From: Spirochaetia bacterium
GTDB taxonomy: Bacteria > Spirochaetota > Spirochaetia > SZUA-6 > Bin103
Direction: 5' to 3'
DNA: 64,000 bases
Assembly: GCA_965243545.1 (NCBI GenBank)
Contig: OZ251573.1
Span: 596,217-660,216, forward strand
The stretch's first letter is position 1. Each line of letters begins with the position of its first letter. Of this stretch, positions 1 through 64,000 are shown one piece after another. Below the pieces are notes generated by a model that made no database searches, was not told the origin of the DNA, and was given only the letters and a program-made list of their open reading frames with translations. The translations under genes were made by a program, and so were the position numbers.

Positions 1-1
1 C

Positions 2-1120
2 ATCGACGCGCACTACCACATCTTCCCGCGGCTCGGATCTCAGCCGCGCGGCATCCCGCCCGCGTTGCGGCTGAGGTTCTGGCAGTACCACTCGCGCGAA
101 TGGATCGACTTCTGGCGCACCGACACCGGCCGGCACGTCGGCGAGCGGCTCCTGGAGTTCGGATCGCACTCGATCGCCGACATGCCGGACGTCGGCTTCC
201 GGCTCACCGACCACGGGCAGGCGCAGATCACCGTCGACGGGGTCTCCTATCGGATGCAGATCTACCCGCCGTCCCTCACCAACAACGAAGCGACGCCGGA
301 GCGGATGGTGGCGGAGATGGACCTGGCCGGCGTCGCCGCCGGCGTGCTGCAGTCCGATCACGTCTACGGCGACCTCAACGAGTACTACGCCGAGGCGTCC
401 GCCCGGTATCCGGGGCGGTTCATCGCCCTGGCGCAGATCTGGGAGCCGGACGCCGCGGACGCCGGCCGGCTGGACCGTCTGCGGACCGGTTTCGACGATC
501 TGGGCATGCGCGGTCTGTACTTCAGCGTCGAGCCGCTGTCGGTCATGCGCGTCGACCGTTCCCTCAACGACCGGGCGTTCGACCCGCTCTGGCGGCTGGT
601 GGCGGAGCGGGAGCTTCCCGTCTTCTGGTTCCTGGACGACCGCGCGCTCGACCGGGCCGGCACGTTCATGCGCCGCGTGGCCGAGCTGGACGCGTGGACC
701 GTCCGGCATCCGCACACGCCGTGCGTGATCACGCACGGTCTGGTGCCGGCCGCGATTATCCACGACGTCGGCGTGCCGGAGGAGCTGCTGCGCGTGCTGG
801 AACGGCCGCAGGTGCGCGCCGAGCTGCTGATGCCGGCCAAGTGGCCGGACTACCCGTACCCGGAAGGCCAGCGGCTGCTGCGCGCGTTGCGCGACCGCGT
901 CGGCGCGGAGTCGCTGCTGTGGGGCAGCGACAGCCCGTACGGAATGGCGCAGTGGTGCACGTACCGGCAATCGCTCGACTTCATCCGCGTGCACTGCGGC
1001 TTCCTGTCGGCGGACGAGAAGGCGGCGATCCTGGGCGGCAACGCCGCCCGTCTGTTCGGGCTGGACGGCGGCGCCGGGGCCCACGGCGCCGGGGCGCGGA
1101 CCGGCCACGGTCAGGGGTAG
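2..1120 (+). CDS. Amidohydrolase-2 family metal-dependent hydrolase (5' partial; gene starts upstream of window)
   Basis: Frame is open from position 2 and encodes IDAHYHIFP (an HxH metal-binding motif) before the first Met at 65. The C-terminal LLWGSDSPY motif is typical of amidohydrolase-2/TIM-barrel hydrolases. Confidence 0.7.
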   Translation: MDAHYHIFPRLGSQPRGIPPALRLRFWQYHSREWIDFWRTDTGRHVGERLLEFGSHSIADMPDVGFRLTDHGQAQITVDGVSYRMQIYPPSLTNNEATPERMVAEMDLAGVAAGVLQSDHVYGDLNEYYAEASARYPGRFIALAQIWEPDAADAGRLDRLRTGFDDLGMRGLYFSVEPLSVMRVDRSLNDRAFDPLWRLVAERELPVFWFLDDRALDRAGTFMRRVAELDAWTVRHPHTPCVITHGLVPAAIIHDVGVPEELLRVLERPQVRAELLMPAKWPDYPYPEGQRLLRALRDRVGAESLLWGSDSPYGMAQWCTYRQSLDFIRVHCGFLSADEKAAILGGNAARLFGLDGGAGAHGAGARTGHGQG

Positions 1121-2154
1121 AAGCCGCCGAGCATCCACCAGAGCTGGATGTAGTGCGACGGCGAGCCGAGGCAGAACCGCCGGCCGGTGTCGACGTCCCG
1201 GCATCCGTAGCAGGCGCCGTCCGGGTCGCGCATGCCGTCCATCCAGCCGGCCAGATACCGGTACGGGCCGGTCCCGGTGTAAACCTGCTCCCCGGCGGCC
1301 AGGTCGAACATGCGCATGGCGGTGGCGAGCGCGCCGTTGGCGCGGACGTCGACGTGCGCGGGGAGCTCCCGCAGGTGGCGGAAGTCGCGGCGGTCGTGCG
1401 CGCACCGCCGCGAGTCTTCCGCCAGGAAGGCGTCGATCGCCGGCCCGATCACGCCGCGCAGGTGCCGGGTCCCGGTGGCGGCCAGCAGCAGGTGCATGCG
1501 CACGACGGTGAGGAACGGGAAGTCGCGCGGCGCGGTCCGCACCAGATCGTCGCGCACCCAATCGACGATCGGGCGCGCCGCCTGCCAGTACTCCGGGAAC
1601 GTCTCCCGCCACAGCAAGCACGCCAGCGCCACCCATTCCGGGGTCACGTGACGCAGCGCGGCCGGATCTCCGAAGTAGGCGCCGCCGGCCAACATGCGGC
1701 CGAGCGACGAGCGGACGCTGGCGGCGAACCGGCCGTCGCCGGTGATGCGGTGGTAGACGCCCAGGCAGTAGACGACGATCGGGTTGGTGCAGGCGGTGTC
1801 CGGCCGCGCCGACTCCTCCCGCCAGTCGAGCGGCAGGCCGCGGTAGACCGGGAACTCGCACCAGCGCCCCACCGACCAGAGCGCGCCGTCGACCCGCTCG
1901 GCCAGCAGCCGCTCCAGCATCGCCTCCGCCGTTTCGATGCAGCGCCGGCGGCCGAGCAGGCGGCCGGCGATCGCCAGCGTGGCGGCGAGCTCGGCGCGGT
2001 ACGCGGTGCTCTCCGGCCAGAGCGCTTCCGGCGGCACGTAGCGCGCATCGCGCTCGCGGCCGATCACGCGGTCGCAGATCGCCTCCGCGGCCTGCCGGCG
2101 CGATGCGTCGACGCGGCCGGCCGCGCTCCCCTCCGGGGCCATGCGACGCACCAT
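1111..2154 (-). CDS. Hypothetical Trp-rich protein (about 347 aa)
   Basis: Only the C-terminal third of the 905-aa minus ORF 1111..3828 looks protein-like. It starts at MVRRMAPEG (about 2154) and ends in WWMLGGFYP; the upstream part is antisense to proX. No family recognised. Confidence 0.45.
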   Translation of the reverse strand: MVRRMAPEGSAAGRVDASRRQAAEAICDRVIGRERDARYVPPEALWPESTAYRAELAATLAIAGRLLGRRRCIETAEAMLERLLAERVDGALWSVGRWCEFPVYRGLPLDWREESARPDTACTNPIVVYCLGVYHRITGDGRFAASVRSSLGRMLAGGAYFGDPAALRHVTPEWVALACLLWRETFPEYWQAARPIVDWVRDDLVRTAPRDFPFLTVVRMHLLLAATGTRHLRGVIGPAIDAFLAEDSRRCAHDRRDFRHLRELPAHVDVRANGALATAMRMFDLAAGEQVYTGTGPYRYLAGWMDGMRDPDGACYGCRDVDTGRRFCLGSPSHYIQLWWMLGGFYP

Positions 2155-2226
2155 ACCACCGCGGGCGGTCATGGGGACCGGCCACCGGTTGCGCCCCGCC
2201 GCAGACTGTGCCACCATCACCCCGTT

Positions 2227-3279
2227 ATGACTGCTTCCACAGCTGACACAAACGAAAGCTTCGCTCGTAGAGGGCCGGCCCGCCGCGTCCTCATCGCCCT
2301 GATCGGCATGGCCCTGGCGGCGCCGATCGCCGTTGCCGACGGACACGATTGCGGCGGCCTCGACCGTGAGGTGGTCTTCGCCGGTCTGGACTGGGGAAGC
2401 GCCCAGCTTCACAACCACGTCGCCGGGCAGATCCTGCACGCCGGGTTCGGTTGCGACTACACCGACATTCCCGGTTCCACCGTCCCGATGGTCCAAGGTT
2501 TGGTCCGCGGCGACGTCGACATCAACATGGAGATCTGGTTCAACACCGCTCCGGACATCTACCATGAAGCGGTCGAGTCCGGTGACGTGATCGACCTGGG
2601 CCTCAACATGACCGCCGGTGAAATGTCGTTCCTGGTGCCGCGCTACGTCATCGAGGGTGACGCCGAACGCGGTATCGAACCGATGGCGCCGGACCTCAAG
2701 ACCGTGGACGACCTGCCGATGTACGCGCACCTGTTCCGTGACCCGGAGGAGCCGGACAAGGGGCGCTACTACAACTGCATCGTCGGCTGGCAGTGCGAGC
2801 TGACCAACAACAAGAAGCTGGCCGCCTACGGCCTGGAAGAGCACTTCACCAACTTCCGCCCCGGCGCCGCTCCGGCGCTGGACGCGTCGATCGTCGGCGC
2901 GTACGAGAAGGGAGAACCGTGGCTCGGCTACTACTGGGCGCCCACCACCGTACTCGGCCTCTACCCGATGATTCAGCTCGAAGAGCCGGCGTGGTCGCAG
3001 GAGTGCTGGGACGGCGACCGCGGTTGCGCGTTCCGGCCGTCGATCGTCAAGATCGCGATCAGCAAGGAGTTCGAAGAGAGCGCCTCCGACGAGATCCTCG
3101 ACTTCCTGCGCGCCTACGAGATGGACCTCAACCTGATCAACTCCTATCTGGCCCACCAGTCGGAGACCGATTCGGAGTGGCCGGACGTCGCGCGCGAGTT
3201 CCTGGCGACGCATGCCGATATATGGACCGAATGGGTATCCGACGCGGTAGCCGGCCGGGTCCAGGCGTCGCTCAACTAG
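2227..3279 (+). CDS. proX: Glycine betaine/proline ABC transporter substrate-binding protein (ProX/OpuAC family) with a possible Tat-type signal peptide
   Basis: MTASTADTNE start lies in frame inside the spurious 1059-aa ORF. The sequence RRVLIALIGMALAAPIAVA resembles a twin-arginine signal. The protein matches OpuAC-like periplasmic binding proteins and precedes a permease and an ATPase. Confidence 0.8.
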   Translation: MTASTADTNESFARRGPARRVLIALIGMALAAPIAVADGHDCGGLDREVVFAGLDWGSAQLHNHVAGQILHAGFGCDYTDIPGSTVPMVQGLVRGDVDINMEIWFNTAPDIYHEAVESGDVIDLGLNMTAGEMSFLVPRYVIEGDAERGIEPMAPDLKTVDDLPMYAHLFRDPEEPDKGRYYNCIVGWQCELTNNKKLAAYGLEEHFTNFRPGAAPALDASIVGAYEKGEPWLGYYWAPTTVLGLYPMIQLEEPAWSQECWDGDRGCAFRPSIVKIAISKEFEESASDEILDFLRAYEMDLNLINSYLAHQSETDSEWPDVAREFLATHADIWTEWVSDAVAGRVQASLN

Positions 3280-3376
3280 CGCGCGGAACGGAACTGATCG
3301 CTGCTCGGCTCGGAGCGGGGGCGTTGCGCCCCCGCCCTGAGCCGGCACGCATGTAGGCGGGGGATAGCACGGCATC

Positions 3377-4396
3377 ATGGCGACCTGGTTGGGTGAATGC
3401 GCCGCCAGTCTTGGCGGAGTGCTCCTCGAGTTTCCGGAAGGGTGTAACCTTCCGCTCCGGGAATGGATCAACGCAGCCCTCAAGTTTCTGGTAGGGAACT
3501 TCGGCACCGCCTTCGACTCCGTCAGCGACGTGATGCTGCTGGTGCTGCGCCAGCTGGAGCAGGCGCTGATCGCGGTGCCGTGGTGGCTGGTCGCGGCCGC
3601 CATCTGCCTGATCGCGTGGCGGGCGGCCAGCAGCACGGTGCTGGCCGTGGGGCTGGGGGCCGCGTTGATCTTCATAGGCATGATGGGTCTCTGGGAAGAG
3701 ACCATGCGGACGCTGGCGGTGCTGTTCATCGCCGTCGCTCTCTCCGTGGCCATCGGCATTCCGTTGGGCATCCTGATGGCCACCACCCGGTGGGTGCGTT
3801 CGGTGGTCAACCCGATCCTGGACGCCATGCAGACCGTGCCGTCGTTCTGCTATCTCATCCCCTTCATCTTCTTCTTCGGCCTGGGCAACGTGGCCGCAAC
3901 TTTCGCGATCTTCATGTTCGCGGTCCCGCCGGTGGTGCGGCTCACCAACCTCGGCATTCGGCTGGTCGACCGGTCCGTGGTCGAAGCGGCCGATGCGTTC
4001 GGCGCCACCCGCCGGCAGGTCCTGTGGGGCGTGCGCGTGCCGCTGGCCATGCCCAACATCATGGCCGGCGTCAACCAGACGATCATGCTGGCGTTGTCGA
4101 TGGTGGTGATCAGCTCCATGATCGGCGCGCGCGGCTTGGGGCGGCAGGTGCTGCGCGGCTTGCAGAACGCCGACGTCGGCATGGGGCTGGAAGCCGGCTT
4201 GGCGATCCTGGTCCTGGCGATCATCTTTGACCGCATCACCAAGGCGTTCGGCTTACGTCTCGATCCCAATCAGACGGTAGCCGCCAAACCGAAGGGCGAC
4301 GATAGCCGCGCCGGCGGCGATGATGCCGGTGGTGGCGATGCCGGTGGCAGCGGCGATGCCGGTGGTGCCGGCGGCGGCGGAGGTGGCGGTGAGTAG
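3377..4396 (+). CDS. proW: Glycine betaine ABC transporter permease (ProW/OpuAB) with a C-terminal Gly/Asp-rich low-complexity tail
   Basis: Multi-TM ABC permease with an EAA-like loop region. The tail reads GDDSRAGGDDAGGGDAGGSGDAGGAGGGGGGGE. Confidence 0.85.
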   Translation: MATWLGECAASLGGVLLEFPEGCNLPLREWINAALKFLVGNFGTAFDSVSDVMLLVLRQLEQALIAVPWWLVAAAICLIAWRAASSTVLAVGLGAALIFIGMMGLWEETMRTLAVLFIAVALSVAIGIPLGILMATTRWVRSVVNPILDAMQTVPSFCYLIPFIFFFGLGNVAATFAIFMFAVPPVVRLTNLGIRLVDRSVVEAADAFGATRRQVLWGVRVPLAMPNIMAGVNQTIMLALSMVVISSMIGARGLGRQVLRGLQNADVGMGLEAGLAILVLAIIFDRITKAFGLRLDPNQTVAAKPKGDDSRAGGDDAGGGDAGGSGDAGGAGGGGGGGE

Positions 4397-4403
4397 TAAC
4401 GAA

Positions 4404-5657
4404 ATGGGCGACGCCGGCGTCGTCGAGAGCGGCGCTACGCCCGGCGACGGCGGCGGCTCCCCCAGCGACATCGAAGTCACCCACCTGTACAAGGTCTTCG
4501 GGCCGAACCCGCAGGCGGTGATGGCGCAGGTCGAGGCGGGCGTGAGCAAGGACGAAATCCTGGAGCGCACCGGCCACACGGTCGGCCTGGACGACGTGAA
4601 CCTCAGCATCAAGGGGGCGGAGACCTTCGTGGTGATGGGGCTGTCCGGCAGCGGCAAGTCGACCTTCGTCCGTTGCGTGAACCGGCTGATCGATCCCACG
4701 GCAGGCCAGATCATGCTCGACGGCGTCGACATCCTGCAGCTCGACCCGGGCGGGATCACGGCGATGCGGCGCACCAAGATGAGCATGGTGTTCCAGAACT
4801 TCGGGCTGCTCCCGCACCGCAGCGTGATCCGGAACGTCGCGTACGGCCTGCGGGCCCGCGGGGTGCCCAACGAGGAACGGCTGGAGCGGGCCGCCCGGTG
4901 GATCGAGATCGTCGGGCTACAGGGGTACGAGCGTCAGCGCCCGCGCCAGCTCTCCGGCGGCATGCAGCAGCGCGTCGGTCTGGCGCGGGCGTTCTGCACC
5001 GATCCGGAGATCCTGCTGATGGACGAGCCGTTCAGCGCGCTGGACCCGCTGATCCGCCGCGAGATGCAGGATGAGCTCGTGCGGCTGCAACGCGATCTGC
5101 GCAAGACGATCGTGTTCATCACCCACGATCTGGACGAGGCGCTGCGGCTCGGCGACCACATCGCCATCCTCAAGGACGGCAAGCTGGTGCAGGTCGGCAC
5201 CCCGACCGACATCATCACCAACCCCGCCGACGACTACGTGCGGGACTTCGTGAGCGACGTCAACCGCGCGCGCGTGCTCACCGCCGGCGCGGCGATGGAC
5301 GCGACCGCTCCTCTGCAACTCGACGCCGCCCCGCAGAGCGCCGTGACGGCGATGCGGCAGGCGGGACGGCGCATCGGCTTCGTGACCGGCGCCGACGGCA
5401 GCTACCGGGGCCATTGCGGGATCGAAGACGCGTCCGCCGCGGCCGAGCGCGGCGACAAGGACCTGAGCGGGATCGTACGCACGAGCGCCCCCACCGCCCT
5501 GGCGCACCGGACGCTCCACGAGATCCTGCCGCTGTCGGCCGAAAGCGACGTACCGGTCGCCGTCCTCGACGACGGCGACCGGTTTCTGGGGTTCCTCACC
5601 CGGCAGGGGGTACTCGCCGCGATCGCCGGCGACCGCACCTCGTCCGCCGGCGCCTAG
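4404..5657 (+). CDS. proV: Glycine betaine ABC transporter ATP-binding protein with C-terminal CBS-like domains (ProV/OpuAA)
   Basis: Walker A GLSGSGKST, signature LSGGMQQRV and Walker B LLMDEPFSALD are present. The ORF opens at 4320, but the ATG at about 4404 follows the proW stop. The C-terminal 130 aa are typical of ProV. Confidence 0.85.
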   Translation: MGDAGVVESGATPGDGGGSPSDIEVTHLYKVFGPNPQAVMAQVEAGVSKDEILERTGHTVGLDDVNLSIKGAETFVVMGLSGSGKSTFVRCVNRLIDPTAGQIMLDGVDILQLDPGGITAMRRTKMSMVFQNFGLLPHRSVIRNVAYGLRARGVPNEERLERAARWIEIVGLQGYERQRPRQLSGGMQQRVGLARAFCTDPEILLMDEPFSALDPLIRREMQDELVRLQRDLRKTIVFITHDLDEALRLGDHIAILKDGKLVQVGTPTDIITNPADDYVRDFVSDVNRARVLTAGAAMDATAPLQLDAAPQSAVTAMRQAGRRIGFVTGADGSYRGHCGIEDASAAAERGDKDLSGIVRTSAPTALAHRTLHEILPLSAESDVPVAVLDDGDRFLGFLTRQGVLAAIAGDRTSSAGA

Positions 5658-5692
5658 CCGCGCGGGACATCGTCGACGAAATCCGCCCGGTT

Positions 5693-5839
5693 TTACCTCA
5701 CGTCGGAGTAGCCCCGCAGCCGGCGCAGCAACGTCACGGTGTCGCCCCCGGGCTTGGCTTCGGTCCGCATGCTCCGCGCTTTGGCCAGCAGCTCCCGCCG
5801 CCGCTCCTGCGCCTGGTACTCATTGAAGCGGGATTTCAT
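5693..5839 (-). CDS. Small hypothetical protein (48 aa, Arg/Lys-rich)
   Basis: Reverse-strand ATG..TAA ORF encoding MKSRFNEYQAQERRRELLAKARSMRTEAKPGGDTVTLLRRLRGYSDV, convergent with proV. It is below the 60-aa ORF-track cutoff. Confidence 0.3.
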   Translation of the reverse strand: MKSRFNEYQAQERRRELLAKARSMRTEAKPGGDTVTLLRRLRGYSDVR

Positions 5840-5906
5840 GGGGCGGCATCATACCAGCCGACGCTCACGTGTACAGCGACGTGGGTACACACGCAGGCAG
5901 TACCCG

Positions 5907-7163
5907 TCACGACCAGGTGGCGGTGAGCTCGGCGACGCCGAAGCCGGCCGGCATCTCCACGAACGAGTGGCGCATGCGCTCGGCCTGAAAGCCGGGCATG
6001 AAGCTTTCCCGGTCGCCGTTGAGGCGCCCTTCCATCGGCGCGAACCGCTGCCACAGCAGATCTGCCTCCCGCGCGGTGAACCGTTCCGCGAAGCGCGGCC
6101 CCCAGTTGAGCGTGATCGGGTGGTGCCCGTCGGCGGTGGCGGCGACCCGCTCCGGGACCGCGGACCGGAGATCAGGGCGCTTGCGCAGGCGGATGAACAG
6201 CGCCGCCTTGGTCAGGAACACCGTCATCAGCAGCTTGCCTTTCTCCGCCACGCCCGGACGGAGCGCGGCCAGCGCCCGGTCGTAGGCGGCGGCGTCGCCG
6301 GCCAGCGCCGCGCGCAGCGCCGCCTCGGTGCGGTCCTTGTTGACCGCGCACGCGCGCTGCCAGCCGCGAAACGCCTGCTGCGCGGCGGGCGCCAGGTGCG
6401 GCACGAACGGATCGTCCTCACGGAAGGCGAACGGCGAGAAGCCGCCGTGCACGGTGCGGCGCAGCCTGGCGCTGTAGTTGCTGCCCCAGTGCAGGATCGG
6501 CGTGATGTACACCACTCCGTCGCCGCCGCGCAGGCGGGTCTGCACGGCGCCCGGCAGCGGCTGGCGGTCGTCTTCCAGCAGCAGCCGGTCTTCCTGTTCG
6601 GTGTTGGCGCGCACGTGCGTGCCGGGCATGACCCACAGCACGTCGTCGTCGTACAGCGGGATGTTCCACTGGATGTAGGCCGGTCCGTTCTCGACGATGT
6701 CGTCGACGTAGCCGCGCAGGGGCGCGGTGTCGATCGGGTGGATGTCGCGGTGCCAGTTGGCCGGCCCGCGGTCGGTGACCGGACTGCACATCAGCATCAG
6801 CTCGGTGGCGGCGGCGTCCTCGACGTCGAGCAGCCGGTTCGCCGTAGCGCGCAGCCGATCGCCGGTCCACACCTCGACCGCCGCCGCGCAGTCGGCGTCG
6901 ACCTGCGCGCCGAGTCCCCTCGACAGGACCAGACGCGGCTGGCGCGCGGTCTCCCACACGCCGCCGGGCGGTTCACCGGGCGCGCGCTCCGCCGCCCAGA
7001 CCGCCCGCTGGCGTTCCACCAGCGTCTCATACGCGCGGCGCACCTCGGCAAGCCGCGCCGGCGGAATCACCTCCGGCACCACCAGGTACCCGTCGCGGAG
7101 AAACCGCTCGCGGTCGACGTCGGCGGCGATGCCGGTTCCCGGCGTTCCGTTTCCTGCGCTCAT
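5907..7163 (-). CDS. Phytanoyl-CoA dioxygenase (PhyH) family Fe(II)/2-oxoglutarate-dependent oxygenase
   Basis: PhyH-like core with WHRDIHP and VMPGTHV. MSAGNGT start chosen because GGGAGGGAG lies 7-10 nt upstream on the minus strand. Confidence 0.7.
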   Translation of the reverse strand: MSAGNGTPGTGIAADVDRERFLRDGYLVVPEVIPPARLAEVRRAYETLVERQRAVWAAERAPGEPPGGVWETARQPRLVLSRGLGAQVDADCAAAVEVWTGDRLRATANRLLDVEDAAATELMLMCSPVTDRGPANWHRDIHPIDTAPLRGYVDDIVENGPAYIQWNIPLYDDDVLWVMPGTHVRANTEQEDRLLLEDDRQPLPGAVQTRLRGGDGVVYITPILHWGSNYSARLRRTVHGGFSPFAFREDDPFVPHLAPAAQQAFRGWQRACAVNKDRTEAALRAALAGDAAAYDRALAALRPGVAEKGKLLMTVFLTKAALFIRLRKRPDLRSAVPERVAATADGHHPITLNWGPRFAERFTAREADLLWQRFAPMEGRLNGDRESFMPGFQAERMRHSFVEMPAGFGVAELTATWS

Positions 7164-7209
7164 CGCGTCTCCCTCCCTCGGCTTGCCCCTTTCTCTTCCG
7201 GCGCCGAAC

Positions 7210-7227
7210 CGGTACGGTACCGTACCG
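7210..7227. promoter_or_regulatory. Perfect 18-bp palindrome CGGTACGGTACCGTACCG between divergent phyH-like and proS, ending 3 nt before the proS ATG
   Basis: Read directly; the sequence equals its own reverse complement and lies where the proS RBS is expected. Confidence 0.5.
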
Positions 7228-7230
7228 ATC

Positions 7231-8781
7231 ATGGCCAAGGGAAAAGCAGCGCGGACGGCGATCAGCCCGACCCGCGCCGAGGACTACGCCGAATGGTACC
7301 AGCAGGTGGTGCGCGCCGCCGACCTGGCGGAGCTGTCGCCGGTGCGCGGCTGCATGGTGATCAAGCCGTGGGGCTACGCGCTGTGGGAGAACATGCAGCG
7401 CGCGCTCGACCGGATGTTCAAGGAGACCGGGCACACCAACGCCTACTTCCCGCTGTTCATCCCGTTGCGCTACCTGGAGCGCGAAGCCGAGCACGTCGAG
7501 GGGTTCGCCAAGGAGTGCGCGGTGGTGACCCACCATCGGCTGGAGGCGGGGCCGGACGGGCGGCTGGTCCCGGCCGGCGAGCTCGACGAGCCGTACGTGG
7601 TGCGGCCCACCAGCGAGACGATCATAGGCGAGATGTACGCGAAGTGGGTGCAGTCCTACCGCGACCTGCCGATCCTGATCAATCAATGGGCCAACGTGGT
7701 GCGCTGGGAGATGCGCCCGCGCCTGTTCCTGCGCACCGCGGAGTTCCTGTGGCAGGAGGGGCACACCGTGCACGCCACCGCCGAGGAGGCGGTCCAAGAG
7801 ACGCTGCGCATGCTCGGCGTGTACGCCGACTTCGCGGAGCGCTACATGGCCATGCCGGTGCTGAGCGGCGAAAAGAGCGCCGGCGAGCGCTTTCCGGGAG
7901 CGGTCAACACCTACGCCATCGAGGCGATGATGCAGGACCGCAAGGCGCTGCAGGCCGGCACCTCGCACTTCCTGGGGCAGAACTTCGCCAAGGCGTGCGG
8001 CATCAACTTCAGCGACCGCAACGGCGAGCTGGTGCACGCCTGGACCACCTCCTGGGGGGTCTCCACGCGCCTGGTCGGCGGCCTGATCATGACTCACGGC
8101 GACGACGACGGGGCGGTGCTGCCGCCGCGGCTGGCCCCGGACCAGGTGGTGATCCTGCCGATCTACAAGGACGCCGGGCAGCGGACCGCGGTGCTGGGCG
8201 CGTGCAATGCGCTCAAGCAGCAGCTGACCGAGACCGGCTGGGCCGGCGAGCAGTTGCGGGTGTCGATCGACGACCGCGAGATGCGCGGCGGTGAGAAGAA
8301 CTGGCAGCTCGTCAAGCGCGGCGTGCCGATCCGCGTCGAGATCGGCCCGCGCGACCTGGCCGCCGGGGCGGTGTCGGTGGCGCGCCGCGACCGGCCGGCG
8401 CGCGAGCGGGATTCCATGCGGCGCGAACACTTCGTCGCCGCCGCCGGCGCGGTGCTCGGCAGCATCCAGGACGCGCTGTTGGAGCGGGCGGTCGCGTTCC
8501 GCAGCGCGCACACCGAACACGTCGGCGACCGGCGGGCGTTCGAGGAGTACTTCCGTGACGAATCGGCGTCCGGCTTCGCCATCGCCCCCATGGCGGCCGA
8601 CGCCGACCGGGACCCGGAGTTCGGCGAGCTGCTGAAGCGCCTCAAGGTGAGCCCGCGCTGCATCCTGAACGACGGCGCTGAGGACGGCGGCGGCGGCGCC
8701 GCTGGCGGCGGCGCGGATCGCCCGTGCGCGTTCACGGGCGCCGGCGGCGCGGCCGACACGGTGTTCGCCCGGTCGTACTGA
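7231..8781 (+). CDS. proS: Proline--tRNA ligase (class II, archaeal/eukaryotic-type ProRS)
   Basis: MAKGKAARTAISPTRAEDYAEWYQQV N-terminus with class II motifs FRTAEFLWQEGHT and GTSHFLGQNFAK. The ATG at 7231 is in frame within ORF 6727..8781. Confidence 0.85.
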   Translation: MAKGKAARTAISPTRAEDYAEWYQQVVRAADLAELSPVRGCMVIKPWGYALWENMQRALDRMFKETGHTNAYFPLFIPLRYLEREAEHVEGFAKECAVVTHHRLEAGPDGRLVPAGELDEPYVVRPTSETIIGEMYAKWVQSYRDLPILINQWANVVRWEMRPRLFLRTAEFLWQEGHTVHATAEEAVQETLRMLGVYADFAERYMAMPVLSGEKSAGERFPGAVNTYAIEAMMQDRKALQAGTSHFLGQNFAKACGINFSDRNGELVHAWTTSWGVSTRLVGGLIMTHGDDDGAVLPPRLAPDQVVILPIYKDAGQRTAVLGACNALKQQLTETGWAGEQLRVSIDDREMRGGEKNWQLVKRGVPIRVEIGPRDLAAGAVSVARRDRPARERDSMRREHFVAAAGAVLGSIQDALLERAVAFRSAHTEHVGDRRAFEEYFRDESASGFAIAPMAADADRDPEFGELLKRLKVSPRCILNDGAEDGGGGAAGGGADRPCAFTGAGGAADTVFARSY

Positions 8782-8915
8782 CGGCCGGCCGCCGGCCGCG
8801 CGGGGGTAGCTTGACGCCGGCCGGCCGCATGACGGACCATCATTGACTGCAGGTGAGCGCGCCGGCTTCCGGGTACCACCGATCCGGCAGGCCACCGGAG
8901 CAACGGGAGGAAGCG

Positions 8916-9392
8916 ATGGCTGAAGAGCGATGCGCGGTGACCATGACGGTCAACGGCCGCACATCCGAACACCGAGTCGAACCGCGGCGGCTGCTGGTGC
9001 AGCACCTGCGCGACGAGTTGCGCCTGACCGGCGCCCACGTCGGCTGCGACACGTCGAGCTGCGGCGCCTGCACGGCGATCGTCGACGGCAAGGCGGTCAA
9101 GACCTGCACCATGCTTGCCGTGCAGGCCGACGGCGCCGACATCACCACCATCGAGGGGCTGGCCGACAACGGCGCGCTGCATCCGCTGCAGGAGGCGTTC
9201 CGGGAGGAACACGGCCTGCAGTGCGGATTCTGCACGCCGGGCATGATCATGACCGCGGTCGACCTGCTGGAGCGCAACGCCGCGCCGTCGGAGGCGGAGA
9301 TACGCCACGCCCTGGAGGGCAACTACTGCCGGTGTACCGGCTATCACAACATCGTCCGGGCCGTGCAGCGCGCTGCCGGCGTCCTGACCTAG
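8916..9392 (+). CDS. (2Fe-2S)-binding small subunit of a xanthine dehydrogenase/CO dehydrogenase-family molybdoenzyme (CoxS-like)
   Basis: Cys clusters CDTSSCGAC and CGFCTPG are present, and GGGAGG lies immediately upstream of the ATG. Confidence 0.85.
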
Positions 9393-9401
9393 GAGGGAGC
9401 C

Positions 9402-11780
9402 ATGGCTACGGCACAGATCGGCAAACCGGTCCGCCGCGTCGAAGACCGGAAGTTCATAACCGGCGCCGGCCGGTACACGGACGACATCCTGCTGCCCGGG
9501 CAGACGTGGTGCGCGTTCGCGCGCAGCCCCTACGCCCACGCCGCGGTCGAGCGGGTCGACACCGCCGCCGCGGCGGCGGCGCCCGGCGTGCTTGCGGTCT
9601 ACACCGGCGCGGACGTGGAAGCCGACGGGTTGGGCGGCCTGCCGTGCGCGTGGGCGGTCGACTTCAACACCGGCGAGCCGATGAACGAGCCGCCGCACCC
9701 GGTGCTGGCGTCGAGCACGGTGCGCTACGTCGGCGACGGCGTCGCGTGCGTGGTCGCCGCGACCGCCGAGCAGGCGCAGGACGCCGCCGAGCTGATCGAG
9801 GTGACCTACCGCGAGCTGCCGGCGGTGACCGAAGTGCCGCAGGCGATCGCCGACGGGGCGCCGCAGATCCACCCGGAAGCAAAGGGCAACCTGGCGTTCA
9901 TCTGGGACCTGGGCGACCGCGAAGCGACCGACAAGGCGTGCGCGGAAGCGGCCCACGTCACCACCCTGGAGTTCGTCAACCAGCGGCTCATCCCCAACGC
10001 CATCGAGCCGCGCGCCGCGCTGGCCGACTATGACGCGGCGTCGGGGCGCTCCACGCTGTACACCTCGACGCAGAACCCGCACACGATCCGCGCGGTGATG
10101 GGCGGCGTGCTGGGGTTGCCGGAGCACAAGCTGCGCGTGGTCGGACCCGACGTGGGCGGCGGCTTCGGCAGCAAGATCTTCCATTACCCGGAAGAGGCGG
10201 TCGTCACGTGGTGCGCCCGCAAGGTCGGCCGGCCGGTGAAGTGGGCGGCGTCGCGCACCGAGAGCTTCATGACCGACGCGCACGGCCGCGACCACGTGAC
10301 CAAGGCCGACTTGGCGCTCGACGCCGGCGGGAAGTTCCTGGCGTTGCGCGTCCGCACGCAGTCGAACATGGGCGCGTATCTGTCGCTGGTGGCGCCGGCC
10401 ATCCCCACCTACTTGTACGGCACGCTGCTGCAGGGCCAATACACGACGCCGGCCATTCACGTCGAGGTGACCGCCGCCTTCACCAACACGACCCCGGTCG
10501 ACGCGTACCGCGGCGCCGGCCGGCCGGAGGCGACCTACCTGCTGGAACGGCTGGTCGATGCGGCTGCGCATGAAACCGGCGCGGCGCCCGACGAGCTGCG
10601 CCGCCGCAACTTCATCCCGCCATTCGACGGCGTCACCGAACCCGGCTATCAGACGCAGGTCGCAATGGTCTACGACAGCGGCAACTACCAGGCGGCCATG
10701 GACCGCGCGCTGGAGCTGTTCGACCTGCCGGCGTTCCGCGCCGAGCAACAGGCCGCGCGGGCGGAGGGCCGGCTGGTCGGCGTCGGCTTCTCCAGCTACA
10801 TCGAAGCGTGCGGCGTCGCGCCGTCCAAGGTGGCCGGAGCGCTCGGCGCGCGCGGCGGCTTCTACGAAAGCTCGACCGTCCGCGTCCAGCCGTCCGGCAA
10901 GGTGACGGTCTTTACCGGCACCCACTCGCACGGTCAGGGGCACGTCACCACCTTCGCGCAGGTGGTCGCCGACGAGCTCGGCATCCCGATGGAGGACGTC
11001 GAGGTCGTCCACGGCGACACCGACGTGATCCCGATGGGCAACGGCACGGCCGGATCGCGCAGCATCGCCGTGGGCGGCAGCGCCATAGCCTTGAGCCTGG
11101 GCAAGATCAAGAAGAAGGGGGCGCAGATCGCCGCTCACCTGATCGAGGCGTCGCCCGAGGACCTGGAGTACGCGGACGGCGGCTGGAAGGTGCGCGGCAC
11201 CGACCGCGGCATGAGCTTCCAGGAGGTGGCCGCGCAGGCGTACACCGTGCACAACTACCCCGACGGCGTGGAGCCGGGCCTGGAGTTCACCTCGTTCTTC
11301 GACCCCGAAAACTTCACCTTTCCGTTCGGGACGCACATAGCCGTGGTCGAGATCGACGCCGACACCGGCCAAGTCCGGCTCAAGCGGTTCGTGGCGGTCG
11401 ACGACGTCGGCAAGGTGATCAACCCGCTGATCGTCGACGGACAGGTGCACGGCGGCATCACGCAGGGCGTCGGTCAGGCGTTGCTGGAAGGCGCAGCCTA
11501 TGACGATGCCGGCCAGCTGCTCACCGGCTCCTACATGGACTACGCGCTGCCGAGGGCCGACGACGTGCCGTCCTACGAGGTCGACCGCACCGAAACGCGG
11601 TGTCCGGTCAACCCGCTCGGCGTCAAGGGCGCCGGCGAGACCGGCACGATCGGTTCCACGCCGGCGGTGGTCAACGCCGCCGTCGACGCGCTCCGGCATC
11701 TGGGGGTGCAGGACCTGCAGATGCCGCTCACACCGCAACGGGTCTGGCGCGCCATGCGCGCCAATGGAGGCGCCACGTGA
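9402..11780 (+). CDS. Molybdopterin-binding large subunit, CoxL-like form II (AYRGAGR motif)
   Basis: 792 aa, and the start is preceded by AGGAGGGAG. The active-site loop reads [10 protein letters not shown] (form-II signature) rather than the VAYRCSFR of true CO dehydrogenase. Confidence 0.85.
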
Positions 11781-12628
11781 TTCCCGCGACGTTCACCTAT
11801 CGCCGCGCCGCTTCGATCGACGAAGCGTTGCGGATGCTCGACGAATCGGGCGGCGACGCCCGATTGCTCGCCGGCGGACACAGCCTGCTGCCCGCCATGA
11901 AGCTCCGGCTCGACCGGCCGGGCGCCGTGATCGACATCAGCCGCATCGACGAGTTGGCCGCGATTGAGGAGAGCGGCGGCGGCGTGCGCATCGGCGCCGC
12001 CGCCACGCACGACCGGATCGCCTCCTGCAGCGTGGTGGGAGCGCGGGCGCCGCTGGTGGCCGCCGCCGCCGGCGTGATCGGCGACGTGCAGGTGCGCAAC
12101 AAGGGCACCATCGGCGGCAGCGTCGCGCACGCCGACCCGGCGGCCGACTACCCGGCCGCGCTGCTGGCGTCGGACGCGGTGATCCACGTGCGCGGTTCCG
12201 GCGGCAGCCGGCAGATCGCCGCGGCCGACTTCTTCGTCGACCTGTACGCGACCGCTCTGGAGGATGGCGAGATCGTGACCGCGGTGGAGGTCCCGGATCA
12301 GGGCGGCGCCGGCAGCAGCTACCGGAAGTTCCCGCATCCCGCTTCGCGGTTCGCGGTCTGCGGCGCGGCCGTGTCGGTCGTCACGGACGGCGGCCTCTGC
12401 ACGCGCGCGCGCGTGGCGCTGAACGGAGTCGCCGCCGCCGCGTTTCGGGACTCCGGTGTCGAGTCGGCGCTGGAAGGGGCGGCGCTCGACGCCGGCGCCA
12501 TTGCGGCCGCCGCGGCCAAGGCCGCCGACGGACGGGAGCTGCTCTCCGATCTGTTCGCCGACCAGGACTACCGGCGCCATCTGGCCAAGGTGTTCGTGCG
12601 CCGCGCGCTGACCGCCGCGACCGCATAG
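11777..12628 (+). CDS. FAD-binding medium subunit (CoxM-like)
   Basis: GTG start overlaps the coxL-like stop (GTGA) and has GGAGG upstream. The FAD-binding PCMH-type domain contains AGGHSLL. Confidence 0.8.
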   Translation: MIPATFTYRRAASIDEALRMLDESGGDARLLAGGHSLLPAMKLRLDRPGAVIDISRIDELAAIEESGGGVRIGAAATHDRIASCSVVGARAPLVAAAAGVIGDVQVRNKGTIGGSVAHADPAADYPAALLASDAVIHVRGSGGSRQIAAADFFVDLYATALEDGEIVTAVEVPDQGGAGSSYRKFPHPASRFAVCGAAVSVVTDGGLCTRARVALNGVAAAAFRDSGVESALEGAALDAGAIAAAAAKAADGRELLSDLFADQDYRRHLAKVFVRRALTAATA

Positions 12629-12674
12629 GGGCGGCCGGCTGGCCGGAGCGGCGCCGGCAGGGTATAGTTCTGCC

Positions 12675-13415
12675 ATGCAGGAGAACCGAGGAGCGGTAGC
12701 GGCCCTTCGCGATGAGGACCTGATAGAGCTGTTCGGCCGGCGGCTGCCGGAGCTGCTGGCGCGCCGTCCGGAACTCGAGCCGGTCATCTACCACGGGTTT
12801 CTCAAAGTATTCGCGCGTCGCGACGAGGTCGCCGTGGTGGTGGCCGAGTTGCGGGCGCTCCGTACGGAGATGGACCAGCGCTTCGACCAAGTGGACCAGC
12901 GCTTCGACCAAGTGGACCAGCGCTTCGTTCAGGTGGACCAGCGCTTCGTTCAGGTGGACCAGCGCTTCGTTCAGGTGGACGAGCGCGCCGAACGTCACGA
13001 ATCGGAAATGAAGGAGTTCCGCGCCGAAATGAATGCGCGGTTCGTCGATGTCCATCGGGCGATCGACCGGCTGGGGGCGCGCTGGGGGATCCGCAACGAG
13101 AGCCTGTTTCGACAGACGATTGCGTCACTGCTCGAACAGTCCTTCGGAGTCTCCGTCGAACAGCGCACGATCGCCGGCGAACAGTTCGACGTTCTGATCT
13201 ACGATCACCAGCACGTACTCGTCGAGATCGCCGCCAGCGTGGGGCGCACCATTCAGGCGCGGCTGGAACGCAAACGGCGGCTGTACGAAGAGTCGACCGG
13301 GATACGGCCGACCCGGGTCATTCTGGCCACGGCGTCGATCCACAGCCGGCGCGCCCACGAGCTGCGAAAGGCCGGCATCGAAGTGATAGAACCGGAGGAA
13401 ATGGACGTCGCGTGA
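12675..13415 (+). CDS. DUF3782-type protein: N-terminal heptad-repeat coiled coil plus C-terminal PD-(D/E)XK-like domain
   Basis: DQRF(D/V)QV is repeated five times, and the C-terminus reads LGARWGIRNESLFRQTIASLLEQSFG..DVLIYD..VLVEIAAS. Confidence 0.65.
   Translation: MQENRGAVAALRDEDLIELFGRRLPELLARRPELEPVIYHGFLKVFARRDEVAVVVAELRALRTEMDQRFDQVDQRFDQVDQRFVQVDQRFVQVDQRFVQVDERAERHESEMKEFRAEMNARFVDVHRAIDRLGARWGIRNESLFRQTIASLLEQSFGVSVEQRTIAGEQFDVLIYDHQHVLVEIAASVGRTIQARLERKRRLYEESTGIRPTRVILATASIHSRRAHELRKAGIEVIEPEEMDVA
12873..12977 (+). repeat. Perfect/near-perfect 21-bp tandem repeat x5 (GACCAGCGCTTCGACCAAGTG / ..GTTCAGGTG) inside the DUF3782 gene
   Basis: Read directly; it encodes the DQRFDQV heptads. 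Confidence 0.9.
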
Positions 13416-13454
13416 CCTGGGTCGCGGGATGACCTAGTCCCGGGCGACCTTCGG

Positions 13455-14741
13455 TTACGAGGGGATTTCTTGCAGGACCTCACGCATCGCCGCCAGCGCG
13501 CGGTCGATGTCTTCGTCGGTGTGGGCGGTCGACAGGTAGATCTTCTCGTACGGGCTGACGAAGAAGCCGCGCCGGATCATGCCGACGCCGAAGCGGAACG
13601 CCCGCTCCTTGTCGGCGTAGAGCATGGTCCGGTAATCGGTTATGTCCTCCGCCCCGGTGAACAACACCTGCAAGACCGGACCGTCGCCGCCGACCAGCAG
13701 CGGGATCGACAACTCGCGGCCCATCGCCTCGACCTCGGCGCGGATGCGGTCGGCCATGGCGTGCAGGCGTTCATAGACGCCCGGCCGAGCCAGTACGTCG
13801 AGCGTGGCAAGTCCGGCCGCCGCCGAGATCGGATTGCCGTTGAAGGTGCCGGACACGAAGGTCCGTTGCGGGTCTGACCGCTCGCGCCACGGATTGACCG
13901 TCTCCAGCACGTCGGCGCGACCGCAGACCGCGGCGTTGGGGTGACCGCCGCTGATCGTCTTGCCGTAGGCGGCCAGGTCCGGTACCACGCCGTACCGCTC
14001 CTGCGCCCCGCCCCAGGCGATGCGGAAACCGGTCACCACCTCATCGAAGATCAGGATGATGCCGTGCGCGGCGGTCAGCTCCCGTAGCGTCTCCAAAAAC
14101 GGCGGCTGGGGCCGGATGCACCGCTGCAGCGGTTCCACGCAGACCGCCGCCAGCTCGCCGGCGTGGCGTTCGATCAGCTCCCGCGCCATCGCCGCGTCGT
14201 TGAATGGCGACACCAGCAGATCGTCGGACAACGCCGGCGGCAGGCCGGCGACGTCGGCGACGGCGCGCGGATAGTCGCTCGGCGCCGGCGGTCGCGCGCC
14301 ATGCAGCGCAAAGTCGCTGACGCCGTGCCAGCCGCCCTCGAAGCGCAATACGCGCCGGCGGCCGGTGAAGGCGCGCGCCATGCGCACGGCAAAGGAGACC
14401 GCGTCGGAGCCGGTGCCGACGAAGCGGATCTTCTCCCCGCAGGGAGCGGCGTCGACGATGCGCTCACCCAGCTCGATGACCGGCCGGTTGAGGCCGAAGA
14501 AGGTGGCGCCGCGCTGCAGTTGCGCGGTCACCGCGGCGATCACCTCAGGATGGCAGTGTCCCAGGATCATCGGCCCGCTGCCGTTCAGAAAATCGACGTA
14601 CCGGCGTCCGTCGGCGTCGTAGAGCTTGCTGCCCTCTCCGCGCACGAACACCATGGAGACTTCGGGCGGCAGATGGAACTCCCCCATCGTGCCGCCCACG
14701 AACACCCGTCCCGCCCGTTGCAGCAGGTCCGCTTGAGCCAT
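13455..14741 (-). CDS. Class III aminotransferase (glutamate-1-semialdehyde 2,1-aminomutase-like)
   Basis: MAQADLLQRAGRVFVGG start lies inside ORF 13455..15194. Motifs IFDEVVTGFR and YGKTISGG (PLP lysine) are present. Confidence 0.8.
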   Translation of the reverse strand: MAQADLLQRAGRVFVGGTMGEFHLPPEVSMVFVRGEGSKLYDADGRRYVDFLNGSGPMILGHCHPEVIAAVTAQLQRGATFFGLNRPVIELGERIVDAAPCGEKIRFVGTGSDAVSFAVRMARAFTGRRRVLRFEGGWHGVSDFALHGARPPAPSDYPRAVADVAGLPPALSDDLLVSPFNDAAMARELIERHAGELAAVCVEPLQRCIRPQPPFLETLRELTAAHGIILIFDEVVTGFRIAWGGAQERYGVVPDLAAYGKTISGGHPNAAVCGRADVLETVNPWRERSDPQRTFVSGTFNGNPISAAAGLATLDVLARPGVYERLHAMADRIRAEVEAMGRELSIPLLVGGDGPVLQVLFTGAEDITDYRTMLYADKERAFRFGVGMIRRGFFVSPYEKIYLSTAHTDEDIDRALAAMREVLQEIPS

Positions 14742-14806
14742 GCGGACACCGTAGCACGGCAGGCGCCGCCGGCGCGACCGGCGCGCGCGGCGTGGCGGCG
14801 CCCGGC

Positions 14807-15456
14807 CTAAGCGCCCAGTCGGAACGGCGGGTAGCGGTCGGTCGTCAGCAGGAACGCGTACGCGGCGACCCGGAGTCCCCAGCGCATCAGGTCCTCCAGG
14901 AACCGGAATATCCACTCGGGGAGCCGGCCGGTAAACAGGATGGCGAACCAGCCGATGATGGTCGCGATCGCGCCGGCGAGACTCAGAACGCTCAGCGCCA
15001 CGTAGTGGGGTATGGCCAGGAACCACTTGATCAGCGGCAGCACGGGATGGAGATCGTTCTGCGCGTCCGGGTACTCGATGTCGACGGTCACGGCCTGCCG
15101 CTCGTCGGTGGATGGATAGTCGTCCCGCAGCAGGAGCACGTAGGCGCTGATCCTGGCCGTGAACCGCGACACCTCCAGGTTCCAGTCGAACCACCAGCGC
15201 GGGTACTTCCGGCGGAACAGGATCATCAGCGCGGTGGCTATGAACAGGCCGGCCGCGACGAACAGCGCCGCATCGGAGCGGACCCAGCTCCCCCCGTCTC
15301 CCCGCTCGAACGGAGCAGTAGCTCCCACCAGGGAACCGATGATCAGAATCGGAATCGCCAGGATCGGCCGCACCAGCACGGTCAGCCGGTTGCGCGGCCC
15401 GTCGGGCTGCTCTACGGAGAGCGTTACCGGATAGTCCTGGGGCGATTTGTCAGCCA
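14807..15456 (-). CDS. DUF4389-like membrane protein
   Basis: Two TM segments with FLAIPHYVALSVL and WFAILFTGRLPE. GTG start with GAGGAG 7 nt upstream. Confidence 0.6.
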
Positions 15457-15528
15457 CGTCTAGCTCCTCGGAGCGGTCGTGGTTTCCTCGGCCTGCCGGC
15501 CGGGGCGACCGCAACGGCGCCTACGCTA

Positions 15529-18500
15529 TCACACCTTCGTCGCCGCGTCTACCGGTGGATCGATCATCCGGAACAGGTAGCCGTAGGAAGCGGGCTCTTC
15601 GCGGAACAGGATGTGCCGTTCACCGAAGCGCTCGCGGTCCCAGGCGCCGTCGTCGTAACGGGTGCGGAGTTCCGCGTAGGGCGTGGCGGAGACGATGAAG
15701 GAATCCAGGGTCACGTTCTTGAGCGCGGTGCGGGACGCCAGCGCCGCGGCCAGTCGCGGCAGGGACTCGTGGAGCCGGGCCTTGCCGTCGTGCCGGTACG
15801 CTTCGGCGTGCAACATGCCGTGCGGTTCGATGAAGACGATCCGCTGCGCCGCGCCCTCCTTGATCCACAGGATGAAGTCGGGATAGAAGCCGCGCTTCTC
15901 GAAGAAGCCGACGCCCTTGCCGCGGCTCAGGTTGCGCAGGAGATATATCTCCTTGCCGGCGAGAGATCGATCCCGCTCACCCAGGCAGTACGCCCGCAGG
16001 TCCATCACGAAACGCCGCTCCGCCTGGTTGAGTCCCGGCGGGTCGCTCTTCACCTTGTCGCCGCCATCCACCAACAGCGGCTGATACAGGTGACGGTCGA
16101 AGTGAACGGCCGGCAACTCCAGGCTCTCCTCACGATAGACGCGGTCCGCTTCGTCGATGAGCTTCCGAATCGCGTCGATCAGCTCCGCCTCGCTACGCGC
16201 GACCCGAACCGTGTAGTCCCGGAAGTTCGCGTCATCCTGGTCGATCTCGGCGTAGACCATGTGCTCAGATTCCCAGCGCTCCCGGCAGGCGCGATAGAAC
16301 CGGTCCGCGTAGCTCCGCAGGATGGACAGCACCGCCTCATGCAGCGCCTCGATCCCGGCAAAGGAGTGCGGCGTAACGACCGTATCTTCCGCGATCAGGG
16401 TGTAGAGCCGGTCGGGCTCGGTCGTCTCGACGATCGTGCGCGCGGTCTCCGGCCGAACGACCAGGTTGGCGTATCCCCTGGTCTCCTTGTAGTCGAGGAG
16501 CTCCAGGTAGACCCGTTGCCAATCCACCAACGCCAGGCTGCCGGCCGGAATCGCCAGGTCGCGGCCGCCGCTCATCGCCGCCGCCCGCAGGCCGCCGGCG
16601 CCGCTTTCCAGCGACTGCACCTTGAGCGAAAGGTCCACGCGCGCCCGGATTCCGGGATCGGCTTCCAGCAGGAGGAACGCCTCATCGACGAAGCTCCGGC
16701 CCTCCGGCACGCGCGGCACCACCAAGCCTTTGTTCAAGAAATCCCGGTTCGTCCTGATGCCGAGCGGCAACTCGACCACCGCATCGATCTCGATGCCTTC
16801 TTTTTCCAGGTACGCGCGAAACTGGGTCATGTAGTCGGCGCGCACGGCGAACACGTTGAGCGTTTCCAGCAGGCCGAGGCCGGCCGGGTGATTGCCCTCC
16901 GGCGCCACGCTTCCGCTCAGCGCCGCGCTCCGCTTCAGGCCGTAGCCTCGGCCGCGCAGGCGGACGCCGCGCCCGAAGAGCTGGATGATTTCCGATCCTT
17001 CCCGGCGGCCGATGTTGAGCAATCCCATGCTCGATACCCGCCACGAGTTCCAGCCCTCCATGAACTTCTTGGCGCCGATAAGCACGTCGATGGTGGTGTC
17101 CGCGCGGCCGATGGAGTCGAACAGCGATCCGCTCACCGCGTCCTCTTCCAGCGTGAACCCGGAGTCGTCTTCCTCGGCGAGCTTGCGAAAGGCGGCGGTG
17201 TCGCCGATGTAGATCAGTCCGAAGTAGTGCTCCGCGCCGCTCGCCTTCAACCCGATTTCGCCCGCGCTGCCGCGGATGGCGCACAGATGCAGGCCGCCGG
17301 CGGCGGGCGCGTGCAGCACCGCGGCGAGCAGGTCGCGGTACAGCGCCGCCGGAGGAGCGCCGGACGCGCGCAAATACTGGAATCGACCTTCGAACGCGTC
17401 CATCCCGTCCGGCGTGACCAGTCCCGACCGGCCGCCGATCAACTCTTCGATTGTCCGCACGGCCCAGCCCTGGCGGTTTTCCAGCACGCGGTGCAGGAAT
17501 CGGGCGACCGCCAGCACGTCGCTCCGCTTCCGTCCCGCCCTGGTGTAGACGGCGTTCACGGTGCCGCCGACGAAGACCCACAGCGGCCGTTCCAGGTGGT
17601 AGGGCCGCAGCTCCCCGGCCCGTTCGCGGAACACCCGTTGCTGTTCGTAGAAGGACAACAGGTTGCCGAGCAGCAACGCGTCGGTGCGCTCCTCCGCGGT
17701 CTCCTCGCGCAGGTTGAGCACCCGAAAGTCCTTGCCGTATCCGTCGCCGTGGAAGTAGCGGTAGGAGTAGTCGAAGATGATCGACTTGCCGTATTCGGCG
17801 GTGAGTTCGTCGTTGCGCGCCGCGCTCAGCGCCTGCCCGAAGGTGGCGCTGTACTCGAACGTGAAACCGGTCTGGCCCAGCGCGTCGCGGAAGCTCCGCC
17901 AAGCGGCGCCGCCGGAGCCTTTGTGCCCCTCGTCCACGAAGATCAGGTTGTTGCCCTCGAACGCCTCCACCGGCACGCGCACGCCGCCGCCGCGCTTTTC
18001 CTGCACCAGCTTGGTGATCTCGATGACGGTCACCTCGTTCTCGGCGGCGGTGAGCAGACCGCCCGCGTTCGGGTCGAAACGGCGGCAGCGGATGTCCGAG
18101 GCGGCCAGCTCCGCCGCGTGCTGCTCGCTCAACCCTTCGTTCGGCGTGATCAGCAGCACGTTGTCGAGCGGCTCCCGGTTGTAGTGCAGAAACTGCCGGT
18201 AGTTGACGTGCATGATCAGCGTCTTGCCGCTGCCGGTCGCCATCCAGAACGCCAGCTTTTTCAGGTCAGATTCGCTGAATTCGACCTTGGGAGCGGGCCG
18301 GCGCCACGCGAAGTCGTTGAGCAAGCGGAGAGTCTCGCGCCGGTGATGGAAGTAGCGGTCCAGAAACAGTTCCGTATACAGCAGCGCGGCGTGCTGGAAG
18401 TAACGCAGGGTGATCGGTTCCGGCCGCCGGGCGTTCACCGCCCCCAGGTGCCCGCGGACGTTCCGGTCGTAGCGCGCAAGGTCCGCAGCGGGCACCCGCA

Positions 18501-18690
18501 CCCGGCCGCCGCGCGCCGCCAGCAGGTGCCAGACGTGGCTGCGGCCGCTTTCGTCGAATCCTTCCTCGGCCCGCTCCAGATCGCCGAGCAGGTCACGGTT
18601 GCTGCCGTAGCCGAACAAACCGTTCAGCCACGCCAGCAGGACCAGCCGCTGCTCCAAGCCGGCGTGCTGCGCAGCGCCCCGCCGCGCCAT
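15529..18690 (-). CDS. res: Type III restriction enzyme Res subunit (superfamily-2 helicase with C-terminal PD-(D/E)XK endonuclease)
   Basis: Motif I MATGSGKTL and DExH FVDEGHKG are spaced as in EcoP15I Res. The C-terminal FYPDFILWIKEG...IVFIEPHG aligns with Res YSPDFAYVVKTAEG...FIIETK. The start lies 5 nt after the mod stop. Confidence 0.8.
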   Translation of the reverse strand: MARRGAAQHAGLEQRLVLLAWLNGLFGYGSNRDLLGDLERAEEGFDESGRSHVWHLLAARGGRVRVPAADLARYDRNVRGHLGAVNARRPEPITLRYFQHAALLYTELFLDRYFHHRRETLRLLNDFAWRRPAPKVEFSESDLKKLAFWMATGSGKTLIMHVNYRQFLHYNREPLDNVLLITPNEGLSEQHAAELAASDIRCRRFDPNAGGLLTAAENEVTVIEITKLVQEKRGGGVRVPVEAFEGNNLIFVDEGHKGSGGAAWRSFRDALGQTGFTFEYSATFGQALSAARNDELTAEYGKSIIFDYSYRYFHGDGYGKDFRVLNLREETAEERTDALLLGNLLSFYEQQRVFRERAGELRPYHLERPLWVFVGGTVNAVYTRAGRKRSDVLAVARFLHRVLENRQGWAVRTIEELIGGRSGLVTPDGMDAFEGRFQYLRASGAPPAALYRDLLAAVLHAPAAGGLHLCAIRGSAGEIGLKASGAEHYFGLIYIGDTAAFRKLAEEDDSGFTLEEDAVSGSLFDSIGRADTTIDVLIGAKKFMEGWNSWRVSSMGLLNIGRREGSEIIQLFGRGVRLRGRGYGLKRSAALSGSVAPEGNHPAGLGLLETLNVFAVRADYMTQFRAYLEKEGIEIDAVVELPLGIRTNRDFLNKGLVVPRVPEGRSFVDEAFLLLEADPGIRARVDLSLKVQSLESGAGGLRAAAMSGGRDLAIPAGSLALVDWQRVYLELLDYKETRGYANLVVRPETARTIVETTEPDRLYTLIAEDTVVTPHSFAGIEALHEAVLSILRSYADRFYRACRERWESEHMVYAEIDQDDANFRDYTVRVARSEAELIDAIRKLIDEADRVYREESLELPAVHFDRHLYQPLLVDGGDKVKSDPPGLNQAERRFVMDLRAYCLGERDRSLAGKEIYLLRNLSRGKGVGFFEKRGFYPDFILWIKEGAAQRIVFIEPHGMLHAEAYRHDGKARLHESLPRLAAALASRTALKNVTLDSFIVSATPYAELRTRYDDGAWDRERFGERHILFREEPASYGYLFRMIDPPVDAATKV

Positions 18691-18694
18691 TTCG

Positions 18695-21600
18695 TCAGGT
18701 CTCCAACGGCGCGAACATCCGCGCCTTGAACGTCGGCTCCAGCGCCTTGGCGTGCGGGATAAAGGAATCGCCGTTGACGTAGACGGAGTCCGCTCCTTCG
18801 GTCAGCCCCTGCTCGGCCACGAACTCCTTGTCCCGAATCAGATCGTCCTTCTCCCACCCTTCGGTGTCGCGCCAGATCACCACCGCCGTTCGTTCCTCGA
18901 CCGTGCCGCGGTACACCAGATACCGGCGGCCCGCGTCGTGGTGCACGCGGCGCGTCCGCACGCGCAGTCCCAGCAGGTAGTTGAAGGTCTCCGGCAGGTC
19001 CGCCGCCCGCTCGCCAGCCTGACCGTTGTCATGGACCCGCAGCCGATAATCGAACGGACGGCTGAGCTTCTCCACGTTCAACAGCGTCTCGCTCCTGCGC
19101 GTCTCCCACTTGAGCAGGTACCGGATCAGGTAATCGTCAAACCGCAGCGCCTGCTGCCCTTCCGTTTCTTCGAAACTGATGTTGTTCAGCGCGTCCTCGT
19201 AGCTCTCGATGCGATGATACTTGACGATACGCGGGCTCCGCTCCACTTCTTCCGGAGTAGCTGCGCGCTGCGGCTTGCCTCCCTTCCACGCGGGAGTAAA
19301 CGTTACCTTCTTGATTCGCGGCAACAGCACCGTATCGAAGTGCTTGCCCATCTCCACCATGACGAACTTCCGATCACCGCCGTCCGCCCGGTTGAGATCG
19401 ATCACCGCGTGGCCGGTCGTACCCGATCCGGCGAAGAAGTCGATACAGTAGGCATCGTCACCGACGTCGGCCCCGAAGATGGCGTCGCTCACGGTGTTTA
19501 TCGACTTTGGATAGGAAAAGGTATTGTGCTTGCCGATTATGTCTCCAAGCAAATTCGCTCCGAAGGTGCCCGCGTTATATCTTGGATCGACCCAATTGCT
19601 GAAAAACGCGGCGGTCCGATCCTGCACGTCAATGCGATGATAGATCGTGAACCCGTTGCTACACTGCAGCTTGCCGCTCCGAATCAGCGGCAGGCACGAC
19701 TCGTACGACCGGCGCCACACCCTCTCCTCACCCTGAGTGCCAAGCGGATAGACTCGAACATATCCGGGTCCCGTATCTTCACGCGGATAGTCTGTCCCCC
19801 TTGCCGGCGGTGGCTCGGCCCCAACCACGTTCCTGGTCCGGGCGTCTACCAGGATCGCGTAGAAGCTGTTGGGACGGGCATATCGGAAGTTGCTCTCGGC
19901 GGTGCCGCTGCGCTTGAACGGTCGAAGTTCTTCCCCATCCTTCGCGCTGCGCCCTACCAGGATCCGCGTTGAATCCTTGCTCACACAGCAGATCATGTAC
20001 TCGTGAGTATTCGCCAACAGTCGCGCCTTACCTCCTTGAGGATGGTGGTTTACGACAATCATCTCGCGCCGCAGGGCCGGATAGCGACGGTCGATCAGCT
20101 CGCAGAGATCAGCCAGTTCAAAATCATCAATCGCGATGAACAGCACCGGGTCGTCCCTGAGTAACTCCATCGCAAGAGACAGCCGGTTGTCCATCAGCGT
20201 CAACCAGGAGGAAAACAGATACTCGTTCTTGTATAGTATCTCCGAATCCCCGGTATTGTAGGGCGGATCGAGGTATGCGCACTCGATCCTGTTGCGGTAC
20301 GATTCGCGCAACAAACCGAGCGCCTGAAAGTTATCGCCATGAATCAGCAACCCATCGGTCCGTGCGTCGACGTGGTCCATCTCGTTGAACAACTCGTCGA
20401 CGAAGTCTGAATGGAAATGCCGGGTGTCTAACACGAGAGTCCGGTGAGCCTCTAGAAACGCGATCCGCCGATCGTTCCTGTCTCCGTTGCTGAACAGGTC
20501 GGCCGCGTCCTCATCGACGTGGAACAGCGTCTTCCACTCCGCCCATTGCGGGTCGCAGGCGGCGATGTCTGCATACCGGCGCCGATCTATGTTGCCGACC
20601 GTGATGCAGTAGCCGGTCTCGGTGATGAACTTGCGCTTCTCCCACAGCATCTTCTGGAAGCTCTCGATCTGGTCCAGGAAGTCGATGATGCGCCCGCCCA
20701 CCGCCTTGATCGTGCGCATGATCTGGAACCAGCCGTCGGCCATCTCCTCGCCGGCAGCCGCCATCTCGTCGAGATCGAGCACCTCGTTCTTGAGATAGAA
20801 GTCGAGCTCCTGAGCGAGGAACCCCTGCAGGTCCTTGTGGACGAAGAAGTCGGACGTGTTGCGCCGCGTGTAGCGCCGCAGGTGGTACTCGAGAACGCTG
20901 ACCGGCCGGCCGTCGCCGTTGCCGTTGCCGTTGCGGTGCCGCTCGGCGGCCAGCATCGCCGCCGCCGCGTCGGCGCCGCTCAGCCGCCGGGGGACTTCGG
21001 TCAGCGTAGCGCCGACGATCGCCTCCTGCTGACCGGTGCGGCCGTAGACGATCTCCTCCCGGCCGGTCAGCCGCCGGTACTCGAACGGAATGAGCACGCG
21101 CGCAGCATCCGCGTCCCAAGTGATCGCCTTGAACCGCGGCACAAAGAACCGCTTGTCGCCCTTGACGTCGTTCTGCTCCACGTCCGCGTGCTGCGCGCTG
21201 AAGCGCACGGTGATGCCGCTCCGCGTAAAGGTGTAATTGCGAAAGTGCTCGTCTGACTTGACGTAGTACTGGTCGCTGTTCACCCAGTGCAGATACACCT
21301 CCTCGCCATTGTATGGAATGGCGTAGCGCTGCCGCTTCGAGTAACGCCGCTTCGAGATGAAGTCGCCGTCCTGATAGTAGCGGCTGAAGAAGGCGTACAG
21401 ATGGTTGTAGATGGCGGCCTCAATCGCTTCCGGGCTGAGACCGGCGGTCCGTTGCGCCCTGAGGTACTTCCTGCCCAACGGGGTCTCTTGAAACCTGACT
21501 AAATTGCCGTCCGCGTCGAGAGCGTTTGTCCCCAATCCTTCATGTATATCCTTGACGGCCTGCTGCAGGCGCTCGGCGGCCAGCGCCTGGTCGGCGAGCG

Positions 21601-21772
21601 GGCCGTGGCGCCACTGGTCCGCGACGGTGCTCGGCAGCGTTTCCGTAATAAAGGTCTCGATCACGTCACGCTTGTAATTCATGACGCGGTAGATGCCGAA
21701 GTCCAGATCGGCGCAGTCGAACTGGAACAGCTCTCGCAGCAGTCCCTGGAATTTCTCGCTAGCGGAGCTCAC
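18695..21772 (-). CDS. mod: Type III Mod-like N6-adenine/N4-cytosine DNA methyltransferase (beta class), 1025 aa with extra N- and C-terminal domains (paralog 1)
   Basis: Motif IV CAYLDPPYNTG precedes motif I DFFAGSGTTGHAV (beta order). Starts with MSSASEKFQGLLRELFQFDCADLDFGIYRVMNYKR. Confidence 0.8.
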   Translation of the reverse strand: MSSASEKFQGLLRELFQFDCADLDFGIYRVMNYKRDVIETFITETLPSTVADQWRHGPLADQALAAERLQQAVKDIHEGLGTNALDADGNLVRFQETPLGRKYLRAQRTAGLSPEAIEAAIYNHLYAFFSRYYQDGDFISKRRYSKRQRYAIPYNGEEVYLHWVNSDQYYVKSDEHFRNYTFTRSGITVRFSAQHADVEQNDVKGDKRFFVPRFKAITWDADAARVLIPFEYRRLTGREEIVYGRTGQQEAIVGATLTEVPRRLSGADAAAAMLAAERHRNGNGNGDGRPVSVLEYHLRRYTRRNTSDFFVHKDLQGFLAQELDFYLKNEVLDLDEMAAAGEEMADGWFQIMRTIKAVGGRIIDFLDQIESFQKMLWEKRKFITETGYCITVGNIDRRRYADIAACDPQWAEWKTLFHVDEDAADLFSNGDRNDRRIAFLEAHRTLVLDTRHFHSDFVDELFNEMDHVDARTDGLLIHGDNFQALGLLRESYRNRIECAYLDPPYNTGDSEILYKNEYLFSSWLTLMDNRLSLAMELLRDDPVLFIAIDDFELADLCELIDRRYPALRREMIVVNHHPQGGKARLLANTHEYMICCVSKDSTRILVGRSAKDGEELRPFKRSGTAESNFRYARPNSFYAILVDARTRNVVGAEPPPARGTDYPREDTGPGYVRVYPLGTQGEERVWRRSYESCLPLIRSGKLQCSNGFTIYHRIDVQDRTAAFFSNWVDPRYNAGTFGANLLGDIIGKHNTFSYPKSINTVSDAIFGADVGDDAYCIDFFAGSGTTGHAVIDLNRADGGDRKFVMVEMGKHFDTVLLPRIKKVTFTPAWKGGKPQRAATPEEVERSPRIVKYHRIESYEDALNNISFEETEGQQALRFDDYLIRYLLKWETRRSETLLNVEKLSRPFDYRLRVHDNGQAGERAADLPETFNYLLGLRVRTRRVHHDAGRRYLVYRGTVEERTAVVIWRDTEGWEKDDLIRDKEFVAEQGLTEGADSVYVNGDSFIPHAKALEPTFKARMFAPLET

Positions 21773-21841
21773 GCCTTTCGCCTATGCCGGCACCATACGC
21801 CAGTCTCCGCCGCCGTGTCCAGCCGGGCCGATCATCGTCCG

Positions 21842-24748
21842 TCAGCCCTCCGGCGGCGCAAACATGCGCGCCTTGAAGACCGGCTCCAGGGCCTTGGCGT
21901 TCGGGATGAAGGAATCGCCGTTGACGTAGACGGCGTCCGCCCCCTCGGTCAAGCCCTGTTCGGCTACGAACTCCTTGTCCCGAATCAGATCGGCCTTCCC
22001 CCAACCTTCCGTCTCGCGCCAGAGCACCACGACCGTTCTCTCATCGGCCGTTCCGCAGTATACCAGATACCGGCGCCCCGCGTCCTGGTGCACGCGCCGC
22101 GTCCGCGCGCGCAGCCCCAGCAGGTAGTTGAAGGTCTCCGGCAGGTCCGCCACCCGATCACGTACCCCACCGTCAACGCGCACGCCCAGGCGATAGTCGA
22201 ACGGACGGCTCAGCTTCTCCACGTTCAACAGGGTCTCGCTCGTGCGCGTCTCCCACTTGAGCAGGTAGCGGAGCAGGTAGTCGTCAAATTGCAGCCCCGG
22301 CTGGTCTTCCGCTTCGTCGAAGACGATGTTGTTCAGCGCGTCCTCATAGCTCTCGATGCGATGATACTTGACGACTCGCGGGCTCCGCTCCGCCTCACTC
22401 CGTGCCGGCATCCGCACCGGCGTCCCTTCCCTCCACTCCGGCGCAAACGTGACCTTCTTCATTCTCGGCAGGAGCACGGCGTCGAAGTGGTCGCCGACTT
22501 CGACCAGGATGAACCGCCGCCGCGCGCCGTCCTCGCGATTGAGGCGCATGACGGCGTGGCCGGTCGTGCCCGAACCGGCGAAGTAGTCCAACACGAAGGC
22601 GTTGGTTGCTCCCTCCGTCGCGGCGCCAATCAGGTCTGCGTATAGCGACACCGGATGTGAGTACGGAAAGTCGCTCACCCCGAGGCCGTCGAGGTCCGAC
22701 TTGCCGCGGCGCGCATCCTGCATTACGGAGGTCAACTGCCGGCTCGACGCTTCGCGCAGAAACCGCTTCTGCCGCGGCTGCGTGGTGTCGTCCGCTCCGA
22801 ACAGGATCTCGCCACGCGCCATCATCCCGCGCAGCGTCTCCGGCGTCCTGGAAAATCCGTTGGGCGGCACCGGGCAAGGCCTGCCGGTCACCGGGTGAAT
22901 CAGCGGCTCGAAGAACTTGGCGTCTGTTCTCGGTTCCGGCGCCCGCAGACTGACGCTGGTGTACACCCGGCCATCATCGTCGAGATACCGGTACGCCCGT
23001 TCGCCGCCGCTCAGGGACTCATTTCGGCGAATCCAGTCGGCGAAGTGCGCTCGCGCCTGCCGCATGGACGCGGGATACTTCCGTAGCGACTCCTTCGCCT
23101 GTGCCAGGATGGAATGAACCTGGCTCGTCGGGAGGTTGAACGCCCCACTCGATCTGGTTCGCCATATCACGTACTCGTGCTGAATCGCAATTCCGCCGCC
23201 CCCGGTCATGGGATTCCTCTTGTCCCAGATCACGGTACCGGCGTTGGGAATACCGAATCGATCGAACAGCAGATGCAGGCGTTCGTACTCGTTCTCGTCG
23301 ACGTGGCAGACGAACGACCCGTGGTCGTCGAGGAGCACTTCCCCGCGGCGAATCCGGTTCTCCATCATGGTGAGCCAACTCGAATGCCGGTAGGAGTTCT
23401 TGTACAGGAAGCCGCTGGTCTGCGTGTTGTAGGGAGGATCGACGTGTATGCAGCGCACTTGGCGCCGGTATGCCGCGGACAACAGGCTCAGCGCCTGGGC
23501 GTTGTCGCCGCGAATCAGCAGACCGTCGAGCACGTCGTCAAGGTCATCGATGCTGCCGAGCAAGCGATCCGTGAAGTCGGTCGTGAAGTGCCGGGTGTCG
23601 ACTACGAGCGTCGGGTGAGCCTCCAGAAACGCGATCCGCCGGTCGTTCCGGTCGCCGTCACTGAACAGGCCGGCCGCGTCTTCGTCGACGTGCAACAATT
23701 CCTTCCACTCCGCCCACTGCGGGTCGCAGGCGGCGATCTCAGGATACCGGCTCCGGTCGATGGCGCCCGCGGTAATGCAATACCCGGTCTCCGTGATGAA
23801 CTTGCGCTTCTCCCACAGCATCTTCTGAAAGCTCTCGATCTGATCCAGGAAGTCGATGATGCGGCCGCCGACCGCCTTGATGGCGCGCATGACGCGGAAC
23901 CAGCCGTCGGCCAAGTCCTCGCCCGCAGTCTCCATCTCGTCGAGATCGAGCACTTCGTTCTTGAGATAGAAGTCGAGCTCCCCGGCAAGGAAGCCCCGCA
24001 GGTTCTTGTGGATGAAGAAGTCGGAGGCGTTGCGCCGCGTGTAGCGGCGCAGGTGGTACTCCAGCAGGCGCTCGGCGGTGAGCGTCGCGGCAGCCGTGGC
24101 CGCGCCGGCACCGCGCAGCCGCTGCGGAATCTCGCTCACGGCGACACCGTTGATCGCTTCCTGCTGCGCCGTGCGGCCGTAGGCGTGCTCCTCCCGGCGG
24201 GTCAGCGGCCGGTACTCGAACGGGATGAGCACGCGGCCCGCTTCCGCATCGCAGGTGATCGCGCCGTATTGCGGCAGGAAGAACCGCTTGTCGCCCTTGA
24301 CGTCGTTCTGCTCCACGTCCGCGTCCCGCACCGTGAAGCGTACGGTAACGCCGCTCCGCGTGAAGGTGTAATCGCGAAAGTGCTCGTCGGACTTGACGTA
24401 GTACTGGTCGCCGTTTGCCCAGTGCAGATACACCTCCTCGCCGTTGTAAGGAATGGCGTAGCGCTGCCGCTTCGAATAGCGCCGCTTCGAGATGAAGTCC
24501 CCGTCCTGATAGTAGCGGCTGAAGAAGGCAAACAGATGGTTGTAGACGGCAGCTTCTTTCGCTTCCGGGCTGCCGCCGCAGGTGCGCAACTCCTCCGCGA
24601 CGGCGCGCGGCAGCGCTTCCGTGATGAACGCCTCGATCACGTCACGCTTGTAGTTCATGACCCGGTAGATGCCGAAGTCCAAGTCGGCGCAGTCGAACTG
24701 AAACAGCTCGCGCAGCAGATGCTGGAATTTTTCGCTTGCGGAGCTCAT
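21842..24748 (-). CDS. mod: Type III Mod-like DNA methyltransferase paralog 2 (about 968 aa) with a divergent central region
   Basis: Near-identical N-terminus (MSSASEKFQHLLRELFQFD..) and C-terminus (YHRIESYEDALNNI..KARMFAP) to paralog 1. Carries CIHVDPPYNTQ and DYFAGSGTTGHAV. ORF 21842..25147 is 5'-extended by read-through; start taken at MSSASE. Confidence 0.8.
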   Translation of the reverse strand: MSSASEKFQHLLRELFQFDCADLDFGIYRVMNYKRDVIEAFITEALPRAVAEELRTCGGSPEAKEAAVYNHLFAFFSRYYQDGDFISKRRYSKRQRYAIPYNGEEVYLHWANGDQYYVKSDEHFRDYTFTRSGVTVRFTVRDADVEQNDVKGDKRFFLPQYGAITCDAEAGRVLIPFEYRPLTRREEHAYGRTAQQEAINGVAVSEIPQRLRGAGAATAAATLTAERLLEYHLRRYTRRNASDFFIHKNLRGFLAGELDFYLKNEVLDLDEMETAGEDLADGWFRVMRAIKAVGGRIIDFLDQIESFQKMLWEKRKFITETGYCITAGAIDRSRYPEIAACDPQWAEWKELLHVDEDAAGLFSDGDRNDRRIAFLEAHPTLVVDTRHFTTDFTDRLLGSIDDLDDVLDGLLIRGDNAQALSLLSAAYRRQVRCIHVDPPYNTQTSGFLYKNSYRHSSWLTMMENRIRRGEVLLDDHGSFVCHVDENEYERLHLLFDRFGIPNAGTVIWDKRNPMTGGGGIAIQHEYVIWRTRSSGAFNLPTSQVHSILAQAKESLRKYPASMRQARAHFADWIRRNESLSGGERAYRYLDDDGRVYTSVSLRAPEPRTDAKFFEPLIHPVTGRPCPVPPNGFSRTPETLRGMMARGEILFGADDTTQPRQKRFLREASSRQLTSVMQDARRGKSDLDGLGVSDFPYSHPVSLYADLIGAATEGATNAFVLDYFAGSGTTGHAVMRLNREDGARRRFILVEVGDHFDAVLLPRMKKVTFAPEWREGTPVRMPARSEAERSPRVVKYHRIESYEDALNNIVFDEAEDQPGLQFDDYLLRYLLKWETRTSETLLNVEKLSRPFDYRLGVRVDGGVRDRVADLPETFNYLLGLRARTRRVHQDAGRRYLVYCGTADERTVVVLWRETEGWGKADLIRDKEFVAEQGLTEGADAVYVNGDSFIPNAKALEPVFKARMFAPPEG

Positions 24749-24777
24749 GGCAACGCGGAACACCCGCGGCGGCGCGC

Positions 24778-26049
24778 CTACTGGTAGCCGATCGGTACGA
24801 CGTCCAGGTCTTCGATCCGGCCGTCGGCGGTGAAGCGCCACACGCCGACGTGGCCCCGGCGCAGGTCGCCGTTGGCATCCCAGTCGAGCGTGGCCGCGGC
24901 GCCGGCATAGTCGACCGTCCCGCCGGCGGCCAGGATGCGCAGGGCGCTGGCGACCCCGTCCGCGCCGGCGGTCGCCGGCGTGCCGGGGCCGCTGCCGACG
25001 GCGCGCAGCCGGTCGCGGATCGCCGCCCCGTCGGTGCTGCCGGCCGCCTGCGCGGCCAGCCCCAGGGCGATGGCGGCGTCGTATATCTCCTTGACGTAGG
25101 CGAGCACCGGGAGCTCGCCGTACCGCTGCCGAAAGGCGTCCTCCCACGCGGCCGAGGCGGCGCTGCCCGGATCGGTCGCGGCGCTCACCCCGTAGGCGCC
25201 GGCGACGTGCTCGGCCCCGACCTCCTGCGGCACCTCCAGGTCCTTGAGCGCGTCACTGAAAATGAACCGTTCGTAGAGACCCTGCTCGACCGCCTCCCGC
25301 ACGATGATCACCCCTTCGGACGCGAAGGTGACCACGACCAGCGCCTGCGCGCCGGGGGCCGCGCTCTCATGCAGCTCGTCCAGATAGGTCGGCTGCTCCG
25401 CGTCGATCGGGACGATCATGATCTGGGCGCCGTTGCCGACCAGGACCCCGCGCTCCAACCCGGACACTTCCGTTCCGGTCCAGGCGGCGGCGAAGGCTGC
25501 GGCCATCCCCCGCCCCCACGGGTCGTCGCGGTAGATCAGGGCGACGTTGTCGAACCCGCGATCGCGGGTGACGCGCGCCAGGACCGGACCCTGCGCGCTG
25601 TCGGACACGGCGGTGCGGAACAGGAAGTCACGGTCGTCGACGGTCGTCACCTGCGGCGAAGTGGCCGACGGGCTGATGGTCGGCACGCCGGCCGGGCCGG
25701 TCACCTGCTCCGCGACCGGGATGGACGTGCCGCTGGTGCCGGGGCCGACCAGCACGTGAACGCCCTCCTCCCGGACCAAGCGGCGCGCTTCCGCCACCGC
25801 CGCGGCCGGCTCCGCCGTGGCATTGCCGACGACCACCCGTACCGGTTGCCCGAACACGCCGCCGCCGGCGTTGAGATGCTCGACCGCCAGATCGAAGGAC
25901 ATGCGCATATCCCGGTCGCCGTCCCCTTCGAAGTTGAGCAGCAACCCCATCCGCAACGGCCCCGGCGATTCCTGGCCGTACGCGCCGGCCACGCCGGCGA
26001 ACAGCAGGGCCGCCAGCAGCAGGCCGGCCATGCTCGCCCGATTCCTCAT
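24778..26049 (-). CDS. Branched-chain amino-acid-type ABC transporter substrate-binding protein (LivJ/K-like, orphan)
   Basis: Signal peptide MRNRASMAGLLLAALLFAGVAGAYG followed by a periplasmic binding fold. The upstream 330 aa of ORF 24778..27057 are antisense to the ADH gene. Confidence 0.7.
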   Translation of the reverse strand: MRNRASMAGLLLAALLFAGVAGAYGQESPGPLRMGLLLNFEGDGDRDMRMSFDLAVEHLNAGGGVFGQPVRVVVGNATAEPAAAVAEARRLVREEGVHVLVGPGTSGTSIPVAEQVTGPAGVPTISPSATSPQVTTVDDRDFLFRTAVSDSAQGPVLARVTRDRGFDNVALIYRDDPWGRGMAAAFAAAWTGTEVSGLERGVLVGNGAQIMIVPIDAEQPTYLDELHESAAPGAQALVVVTFASEGVIIVREAVEQGLYERFIFSDALKDLEVPQEVGAEHVAGAYGVSAATDPGSAASAAWEDAFRQRYGELPVLAYVKEIYDAAIALGLAAQAAGSTDGAAIRDRLRAVGSGPGTPATAGADGVASALRILAAGGTVDYAGAAATLDWDANGDLRRGHVGVWRFTADGRIEDLDVVPIGYQ

Positions 26050-26175
26050 CGCTCTCACCCTCCCGGTACGTGCCACGTCCGCGCGCATGGGCAGTTCCGC
26101 GTCCGCCAAGCACGTCCGCGCAGTGTAGCCGTTCCTGCGCCGCCGCCCATCATCGGCTATGATCGCCGTCCGGTC

Positions 26176-27252
26176 ATGCCGCGCGCACTCGTAGCCACCG
26201 CCCCGCGTACGCCCGCTCTGGTGGAGTATCGGGAACCGGACCTCGGCGCCGGCCAGGTGCGCCTGCGTAGCGTCCTTTCGGTCGTCAAGCACGGCACCGA
26301 GTTGCGCGCGTTCCGGGCCGACACCCGCGACGCGACCGCGCCGTTCGACCGCGAGTTGGGCCTGCATCTGCCCGGCGAACGGCGCGGCGCGTTTCCGCAT
26401 CCGCTCGGCAACCAGGGGGTGGCGCTGGTGGTGGAGGCCGGCCGGGAGGCGGCGCGCTTCCGGCCGGGCGACATCGTCTTCGGCCCGCTGCCGATCCGGC
26501 AGACGCACACCGTCGCTCAGGAGCAGGTGCAGCCGGCGCCGGCCGGGGCGGACCCGGCGGCGCTCCTCTGTAGGGACCCTGCCTCGGTGGCGCTCTGCGG
26601 CATCCATGACGCGGGCATTCGCGTCGGCGACCGGGTGTTGGTCACCGGTCTGGGCGCGATCGGGCTGATGGCCGCGCAGCTCGCCCGCCTGCAGGGCGCG
26701 CGCTGGGTTGGGTGTTCCGATCCGTTCGCCAAGCGGCGGGCGCTGGCGGCGGCGCACGGAGCCGATCTGGTAGTCGATCCCGCCGGCGGTGATGCGGGAC
26801 TGATCGTCAAGCGGTGCACCGGCGGCCGGGGCGTGGACGTGAGTATCGAGGCGTCCGGCAGCTACGCCGGCCTGCATGACGCCCTGCGGGCGACCGCGTA
26901 CGGCGGCGTGGTCGCCTCCATAGCTTACTACACCGGCACCGCCGACGCCCTGCACCTGCAGGGCGAGTGGCACCGCAACCAGCTCACCCTGATCTCCAGC
27001 CGCAACGTCAACGCACCGTTGCGGGCGCATCCGCGCTGGACCGCCGAGCGGCTGCACCGGGAGGCGGTCGATCTCCTGACCGCCGGCCGGCTGCGCGCCG
27101 ACGGCGTGCTCGACCCGATCGTGCCGTTCGAGCGGAGCGCGGACGCCTATCGGGAAATCGACCGGAACCCCGGCGCCGGCATCAAGCTGGCCGTCCGCTA
27201 CGACGACGCCGGCGGCGCCGGAGCGTCCGTACCGCGGGCGCCTGTCGCGTAA
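26176..27252 (+). CDS. Zinc-binding medium-chain alcohol/polyol dehydrogenase
   Basis: Rossmann motif VTGLGAIGLMAAQLA with MDR-family architecture. Start MPRALVATAP. Confidence 0.75.
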   Translation: MPRALVATAPRTPALVEYREPDLGAGQVRLRSVLSVVKHGTELRAFRADTRDATAPFDRELGLHLPGERRGAFPHPLGNQGVALVVEAGREAARFRPGDIVFGPLPIRQTHTVAQEQVQPAPAGADPAALLCRDPASVALCGIHDAGIRVGDRVLVTGLGAIGLMAAQLARLQGARWVGCSDPFAKRRALAAAHGADLVVDPAGGDAGLIVKRCTGGRGVDVSIEASGSYAGLHDALRATAYGGVVASIAYYTGTADALHLQGEWHRNQLTLISSRNVNAPLRAHPRWTAERLHREAVDLLTAGRLRADGVLDPIVPFERSADAYREIDRNPGAGIKLAVRYDDAGGAGASVPRAPVA

Positions 27253-27273
27253 CGTGGTGGGGTCACGGTCGGC

Positions 27274-28677
27274 TCAGCCGGGCGGGCGCAGTTCCTCCAG
27301 GTCGGCCGGCTCCGGAGCGATCTGTTCCGAGCGGAGCCGTTCGGGGGCCGGCTCAATGACCGGCTCCGCGCCCTCCACGCCGCGGATGCAGCCGAGCAGG
27401 CGCTGCCGCAGCAGGGCGGCCACCTCGGCGTGCCGGGGGTTGCCGGCCAGGTTGCGGAGCTCGTACCGGTCGGCGCGCAGGTCGTAGAGAAACTCCTCGA
27501 CGTAGCGGTCGGCGGCCGGCGCCTCACTTCCGTCCAGCCCCGGCGCGCTCACCGCATACTTCCAGCGCCTGGTGCGTAGCGCGCGTCCCACCTGCGACTC
27601 CGAAATCTGCACGAAGACCTGATCCGGCCACGCCGCATCCGCGGCGCGCCCGCCGGCCAGCGGCAGCGCCGAACGGCCCTGCATGGCCGCCGGCGGCTCG
27701 ATCCCGGCGGCGTCCAGCAGCGTCGGCGGCAGGTCGATCAGGCTGACCAGCTCCTCCACGCGGCCGCCGCCGTCGAAGCCGGGGCCGCCCAAGGCGGCCG
27801 GAATACGGATCGACGACTCGTGGCAGGAACGCTTGTACTCCCCATTGCGCGTCTTGAAGTGGTTGCCGTGATCGGAGGTGTAGAGCACGACCGTATCGTC
27901 GGCCATCCCCAGGCTGCGCAGCGCGTCGAGCACGCGGCCGAACGCCTCGTCCAGCCGTTTGACCATGCCGTAGTAGCCCGGCAGGTGCTGCTGCGCCGAG
28001 CCGCCCAGCGCGGCCAGGTCGGGCGGCGTCCAGGCCCCGGTGTACCGCTCCTGGTACCCGTCGGGGGCGGGATAATCGTCGCGGTGGTTCTGATGGTGCG
28101 GCTCGATGAAGGAGAGGAACAGCAGGAACGGCCGGTCGCGCGGCCCGCCGTCGCGGCCGTCCAGGTAGCGGATGGCGGCGTCGGTCAGCGCGTCGACCCG
28201 GTAGCCGGGCAACTCCACCGGCCGTTCGTCGCCGTCGTACAGCGTCGTCCGGTAGGCGTCGGAAGTGAACTCCAGGACGTTGGAGGCGAGCCAGTAGCCG
28301 TACCGGCCGCGGTGCGCAGGCGCCACCGGGCCGATCCGGCCGCGCGGCCCCAGGTGCCACTTGCCGATATAGGCGGTCGCGTAGCCGGCGGCGTGGAAGT
28401 GATCCGGCAGCGTCGGCAGCGCCGGGTCCAGGGGAATGGCGTTGCGGAACACGCCGGTCTGCGTGGCGTAGCGGCCGGTCTGCAGGCACGCGCGCGCCGG
28501 CCCGCACACCGGCTGGCAGGTGAAGGCGTTGGCCAGGTGCGTGCCGCGCGCGGCGAACCGGTCGAAGTTGGGCGTCAAGCCGGCCGGATTGCCGTGGATG
28601 CCGGCCGTGTCCCAGCGCTGCTGATCGGTGAAGAAGACGACGACGTTGGGGCGCGCGCGGCCGGCGGAATCGCTCAC
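27274..28677 (-). CDS. Sulfatase (formylglycine-dependent, CxPxR type)
   Basis: VVVFFTDQQRWD, the motif CQPVCGPARACLQTGR and GKWHLG. GTG start lies 1 nt after the ABC ATPase stop. Confidence 0.8.
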   Translation of the reverse strand: MSDSAGRARPNVVVFFTDQQRWDTAGIHGNPAGLTPNFDRFAARGTHLANAFTCQPVCGPARACLQTGRYATQTGVFRNAIPLDPALPTLPDHFHAAGYATAYIGKWHLGPRGRIGPVAPAHRGRYGYWLASNVLEFTSDAYRTTLYDGDERPVELPGYRVDALTDAAIRYLDGRDGGPRDRPFLLFLSFIEPHHQNHRDDYPAPDGYQERYTGAWTPPDLAALGGSAQQHLPGYYGMVKRLDEAFGRVLDALRSLGMADDTVVLYTSDHGNHFKTRNGEYKRSCHESSIRIPAALGGPGFDGGGRVEELVSLIDLPPTLLDAAGIEPPAAMQGRSALPLAGGRAADAAWPDQVFVQISESQVGRALRTRRWKYAVSAPGLDGSEAPAADRYVEEFLYDLRADRYELRNLAGNPRHAEVAALLRQRLLGCIRGVEGAEPVIEPAPERLRSEQIAPEPADLEELRPPG

Positions 28678-28678
28678 G

Positions 28679-30880
28679 CTACCAGCGCACGCCGCGCAGC
28701 TCCAGCTCCTCGGCGCGCAGGCAGGCGACGGTGTGGTCACCGCCGTCTTCGAGCGGCTGCAGCTCCGGCGCCTCGGTCTTGCACCGCTCCTCCGCATAGG
28801 GGCAGCGAGTGTGGAACGGGCAGCCGGCCGGCGCGTCGGCGGGGTCCGGCACGTCGCCCTCCAGGATGATGCGGTCCATCTTGGCACGCGGGTTGGGCAC
28901 CGGCGCGGCCGACAGCAGCGCCTCCGTATACGGGTGCAGCGGTTCGCGGAAGATCGCCTCCGTGGTGCCCATCTCCACGATGCGGCCCAGGTACATCACC
29001 CCGCAGCGGTCGCTGAAGTGGCGGACGATGCCGAGCTCGTGGGTGATGAAGAGATAGGAGAGGCCGTGCTCGTCCTGCAGCTGCTGCATGAGGTTGAGGA
29101 TCTGCGCCTTGACCGAAACGTCGAGCGCCGAGGTCGGTTCGTCGGCCAGCAGCAGGCGCGGGTTCATGGCCAGCGCGCGCGCCAGCCCGATGCGCTGCCG
29201 CTGCCCGCCGGAAAAGGCGTGCGGGTAGCGGCCCATGTGCCGGGCGTCGAGCCCCACGTCCTCCAGCAGCTCCCCGACCCGCTCGCGGAGCGCATCGCCG
29301 TCGGCCACGCCGAAGTTGCGCAACGGCTCGCCGACGATGTCGACGACCGTAAAGCGGGGATTGAGCGACTGGAACGGGTCCTGAAACAGCATCCGCACCT
29401 GCTGGCGCAGCAGGTTGAGCTGGTCCCGGTCGACGTCTGTGACGTCGAGGACGGCGCCGTCGCGCGCGCGGAAGCGGACGGCGCCGCCGGTGGGATCGAC
29501 CGCGCGCACGATGCTGCGCGCCGTGGTCGACTTGCCGCAGCCGCTTTCGCCGACCAGGCTCACCGTTTCGCGTTCGCTGATCTCGAAGCTGATGCCGTCA
29601 ACGGCCTTGATCCAGCCGGTATGCCGGCGGAAGAACCCCTTGCGGATCGGGAACCAGGTGCGCAGGTCGTCGATGGAGAGCACCGGCGCGCGGCCGGCGG
29701 CGCGCGGCCGCGGCGCGGTCCGCCCGCCGGCAGACCCGTCTGCGCCGTCACCCTCCTGCGCGGCGCCGGCCGTTGGCCGGCCGGCCGGTTGCCCGGCGGC
29801 GCGCCGGTGGCGGCCGACCGATCCGCCGGAGGCGGCCGGCTCGTCCACCACGCCGCTGTCCGGCTCCGCTCCGAGCTCGATCTCTTCCGAGTGGAGGAAG
29901 CAGCGGACGACGTGGTCGGTCTCCAGCTCCACCAGCGCCGGAACGTTGCGGTCGCACACCCCTTCGATGAAGTGGTCGCACCGGTTACGGAAGGCGCAGC
30001 CGGTGGGGCGTGAGTACGGATCGGGGACCGTGCCGCGGATGCTGGCCAGCGCGCCGCGTTCGTGCTCGGCGCTCGGCAGCGATCCGATCAGCGCCTGCGT
30101 ATACGGATGCTTGGGATTCTCGAACAGCCGCGTGACGGAGGTGCGCTCGACCACGCGGCCCAGGTACATGACCACCACCTCTTCGGCGATCTCGGCTATC
30201 ACCGCCAGGTCGTGGGTGATGAACAGCACCGACATGTCGAAGCGCTGCTGTATGTCGCGCATCAGCGCCAGCACCTGCGCCTGGATGGTGACGTCGATGG
30301 CGGTGGTCGGCTCGTCGGCGATCAGCAGGCGGGGATGGTTGATGAGCGCCATGGCGATCATCACCCGCTGCCGCATGCCGCCGGAGAAGTTGAAGATGTA
30401 GGAGTCGAGGCGGGTTTCGGCGCGCGGGATACCGACGTCGCCGAGCATCTTGACGGCGATGTCGTTGGCCTGCTCCTTGGACAGCTCCGGGTGATGGACC
30501 TGCACCGCCTCGCGCAGCTGGTTGCCCACCGTGTGCAGCAGGCTGAGCGCCGCCATCGGTTCCTGGTGGATGTAGGCGATGGCGTTGCCGCGGATCTGCC
30601 GCAGCCGCTCCGCCTTGGGAAGGTAATCGGTGAGTACTTCCGGCGCGGCGCCGTTCGCGCCGTGCAGGATCACCTGCCCGCCCTCGATTTCGCCCGGCCA
30701 CGTCTGAATCTGCAGGATCGACTGCGCCAGCACACTCTTGCCGCAACCGCTCTCCCCGACCAGGCCGACCGTCTTGCCCTTGTCGATCGACAGGGAGACC
30801 CCGTCCACGGCGCGGACCACGCCGGCCTTGGTGCGGAACCACGTGCGGAGGTCCTTGATTTCGAGGAGGGCTTCGGCCAC
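28679..30880 (-). CDS. Fused tandem ABC ATP-binding protein (DppD/DppF-like oligopeptide-type, two NBDs)
   Basis: Two sets of Walker A (GESGCGKS), signature ([16 protein letters not shown]) and Walker B motifs. No permease or SBP is adjacent. Confidence 0.8.
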
Positions 30881-30898
30881 CGGCGGTACTCCCGCCGT

Positions 30899-31450
30899 TT
30901 ACCAGACGCGGCGCAGGTCTACGGTCACGTCGATCGTCCCGGCCCGGAAGCGGATCGAGTCGGTGTACAGATCCGATTCGCCGTACCGGTCACCGGCGAG
31001 CAGAAAGCGCTCGATGGTGTGGCGTTCCGGATTCACCAGCCAGTACTCCGGCACCGAGAATCGCTCGTAGAGCTTCCGCTTGATCTCGCGGTCCTTCTTC
31101 GCGCTCGACGGGGAGATGATCTCGATCACCAGATCGGGCGGCCCCAGCACGCGCGACGGAGAGATCATCTGCGTGCGCTCCGCCCGGATCACGAAGATGT
31201 CCGGCACCACGACGTCGTGGTCGGAGAACTGCACGTCGGTCGGCGCGTTGAAGACGACGCCGGAACCGGTCAGCTCGATCGCCTCGTAGAGCAGAAACTG
31301 CAGGCGCCGCGAGACCGTCTGATGGTACGTGCTCGGAGACGGTGACATGTAGTGCTCTCCATCGATGATCTCGTGGATGTTGTTGTCGTCCGGGAGCAGC
31401 AGGTAGTCGTCGTACGTGAGCTTGACCGGCGACCGGGTAAGGACGGCCAT
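30899..31450 (-). CDS. Uma2 (DUF820) family PD-(D/E)XK endonuclease
   Basis: LTYDDYLLLPDD..EIIDGE..PDLVIEIISPS..EYWLVNP. Confidence 0.75.
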   Translation of the reverse strand: MAVLTRSPVKLTYDDYLLLPDDNNIHEIIDGEHYMSPSPSTYHQTVSRRLQFLLYEAIELTGSGVVFNAPTDVQFSDHDVVVPDIFVIRAERTQMISPSRVLGPPDLVIEIISPSSAKKDREIKRKLYERFSVPEYWLVNPERHTIERFLLAGDRYGESDLYTDSIRFRAGTIDVTVDLRRVW

Positions 31451-31484
31451 CACCGTTCGATCGTAGGCGAGTGCGGCGCGACCG

Positions 31485-32012
31485 TCAAGCCGCCGGCCGC
31501 CGATCCGCCGGTGTCCGTGGCGAGCGCCCACGGAGGTGACGGCCGAGCAGGAACGAGGCGGCGGCCGCCGCCATCAGCGCCGGCACGGTGATGAGCGCCG
31601 GCGCCAGCCGGCCCGGCTCGACCTGCAGGGCGACCAGCAGCGCGAAGACCGCCTGCACCACGCTGCCGCCACCGAGCGCCGCGCCGAACGCCATGGCCGC
31701 CCGGGAGTAGACGGTGCCAGACCGGTGCGACCACACGTACCGGAACGAGACCCACACGGCGTAAGCCCAACCGCCGGCCAGGGCGATCATGATGAGCGAA
31801 CCGGCCGCCGACCGGCGGGTCGCCCCGCGCGTGGCCGCCCCGCCGGCGGCATCGCCCGCCGACGCGACCGCGGCGGACACGACCGGGCCGACCATGTCGA
31901 ACACCAGCACGCAGAAGTAGGTGACCGTCAGCGCGACCGCCGGCGCCAGGATGCGGCCGGCTATGCGCTCCGAGCGCGCCGCCGGCGCGGGCGGACGCGG
32001 AACCTCCTGCAC
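31485..32012 (-). CDS. Hypothetical integral membrane protein
   Basis: Four hydrophobic segments in the in-frame ORF; no motif recognised. Confidence 0.4.
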   Translation of the reverse strand: MQEVPRPPAPAARSERIAGRILAPAVALTVTYFCVLVFDMVGPVVSAAVASAGDAAGGAATRGATRRSAAGSLIMIALAGGWAYAVWVSFRYVWSHRSGTVYSRAAMAFGAALGGGSVVQAVFALLVALQVEPGRLAPALITVPALMAAAAASFLLGRHLRGRSPRTPADRRPAA

Positions 32013-32044
32013 CGCGGCAGTCTACGCCGCCGGCCGCAGCCCGG

Positions 32045-33823
32045 TCAGCGCTCCGCCACGCGCAGGCTGCGCAGGCGGTTGAGCGCCGCCGCGATCTCGA
32101 AACGGCGGGCGTACGCCCGGTCGCCGAACCCGGATTCGGCCAGCGCTTCTATCCCCCCGGCCCGCAGCTCGGCGTCGAGCGCCGCCAGGATCGCCGGCAG
32201 GTCGCGGCGCCCGTCGCACAGCCCGCGCGCGGCCCGCAGCAGCGCGTCGCCGATCAATCGGCACTGCGCCGGGTCGACGATCTGGTACTGCAAGCTCACG
32301 TCGATCTCTTCGCGGCCGAACTCGATCGTCCGCGTGCCGACCGCGCGGACCCGCTCCGGCCGGCGCCCCCGGCTGGCGTCCAGACCCGCAGGCAGCGGGA
32401 TGCGCGGCGGCGCAGGCGTCCAGTCGTCGGGCGCGCGCGGCTCCGCTTCGCCGAGCGGCAGGGAAGCCGCGACCTGACGCGCCTGGCCGGTGACGTCGTG
32501 AGGCTGATAGGCGTCCATGCGGATCACGTGATCGGCGACGTCGAGATAATCGCCGGCGCCGCCCACCACCAGCACCGACGACACCGATCGGGTGTCCCGG
32601 AGCTGCCGCACGCGGTCGATGTACGGGGTGATCGGCTCGCGGTCGCCGGGGACCAGCCGGCGCATCCGCGCGTCGCGGATCATGAAGTTGGTGGCGGCCG
32701 TATCCTCGTCGACCAGCAGGCCGGCCGCCCCGGCCTCCAGCGCCTCAACGATCGCCGCCGCCTGCGAGGTGCTGCCGGAGGCGTCGTCGCTGTCGAAGCG
32801 ATGCGTCGTCCGCCCCAGCGGCAGGCCGCGGATGAACGGCGTCAGGCAGACGCCGCGCACCGCGCGCCCGTCCTCGGCGCGGACCGCCACCAGCTCCTGC
32901 GCCGACACGCACCGCTCGCGCCCGTCGCCCGGCGCGTGGTCGTAGACGCCCAGGGCGAGCGCCTGCAACAGGGTCGACTTGCCGTGATAGCCGCCGCCCA
33001 CGATCAGGGTGACGCCGGCGCGGACTCCCAACCCCCGCAACGTTCCGGCGTGCGGCGCGCGCATCTCCACCGCCAGAGCGTCCGGGACGCGCAACGGCAG
33101 GGCGTCCGGCAGCGGACGCGGATCGACGCCGCTGCGGCGCGGCAGCACGCTGCCTTCGGCCAGGAACGCGATCAGCCCGCGCTCGGCGAGCTGCGAGCGG
33201 AGCGCCACCTGATCCTCCACCGCCTGCACGTGCAGGCGGAGCGCGCCGAGATCGAGCCGCTCGGCCACGCCGCGGATGACGGCGCGCAGCCCGCCGGCCA
33301 GCAGATCGGCCGCGGCCCGGCCCAGGATGCGGCGCCCGGCCGCCGGCAGCCCTGCGTACAGGCGGACCCGGACGCCGCCGTCCGCGTCGACCACCACGCC
33401 GGTTCGCTCAAGCACCTCCTGGCCGGCCGGGCTGATCTCCAGCAACCCGCTCTTGCCGCTCCCCGCTCCGCGCGCCAGCCGGGCAAGCGCCGGATGCAGC
33501 GCTCGTTGCAGGTAGTCGGCGGACGCCCGGCGCGCGTCCCGGCTGCCCCGCGCCCAGTCGGGCAGCCCCAGCACCGGCACGGGCAGGTCGACGCGCAGCC
33601 GGCTCGGCGCCGCGAACGGGTCGCCCTGCACGTGATCGAAGCGGAGCGCGCAGCTGCCCAACGGATAGCGCCGGCCGCGCAGATCCCGGTAGTGGCCGTA
33701 CGGGCAGCCGTCGATGCGGATCAGGTCCCGCGTCAGCGCATCGCCATCGGTGTCCGCAGCTCGGCCGGACCCCCGGCTCCGGCCGGCCCACGGGGGCCGC
33801 CGCCCCGTGTCAGGCGCCGCCAT
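32045..33823 (-). CDS. ABC_ATPase (pfam09818-type) predicted ATPase
   Basis: Walker A GGGYHGKSTLL with a long conserved N-terminal region. Exact start uncertain because it overlaps the Ldh_2 end. Confidence 0.55.
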   Translation of the reverse strand: MAAPDTGRRPPWAGRSRGSGRAADTDGDALTRDLIRIDGCPYGHYRDLRGRRYPLGSCALRFDHVQGDPFAAPSRLRVDLPVPVLGLPDWARGSRDARRASADYLQRALHPALARLARGAGSGKSGLLEISPAGQEVLERTGVVVDADGGVRVRLYAGLPAAGRRILGRAAADLLAGGLRAVIRGVAERLDLGALRLHVQAVEDQVALRSQLAERGLIAFLAEGSVLPRRSGVDPRPLPDALPLRVPDALAVEMRAPHAGTLRGLGVRAGVTLIVGGGYHGKSTLLQALALGVYDHAPGDGRERCVSAQELVAVRAEDGRAVRGVCLTPFIRGLPLGRTTHRFDSDDASGSTSQAAAIVEALEAGAAGLLVDEDTAATNFMIRDARMRRLVPGDREPITPYIDRVRQLRDTRSVSSVLVVGGAGDYLDVADHVIRMDAYQPHDVTGQARQVAASLPLGEAEPRAPDDWTPAPPRIPLPAGLDASRGRRPERVRAVGTRTIEFGREEIDVSLQYQIVDPAQCRLIGDALLRAARGLCDGRRDLPAILAALDAELRAGGIEALAESGFGDRAYARRFEIAAALNRLRSLRVAER

Positions 33824-34958
33824 TCCGGGCGCTGCCATCATCCCCGGCGCCGCCGCTCGTGGCGTCGCCACTCGCGGCGCCGGCCAGCAGCGCCTCTACC
33901 TCCGCGGCAAGCCCGACCATCGCTCCCAGGTCGCGCAGTCCGGCGACGGTGGCGCCCCGTAGCGGCACGCCGTTGCGGAGCGCGTCGCGCTCCTTCTCGT
34001 GCTCGATGTCGCCCGGCAGATAGATGCGGTCCACGCCGGGCGCGCGCCGCGCGCCGCGCACCTGCCGGGCCAACCGCGCCATGCGCGCCTTGAACTCGGC
34101 CAGCGGCAGCAGGGGCTCGATGTCGACGGCGATGAAACTGTGCGCCTGGTCGCTGCGTCCGGCCGGGTCGGTCCCCCAATCGCGCATCTCCGCCATGATC
34201 GCGGCGCCGCCCAGCACGCCGGTCAGGCACTCGATCAGCAGCGCCAGCCCGGAGCCCTTGTAGCCGCCGAACGGCACCAGCGATCCGCCCTGCTTCATCG
34301 CGCCCGGATCGTTTGTCGGCGCGCCGCCGGCGTCGAGCGCCCAGCCTTCCGGGATCGATCGGCCTTCGCGCGCCGCGATCGCCAGCTTGGTGCCGGCCAC
34401 CGCGCTCATGGCCAGGTCGAGGTAGACCGCCTGATCGCCCGGTCCCGGCACGGCGCACGCCAGCGGGTTGTTGCCGACCGTGCGGCCGGCCCCGCCGGCG
34501 ACCGCCATGGTCGGATCGGCGTTGGTCATGGCCACGCCGGCCATGCCGGCGTCGGCGGCCATCTTGGCGTAATAGCCGGCGGCGGCGAAGTTGTTGCCGT
34601 CCCGCGCCACCACGAACGCCACGCCGTACCGGCGCGCCCGCTCGATCGCCAGTTCCATGGCGCGGTGGGCGATCAGCGGACCGAGCCCCGCGTCGCCGTT
34701 GAGCACCAGCGTCGCGCCGACGTCGCGTTCGATGGCGATGCGCGGCGCGGCGTTCATGCCGCCCGCCCGGACGTGCCGTATGTACGGCGCCAGCAGGGCG
34801 ACGCCGTGGCTGATGCCGCGCATCTCGTTCGCGGTCATAACCCGCGCCACGATCGCGGCGTCCCGGTCCGGCGCGCCCGCGGCCTGCAACGCGCGGGCGC
34901 TCAGGTCCCGCAGGGCGTCCGCCCGCACGCGCGGCGCGCCGCCGTTGCCGCCGCTCAT
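33810..34958 (-). CDS. Ldh_2 family (malate/L-sulfolactate/ureidoglycolate dehydrogenase-like) oxidoreductase
   Basis: TNPLACAVP, SLVPFGGYKGSGLALLIE. Start MSGGNGG. Confidence 0.75.
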   Translation of the reverse strand: MSGGNGGAPRVRADALRDLSARALQAAGAPDRDAAIVARVMTANEMRGISHGVALLAPYIRHVRAGGMNAAPRIAIERDVGATLVLNGDAGLGPLIAHRAMELAIERARRYGVAFVVARDGNNFAAAGYYAKMAADAGMAGVAMTNADPTMAVAGGAGRTVGNNPLACAVPGPGDQAVYLDLAMSAVAGTKLAIAAREGRSIPEGWALDAGGAPTNDPGAMKQGGSLVPFGGYKGSGLALLIECLTGVLGGAAIMAEMRDWGTDPAGRSDQAHSFIAVDIEPLLPLAEFKARMARLARQVRGARRAPGVDRIYLPGDIEHEKERDALRNGVPLRGATVAGLRDLGAMVGLAAEVEALLAGAASGDATSGGAGDDGSARNGGA

Positions 34959-37900
34959 CGCTCTGCCGGCCGGGCGAGGTACGCCAGCAGCGACGGGACG
35001 TAGCGGGTCTGGCTGGCCCAGTCCTTGCCGAAGCCGGCGTGGTCGGCGTCCCGGGAAGCGGCCGGCAGGTCGTCCAGGTCGCGCAGGCCGCGCTCCACGA
35101 TCCGCCGCAACTCGGCGTCGCCGGTCAGGGCGTGCGCGTAGGCCAGACCCTCGATCACCTGCCGCGTGTAGACCGGCTGCGGGCCGCCGCCGCGGCGCAG
35201 GCACGGCGTGTAGCGGAAGTGGCCGCTCGCCGCGTCGTAGGTGCGGCGGAGCAACCAGCGCACCCCGCCGCGGATCGCCTCCGCCACCCGTTCGTCGCCG
35301 GTCAGCTCGTGATAGCGGCGCAGGCCGGACAGCAGCACGCCGACCATGAAGCCGGCTTCTCCCCGTTCGCGCGGCGGCTCGCACCCGCAGTGCCCGGACT
35401 TGAGCACGCGCTCCCAGCCGCCTCCGGGCTCCTGCCGCTCCAGCACGCGGGTGACGATCAACGATGCGGCGTTGAGATAGCGGGGCGATTCGCTCATGCG
35501 CGCCAGCGCGGTGAGGTGGATCAGGTGCCAGCCGCACTCGCGGCAGTTGGCGAAGTCGTAGTGCCGGATGCCGCCGCCGAAGTCCTTGAGGCCGGCGCCG
35601 AGCAGCCAGCCGGCGGTGCGGTCGAGCGAATCGCGCACGTTCCGGTCGCCGGTCAGCAGGTAGTGGAGCGCCGGCCCCTCCACCCAGGTGTGCGAAGGCA
35701 CGCTGCTCGAACCGCTCATCTTGCTGCGGAAGTAGGGCGGCAGGTAGCCGCCGGCGTGGCCGGGCATGTGCGTGTACTGCGCGCCGACCTGATCGGGGTT
35801 GGCCGACGAGTTGATGGTGTCGACGTCGGCCAAGTGCCGCGCCGCTTCGGCGCCCAGGCCAGCCCAGCGCGGATCGCCGCCGCGCAGGAACTCGCTGTAG
35901 TGCGCGAACGGCGGGTCGTACTCATTGTTGCCCCACGACCAGACGCTCTCTCCGTACCAGTCGCCAAAGTTGACCCAGCCGTACTGGCGGCGGATGTCGC
36001 GGTCGGCCATCCACTGCTCACAGCCGCCGTCCACGGCGCGCTCATAGCCGGCCAGCAGCCCGGTGTCCTTGGCGGCCAGCGGGCCGAGCACGCCGCAGCC
36101 GTTGAGCCAGTCGAGCGACGGACGCACCGCCGGCGGGTCCTCGAACCAGGCGAGCAGCGCGTCGTCGCGCGGGCCGAAGGCGAGCAGCAGCTCGCTGGTG
36201 AGCGCCATGCCCGCCTTGAGCAGATAGCCGTCTTCGCGCAGCCAGAAGTCGGTGCGGTGCCAGCTCTCTTCGTCGCCGGGGCGCGCGGCGCCGCTCGGCG
36301 CCGGCAGCAGCTCCACCGCCACTTCGCCGCCGGTGACCCGGACGGCGCGCGGCCACGTCTGCCAGAAGCGGCGCAACGCCGCGGTGACGGTCTGCGCCGG
36401 CGCCTTCCCCGGTTCGGCGGCGGCGCTCACCGTGACGTGGCCGGCGACGCGGCCGGCCGCCTCCCGCGCTCCGCCGCCGTCTTCGACGCGGTGCCCCTGA
36501 TCGTGGTCGTGGATCAGGCGCACGGCCCCGGCGGCGGGAACCGCCGCGCCGCCGGCCGGTCCGCCCGGCCAGTCGACGCGGCCCCAGCGCGCCCGATCGC
36601 CGGCGCGGCGGACCGTCAACGACGCGGAGCGGACGGTGAGCAACGTCGCCTGCTCGCCGTCGGCGCCGGCGATCGCCCCGCGCACGGTGGCGGCGTGCGC
36701 GGGAATGTCATCGGCGCTGCCGCCGGCCGCCGGCGGCAGATGCGGTGAGCTCACCTGCAGGCGGTGGACGATGCGCACCGCCTGCAGCCCGCGGTAGACG
36801 TGGACGCGGACGGTGCTCACCAGGTGCGCGGTCCCGTCCGCGTCCGGGTGCGCGTAGCGGTAACGGATCACGGCGCGCTGCCATCCCTGCTCCTCGAGAG
36901 CGAGGTCGTGCACCGGCCCCTGGCGGAGCTCCGCGCCGCTGCCCAAGGTGAGCGCCGCGCCGCTGCCGGCGCCGGCGGCGCGCCACGGTCCGGCGCCGTC
37001 ACGCGTCTCGATCACCGGCAGCGGCTCATCCGCGCCGGCGGTGACCCGCACGCGCAACGAGCCGCCGGTCACCGACACCGCGCCATCCTCCGCCGCGCAA
37101 CGCAGGCCGCCCGGGGCCGGCGAGTCGCCGCTCCCCCCGTCCGCGGCGGTCACCGGCGGTGCGCCGCCGCCGGGCGGCGGATCGTTCCCCGCCGGGCGGA
37201 GCGTCACCGCGCCGGCGAGCCGCGCGCCGGCCGCGGCGGCTTGCGGCGGGCAGCCGTCGATCAGCACCCAGCTGGCCGAGCCGTCGGGCCAGAAGCCGTG
37301 CGGCCGGCACTGCACCGGCGCGGACGCGCCGCCCACGTCCCAGCGGCCCTCGACCGCGCCGGTCAGGCGGCCGCGCGGAACCGGCGCGCCAAAGGTGACC
37401 GGCAGCCCGCGCAGCTCCGCGTTGGCAAGATTGCAGAGCTCCACCGGCACGGTGACCGGGCCGGTGGCTGCGGCGCCGCCCTCGGCCGTGGTTGCGCCGG
37501 CCTCCGTCCCGCTCTCCGCTGCCATAGCGCCCGCCGCTACGGTAGGGCCGGCCGCGGTGACCCCGGCGGTCGCCTGCAGCCCGCCGGCCTCGGTGGCGCG
37601 GACCTGCGCCCGGTAGCCGGCCGCCGGCGGCGCCGGCAACCCGGTCACGGCGATCGAGTGCAGGCTCAGCAACTCCGCCTCCGCCGCGGTAGCGACCGTC
37701 CGCCCGGTGTCGGCGCGGGTCACCGTCACCTCGCACCGCGCCGCCGGCCGCGTGATGGCGTCGACGGCGACCGCGAACGAGCCGCCGGCGTTTCGCCGCA
37801 GGCGTGCGGTGAGCCGGTCGATGCGCGGCCGGTAGCAGGTCGGCTCCGGCCGCTCCCGGAGCAGCGCCACGCGCTCCAGCCGGTACGACGCATCGCCGGC

Positions 37901-38335
37901 GCCGACGATGCGCAGCACCTCCATCTCCCCCATGAACTCGACGGCGCGGTCCAGGACGTACAAGTGGCGCCGGTTGTCGTGCCGGAACGGCGTCATGCAG
38001 CCGACCGGATCGGCGCCCAGGGTCACCTCCAGCCGGCAGTCGAAGCCGTACTCGTCATACATCACCACGCCGACGAAGCGCCGGCCGGTATGGTCGTCGG
38101 CGCCGTCGATGGTGTCCCAGAAGCGGTGCCGCAGGACGGCCGGCAGGCCGGCGCGCGCGAAGCTGCGCGGCCGGTAGACGCTCCGGTAGGGATACGTCCC
38201 TGTCAGCCCGACGTCCGGCACCAGGCCGTCCAGGTTCTCGGCGGCGTCGGCCCGGAAGCTCACGGTTCCGGGCGCCGCGATCAGCGCGTCGATCCGCTCC
38301 GGCTCGGCTACGTCTATCGGCAGGGTTGGTTCCAT
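34955..38335 (-). CDS. Large (about 1126 aa) multidomain protein with a Cys/Trp-rich glycosidase/lyase-like C-terminal domain
   Basis: Real start taken as MEPTLPIDVAEPE. The upstream 490 aa of the 1615-aa ORF are antisense to the PmoA-family gene. Has an internal Ala/Gly/Thr linker and C-terminal WVNFGDWYGESVWSWGNNEYD..CRECGWH..GHCGCEPP. Confidence 0.55.
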   Translation of the reverse strand: MEPTLPIDVAEPERIDALIAAPGTVSFRADAAENLDGLVPDVGLTGTYPYRSVYRPRSFARAGLPAVLRHRFWDTIDGADDHTGRRFVGVVMYDEYGFDCRLEVTLGADPVGCMTPFRHDNRRHLYVLDRAVEFMGEMEVLRIVGAGDASYRLERVALLRERPEPTCYRPRIDRLTARLRRNAGGSFAVAVDAITRPAARCEVTVTRADTGRTVATAAEAELLSLHSIAVTGLPAPPAAGYRAQVRATEAGGLQATAGVTAAGPTVAAGAMAAESGTEAGATTAEGGAAATGPVTVPVELCNLANAELRGLPVTFGAPVPRGRLTGAVEGRWDVGGASAPVQCRPHGFWPDGSASWVLIDGCPPQAAAAGARLAGAVTLRPAGNDPPPGGGAPPVTAADGGSGDSPAPGGLRCAAEDGAVSVTGGSLRVRVTAGADEPLPVIETRDGAGPWRAAGAGSGAALTLGSGAELRQGPVHDLALEEQGWQRAVIRYRYAHPDADGTAHLVSTVRVHVYRGLQAVRIVHRLQVSSPHLPPAAGGSADDIPAHAATVRGAIAGADGEQATLLTVRSASLTVRRAGDRARWGRVDWPGGPAGGAAVPAAGAVRLIHDHDQGHRVEDGGGAREAAGRVAGHVTVSAAAEPGKAPAQTVTAALRRFWQTWPRAVRVTGGEVAVELLPAPSGAARPGDEESWHRTDFWLREDGYLLKAGMALTSELLLAFGPRDDALLAWFEDPPAVRPSLDWLNGCGVLGPLAAKDTGLLAGYERAVDGGCEQWMADRDIRRQYGWVNFGDWYGESVWSWGNNEYDPPFAHYSEFLRGGDPRWAGLGAEAARHLADVDTINSSANPDQVGAQYTHMPGHAGGYLPPYFRSKMSGSSSVPSHTWVEGPALHYLLTGDRNVRDSLDRTAGWLLGAGLKDFGGGIRHYDFANCRECGWHLIHLTALARMSESPRYLNAASLIVTRVLERQEPGGGWERVLKSGHCGCEPPRERGEAGFMVGVLLSGLRRYHELTGDERVAEAIRGGVRWLLRRTYDAASGHFRYTPCLRRGGGPQPVYTRQVIEGLAYAHALTGDAELRRIVERGLRDLDDLPAASRDADHAGFGKDWASQTRYVPSLLAYLARPAER

Positions 38336-38437
38336 GTCGCGCCCGCAGTCTACCGGAAACGCGCGGCGCGGCGGCGGCCGGCCGAAGCGTCCCGGGCGCG
38401 GTAGACGCGGCGGGCGACCTGCGCCACCGTAGGGGCC

Positions 38438-39367
38438 ATGGAATCCGCCAACGGCTTTGAGATTCGGCGCGCCGGCGCCTCCGATCAGATCGGCAACATG
38501 GTCGCGGAGACCGCCACCGGCCGCCTGCTCGGCGGCGTCGGCCACAACGACCTGCGTTCCTGGTGCTATCCGCTCAACACCCCGCGCGGACTCAACGTGG
38601 CGCAGGAGTACCCGTTCGATCACGCCTTTCACAACGGCGTGTTCGTGGCGCAGGCGTGCGTGGTGCGCGGCGGCGTGCTGTCCAACTTCTGGGTCGTGCA
38701 CCCCGACTGGCGCTCGCCCGACTCGCACGTCTACAACCACCTGGGGCAGATACGCCACGGGGAGCGCGCCGGCGTCACGCCGCTGCCGCGCGGCTACCGG
38801 TTCACCTACCGCGCCACCTGGACCGGCGCGGACGGCGGCCCGGTGCTCGACGAGGAGCGCCACTTCGACCTCTACGACGCCGGCGGCGCGACCGTCTGCG
38901 ACCTCACCTCCCGCAAGACCGCCGCCTACGGCGACCTGCTCTTCCGGGCCAACAAGCACGGCTCCCTGGGGGTGCGGGTACAGCCGCAGCTTCTGCCGCC
39001 GTTCGGAGGGGCGATGATCGCCGGCGCCGGCCGGGAGCTCCACCGCGGCGGCGCCGAGGTCGCGTTCGGCAAGGAGCGGGACTTCGTGGCGTACGAGGCG
39101 GCGCCGGCCGGCCTGCACCGCTTCGGCGTATGCCTGCTGGTCCTGGCCAACAGCGCCGGCGTGGGCGACAGCGCCGCCGGGCGCGGCGCCGGACCGTGGT
39201 TCGTCCGCGACTACGGGATGGCGATGTTCAACGCCACCATGACCGACGACGTGACGGTCGCCGCCGGGGAGACCTGGGAGGCGGCGTTGCGCGTCGTGGC
39301 GTATGACGGGGCGGTCTCCGTCGACCGCGCCGGCGCCTGGGCGGCGGCCCCGCGCGCGGCGGCGTGA
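38438..39367 (+). CDS. PmoA-family (DUF6807) protein
   Basis: YPLNTPRG..EYPFDHAFHNGVFVAQ..NFW matches the PmoA-family core. Confidence 0.55.
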   Translation: MESANGFEIRRAGASDQIGNMVAETATGRLLGGVGHNDLRSWCYPLNTPRGLNVAQEYPFDHAFHNGVFVAQACVVRGGVLSNFWVVHPDWRSPDSHVYNHLGQIRHGERAGVTPLPRGYRFTYRATWTGADGGPVLDEERHFDLYDAGGATVCDLTSRKTAAYGDLLFRANKHGSLGVRVQPQLLPPFGGAMIAGAGRELHRGGAEVAFGKERDFVAYEAAPAGLHRFGVCLLVLANSAGVGDSAAGRGAGPWFVRDYGMAMFNATMTDDVTVAAGETWEAALRVVAYDGAVSVDRAGAWAAAPRAAA

Positions 39368-39370
39368 CCG

Positions 39371-40369
39371 GTGACGACCACGGTCGTCGGCAGCTATCCC
39401 GTGCCCGAGTGGCTCAAGCGGAGCTCGGACCCGGAGGCGCTGGAAGACGCGCTGACGGTGGTGATCGACGCCCAGCGGCGCGCCGGCATCGAGCTGATCG
39501 GCGACGGCGAGCTCGGCCGCTGGGACCTGGAGCGGCGCGCGCCGGGCGGGATGGTGGAGCGGTTCGTCCGTCCCCTCGACGGGGTGAGCGCGGCGCTCAC
39601 CCGTAGCCAGCTCGACGCCTACCGCGCGCGCGCCGACATGGAGTTCCGCTCGGCGCCGCCCGGCGTGGTGGTGGGGCCGCTCGGCGACGGGCGCCTCAAC
39701 CTCAAAGCGGACTGGGACCGGGCGCGCGCCCGCACCGGCGCGCCGCTCAAGTTCACGGTGTCCAGCCCCTATCTCATCGCCAAGACCGTGGCCGACGCCC
39801 ATTACGGCGACTTGGAGTCGCTGGCCGCGGCGTTCGCCGATCTGCTGGCCGGGCAGCTGGCCGGCATCGGCGCCGCGGTGGTGCAGGTCGACGAGCCGAA
39901 CCTGCCGGGCTCACCCGGTGACGGCGCGCTGGCCGCCGCCGCCATCAACCGGCTGCTCGACGGGGTCGAGCGCGGAACGGAGCGGGCCGTGCACCTCTGC
40001 TTCGGCAACTACGGCGGCCAGCGGCTGCAGTACGGTGACTACGGGCGGCTGATCGACTTCATGAACGCGCTCCGTTGCGATCACTTGGTGCTGGAGACCA
40101 CCCGCCGCGCGCCGGCGGAGATCGACCGCCTGCGCGGCGTGCGCGCCGGCCTCCGCCTGGGGCTCGGCGTGATCGACGTCAAGGACCTGCAGGTGGAGAC
40201 GCCGGACCGGGTGGCGCGGCGCATCGAGGCGCTGGCGCGCGCCGTCGGCGCCGAAAGGATAGCCTACGTCCATCCCGATTGCGGCCTGCGGGTGCTGCCG
40301 CGCCCCGTGGCCGACGGCAAGCTGCGGGCGCTCACCGCCGGCCGCGACCGCTACCTGGGCAGAATCTGA
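39371..40369 (+). CDS. Cobalamin-independent methionine synthase (MetE) catalytic-domain-like protein
   Basis: TTVVGSYPVPEWL..ELIGDGE..HLCFGNYGG..YVHPDCGL. GTG start 4 nt after the PmoA-family stop. Confidence 0.7.
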   Translation: MTTTVVGSYPVPEWLKRSSDPEALEDALTVVIDAQRRAGIELIGDGELGRWDLERRAPGGMVERFVRPLDGVSAALTRSQLDAYRARADMEFRSAPPGVVVGPLGDGRLNLKADWDRARARTGAPLKFTVSSPYLIAKTVADAHYGDLESLAAAFADLLAGQLAGIGAAVVQVDEPNLPGSPGDGALAAAAINRLLDGVERGTERAVHLCFGNYGGQRLQYGDYGRLIDFMNALRCDHLVLETTRRAPAEIDRLRGVRAGLRLGLGVIDVKDLQVETPDRVARRIEALARAVGAERIAYVHPDCGLRVLPRPVADGKLRALTAGRDRYLGRI

Positions 40370-40371
40370 CC

Positions 40372-41427
40372 ATGGCCGGCACGGTCGCCAAGCCCCACGA
40401 TCACCTGTTCCGCTCCGTGTTCCGGAACGAGTCCGAGGCGGCCGCCCTGCTGCGCGCCAACCTGCCGCAGATGATCACCGACGCCGTGATCTGGTCCACC
40501 CTGAGGCGGCGCGACCGCAGTTTCATCGACGACCGGTTGCGCGACAGCGAATCGGACCTGCTGTTCGAGGTGCGGCGCAAGCCCGACCGCGCGCCGGCAT
40601 GGCTGTACGTCCTGCTGGAGCACCAGTCGACGCCCGACTTCTGGTTGCGGCTGAGGGTCCTGAAGTACAGTATCAGAATCTGGGAGGAGGAGCGCGAACA
40701 GCGCCCTGCGGAGGAGTACTTGCGCCCGATCGTCCCGCTGGTGCTGTATCAAGGGACGCGCGGCCGCTGGACACCGGCGTGCGAGTTCGCGGAACTGTTT
40801 GCTCCCGACGTGCGCGACTGGCCGGCGGTGCCCCGCTACGCGCATCTGCTGATCGACCAGACGCAGGCGCGGCCGGAGGACCTGCGCGGCGAGGTGCGCG
40901 GCCGTAGCGCGCAGCTGGCGCTGATGGCGGCGGCCCGGGAGAGCTGGGAGCTGCTGAGGCCGTTGGTGCCGCTGCTGGCAGAGATGATGCGGCAGGGCGG
41001 GGGCATCGGCGAGTTGCGCCGGTTCGTGGTGTACGTGGCGGCGACGACGAGGAGGGACCCGGAGCGCTGGAACCGATTCGCGGAAGCGGTACGGCGCGAC
41101 GTGCCGGGAGGAGAAGAACTGATGACCGATACGCGCGAAATGCTTGAAGCCTACGGCGAAGTGGTAGAGGAAGAGGCCCTTCAGAAGGGTCTCCGGCAGG
41201 GGCGCCAGGAAGGCCGCCAGGAGGGGCGCCAAGAAGGCCACCAGGAGGGCCGCCAGGAGGGCCGCCAGGAAGGCCGCCAGGAAGGCGTACTGCGCACCAT
41301 CGAGGGACTTGTGGGCCGAAACGTCCCGTGGTCAACGATAGAAGCCGCCACCGGAATCGACGAGGCAGAATTCAAGCGGCTCAGGCAGCAACCGGACTCC
41401 GCCGTTGGCGGGGCGGCCCGGCAGTAG
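40372..41427 (+). CDS. Rpn/YhgA-like PD-(D/E)XK recombination-promoting nuclease/putative transposase with a C-terminal (R/H)QEG repeat
   Basis: AKPHDHLFRSVF..DLLFEV..LLEHQS, then GRQEGRQEGRQEGHQEGRQEGRQEGRQEG. Confidence 0.7.
   Translation: MAGTVAKPHDHLFRSVFRNESEAAALLRANLPQMITDAVIWSTLRRRDRSFIDDRLRDSESDLLFEVRRKPDRAPAWLYVLLEHQSTPDFWLRLRVLKYSIRIWEEEREQRPAEEYLRPIVPLVLYQGTRGRWTPACEFAELFAPDVRDWPAVPRYAHLLIDQTQARPEDLRGEVRGRSAQLALMAAARESWELLRPLVPLLAEMMRQGGGIGELRRFVVYVAATTRRDPERWNRFAEAVRRDVPGGEELMTDTREMLEAYGEVVEEEALQKGLRQGRQEGRQEGRQEGHQEGRQEGRQEGRQEGVLRTIEGLVGRNVPWSTIEAATGIDEAEFKRLRQQPDSAVGGAARQ
41196..41286 (+). repeat. 12-bp tandem repeat (CGCCAGGAAGGC-like, about 7-8 units) encoding the RQEG repeats
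   Basis: Read directly. Confidence 0.8.
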
Positions 41428-41481
41428 TGGGCGTCGCGGTCAGTGGAGCGTTCGCACTCCGAGACCGGGCAACGATAGCGT

Positions 41482-41504
41482 CCGATAATAGCCATTGTCA
41501 GAGG
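41482..41504. repeat. Left 23-bp inverted repeat flanking the tyrosine recombinase gene (CCGATAATAGCCATTGTCAGAGG)
   Basis: Matches the reverse complement of 42801..42823 at 20/23 positions. Contains the internal dyad ATAGCC-N9-GGCTAT. Confidence 0.65.
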
Positions 41505-41733
41505 CTATGCTACGGCTGAGCCGGCTTCGCGCCGTTCCGCCCGGTACCCGTCCGCCGATCACGGCCGGTACTCAAGCATGGCGCGCGCAAGGGTGTCAAC
41601 CCCTGATCCAACCCGTTCCGTCCCGGGCTTCGGCTTGAGCCGATTCGCGCACGATAGGTCCGCGCGGTCGTCGTAACATTCTTGTGGTAAAGTAGTTGCA
41701 TATCTGACCGGCGCTTGGCCCGGCATACTACCC

Positions 41734-42792
41734 CTACTCGACCGTCGGGCCGCCGTCGCGGGCCATCCCGTACCTGAGCCGCGCCACCGGGCCGCGCGTG
41801 GCCTCCAGACGCCGCGCGTAGTGGGCCGGCATCCGAGACGATCTCCAATCGGCAGCCAGCTGCATATCGACCAGCCCCGCCCCGGCCGCCGCCAGGGACT
41901 GCGCCGACCCCACCCGTAACGAGTGACCGGACACCCGGCCGCCGATGCCGGCAGCGGCGGCGCGCCGCGTGATGATGTCCCGGATCGACCGCGCGCTGAG
42001 CCGTTCGCCAATGGCGCCGCCCCTGTTGATGCGCCGGAACAGCGCGCCGTCGGCCGGCGCCTCCGCCACCAGCAGCCGGTAACGCCGGAGGGCCGCGATT
42101 GTCGGGGGGCCAAGGTAGCGCTCGTGGCCTCGTCCCTCCTGGTCGGTCTTGGACCGGCGGACGGTCAAGATGCCATCGCCGCGCGGATTCTCAATCACGT
42201 CGGCGAAGTCGAGCGCCGCAAGCTCGGACACCCGCAGCATGGCATCGCTTCCCACCCGGATCAACGCGCCGTCGCGCAGTCCGGCTGGCGAGCCGCCGCT
42301 CTCAGCGAGCTGCGCCGCCCGATCGGCGTCTTCCCAGCCCACCCCGTCAACCTGCCCTCGGGTGCGGGGGTTCGTTCTGACGATGCACCGCATGAGTTGG
42401 CGGACGGCTTCGTGGGCCGTGGGGTCGCCGGCGCCCGCGGCGCGGTGGCCTGCTGCGATACTGGCGCGGTCCACTTGCACGGTGGCCGGCGACAAGCCGG
42501 CCATCGCCCGTTCTTTCAGATAGGCGGCCACGGCGTCCGGATGCGCGGGCAAGACGTGGGCGCCGCGATAGGCGGCCCATCCCTGCCACCGCTCCCATCC
42601 TGCGTCGTAGGCGCGGCGCGTGTTGGGGGCGTGAGCGTTACGTTCGATGTCGGCGTTGGTGGCGATGCCGGCCAACGGCGATTCAAGGTCGTCGATGTTC
42701 GTGTCGTGGTATTCCATGACCCAAGGCTGCGCGGCCGGAGTGGCCTGTTGACCGGCGACGCCCGGTAGCTGAGCCCTCTCTTCTTCCTCCAT
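41734..42792 (-). CDS. Tyrosine-type site-specific recombinase/integrase
   Basis: R..HSLRVGSAQ..RMPAHYARR catalytic motifs (His-x-x-Arg, Tyr). Confidence 0.8.
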   Translation of the reverse strand: MEEEERAQLPGVAGQQATPAAQPWVMEYHDTNIDDLESPLAGIATNADIERNAHAPNTRRAYDAGWERWQGWAAYRGAHVLPAHPDAVAAYLKERAMAGLSPATVQVDRASIAAGHRAAGAGDPTAHEAVRQLMRCIVRTNPRTRGQVDGVGWEDADRAAQLAESGGSPAGLRDGALIRVGSDAMLRVSELAALDFADVIENPRGDGILTVRRSKTDQEGRGHERYLGPPTIAALRRYRLLVAEAPADGALFRRINRGGAIGERLSARSIRDIITRRAAAAGIGGRVSGHSLRVGSAQSLAAAGAGLVDMQLAADWRSSRMPAHYARRLEATRGPVARLRYGMARDGGPTVE

Positions 42793-42800
42793 ACGGTTTT

Positions 42801-42823
42801 CCTCTGCTAATGGCTATTGTCGG
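42801..42823. repeat. Right inverted repeat (CCTCTGCTAATGGCTATTGTCGG) immediately upstream of the recombinase start
   Basis: Read directly. Confidence 0.65.
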
Positions 42824-42928
42824 AAGATAACGTGTCGCGGTAAACGCCTCGGCACTGATAGACCGCGGCGCGCGCCAGACGAAGCGGGACCGCCGCCAAG
42901 GCCCTTCCCGGACGTTGACGTTCGCGCG

Positions 42929-43606
42929 TTGCCGGTGGTCCGACGCGCGCGCCAGAGGATCGCCCTCCGGCTGGTGGGGCGATGCACCCAGGCGTTCGCG
43001 CACCGACTCCTGCTCTGCGCGCTGGCCGTGGCCCTCACCGCCGGCGTGGCGCTGGCCGACCACGACACCGCGCCGGCGGAACCGCTACGCGTAGCCGTCG
43101 AGCCGGCCGGCCCTTCCGTCGGCCCGCCCGACGCGCCGGTCACCATCGTCGAGTTCTCCGACTTTCAGTGCCCCTTCTGCGCTGCCCTGCAGCCGGCCCT
43201 GGACCGCGTCAAGACCGAGTACGCCGGCCGCGTACGGCTGGTGTTCCGGCACTTCCCCTTGACCGGCATCCACCCCGATGCGTGGCGCGCCGCCGAGGCT
43301 GCCGCCTGCGCGGACGAGCAGGGCCGGTTCTGGGACCTGCACGCGCTGCTGTTCAGCGAGCAAGCGGCGCTGTCGGCCGGCGACCTGCGACAGAAGGCGG
43401 CGCGCCTCGGCATGGACACGGCGGCGTTCGGCGCCTGTCTGGATGACCGCCGCTACCACGACGCCGTTCACGCCGACGTGGACGCCGGCATCGAGGCCGG
43501 CGTCGAGGGCACGCCGACGCTGTTCATCAACGGCCGGCCGGTGGCCGGCGCAGTGCCGTTCGAGGAGCTGGCGGCGCTGATCGACGACGAGTTGCGAAGG
43601 CGGTGA
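42929..43606 (+). CDS. DsbA-like thiol:disulfide oxidoreductase (thioredoxin fold, CPFC active site), membrane-anchored/secreted
   Basis: N-terminal hydrophobic segment; FQCPFCAAL; C-terminal GTPTLFINGRPV. Confidence 0.8.
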   Translation: MPVVRRARQRIALRLVGRCTQAFAHRLLLCALAVALTAGVALADHDTAPAEPLRVAVEPAGPSVGPPDAPVTIVEFSDFQCPFCAALQPALDRVKTEYAGRVRLVFRHFPLTGIHPDAWRAAEAAACADEQGRFWDLHALLFSEQAALSAGDLRQKAARLGMDTAAFGACLDDRRYHDAVHADVDAGIEAGVEGTPTLFINGRPVAGAVPFEELAALIDDELRRR

Positions 43607-43977
43607 CGGTGGTGGTCCTGCCGGCCGGCGACGTACGGACCGTGACGGCGGCCGACTTCGCGCCCGCCCTGGTGGCCGCGCTACGGCCCAGGGTGACCGC
43701 AGCTCTGGAAGGCGCCCCGGTGCGCTTGCCGGGCGGCTGCAGGCTGCGCGCCGCCGACTTGGGCGCCGTGGTGCTTGCCAGCGTGACCGACGGCGCCGGC
43801 GCCGCGGTGCTGACGCTGACCCTGCATCGAACCGACCTGGACGGGCGCGATTGGTCGCACCTGCGCGCCGTCCGCCCCGACCTGCCCCGATCCATGCCGG
43901 CGCCCTGGTGCGCCGTGACCCCGCGCGCCGGCCCCGTCGCCGCCTGCCTGGCGGCCCTGTGGGCTGCGGGAGGGTAG
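43603..43977 (+). CDS. Hypothetical protein (124 aa)
   Basis: GTG start overlapping the dsbA stop (GTGA). Confidence 0.3.
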   Translation: MTVVVLPAGDVRTVTAADFAPALVAALRPRVTAALEGAPVRLPGGCRLRAADLGAVVLASVTDGAGAAVLTLTLHRTDLDGRDWSHLRAVRPDLPRSMPAPWCAVTPRAGPVAACLAALWAAGG

Positions 43978-44038
43978 CGCCATGCCGTAGCACGCCGGCC
44001 GATCAACTCGCAACACGAAACGACCCAAGGAGGGAACG

Positions 44039-44857
44039 ATGAAACGACGATTGATAGGCGTGGCCGTGGCGGCCGTGCTGCTGATCGCCGGCGCCGCGCC
44101 GGCGGTGGTAGCCAATGATGATGTGGTGTGGACATCCGTCATCTGCTGGAAATCTCACACTCAAAGCTTTGAGCGGCCTGCTTACGGTGATGATCACGCA
44201 GCGGCGCTTGCTTTCGCAGAGTCGCTGTGTGAATCGCACCACGGCGGATCGCTGACCCGGCCGGCGCGCCAAGAAGGCGATACGTCCGTCGAATGCTGGT
44301 TCAGTCACTACAACACGAGCCGCAACTTCAACACCGAAGCCGCGTGCACGGATGAAGGCGGATCGCTGACCCGCCCGGCCCCGCCGTCGTCCGTGCCGGC
44401 GTCGGTGACGTGTTGGACCGATCCAAACACGAGCACGACGGCCAACGGAACCGGAGCGAACGTGAACGATGCTTTGGCTGCGGCGCGCCAAGCGTGCCGG
44501 GATAGCGGCGGATCGACGACCAGGCCGGTCACCGCATCGGTGACCTGTTGGTGGGATCACGACCCGAGCACGATCGATCGGAACGGCACGACTGCGGCCG
44601 CTGCTACTGCTGCGGCGACGGCGGCCTGCACGGCTAGCGGCGGATCGCTGACTAGGCCGCCGCCACCTTCGGCATCGGTGACCTGCTGGACTGACCACAA
44701 CACAAGTAGCACGATTACGCGGGCATCCTACGGTAGTGCCATCGCTGCGGCGACGAAGGCTTGCACGGCTAGCGGCGGATCGACGATTAGGCCGCCGGCG
44801 CCAACGCGGCGAAAGAGCTATAGTCCCAGAGTAAGCGATTCGGGTAGGCGGGGTTGA
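44039..44857 (+). CDS. Secreted cysteine-pair tandem-repeat protein (module A x5; C-terminus truncated/altered at the IS junction)
   Basis: Start is preceded by AAGGAGGG and followed by a signal peptide. Carries five 40-aa modules: SVTCW(T/W)D.NTS...AA..AC..SGGSLTRP. Confidence 0.7.
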   Translation: MKRRLIGVAVAAVLLIAGAAPAVVANDDVVWTSVICWKSHTQSFERPAYGDDHAAALAFAESLCESHHGGSLTRPARQEGDTSVECWFSHYNTSRNFNTEAACTDEGGSLTRPAPPSSVPASVTCWTDPNTSTTANGTGANVNDALAAARQACRDSGGSTTRPVTASVTCWWDHDPSTIDRNGTTAAAATAAATAACTASGGSLTRPPPPSASVTCWTDHNTSSTITRASYGSAIAAATKACTASGGSTIRPPAPTRRKSYSPRVSDSGRRG

Positions 44858-46560
44858 AACGGGTCCTCCTAAGTGCTATAATCGGAAGTACCTAAACCCA
44901 ACCGGTCAAGCACCGAAGAGGACCCGAAATGATTCAGTCACCACCAGAATACACGGCTGACGATGCTTGTCAACCCCAATTCTCCCATCCCCGCCTTCGG
45001 GCCGAGCCGCGCGGTGGCGCCCCGCTGGTGAGCTGGTCCGGCTTGGGCATCGTGCACGGGCTCGTCGAGCGGCTTGAAGTGGCGCCGGTGATCGACTCTG
45101 CGGTGCGCGTGCTGCGGCGGCACAAATGGTATACCGAGTCGGACCACGTGCTGACGCTGGCCTACAACATGCTCAGCGGCGGGAACACCCTCAGCGACAT
45201 CAACTGGCTGCGCGCCGACGAAGGATTACGCCGGCTGTTGGGCGGCGCGCGGGTGCCGCATGCCACCACGGTCGGGGATTTTCTGGCTCGCTTCGACGGC
45301 AAGCGGGAGCAGTGCAGCGACCGGGATCAGCTGGCGGGGGAGCTGGCGCGGAGCGAGTTACGTGAGGCGGTCGAGGAGATACAGCAGCGGGCGTTCGGGT
45401 TGCTGCCGCGGTCGCGGCGGCGGGTGGCGACGCTGGACTGGGATTCGTCGATCCACGAAGTGTATGGGGAGCAGAAGGAAGGCGCGGACTTCAGCTACGA
45501 CAGGCGGTGGAGCTACAGCAGTCTGTACGGGACGGTGGCGGAGACCGGAGACGTGCTGCATCTGGGACTGCACGAAGGCAGCCGGCATACCAGCTACGGG
45601 ATCAAGGAGGTGTTGCCGAGAACGATCGAGCGGGTCCGGAAGCACTTTCGACAGGTGCGGATGCGCGCTGACAGTGGCTACTACGATCAGGAGATCGTGG
45701 ACATCTGCGCGGAGCGCGGGGTGGAGTTCTACATCGTGGCGAAGCAGCGGCAGAATCTGCTGCGGGCCGTGCACGGGCTCCCGGAGAGCGCATGGCGTCC
45801 ACTGGCGCCGATCAGGGAGCGGTCGGGCCGGCGCCGGCGGAAGCGGCGGGAGAACGTGAAGCGCAAGATCAGCCGGCAGCGCAAGCCTGACCAGTGGTAC
45901 AAGGGGACGCCGGAAGTGGCCAGGATGATGTTCCGACCGACGAGTTGGAAGAAGGGCTATCGGTACGTGATCAAGCGGACGCCGATCCACGACGCGGACG
46001 GCAAGCAAGAGTACCTCGACGGGATGAGAAAGTATGCGTACTGGATCGTGGTGACGAACTCGAAACGGAGCAACACGGCGGTGCTGAGGACCGCGCAGGG
46101 GCGGGGCAATCAGGAGAATCTGATCAAGGACCTGAAGGAGGGGCTGGGACTGTCCCATGTTCCGACCGGGTTGCTGGGAGCCAATCAAGCGTACTTCGTG
46201 ATCGCGGCGTTGGCGTGGAACCTGAAGACTTGGATGCTCAACCTGTTGGAGTTGGGAGATGGCGCGGTGCTGCGCTGCAAGCGGTTTCTGTACCTGTGGA
46301 TATGCCGGGCCGGCGTGGTTGCCAAGACTGGCCGGGACGGCGTGCTGCTCAAGCTGTCGGCCGGCGAGTACCACCAGAGGTTCAGCGCCGCGCTGGCACG
46401 ACTGGCGACGCTGTAGGGAAGTCTGGGACGGGTGTTGACGAGATGGCAGGGGTAGTCTGCCCTGATGGCGTCACCTGAAGTCCCACAGGCCGCCAAATCG
46501 CCACTGGCTTGGTCAACTCAAAGGGTTGACGCGGTTCTCACACTGCGGATGCCCAGAATG
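44858..46560 (+). mobile_element. IS1380-like (IS4 superfamily) insertion sequence, about 1.7 kb; ends approximate
   Basis: Single transposase ORF. Flanks 44816-44857 and 46566-46620 are paralogous module-coding sequences. Terminal IRs could not be confidently identified by eye. Confidence 0.55.
44929..46416 (+). CDS. IS1380-family DDE transposase
   Basis: C-terminal GRGNQENLIKDLKEGLGLSHVPTGLLGANQAYFVIAALAWNL is characteristic of IS1380-family transposases. Confidence 0.7.
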   Translation: MIQSPPEYTADDACQPQFSHPRLRAEPRGGAPLVSWSGLGIVHGLVERLEVAPVIDSAVRVLRRHKWYTESDHVLTLAYNMLSGGNTLSDINWLRADEGLRRLLGGARVPHATTVGDFLARFDGKREQCSDRDQLAGELARSELREAVEEIQQRAFGLLPRSRRRVATLDWDSSIHEVYGEQKEGADFSYDRRWSYSSLYGTVAETGDVLHLGLHEGSRHTSYGIKEVLPRTIERVRKHFRQVRMRADSGYYDQEIVDICAERGVEFYIVAKQRQNLLRAVHGLPESAWRPLAPIRERSGRRRRKRRENVKRKISRQRKPDQWYKGTPEVARMMFRPTSWKKGYRYVIKRTPIHDADGKQEYLDGMRKYAYWIVVTNSKRSNTAVLRTAQGRGNQENLIKDLKEGLGLSHVPTGLLGANQAYFVIAALAWNLKTWMLNLLELGDGAVLRCKRFLYLWICRAGVVAKTGRDGVLLKLSAGEYHQRFSAALARLATL

Positions 46561-46665
46561 TCAGCGTCGGGACGCCTATAGATCCCAAGAGTCGCCGAAA
46601 TCTCCCGACTTTCGTGATGCCTGTGGCCAATCTATCACCGAATCGCTTATTCTGCGTATAGTTTT

Positions 46666-47964
46666 GTGTGCTGGAGTAGTCATGACACCAGCAGGACGAT
46701 GGCACAGCGAGCCTATACTCGTGCCCGGGCTAGAGGTATGGTGGAGAGGGCCTGCAGGCGTAGCGGCGGATCGCTGACGCAGCCGGCCGCGCCGGCCCCG
46801 ACGCCGCCGCCTCCGCCTGCGCCTACGCCGCCGGCCCGCCAAGAACAGGCCGCGCCGGCGTCGAGTGGCGGATCGTCGAACGGCGGTTCATCGAACGGCG
46901 GTTCATCGAATGGCGGATCGTCGGACGGCGGTGGATCGTCGAACCGCGGATCATCGAACCGCGGATCGTCGACGAGCGGTACAACATCGCCTCTTCGCGA
47001 TTCATATACATCGACGGTGACTTGCCATGACGGCAGTATAACTCGTGGGTTGGGTTCGTCACGTGATGCCGCTTTGGCTGATGCTACCGCCAAATGTCCG
47101 CTTGTTGAGGCGACGGTGACTTGCCCTGATGGCAGTCAGTTTACGCGATCATCTCGCATATCGCAAGCCGACGCCAGAACGAAAGCGCGTCGGCTGTGCC
47201 CGGCGTCGGAGCCGGAAGACGATGGCGTTTCGGGTGATACGATCCAACGCCCATATAGCGCGACGGTTACGTGTTCTGACGGCACACGATCAACGGCATC
47301 GTCGAAAACGTCGCATGCTGACGCCGAAGACAAAGCGCGGCAACGGTGTTCGTCGCCTACGGCACCGGAGCCTCCAGACACTGATAGTGAATCGAGCGAA
47401 TCGAGCGGATCATCGAGCAGATCGAGTGTTCTGTTGCCCTATAGAGCGAGAATTAGGTGTGCGGACGGTAGTTGGAAGCACGGATCCTCTGCATTTTCTC
47501 GGGACGCTGCGGTGACGCTAGCGAGAGCCCAATGTCCGGTTTATACCGCTACGGTTACGTGCAGTGACGGTAGCTTACGAAGGGCTGCTTCCCGCGTATC
47601 AAATTCCGATGCTGCGTCAAGCGCGCGCGCTCAATGCCCGAGAGAGTATACTTGGTCGTTCACCTGCGAGAGCGAGCACCTTAGCCCGCGCGAGGTCACG
47701 GGGAGATCCACGGTATCGGTCGCTGACGCTGAGCGCGAAGCGCGCAGTGCCTGCGATGTCGCTATAGGTAATGTTCCGGACCCCGACCCTGACGATTCGC
47801 TGCCGAGTGACGACTCACTAGCAAAGCAGGCCCACGAAGCCCAGGAAGCCAATCAACGGAGCCGCGGTCGTGGCGGCAGCCGTGGCGGAGGTGGTGGCGG
47901 CATTCCTATGAGCGCGTTCACGGAGTGCCCTGGGGAAGTTGGGCCGGCCTGCCCCGATGACTAA
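46666..47964 (+). CDS. Cysteine-pair tandem-repeat protein (one A-type module, Ser/Gly linker, about six B-type modules, acidic C-terminal tail); no signal peptide
   Basis: CWSSHDTSRT..ACRRSGGSLTQP, then (Y.ATVTC.DGS....S..DA....AR..CP) repeated six times. GTG start; a degenerate module remnant is visible in another frame at 46540-46620. Confidence 0.6.
   Translation: MCWSSHDTSRTMAQRAYTRARARGMVERACRRSGGSLTQPAAPAPTPPPPPAPTPPARQEQAAPASSGGSSNGGSSNGGSSNGGSSDGGGSSNRGSSNRGSSTSGTTSPLRDSYTSTVTCHDGSITRGLGSSRDAALADATAKCPLVEATVTCPDGSQFTRSSRISQADARTKARRLCPASEPEDDGVSGDTIQRPYSATVTCSDGTRSTASSKTSHADAEDKARQRCSSPTAPEPPDTDSESSESSGSSSRSSVLLPYRARIRCADGSWKHGSSAFSRDAAVTLARAQCPVYTATVTCSDGSLRRAASRVSNSDAASSARAQCPREYTWSFTCESEHLSPREVTGRSTVSVADAEREARSACDVAIGNVPDPDPDDSLPSDDSLAKQAHEAQEANQRSRGRGGSRGGGGGGIPMSAFTECPGEVGPACPDD
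46866..46972 (+). repeat. 15-bp tandem repeat encoding the (GGSSN)n linker
   Basis: Read directly. Confidence 0.8.
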
Positions 47965-48399
47965 GCCGGCGGCGGCTTAGTCATCGGATTTAGCTTAGCC
48001 AGGCTGTGAGCGCAAGGAGGATGCCAATGATCGGCTTCAAGGGTATCGCCGATTGGCGGCGGTTGCCTTCTAGGCTGTCGGCGCTGCCGGTGGTCGTTTG
48101 GCTCCAGACGCGGGCCGACAAGATCATCTGCCGTGGCGATACATCAGCAACGCGGCTTCTACCGCTGACTTGACTTGACGGGCCGGTTCGGCGCCCGCCG
48201 CCAGTGGCGCTTGTGTGACTCCTTGTCGTCGCCGGCATACGGAGCGCCGGGCCGGCCTTTCTGATGGGTGGTATTGAAGCAAGAACCCCGGGGCGAGCAC
48301 CTTGGTGGCGTGTCGGTGGTGGCCGACCATGATACGTCGTCGGCGGAAGCGCTGCGCATAACGGCTTGGTCGATGCGCCGGTGACCAATCGTCGAGTTC

Positions 48400-48697
48400 C
48401 GCACCTTCGAATGTCTCTGCTGCAGAGCGCCGCGGCCGACTCGCGCTGCGCACGCGCGTCGCGAACGAGTACGCCGTCCGCGTGCTGGACCCGGACCTCG
48501 GCGCGTTCGACCGGTGCATGGAGGAGCGGCGCTGTGGCGACGCCTTACACGCCGACACCGACATCAAGGGCGCGCCGACGCTGTTCATCAACGGCCGGCC
48601 GGTGGTCGCCAGCCACTGCAACGCTTGGGACGTGTGCCCCAATCCGCGGAACCTCTGTAACCGGGCGACCATGGCCATCGCACGAACGGCGGCGTAG
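48400..48697 (+). pseudogene. 3'-fragment of a dsbA-like gene (C-terminal about 70 codons, no N-terminus or CxxC motif)
   Basis: GAPTLFINGRPVV and an identical 34-bp stretch (ACGCCGACGCTGTTCATCAACGGCCGGCCGGTGG) are shared with the intact dsbA-like gene at 43511-43545. Confidence 0.6.

Positions 48698-64000: not shown

Follow-up and report, generated by a model that had tools for sequence, protein, structure and literature searches.

Two long Mod paralogues with different methyltransferase cassettes beside a single Res gene in a Type III-like operon of a spirochaete

The locus described here raises the question of how a single restriction subunit might be served by two modification subunits that differ in their specificity-determining centre. 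It lies in the window, a stretch of 64,000 nucleotides of a Spirochaetia bacterium, and consists of three co-directional genes on the minus strand. The positions of the open reading frames, the mod-mod-res order and the strand given in a preliminary description were all borne out, as was the 69-nt junction between the two mods, while the junction between modB and res proved to be 4 nt rather than 5.

24748..21842, minus strand: modA (968 aa, ATG start), the upstream of the two Mod paralogues; beta-class N6/N4 DNA methyltransferase carrying family-specific N and C domains (PF01555, PADLOC MTase_III)
21773..21841: modA-modB spacer, 69 nt
21772..18695, minus strand: modB, the Res-proximal Mod paralogue (1025 aa, GTG start, family-standard length)
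18690..15529, minus strand: res, the predicted helicase-nuclease subunit (1053 aa), beginning 4 nt past the modB stop codon
18220-18246, minus strand: Walker A of res, motif ATGSGKT
17923-17937, minus strand: conserved DEGH motif of res
15817-15942, minus strand: conserved C-terminal LLRN...FYPDFILW...FIEPHG block of res

The modA frame is open further upstream, to position 25147, and this extension overlaps the neighbouring gene; the start was placed at the ATG that aligns with the starts of all homologues. A mod thus stands directly upstream of res on the same strand in one operon, and res is probably translationally coupled to modB.

Both Mods are matched by Pfam PF01555 (modA at 3.5e-24), and modA is matched by the PADLOC model MTase_III PDLC03646 at 1.2e-220. 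Motif IV (DPPY) precedes the TRD and motif I (FxGxG) follows it, the order of beta-class N6A/N4C DNA methyltransferases, and the A-type core with its TRD aligns to residues 90-471 of EcoP15I Mod. DPPYN and FAGSGTT, the full catalytic motifs and full TRDs are kept in both proteins, as is every invariant column of an 87-sequence alignment. The Res protein carries a Pfam ResIII domain typical of SF2 helicases/ATPases (1.3e-11 over aa 128-284) and is matched by PADLOC REase_III PDLC03654 at 1.3e-148; ATGSGKT and DEGH are invariant in 74 Res homologues. The putative C-terminal nuclease block reported earlier is present and conserved (FYPDFI.W...F.EPHG, aa 935-958), but reads E-P-H and not E-x-K, with His where PD-(D/E)xK expects Lys, and it has no Pfam or PDB match. 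The description of this Res as EcoP15I-like was overstated, since only generic SF2 motifs (Pfam ResIII) are held in common and neither phmmer nor a 28-sequence profile matched any PDB chain, EcoP15I Res included. Its sole link to characterised Type III Res proteins is PDLC03654, a model for which predicted enzymes, not characterised ones, were presumably the source. Other defence systems, such as BREX and DISARM, were rejected: apart from two PbeA matches at E of about 0.002-0.003, PADLOC returned only the MTase_III and REase_III models at the locus and none of the partner genes pglZ, brxC, drmA and drmB. The genes around the locus are metabolic or transport genes.

The length and the extra domains of the Mods, first regarded as atypical, turned out to be the rule in a very large family that already bears the Type III label in PADLOC models derived from REBASE (PDLC03646, 1057 positions; PDLC03654, 1154 positions). 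Its members have a conserved N domain (FQFDCADLDFGIYR..., YYQDGDFISKRRYSKRQRYAIPYNGEEVYLHW), a C domain and a ~1050-aa Res, and the locus shows all three. Related loci typically encode a ~1030-aa Mod and then a ~1050-aa Res, with the mod-then-res order found in most of 80 related loci, and the relatives of the N domain are almost all proteins of ~1000-1090 aa. The family spans 439 species-level genomes in one scan and comprises 2440 N-domain clusters at 50% identity; it is widespread, phylogenetically broad and biochemically uncharacterised, and a literature search found no mention of the protein accessions of an E. coli plasmid relative. Within it, about 600 of ~1030 Mod residues and most of Res are without structural or biochemical description.

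The two Mods are 57% identical overall (BLASTP). Their N- and C-terminal parts are ~80% identical and align almost unbroken, while the centre is unrelated, with no real similarity roughly at residues 476-715 of modA and 541-775 of modB; in a codon alignment, the flanks show 74-93% nucleotide identity and the centre a random 30-50%. The preliminary description was right about the unrelated centre, but placed it between motifs IV and I, and the divergent unit is larger. It is a cassette of ~425 aa (355-785 in modA, 420-842 in modB) containing the entire methyltransferase core plus TRD, and at 48-50% nucleotide identity the two cassettes are unrelated. In addition, modB has ~57 extra residues (50-107), a helical segment of the N domain that is missing from modA and present in most of the family. 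The parts are as follows.

23693..24748, minus strand: modA constant N-terminal flank, aa 1-352 (74-93% nucleotide identity to the modB flank; boundary from the mosaic Mod of relative L084)
22394..23686, minus strand: modA exchangeable cassette, aa 355-785 (linker, methyltransferase core, A-type TRD)
23426-23440 and about 22562-22582, minus strand: modA motifs DPPYN and FAGSGTT, in the cassette
21845..22393, minus strand: modA constant C-terminal flank, aa 786-968 (no PDB or Pfam match)
20522..21772, minus strand: modB constant N-terminal flank, aa 1-417 (including the helical segment aa 50-107, 21452-21625)
19247..20515, minus strand: modB exchangeable cassette, aa 420-842 (methyltransferase core and B-type TRD)
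20255-20269 and 19415-19435, minus strand: modB motifs DPPYN and FAGSGTT, in the cassette
18698..19246, minus strand: modB constant C-terminal flank, aa 843-1025 (beta-rich domain with a high-confidence model)

The end domains, of about 420 aa (N) and ~180 aa (C), are indeed unlike known Mod domains: neither extension had a match in Pfam (E up to 10) or, by profile search, among PDB sequences. For the N domain these searches, together with one of 1.84 billion representatives, gave no assignable function, and in the latter nearly all occurrences of the domain were N-terminal, in proteins of ~1000 aa. The AlphaFold model of the modB N flank, of moderate confidence (pLDDT about 71), shows a helical plus a beta region, with the most conserved stretch of the domain (aa 134-176) poorly modelled; residues 920-1015 of the C flank reach pLDDT 85-96. 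EcoP15I Mod dimerises through its NTD and MTase domain, and Res is bound by the CTD of one protomer (PMC4490356). By analogy, the end domains of the long Mods probably supply the Mod-Mod and Mod-Res contacts. Besides this analogy, the supposed docking role rests on their co-inheritance with Res: among 47 Mod-Res pairs, the identity of the N and C flanks follows that of Res (r=0.88 and 0.86), whereas that of the cassette does not (r=0.24). Simple genetic linkage would yield the same co-inheritance.

Exchange of the cassette, which the common flanks had been suspected to permit, is seen directly in close relatives. A relative at the syntenic site (L084), with a Res 94% identical, combines modB flanks with a modA cassette: a B-A-B mosaic, broken at modB residues 417-420 and 842-843, accounts for 693 of 768 informative sites, and its cassette, set in the modB-type backbone, is 90% identical to that of modA. 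The second Mod of another tandem locus (L001b), otherwise orthologous to modB, carries a third, unrelated cassette between flanks that are 94-95% identical, and two further relatives, L083 and L035, have flanks 90-92% alike and different cassettes. The modB cassette itself has 80% nucleotide identity to that of L035 only, and its GC3 is 0.716 versus 0.86-0.87 in its own flanks. Sixteen TRD clusters were distinguished among 48 Mods. These comparisons show that alleles exchange the core cassette through homologous recombination in the conserved flanks.

The phase-switching also considered earlier was not upheld. TRF found only short, low-scoring arrays and no frame-shifting tract, and phase variation was rejected; the array in modB (4.3 copies) has a period of 6, so that the reading frame stays intact. 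Switching by inversion or a shufflon was rejected as well, as positions 15000-25500 hold no inverted repeats of at least 25 nt and no recombinase is adjacent, the nearest integrase-family gene (41734-42792) being about 17 kb off. With neither repeats nor invertible elements, programmed switching is unsupported. Recent gene conversion between the paralogues was likewise rejected: the two share no exact match longer than 46 bp, and the dS of their flanks is about 0.38, which indicates that modA and modB are not being homogenised.

A second Mod is rare. The survey of homologues found the paired state in 1 of 48 related loci, the other 47 having a single Mod, plus one metagenome contig; tandem mods occur in three separate assemblies, namely those of the window, L001 and L081. 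L081 to L084 come from the PANK22-1 samples of the source community. The modA orthologues of the latter two (L001a and L081a) are 91-94% identical to modA, with dN/dS of 0.13-0.30 (0.15-0.30 for the end domains), and the modB flanks give 0.14-0.17 against L001b. Both copies are intact and under purifying selection. The dS between the paralogue flanks exceeds that between orthologues (0.13-0.28), so the duplication is older than the split of these lineages.

Taken together, these data make it reasonably probable that the locus is an operon of the long Type III subfamily with two differently loaded Mods and one Res, and, as part of the same explanation, that it is a horizontally acquired anti-phage restriction-modification operon. 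The preliminary reading of one Res with two paralogous Mods differing in their specificity-determining centre stands to that extent. Each Mod consists of a canonical Type III core (~425 aa, methyltransferase and TRD) between two family-specific domains, which form the constant part inherited along with Res. The mod gene has been duplicated in tandem in this lineage, and the copies carry different cassettes. Each Mod would most likely form its own dimer and methylate its own asymmetric site, and the single Res may dock on either Mod via the common end domains. With a single motor-nuclease, the cell would in that way have two specificities for both methylation and restriction, the diversification taking place over evolutionary time and not by a programmed switch. 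That both Mods arm the single Res is plausible. A bolder version is less likely than not: the end domains may be a docking scaffold that co-evolves with the highly divergent Res and into which any Mod core can be plugged, the two Mods arming one Res simultaneously and giving two specificities, or extra hybrids via heterodimers.

The explanation competing best with two armed Mods is that only modB works with Res, and that modA is in effect a solitary methyltransferase and a cassette donor that does not arm it. modA might then be an allele left over or kept in reserve, a methylase with an epigenetic regulatory role, or a protection against a related restriction system of the community, and no unprotected second Res specificity would be required. 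Several features point this way. Only modB shows the 4-nt junction with res typical of single-mod loci in the family, and modA is separated from modB by a 69-nt spacer holding the sole sigma-70-like match of the region (TGGACA-18-TATGGT, 21821..21792). With one match found versus 1.0 expected by chance, this promoter-like site is not significant on its own and may serve as a lead only, but the spacer and both hexamers are conserved at the L081 junction. With such a site between the mods and modB alone at the family-typical distance from res, modA could act without Res. [quoted passage not shown] On the other hand, the end domains of modA, the very parts that co-vary with Res across the family, are under purifying selection, and deletion-type Mods with an A cassette are the sole Mod beside Res in L082 and L083. 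A modA that does not arm Res is regarded as rather unlikely.

Much less probable is a functional unit made of modA and modB together, as an obligate or preferred heterodimer with one protomer reading the site and the other methylating it, which would give a hybrid specificity. Such a division of labour is known within EcoP15I, where one Mod protomer reads the site and the other methylates (PMC4490356), and end domains able to mediate dimerisation are common to both paralogues. However, the single Mod of 47 of the 48 related loci makes homodimers the family norm, and in L001 the same modA stands beside a downstream Mod with another cassette, which speaks against co-adaptation of specific partners. 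Both copies also retain complete catalytic motifs and TRDs, and the two cassettes have different methyltransferase cores, a region that contributes to the dimer interface of EcoP15I. No relevant report on Mod heterodimers came up in a literature search. Least probable is that the tandem state is a neutral transient of allele replacement, formed by unequal recombination between an incoming and a resident allele with one copy being lost, since, even though L035, L082 and L084 have a single Mod at the same chromosomal site and L082 (A-type N flank and cassette, more B-like C flank) resembles the product of a deletion between tandem copies, tandem genes diverged by dS 0.13-0.28 are intact in three assemblies with dN/dS well below 1, and the dS of the paralogues indicates an old duplication.

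If both Mods do load onto one Res, the locus would be a simple natural Type III example of multiplexed specificities. The modular split, with end domains following Res at r of about 0.87 and a cassette that does not, also leads to testable predictions for the engineering of specificity by cassette swap.

Type III systems are marked by hemimethylation of an asymmetric site and by cleavage that depends on ATP and falls ~25 bp from one of two sites in inverse orientation. The operon resembles EcoP15I and EcoP1I (Mod2Res1-2) in the mod-then-res order, in a beta-class amino-methyltransferase with the TRD between motifs IV and I, and in a Res whose N-terminal part is an SF2 ATPase and whose C-terminal part has a PD...E block. 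It differs from EcoP15I in a ~420-aa N domain where the latter has a 60-aa NTD, in a ~180-aa C domain unrelated to the CTD whose place it takes, in a Res that is not detectably similar in sequence and has the E-P-H form of the putative nuclease motif, and in the presence of two mod genes.

The tandem mod-mod-res layout is already published for M. agalactiae 5632, in which one res follows M1/M2.Mag5632ORF1570P (MAGa1570/MAGa1580), two tandem mods that are conserved at their 5' and 3' ends and vary in the central TRD, whereas sister strains have a single mod at the same locus (PMC9465063). Those mods are described as ordinary phase-variable genes, often frameshifted, that carry (GA)n tracts (PMC9465063), while the Mods described here belong to the long family, have no repeat tracts, and are both intact and under selection. 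Allelic TRD shuffling is known from the Haemophilus influenzae mod (PMC1557822) and from the 'domain movement' of Helicobacter pylori (PMC3467074), which also show a hypervariable centre, conserved flanks, a conserved res and a mosaic ascribed to recombination. The exchanged unit here is ~425 aa and includes the entire methyltransferase core, not the TRD alone; the constant flanks are large extra domains; and one cassette type is shared by the upstream paralogue and the Res-proximal backbone of a relative.

To our knowledge, the multiplexing of specificities has so far been documented mainly for Type I systems. Those with several hsdS genes per hsdM/hsdR are a functional analogy only, in that several specificity modules share one motor-nuclease, and their protein architecture differs from that of the Mods. 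Many hsdS arrays switch by site-specific inversion, of which there is no sign at this locus. TRD shuffling, tandem mods and defence islands are established concepts, and the finding thus extends the current understanding and does not overturn it. Should the scaffold reading be true, the operon would represent, on domains without a known fold, a Type III counterpart of the multi-hsdS Type I systems.

The Type III-type R-M genes form a co-directional trio, all with strong GC3 coding signals, inside a dip (16-24 kb) where G+C falls to 0.61-0.67 against about 69% for the window overall. This low-G+C region is bordered by ordinary metabolic and transport genes, with a periplasmic binding protein gene upstream, and a DUF4389 gene, an aminotransferase and xanthine-dehydrogenase-family subunits downstream.

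24748..21842, minus strand: modA, 968 aa
21772..18695, minus strand: modB, 1025 aa
18690..15529, minus strand: res, 1053 aa
12675-13415, plus strand: small flanking nuclease-family gene, DUF3782 + PDDEXK_10 protein
30899-31531, minus strand: small flanking nuclease-family gene, Uma2-family putative endonuclease
34955-39802, minus strand: 1615-aa ORF with a short PcRGLX-like RIFT barrel as sole Pfam match (1.8e-6), otherwise unannotated
41734-42792, minus strand: phage-integrase-family gene
44929-46416, plus strand: DDE transposase

The spacers measure 69 nt (modA-modB) and 4 nt (modB-res). Both flanking nuclease-family genes are probably resident rather than part of an island, because they are present in the syntenic relatives L082, L084 and L081 (the last a metagenome contig). 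A second low-G+C stretch (44-50 kb, G+C 0.61-0.65), with the integrase-family gene and the transposase in or beside it, may be a further mobile insertion with no connection to the R-M locus.

The sole Pfam matches were N6_N4_Mtase in the Mod centres and ResIII/SF2 in Res (residues 128-284). REBASE-derived PADLOC models matched the Mods (MTase_III PDLC03646, 1057 positions, 1e-220 and 1e-187) and Res (REase_III PDLC03654, 1154 positions, 1e-148), while a PDB search with Res alone or with a 28-sequence Res profile matched no chain, EcoP15I Res included. On these matches the Mod cores are bona fide Type III, and Res, having no PDB match, is Type III-like in architecture only. Across 74 homologues Res conserves ATGSGKT, DEGH and a C-terminal FYPDFI.W...F.EPHG block, a variant motif from which its nuclease domain is predicted.

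As the preliminary description held, two tandem Mods with shared ends and unrelated centres accompany one Res. The paralogues are 57% identical overall (BLASTP), their ends aligning near-continuously, with about 57 residues of the modB N domain absent from modA; in a codon alignment the flanks match at 74-93% of nucleotides and the centre at 30-50%. Both keep DPPYN and FAGSGTT. The differing segment is larger than the target-recognition domain (TRD) to which it had been assigned: about 425 aa (modA 355-785, modB 420-842), it comprises the whole methyltransferase core plus the TRD. Within the N domain conservation peaks at YYQDGDFISKRRYSKRQRYAIPYNGEEVYLHW (modB aa 134-176, window 21245-21373, and the modA equivalent), which is largely invariant across 87 sequences; both AlphaFold runs give it pLDDT below 50, and it could bind a partner or DNA and become ordered only in complex.

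Comparison with related loci (a and b denote upstream and downstream Mods) shows that the central cassette is exchanged between constant flanks. Segment-wise identity matrices conflict: flanks group as {modA, L001a, L081a}, {modB, L001b, L084} and {L083, L035}, and cassettes as {modA, L001a, L081a, L084, L082, L083}, {modB, L035} and L001b alone. The proposal that the shared flanks permit recombinational exchange is borne out by the Mod of L084, a B-A-B mosaic (693/768 informative sites fit; breakpoints B 417-420 and B 842-843), and by L001b, which has flanks 94-95% identical to those of modB and is unrelated to it from B ~441 to ~850. The GC3 of the modB cassette (0.716; own flanks 0.86-0.87) suggests a later import. 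In 47 Mod-Res pairs, Res identity was tracked by flank identity (r=0.88 for N, r=0.86 for C) and not by cassette identity (r=0.24; TRD alone 0.18); these values are descriptive, the pairs not being independent, although they lie far apart. Clustering by TRD divides the 48 Mods into 16 groups. What is swapped is the segment with homology to canonical Mods; what stays constant is the family-specific domains.

The extensions had been thought to lie outside known Mod domains, which is true of their structure and biochemistry; they are not confined to this locus, and the long format is standard in the family. A Res search (one genome per species) recovered 439 relatives from a wide range of phyla; in the 80 loci retrieved, a ~1030-aa Mod that shares the N and C domains normally lies before Res. 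A protein search gave at least 4987 Mod relatives, typically 1020-1045 aa, and the N domain alone, in 2440 clusters at 50% identity, almost always begins a protein of ~1000-1090 aa. More remote relatives, with Res 33-44% identical, occur on haloarchaeal, Klebsiella and E. coli plasmids, annotated merely as DNA methyltransferase and DEAD/DEAH helicase. One of these (L085; E. coli plasmid pEC316_2, NZ_CP018955.1 23508-38840; Res 33% identical), found on IncF plasmids of E. coli and Klebsiella, comprises an SNF2-related protein, a 1046-aa DNA methyltransferase and a 1120-aa DEAD/DEAH helicase; no SNF2 gene lies beside the window's R-M locus.

Accessory genes have repeatedly been inserted between mod and res in this family. 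An MNT/HepT toxin-antitoxin pair occupies L008:4040-4670, and ~650-nt gaps in L015, L019, L025, L027, L030, L046, L052, L059 and L077 carry ORF pairs of matching sizes. Further inserts (L055:8147-9985, L023:6060-9342, L026:7481-9505, L060:3410-7394) contain an OLD-family AAA_15+TOPRIM nuclease, two Fic genes, a GNAT protein, and a DndB-like gene with a D12 methylase.

What sets the window's locus apart is the presence of a second Mod. Just one of the 48 related loci that extend 6.3 kb or more upstream of res has two: L001, a Spirochaetia MAG with a Res 95% identical to that of the window; it shares the R-M genes alone (93% nt) in different surroundings. The L081 contig carries a modA orthologue and, 70 nt further on, the N terminus of a modB-type Mod, where the contig stops. 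L035, L082 and L084, whose chromosomal flanks match the window's at 85-97% nt identity, have one Mod each at this site. Between the two Mods of L001, where the window has 69 nt, lies a 243-aa ORF (6206-6937, plus strand), low in G+C by eye, with a weak nucleoside 2-deoxyribosyltransferase-like match (PF05014, 1.4e-5, under the Pfam cutoff). In L083 a modA-like Mod (10040-12907, plus strand) and Res (12894-13691, minus strand) are convergent with overlapping 3' ends, departing from the usual mod-then-res order. The single-Mod relative L082 (5694-8617) has a Res, called as two genes (914 aa + 62 aa), that lacks residues ~886-957, precisely the conserved PDF...EPHG block; this looks like a nuclease-dead Res next to an intact Mod.

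Neither copy looks like a decaying pseudogene: dN/dS is 0.13-0.30 for modA against L001a and L081a in all three segments and 0.14-0.17 for the modB flanks against L001b, and all invariant columns of the family alignment are kept in both Mods, which is so by construction. Flank dS is ~0.38 between the paralogues and 0.13-0.28 between orthologues, so the duplication is older than the divergence of these lineages.

The EcoP15I Mod dimer is built through the NTD and the methyltransferase domain; one protomer binds Res through its CTD, and the site is read by one protomer and methylated by the other (PMC4490356). By this analogy, and from their co-inheritance with Res, the N and C domains may serve as a constant scaffold for dimerisation and Res docking. 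Most likely, we infer, modA and modB each form a homodimeric methyltransferase with its own specificity, and either could recruit the single Res. The leading alternative has Res partnered by modB alone, modA being a solitary methylase and cassette reservoir: modB is separated from res by 4 nt and has the backbone that follows Res, and some support comes from a promoter-like site in the modA-modB spacer, the modA N-domain deletion, and a Mycoplasma case in which a motif was assignable to just one of two Mods (PMC9465063). Less probable are obligate modA-modB heterodimers and a duplication that is neutral and transient, given the single-Mod norm of the family, the different partner cassette of L001 and purifying selection on both copies.

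The preliminary description, confirmed in its observation and partly supported in its interpretation, had also raised a phase-switching arrangement. Nothing supports programmed switching: the locus has no frame-shifting repeats (repeat scan, TRF), there are no inverted repeats of at least 25 nt in 15000-25500, and no recombinase gene adjoins the R-M genes. Exact matches between the paralogues are at most 46 bp. Diversification proceeds by occasional homologous recombination, as the reports on Haemophilus (PMC1557822) and Helicobacter (PMC3467074) describe for mod alleles.

The novelty of the locus is limited to three points: the tandem Mods belong to the long subfamily and have no phase-variation tracts, the module that is exchanged comprises a complete canonical Mod core, and the large extra domains act like a Res-linked constant scaffold. 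Shuffling of TRDs among alleles of Type III mod genes is itself well known. A documented precedent is Mycoplasma agalactiae 5632, in which a mod-mod-res locus (REBASE M1/M2.Mag5632ORF1570P) likewise combines conserved ends with a variable centre (PMC9465063), although the window's tandem differs in belonging to the long subfamily and in lacking such tracts.

Follow-up and report, generated by a model that had tools for sequence, protein, structure and literature searches.

Positions 41474-42831 of the window, that is, of the whole 64,000-nucleotide stretch of Spirochaetia DNA that was analysed, hold a Cre-like recombinase gene between two inverted lox-like sites. The reading that we favour, with a probability of about 0.55, is that this 1.3-kb segment is an invertible cassette whose recombinase acts between its inverted cognate sites and switches the neighbouring DsbA gene. 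By flipping, the cassette would probably connect a promoter and a start codon to that gene.

A Cre-like recombinase between inverted sites

The ORF at 41734..42792 on the reverse strand encodes, as had been proposed, a tyrosine recombinase (352 aa; Pfam PF00589 and PF02899), for which Met26 at 42717 offers an alternative and conserved start. When the PDB was searched with phmmer, residues 51-339 aligned with residues 34-338 of Cre (E=2.7e-19) and 17 matches out of 17 were Cre or Cre-derived proteins. The catalytic residues that define the Cre type are R173, K201, H289, R292, W315 and Y324 of Cre (PMC10250229); R187, K215, H290, R293, W316 and Y325 of the window enzyme align to them, and the six columns are invariant or near-invariant among 33 homologues. 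The enzyme combines the catalytic residues, the homology over both N-terminal and catalytic domains and the nearby lox-like target that mark a Cre-type recombinase. Its gene is intact in the window and in most relatives; at one fetched locus, L086 (L-numbers denote the fetched loci of relatives, and WIN the window locus), it is broken into pieces of 103 and 218 aa, probably as a pseudogene.

The original prediction drew attention to 23-bp imperfect inverted repeats around this gene. Indeed, CCGATAATAGCCATTGTCAGAGG at 41482-41504 and the reverse complement of 42801-42823 (CCGACAATAGCCATTAGCAGAGG) are identical at 20 of 23 positions, and a repeat search lengthens the pair to 41 nt at 78% (41464-41504 / 42801-42841), the longest inverted repeat within 40300-44000. 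The proviso that the repeats should not be common ones holds within the 64-kb window, where a degenerate 23-mer with up to 3 mismatches matches these two copies and no further ones, the cassette being single-copy there; 100 dinucleotide shuffles gave no match. The dyad ATAGCC-N9-GGCTAT attributed to each copy is present in the left one (41488-41508), but the right one has GGCTAT without its partner ATAGCC.

What both copies share is an anatomy of the lox kind, with arms of about 15 bp (half-site CCGAYAA) around an asymmetric 6-bp spacer. The left site (41474..41509, no strand assigned), delimited from the sequence and the inverted repeat, reads GATAGCGTCCGATAA, spacer TAGCCA (41489-41494), TTGTCAGAGGCTATG, its outer arm lying toward the Rpn gene and its inner arm toward the cassette. 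The right site (42796..42831, likewise unstranded) reads GTTTTCCTCTGCTAA, spacer TGGCTA (42811-42816), TTGTCGGAAGATAAC, where GTTTTCCTCTGCTAA is the inner arm and TTGTCGGAAGATAAC the outer one, toward DsbA. Since the two spacers are mutually reverse-complementary, the sites are inverted, and recombination between them predicts inversion. The complement of the right inner arm provides a Shine-Dalgarno-like GAGGAAAAC 7 nt ahead of the recombinase ATG, which agrees with the proposed position of the right repeat in the 5' region of the gene. Both inner arms in the window depart from the consensus (CTGACAA and CTGCTAA); they are altered in parallel and match half-site variants that are common in the family, such as CTGATAA. 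The equivalent of the left site in L002 is a perfect 32-bp palindrome, core excepted, the palindromic arm positions covary over 9 loci, and the homology between WIN and L002 stops at 41474. The view that the repeat copies are recombinase core sites and not a phage attachment site is supported. The prediction had also stated that no tRNA lies nearby; ARAGORN calls a tRNA-Tyr at 35205-35293, 6 kb off and inside a long ORF, which is probably spurious.

A promoter-like box and a small reading frame inside the cassette

The repeats had been thought to flank the integrase ORF alone, and this part of the prediction has to be abandoned, as they also enclose about 225 bp of conserved sequence (41510-41733). 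On the recombinase-sense (reverse) strand of this region lies a promoter-like block, P_out (41570..41599), made of TTGACA (41594-41599), an 18-nt spacer with TGn and TTGAGT (41570-41575), and aimed outward through the left site. In 9-11 loci of Spirochaetia, with recombinases of as little as 60% identity, its TTGACA, TG and spacing are kept, the conserved form being TTGACA-N17/18-(TGn)TTGAGT followed by RTG at a fixed spacing. A strict sigma-70 scan of 41300-43000 did not pass P_out, because position 2 of its -10 is not A, and gave a single weak match, inside the left site; with the scan this weak, it is on conservation that we base the proposal of P_out as a putative promoter. In relatives whose sites enclose an upstream segment, an 11/12 sigma-70 match stands next to the site, at the position equivalent to P_out.

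A small ORF (41440..41562, reverse strand, defined by translation) starts at the conserved RTG, 6-7 nt past the -10-like hexamer, and looks leaderless. After the start codon it runs for 23 codons through the left site; its length is 40 codons in the window and 25 in most relatives, and it is intact, with the frame unchanged, in all loci checked, a 9-nt in-frame indel included. Just past the recombinase stop, a conserved AT-rich block (41670..41706, unstranded; TCGTAACATTCTTGTGGTAAAGTAGTTGCAT on the forward strand) is kept in WIN, L001, L002, L083, L085 and L089, deleted in L087 and not detected in L003-L006 or L036. A structured RNA in the 225-bp region was considered and rejected, as Rfam gave no match at gathering or E-value thresholds and RNAalifold, run on 9 sequences and both strands, found the site palindrome only.

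Reading frames across the right site

The putative target of the switch is a DsbA/Thioredoxin_4 gene with a signal peptide (42929..43606, forward strand; Pfam), followed by a coupled 124-aa ORF (43603-43977) and then by Cys-rich repeat proteins. Synteny of this gene with the cassette is seen in WIN, L001, L002, L083-L086, L088, L091, L003 and L005. In the window orientation, the DsbA gene has no recognisable promoter or ribosome-binding site. Two promoters read by hand, one for DsbA and one, TTTACC-N17-GACAAT, that overlaps the right site at its outer arm and would serve the recombinase, were backed by no tool and are set aside as speculation.

A linker (42832..42928, forward strand) separates the right site from the first codon at which DsbA could start. 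In it, the DsbA frame contains neither stop nor start codon, and this frame is that of the small ORF, if each is counted from its own site. Over the wider interval that reaches from the edge of the site to the signal peptide of DsbA, the fusion frame has 0 stops in 7/7 loci and the other two frames have stops in 12 of 14 instances; the interval varies from 42 to 177 nt by lineage, each length being a multiple of 3. When inversion is simulated in silico, the RTG opens a frame that continues without a break into DsbA in 9/9 orthologous loci. The codon positions of the linker have no third-position bias, so that it is not conserved as protein and what is maintained is just "open and in frame". 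In DNA of 70% GC, open frames of 40-60 codons are not rare.

A fused ON-state DsbA of the window lineage was found nowhere among 5.8 billion proteins. The sole read-through form recovered, L090 (P0229), belongs to a sister lineage and has a different 5' module: its DsbA of 419 aa starts at AGGAGG-N6-ATG, 43 codons before the site, and crosses the site in the same frame. In comparison with L091 (92% identity), which has the recombinase cassette, homology is lost precisely where the site has its inner edge; the spacer is identical (TCGCAG) and the inner arm different. The left side of L090 carries no recombinase and resembles the small ORF over about 45 nt alone; the locus is not simply an inverted cassette.

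Orientation of the cassette and predicted switching

The recombinase gene of the window lies in a segment bounded by inverted recombination sites, as in invertons. Its orientation relative to DsbA or the equivalent gene is the same in all orthologous loci examined (WIN, L001, L002, L083-L089, L091, L003 and L005), the ON junction predicted for the window layout occurs in no assembly examined, and the proposed search for both orientations in related assemblies has thus found no heterogeneity. Because of this uniformity, inversion at the window locus is something that we infer and do not see. Scans of JGI metagenomes for empty sites or inverted states gave 0 matches with the DsbA-proximal conserved block and 0 with the promoter block. 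Inversion is seen among relatives of other layouts: the upstream segment of L042 and L076 runs opposite to that of about 20 other loci, a 2.8-kb segment is inverted in L047 versus L041, L033 and L053, the breakpoints lie at the sites in both cases, and homology between relatives breaks exactly at the sites. The suggestion of a self-inverting or self-mobilising cassette is hence favoured in its first half by the family, and elsewhere in its second half by discrete multicopy modules in other genomes, but at the window locus itself one orientation has been met.

If the enzyme works as Cre does, each of the four half-sites, of about 15 bp with the core CCGAYAA, would be bound by a recombinase monomer, and strand exchange within the identical 6-bp spacer TAGCCA would flip the segment. 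The window orientation would then be OFF, with a small ORF that ends shortly past the site and a DsbA gene that stands unfused beyond the right site. Inversion would create a co-directional order of Rpn gene, recombinase, promoter and small ORF, and in the ON state the small ORF would be joined in frame, via the recombined site, to DsbA and its operon, presumably to be translated as one fused protein. In the ON state, transcription of the recombinase would come from the flanking gene by read-through. This could favour a return to OFF, and such a bias could explain the single state in assemblies. The predicted inverted junctions are GATAGCGTCCGATAATAGCCA joined to TTAGCAGAGGAAAACCGTATG and GTTATCTTCCGACAATAGCCA joined to TTGTCAGAGGCTATGCTACGG, and the sites at these junctions would read GATAGCGTCCGATAA-TAGCCA-TTAGCAGAGGAAAAC and GTTATCTTCCGACAA-TAGCCA-TTGTCAGAGGCTATG.

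The left neighbour (40369-41427, forward strand) is by profile match an Rpn/Transposase_31 gene, which bears out the proposed identity but not the role in recombination that went with it: the gene stands beside the cassette in the window and L001 only, the other orthologous cassettes adjoin a peptidase M19 or BNR_2 gene, and this neighbour is incidental. The gene flanking the left site differs among three groups of loci and aims at the cassette in 8/8 loci.

Distribution and layouts of the family

MAGs of sponge symbionts from more than 10 phyla carry several copies of recombinase relatives; OY762824 and OZ241875 are among the genomes with a multicopy state, and this spread over many genomes and phyla implies horizontal transfer. 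One 4.6-Mb contig carries the paralogues P0001 (recombinase 94% identical), P0031 and P0036, and other genomes have up to 5 copies. Paired inverted sites with reverse-complementary spacers were found at about 45 fetched loci from many phyla, where they flank the recombinase (24 loci), an upstream segment of about 160 bp (about 21) or a downstream segment of 2.7-2.9 kb (4). The two arms of a site have changed in concert, and their sequences differ between lineages. Cassettes of other phyla that have the same layout as the window (L020, L046, L062-L064, L067 and L077) are without the promoter and small ORF and have no consistent frame logic.

Discussion

One alternative is that the cassette is a selfish, IS-like mobile module that has the sites as its termini and spreads by site-specific recombination or by cassette exchange among its copies, rather as pdif modules do; the window copy would then be a resident element, the DsbA frame match would be incidental and there would be no regulatory role. 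The multicopy state of the family in many genomes and phyla suits this explanation, as does a Pseudomonadales genome in which a 1.4-kb unit is present at least 4 times, with 86-98% identity and with shared sequence that ends at the downstream site. L020 and L046 have the cassette alone in common, site to site, between unrelated flanks, and the sequence outside the left site varies between close relatives, the break falling at the site. We nevertheless hold a mere mobile module to be unlikely, because a single copy, with no site beyond its two, is present in the 64 kb of the window, and because the cassette is kept beside DsbA in the same orientation at recombinases diverged to 60% identity, DsbA diverging in parallel. 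Furthermore, a simple tyrosine-recombinase reaction cannot excise inverted full sites, and the promoter-like box, the small ORF and the frame match would be left unexplained. A phage or plasmid origin is unsupported, as no relatives of the recombinase were found on viral contigs and those on plasmids reach at most 39% identity. An empty DsbA-adjacent site was not recovered.

The sites might otherwise not invert at all and now bind protein or act as landing sites, being either a locked relic with an autoregulating recombinase or attB-like targets exchanging other DNA, an exchange that would explain both the variable flanks and L090, in which the site is joined to another 5' module instead of to an inverted cassette. 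The uniform orientation in all assemblies, the degenerate inner arms in the window, the split recombinase of L086 and the overlap of the right site with the recombinase Shine-Dalgarno sequence are in line with such an explanation. To be set against it are a recombinase that, at the window locus and in most relatives, is intact and has every catalytic residue; inner arms that have changed in parallel and fit family variants (CTGATAA); an in-frame linker that has stayed open through several indels; and relatives that do invert. Taken together, they make non-inverting sites distinctly improbable in our opinion.

In the XerS and XerH systems, the recombinase gene is adjacent to its site. The dif-like sites of the original prediction, which would serve chromosome-dimer resolution by a dedicated single recombinase (as XerS/difSL and XerH/difH do) and could invoke this same adjacency and weak matches to XerC/D models, can be dismissed almost entirely, since NCBIfam scores are 34.3 bits for XerC (cut-off 335), 33.4 for XerD (330) and 26.1 for XerA (220), the sites are two and inverted, paralogues share a contig or genome, no GC-skew switch lies at the locus (in an analysis that is uninformative for the terminus) and the best structural relative is Cre.

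We return to the invertible DsbA cassette, for which several known systems offer parallels. In Salmonella Hin/hix, an invertible segment bounded by inverted sites contains both the recombinase gene and an outward promoter, which drives the adjacent operon in one orientation only. The likeness of the proposed switch to this H-segment of flagellar phase variation is one of layout only, for Hin belongs to the serine recombinases and depends on Fis and an enhancer, whereas the window enzyme is a Cre-like tyrosine recombinase, and the window switch would in addition bring a start codon and N-terminal codons by way of an in-frame site. In fimS/FimB-FimE and the Bacteroides-type invertons, a short promoter-bearing segment between inverted repeats lies beside a tyrosine recombinase gene, an arrangement that the locus would share if P_out is a promoter; it is precisely to this type that relatives with the upstream segment (e.g., L031 and L056) belong, and a bias toward OFF, as proposed, would resemble the orientational control of FimE. 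The window cassette differs from them by a recombinase placed within the invertible DNA and by full lox-like palindromes instead of simple repeats of 9-30 bp. The pdif modules of Acinetobacter plasmids are discrete units bounded by inverted XerC/D sites and found in varied contexts. The multicopy Pseudomonadales cassettes and the L020/L046 pair recall these modules, which, unlike them, rely on the host XerC/D and encode no recombinase.

In enzyme and site, the locus resembles Cre/loxP of phage P1 and the other Cre-type systems, including Vika/vox and Nigri/nox (PMC10250229), by full-length Cre homology, by the catalytic R, K, H, R, W and Y and by a target less than 1 kb from the gene, in which two inverted arms, each of 13-15 bp, enclose a short asymmetric spacer. 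Compared with loxP, the site sequence is unrelated and its central asymmetric region is 6 bp long (8 bp counting the flanking A/T); two chromosomal inverted sites bracket the recombinase gene, the host is a bacterial symbiont chromosome instead of a phage or plasmid, and the predicted role is gene switching and not plasmid dimer resolution or circularisation. In the vsa/HvsR, vpma/Xer1 and vsp/Mbr loci of Mycoplasma, tyrosine recombinases encoded beside the locus move a unique promoter or 5' region to otherwise silent genes, and the inversion sites lie in the 5' region of the target genes (PMC2268961). Those loci are multigene families whose Xer/lambda-Int-like recombinase stands outside the inverting units, unlike the window and its relatives, in which one gene, for DsbA or a lipoprotein, is the target and the segment contains the recombinase.

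Cre-type recombinases are known chiefly from phages and plasmids and as laboratory tools, and to our knowledge their natural chromosomal roles are poorly documented. The locus and its relatives suggest a large uncharacterised clade of DNA invertases in host-associated bacteria, in this case sponge symbionts of many phyla that are uncultured, with at least 3 layouts, in one of which the enzyme lies inside its own invertible segment. It is tempting, if rather doubtful at this stage, to extend the window model to a horizontally spread Cre-like family of more than 10 phyla, made of self-contained "expression-site" cassettes with gene, promoter and leaderless start, which would switch a secreted-protein operon on by in-frame fusion and also multiply as discrete modules; the site would lie inside the reading frame, and inversion or exchange between cassettes would create the N-terminal fusion. 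In that event, Cre/lox-type recombination would have a natural use not described before, in the phase variation of animal symbionts. Such a family would also offer genome engineering dozens of new natural recombinase/site pairs with varied spacers and arms. Should the model hold, a recombination site within an ORF would let a single inversion deliver promoter, start codon and leader peptide together, and phase variation would join the known adaptations of sponge symbionts.

Results

The ORF at 41734..42792 (minus strand), predicted from the start to be a tyrosine recombinase, combines a Pfam Phage_integrase domain with a SAM-like N-terminal domain. Its PDB matches are exclusively Cre or Cre derivatives, and the alignment with P1 Cre spans both domains (residues 51-339 against Cre 34-338, E=2.7e-19). 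Six residues serve to define Cre-type recombinases (PMC10250229); here they are R187, K215, H290, R293, W316, and Y325, all invariant or nearly so across 33 homologues. The XerC/D/A models score about ten-fold under their thresholds. By every testable criterion the enzyme is Cre-type, and membership of the Hin or Xer family was rejected.

The two predicted 23-mers (41482-41504 and 42801-42823), identical at 20 of 23 positions, lie within the longest inverted repeat of the surrounding 3.7 kb (41464-41504 and 42801-42841; 41 nt, 78% identity). Searching the 64 kb with a degenerate 23-mer, three mismatches allowed, returned just these two copies, and 100 dinucleotide-preserving shuffles returned none. 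The dyad ATAGCC-N9-GGCTAT that had been ascribed to both copies is present in the left one and absent from the right; the symmetry common to the two is that of a lox-like site, in which a 6-bp spacer separates two ~15-bp arms. The left site (41474-41509) consists of the arm GATAGCGTCCGATAA, the spacer TAGCCA, and the arm TTGTCAGAGGCTATG, and the right site (42796-42831) of GTTTTCCTCTGCTAA, TGGCTA, and TTGTCGGAAGATAAC. Since the spacers are mutual reverse complements and the enzyme is of Cre type, the sites are inverted and inversion of the 1.3-kb segment is the predicted reaction. It is worth mentioning that the half-site (G/T)CCGATAA (41482-41489, and also in the related loci L083 and L003) is identical to the sigma-28 (FliA) -10 consensus, GCCGATAA; a TAAA -35 element is not apparent 5' of it, and the likeness is probably a coincidence.

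On the left, the cassette adjoins an Rpn/Transposase_31 protein gene (40369-41427, plus strand) and, on the right, a DsbA/Thioredoxin_4 gene (42929..43606, plus strand) transcribed divergently from the recombinase. About eight tandem 12-nt repeats (QEGR repeats, 41159-41297) encode the C-terminal end of the Rpn protein and caused spurious FliH/Yae1 matches. Downstream of dsbA, an IS1380-family transposase (44929-46416, NCBIfam 274 bits) has on either side a Cys-rich repeat protein that lacks annotation (44039-44857 and 46666-47964), and synteny with the related locus L001 ends in this region. An ARAGORN call of tRNA-Tyr(GTA) at 35205-35293, inside a 1615-aa ORF (34955-39802, minus strand), is probably a false positive because Rfam has no tRNA there at the gathering threshold.

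A protein search recovered 2,368 relatives of the recombinase; for three of them (P0001, P0031, and P0036) the longest contig listed is one shared 4.6-Mb contig. A genome scan gave 224 related loci, 80 of which were fetched, almost all in MAGs of the type recovered from marine sponges. The hosts include Spirochaetia, Gammaproteobacteria, Chloroflexota, Nitrospinota, Acidobacteriota, Entotheonella, Poriferihabitaceae, Latescibacterota, Binatia, and Rhodothermales, among others, and many genomes hold several copies (up to five). No relative was found on viral contigs, plasmid matches were at most 39% identical, and full-text literature searches found no description of this Cre-like clade. Scanning the fetched loci for inverted repeats and the motif CCGNNAA-N6-TTNNCGG revealed site pairs whose spacers are reverse complements, in one of three layouts: directly upstream of the recombinase and ~180 bp apart, start to start (~21 loci), on either side of the recombinase gene (24 loci, the window included), or 3' of it and 2.7-2.9 kb apart (4 loci). 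The arms vary by lineage, and both arms of one site change together, with compensatory changes at three arm positions; covariation of this kind marks a palindromic site that co-evolves with the protein binding it. Multicopy elements of ~2.3-2.6 kb (L022, L031, L037, L042, and L056 on OZ241875.1; L039, L051, L058, and L080 on CBDBEV01) read site, ~160-bp invertible promoter, site, Cre-like recombinase, and a convergent 239-aa HTH_17 (excisionase-like) gene.

Inversion at such sites is seen among the relatives. Among the upstream-layout loci, L042 and L076 (the latter from another genome) carry the ~160 bp that separate the two sites in the orientation opposite to that of about 20 others, and collinear homology restarts exactly at the sites. 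This segment holds an 11/12 sigma-70 promoter (TTGACA-16-TATATT with TG) adjoining the recombinase-proximal site. In the downstream layout, the 2.8-kb segment of L047 is inverted relative to L041, L033, and L053, with the switch at the site. The comparison (L047 2551-3844 with L041 7543-8847, L053 6842-7981, and L033 6892-7960) concerns Acidobacteriota/Aminicenantes MAGs, in which this 2.7-2.9-kb segment occurs in both orientations, contains a 658-aa ORF, and has CCGATAA-N6-TTATCGG sites as its bounds.

Cassettes of the flanking layout behave as discrete units. One Pseudomonadales chromosome carries four copies of a 1.4-kb unit whose shared sequence stops at the downstream site, and homology between L020 and L046 is confined to the site-to-site sequence. 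A ~250-bp repeat family recurs around Cre-like cassettes on the Pseudomonadales chromosome OY762824.1 (L062 993-1237, 1592-1837, 1855-2016, and 5273-5517; L064 2150-2380). Between the window and L002 (77% protein identity), homology runs on through dsbA; on the other side it stops at the outer boundary of the left site (41474). The gene beyond that site is Rpn in the window and L001, peptidase M19 in L002 and L086, and BNR_2 in L083-L085, L087, and L088; the Rpn gene, to which the original prediction drew attention, is therefore incidental. In L086, the dsbA-adjacent recombinase is split into 103-aa and 218-aa ORFs (4609-5657) and is probably a frameshift pseudogene; both sites are still near-perfect, and the cassette may be locked.

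Inside the cassette, the ~225 bp from the recombinase stop to the left site show 84% column identity in three loci, and a profile search finds the site-proximal half in Spirochaetia loci down to ~60% recombinase identity. The region matches no known RNA and has no conserved fold except the site palindrome. A TTGACA within it is invariant; 17-18 nt 3' of this hexamer lies a TGn-TNNNNT block (TTGAGT in the window), and 6-7 nt further a conserved RTG codon opening a small ORF (41440-41562) that runs through the left site, with 40 codons in the window, 25 in most loci, and a single, in-frame indel of 9 nt. Their conservation suggests an outward-facing promoter with a leaderless start; a strict promoter scan did not call it in the window because position 2 of the -10 element is not A. 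In this 70% GC DNA, an AT-rich block directly after the recombinase stop (41670-41706) is conserved; it is present in six related loci, deleted in L087, and was not detected in L003-L006 or L036.

On the other side, the dsbA frame is open back to the right site, with no start codon upstream of 42929, and relative to the site it is the frame of the small ORF (TCT GMY AAT GGC TAT TRT CGG). From the site to the DsbA signal peptide this frame is stop-free in seven of seven loci, whereas the two other frames contain stops in 12 of 14 cases, and the linker (42, 120, 168, 171, or 177 nt) is always a multiple of three. Simulated inversion, with the crossover set mid-spacer, joins the conserved RTG to DsbA within one unbroken ORF in 9/9 DsbA-linked loci. 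By eye, no ribosome-binding site or promoter was found before the candidate starts of dsbA itself. The linker has no third-position bias and keeps just the property of being open and in frame, which by our rough estimate has a chance probability of the order of 1e-3 and is suggestive, not conclusive, in 70% GC DNA. In L087 (150-310), the gene beyond the right site is not dsbA; it encodes a lipoprotein that has an LAGC lipobox, an AAGGA ribosome-binding site of its own precedes it, and the open frame from the site terminates in an ATGA overlap with its start codon.

A protein database search with the predicted fusion as query gave no ON-state DsbA for the lineage of the window; from a sister lineage it returned P0229 (419 aa), whose ORF starts at AGGAGG-N6-ATG, 43 codons 5' of a site, and passes through the site into DsbA in the same frame. 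From the site onward, the contig of P0229, L090, is 92% identical to L091, in which the recombinase cassette has its usual divergent arrangement. The two contigs cease to be homologous precisely at the inner boundary of the 20-bp core; they have one spacer in common (TCGCAG) and different inner arms (CCGCTAA against CCGACAA). Recombination at this site has therefore joined a different 5' expression module to DsbA in nature, and here the site is translated within the DsbA reading frame. The left side of L090 is not simply an inverted cassette: the recombinase is absent from the 8-kb contig, and the likeness to the small ORF is limited to ~45 nt beside the site. Upstream of dsbA, L090 also has group II intron maturase (GIIM) and IstB_IS21 fragments (2672-3429).

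Discussion

We give about 55% probability to the cassette being the substrate of a recombinase-mediated inversion that controls the neighbouring gene. The self-inverting cassette of the original prediction gains from the relatives that invert at their sites, and the expectation of both orientations was not borne out: all orthologous loci examined share one, and two JGI scans for the locus gave no match, so that inversion at this locus is something we infer. A selfish mobile cassette, which the discrete units described here would favour, is a less probable alternative. Also less probable is a relic that has become locked, with its sites now used for binding or exchange; the single orientation speaks for this reading and the inversions among relatives against it. 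The dif-like sites also proposed are contradicted by finding two of them, by the paralogues, and by the low Xer scores, and the skew profile shows no switch at the locus.

If the cassette does invert, it would turn from the presumed OFF orientation of the window to an ON state in which flanking gene, recombinase, putative promoter, and small ORF fused to DsbA all become co-directional; in 8/8 loci the gene that flanks the left site is oriented toward the cassette, though its identity differs among three groups. The fusion of the small ORF to DsbA is the more tentative part of this proposal, at somewhat below even odds. It is tempting to speculate that a strongly OFF-biased switch would reconcile the single orientation, as might arise if the recombinase were transcribed mainly in the ON orientation by read-through (compare FimE).

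The locus shares its type of chemistry and site design with Cre/lox. Its layout, a recombinase and a putative outward promoter within the predicted invertible segment, is like that of Hin, although it is not of the Hin family. In Mycoplasma "expression-site" systems, a 5' module is delivered to a silent gene (PMC2268961), and the locus follows a comparable logic. It is best classed as a probable site-specific inversion switch combining these three known designs, and it apparently belongs to a large, undescribed clade in sponge symbionts.
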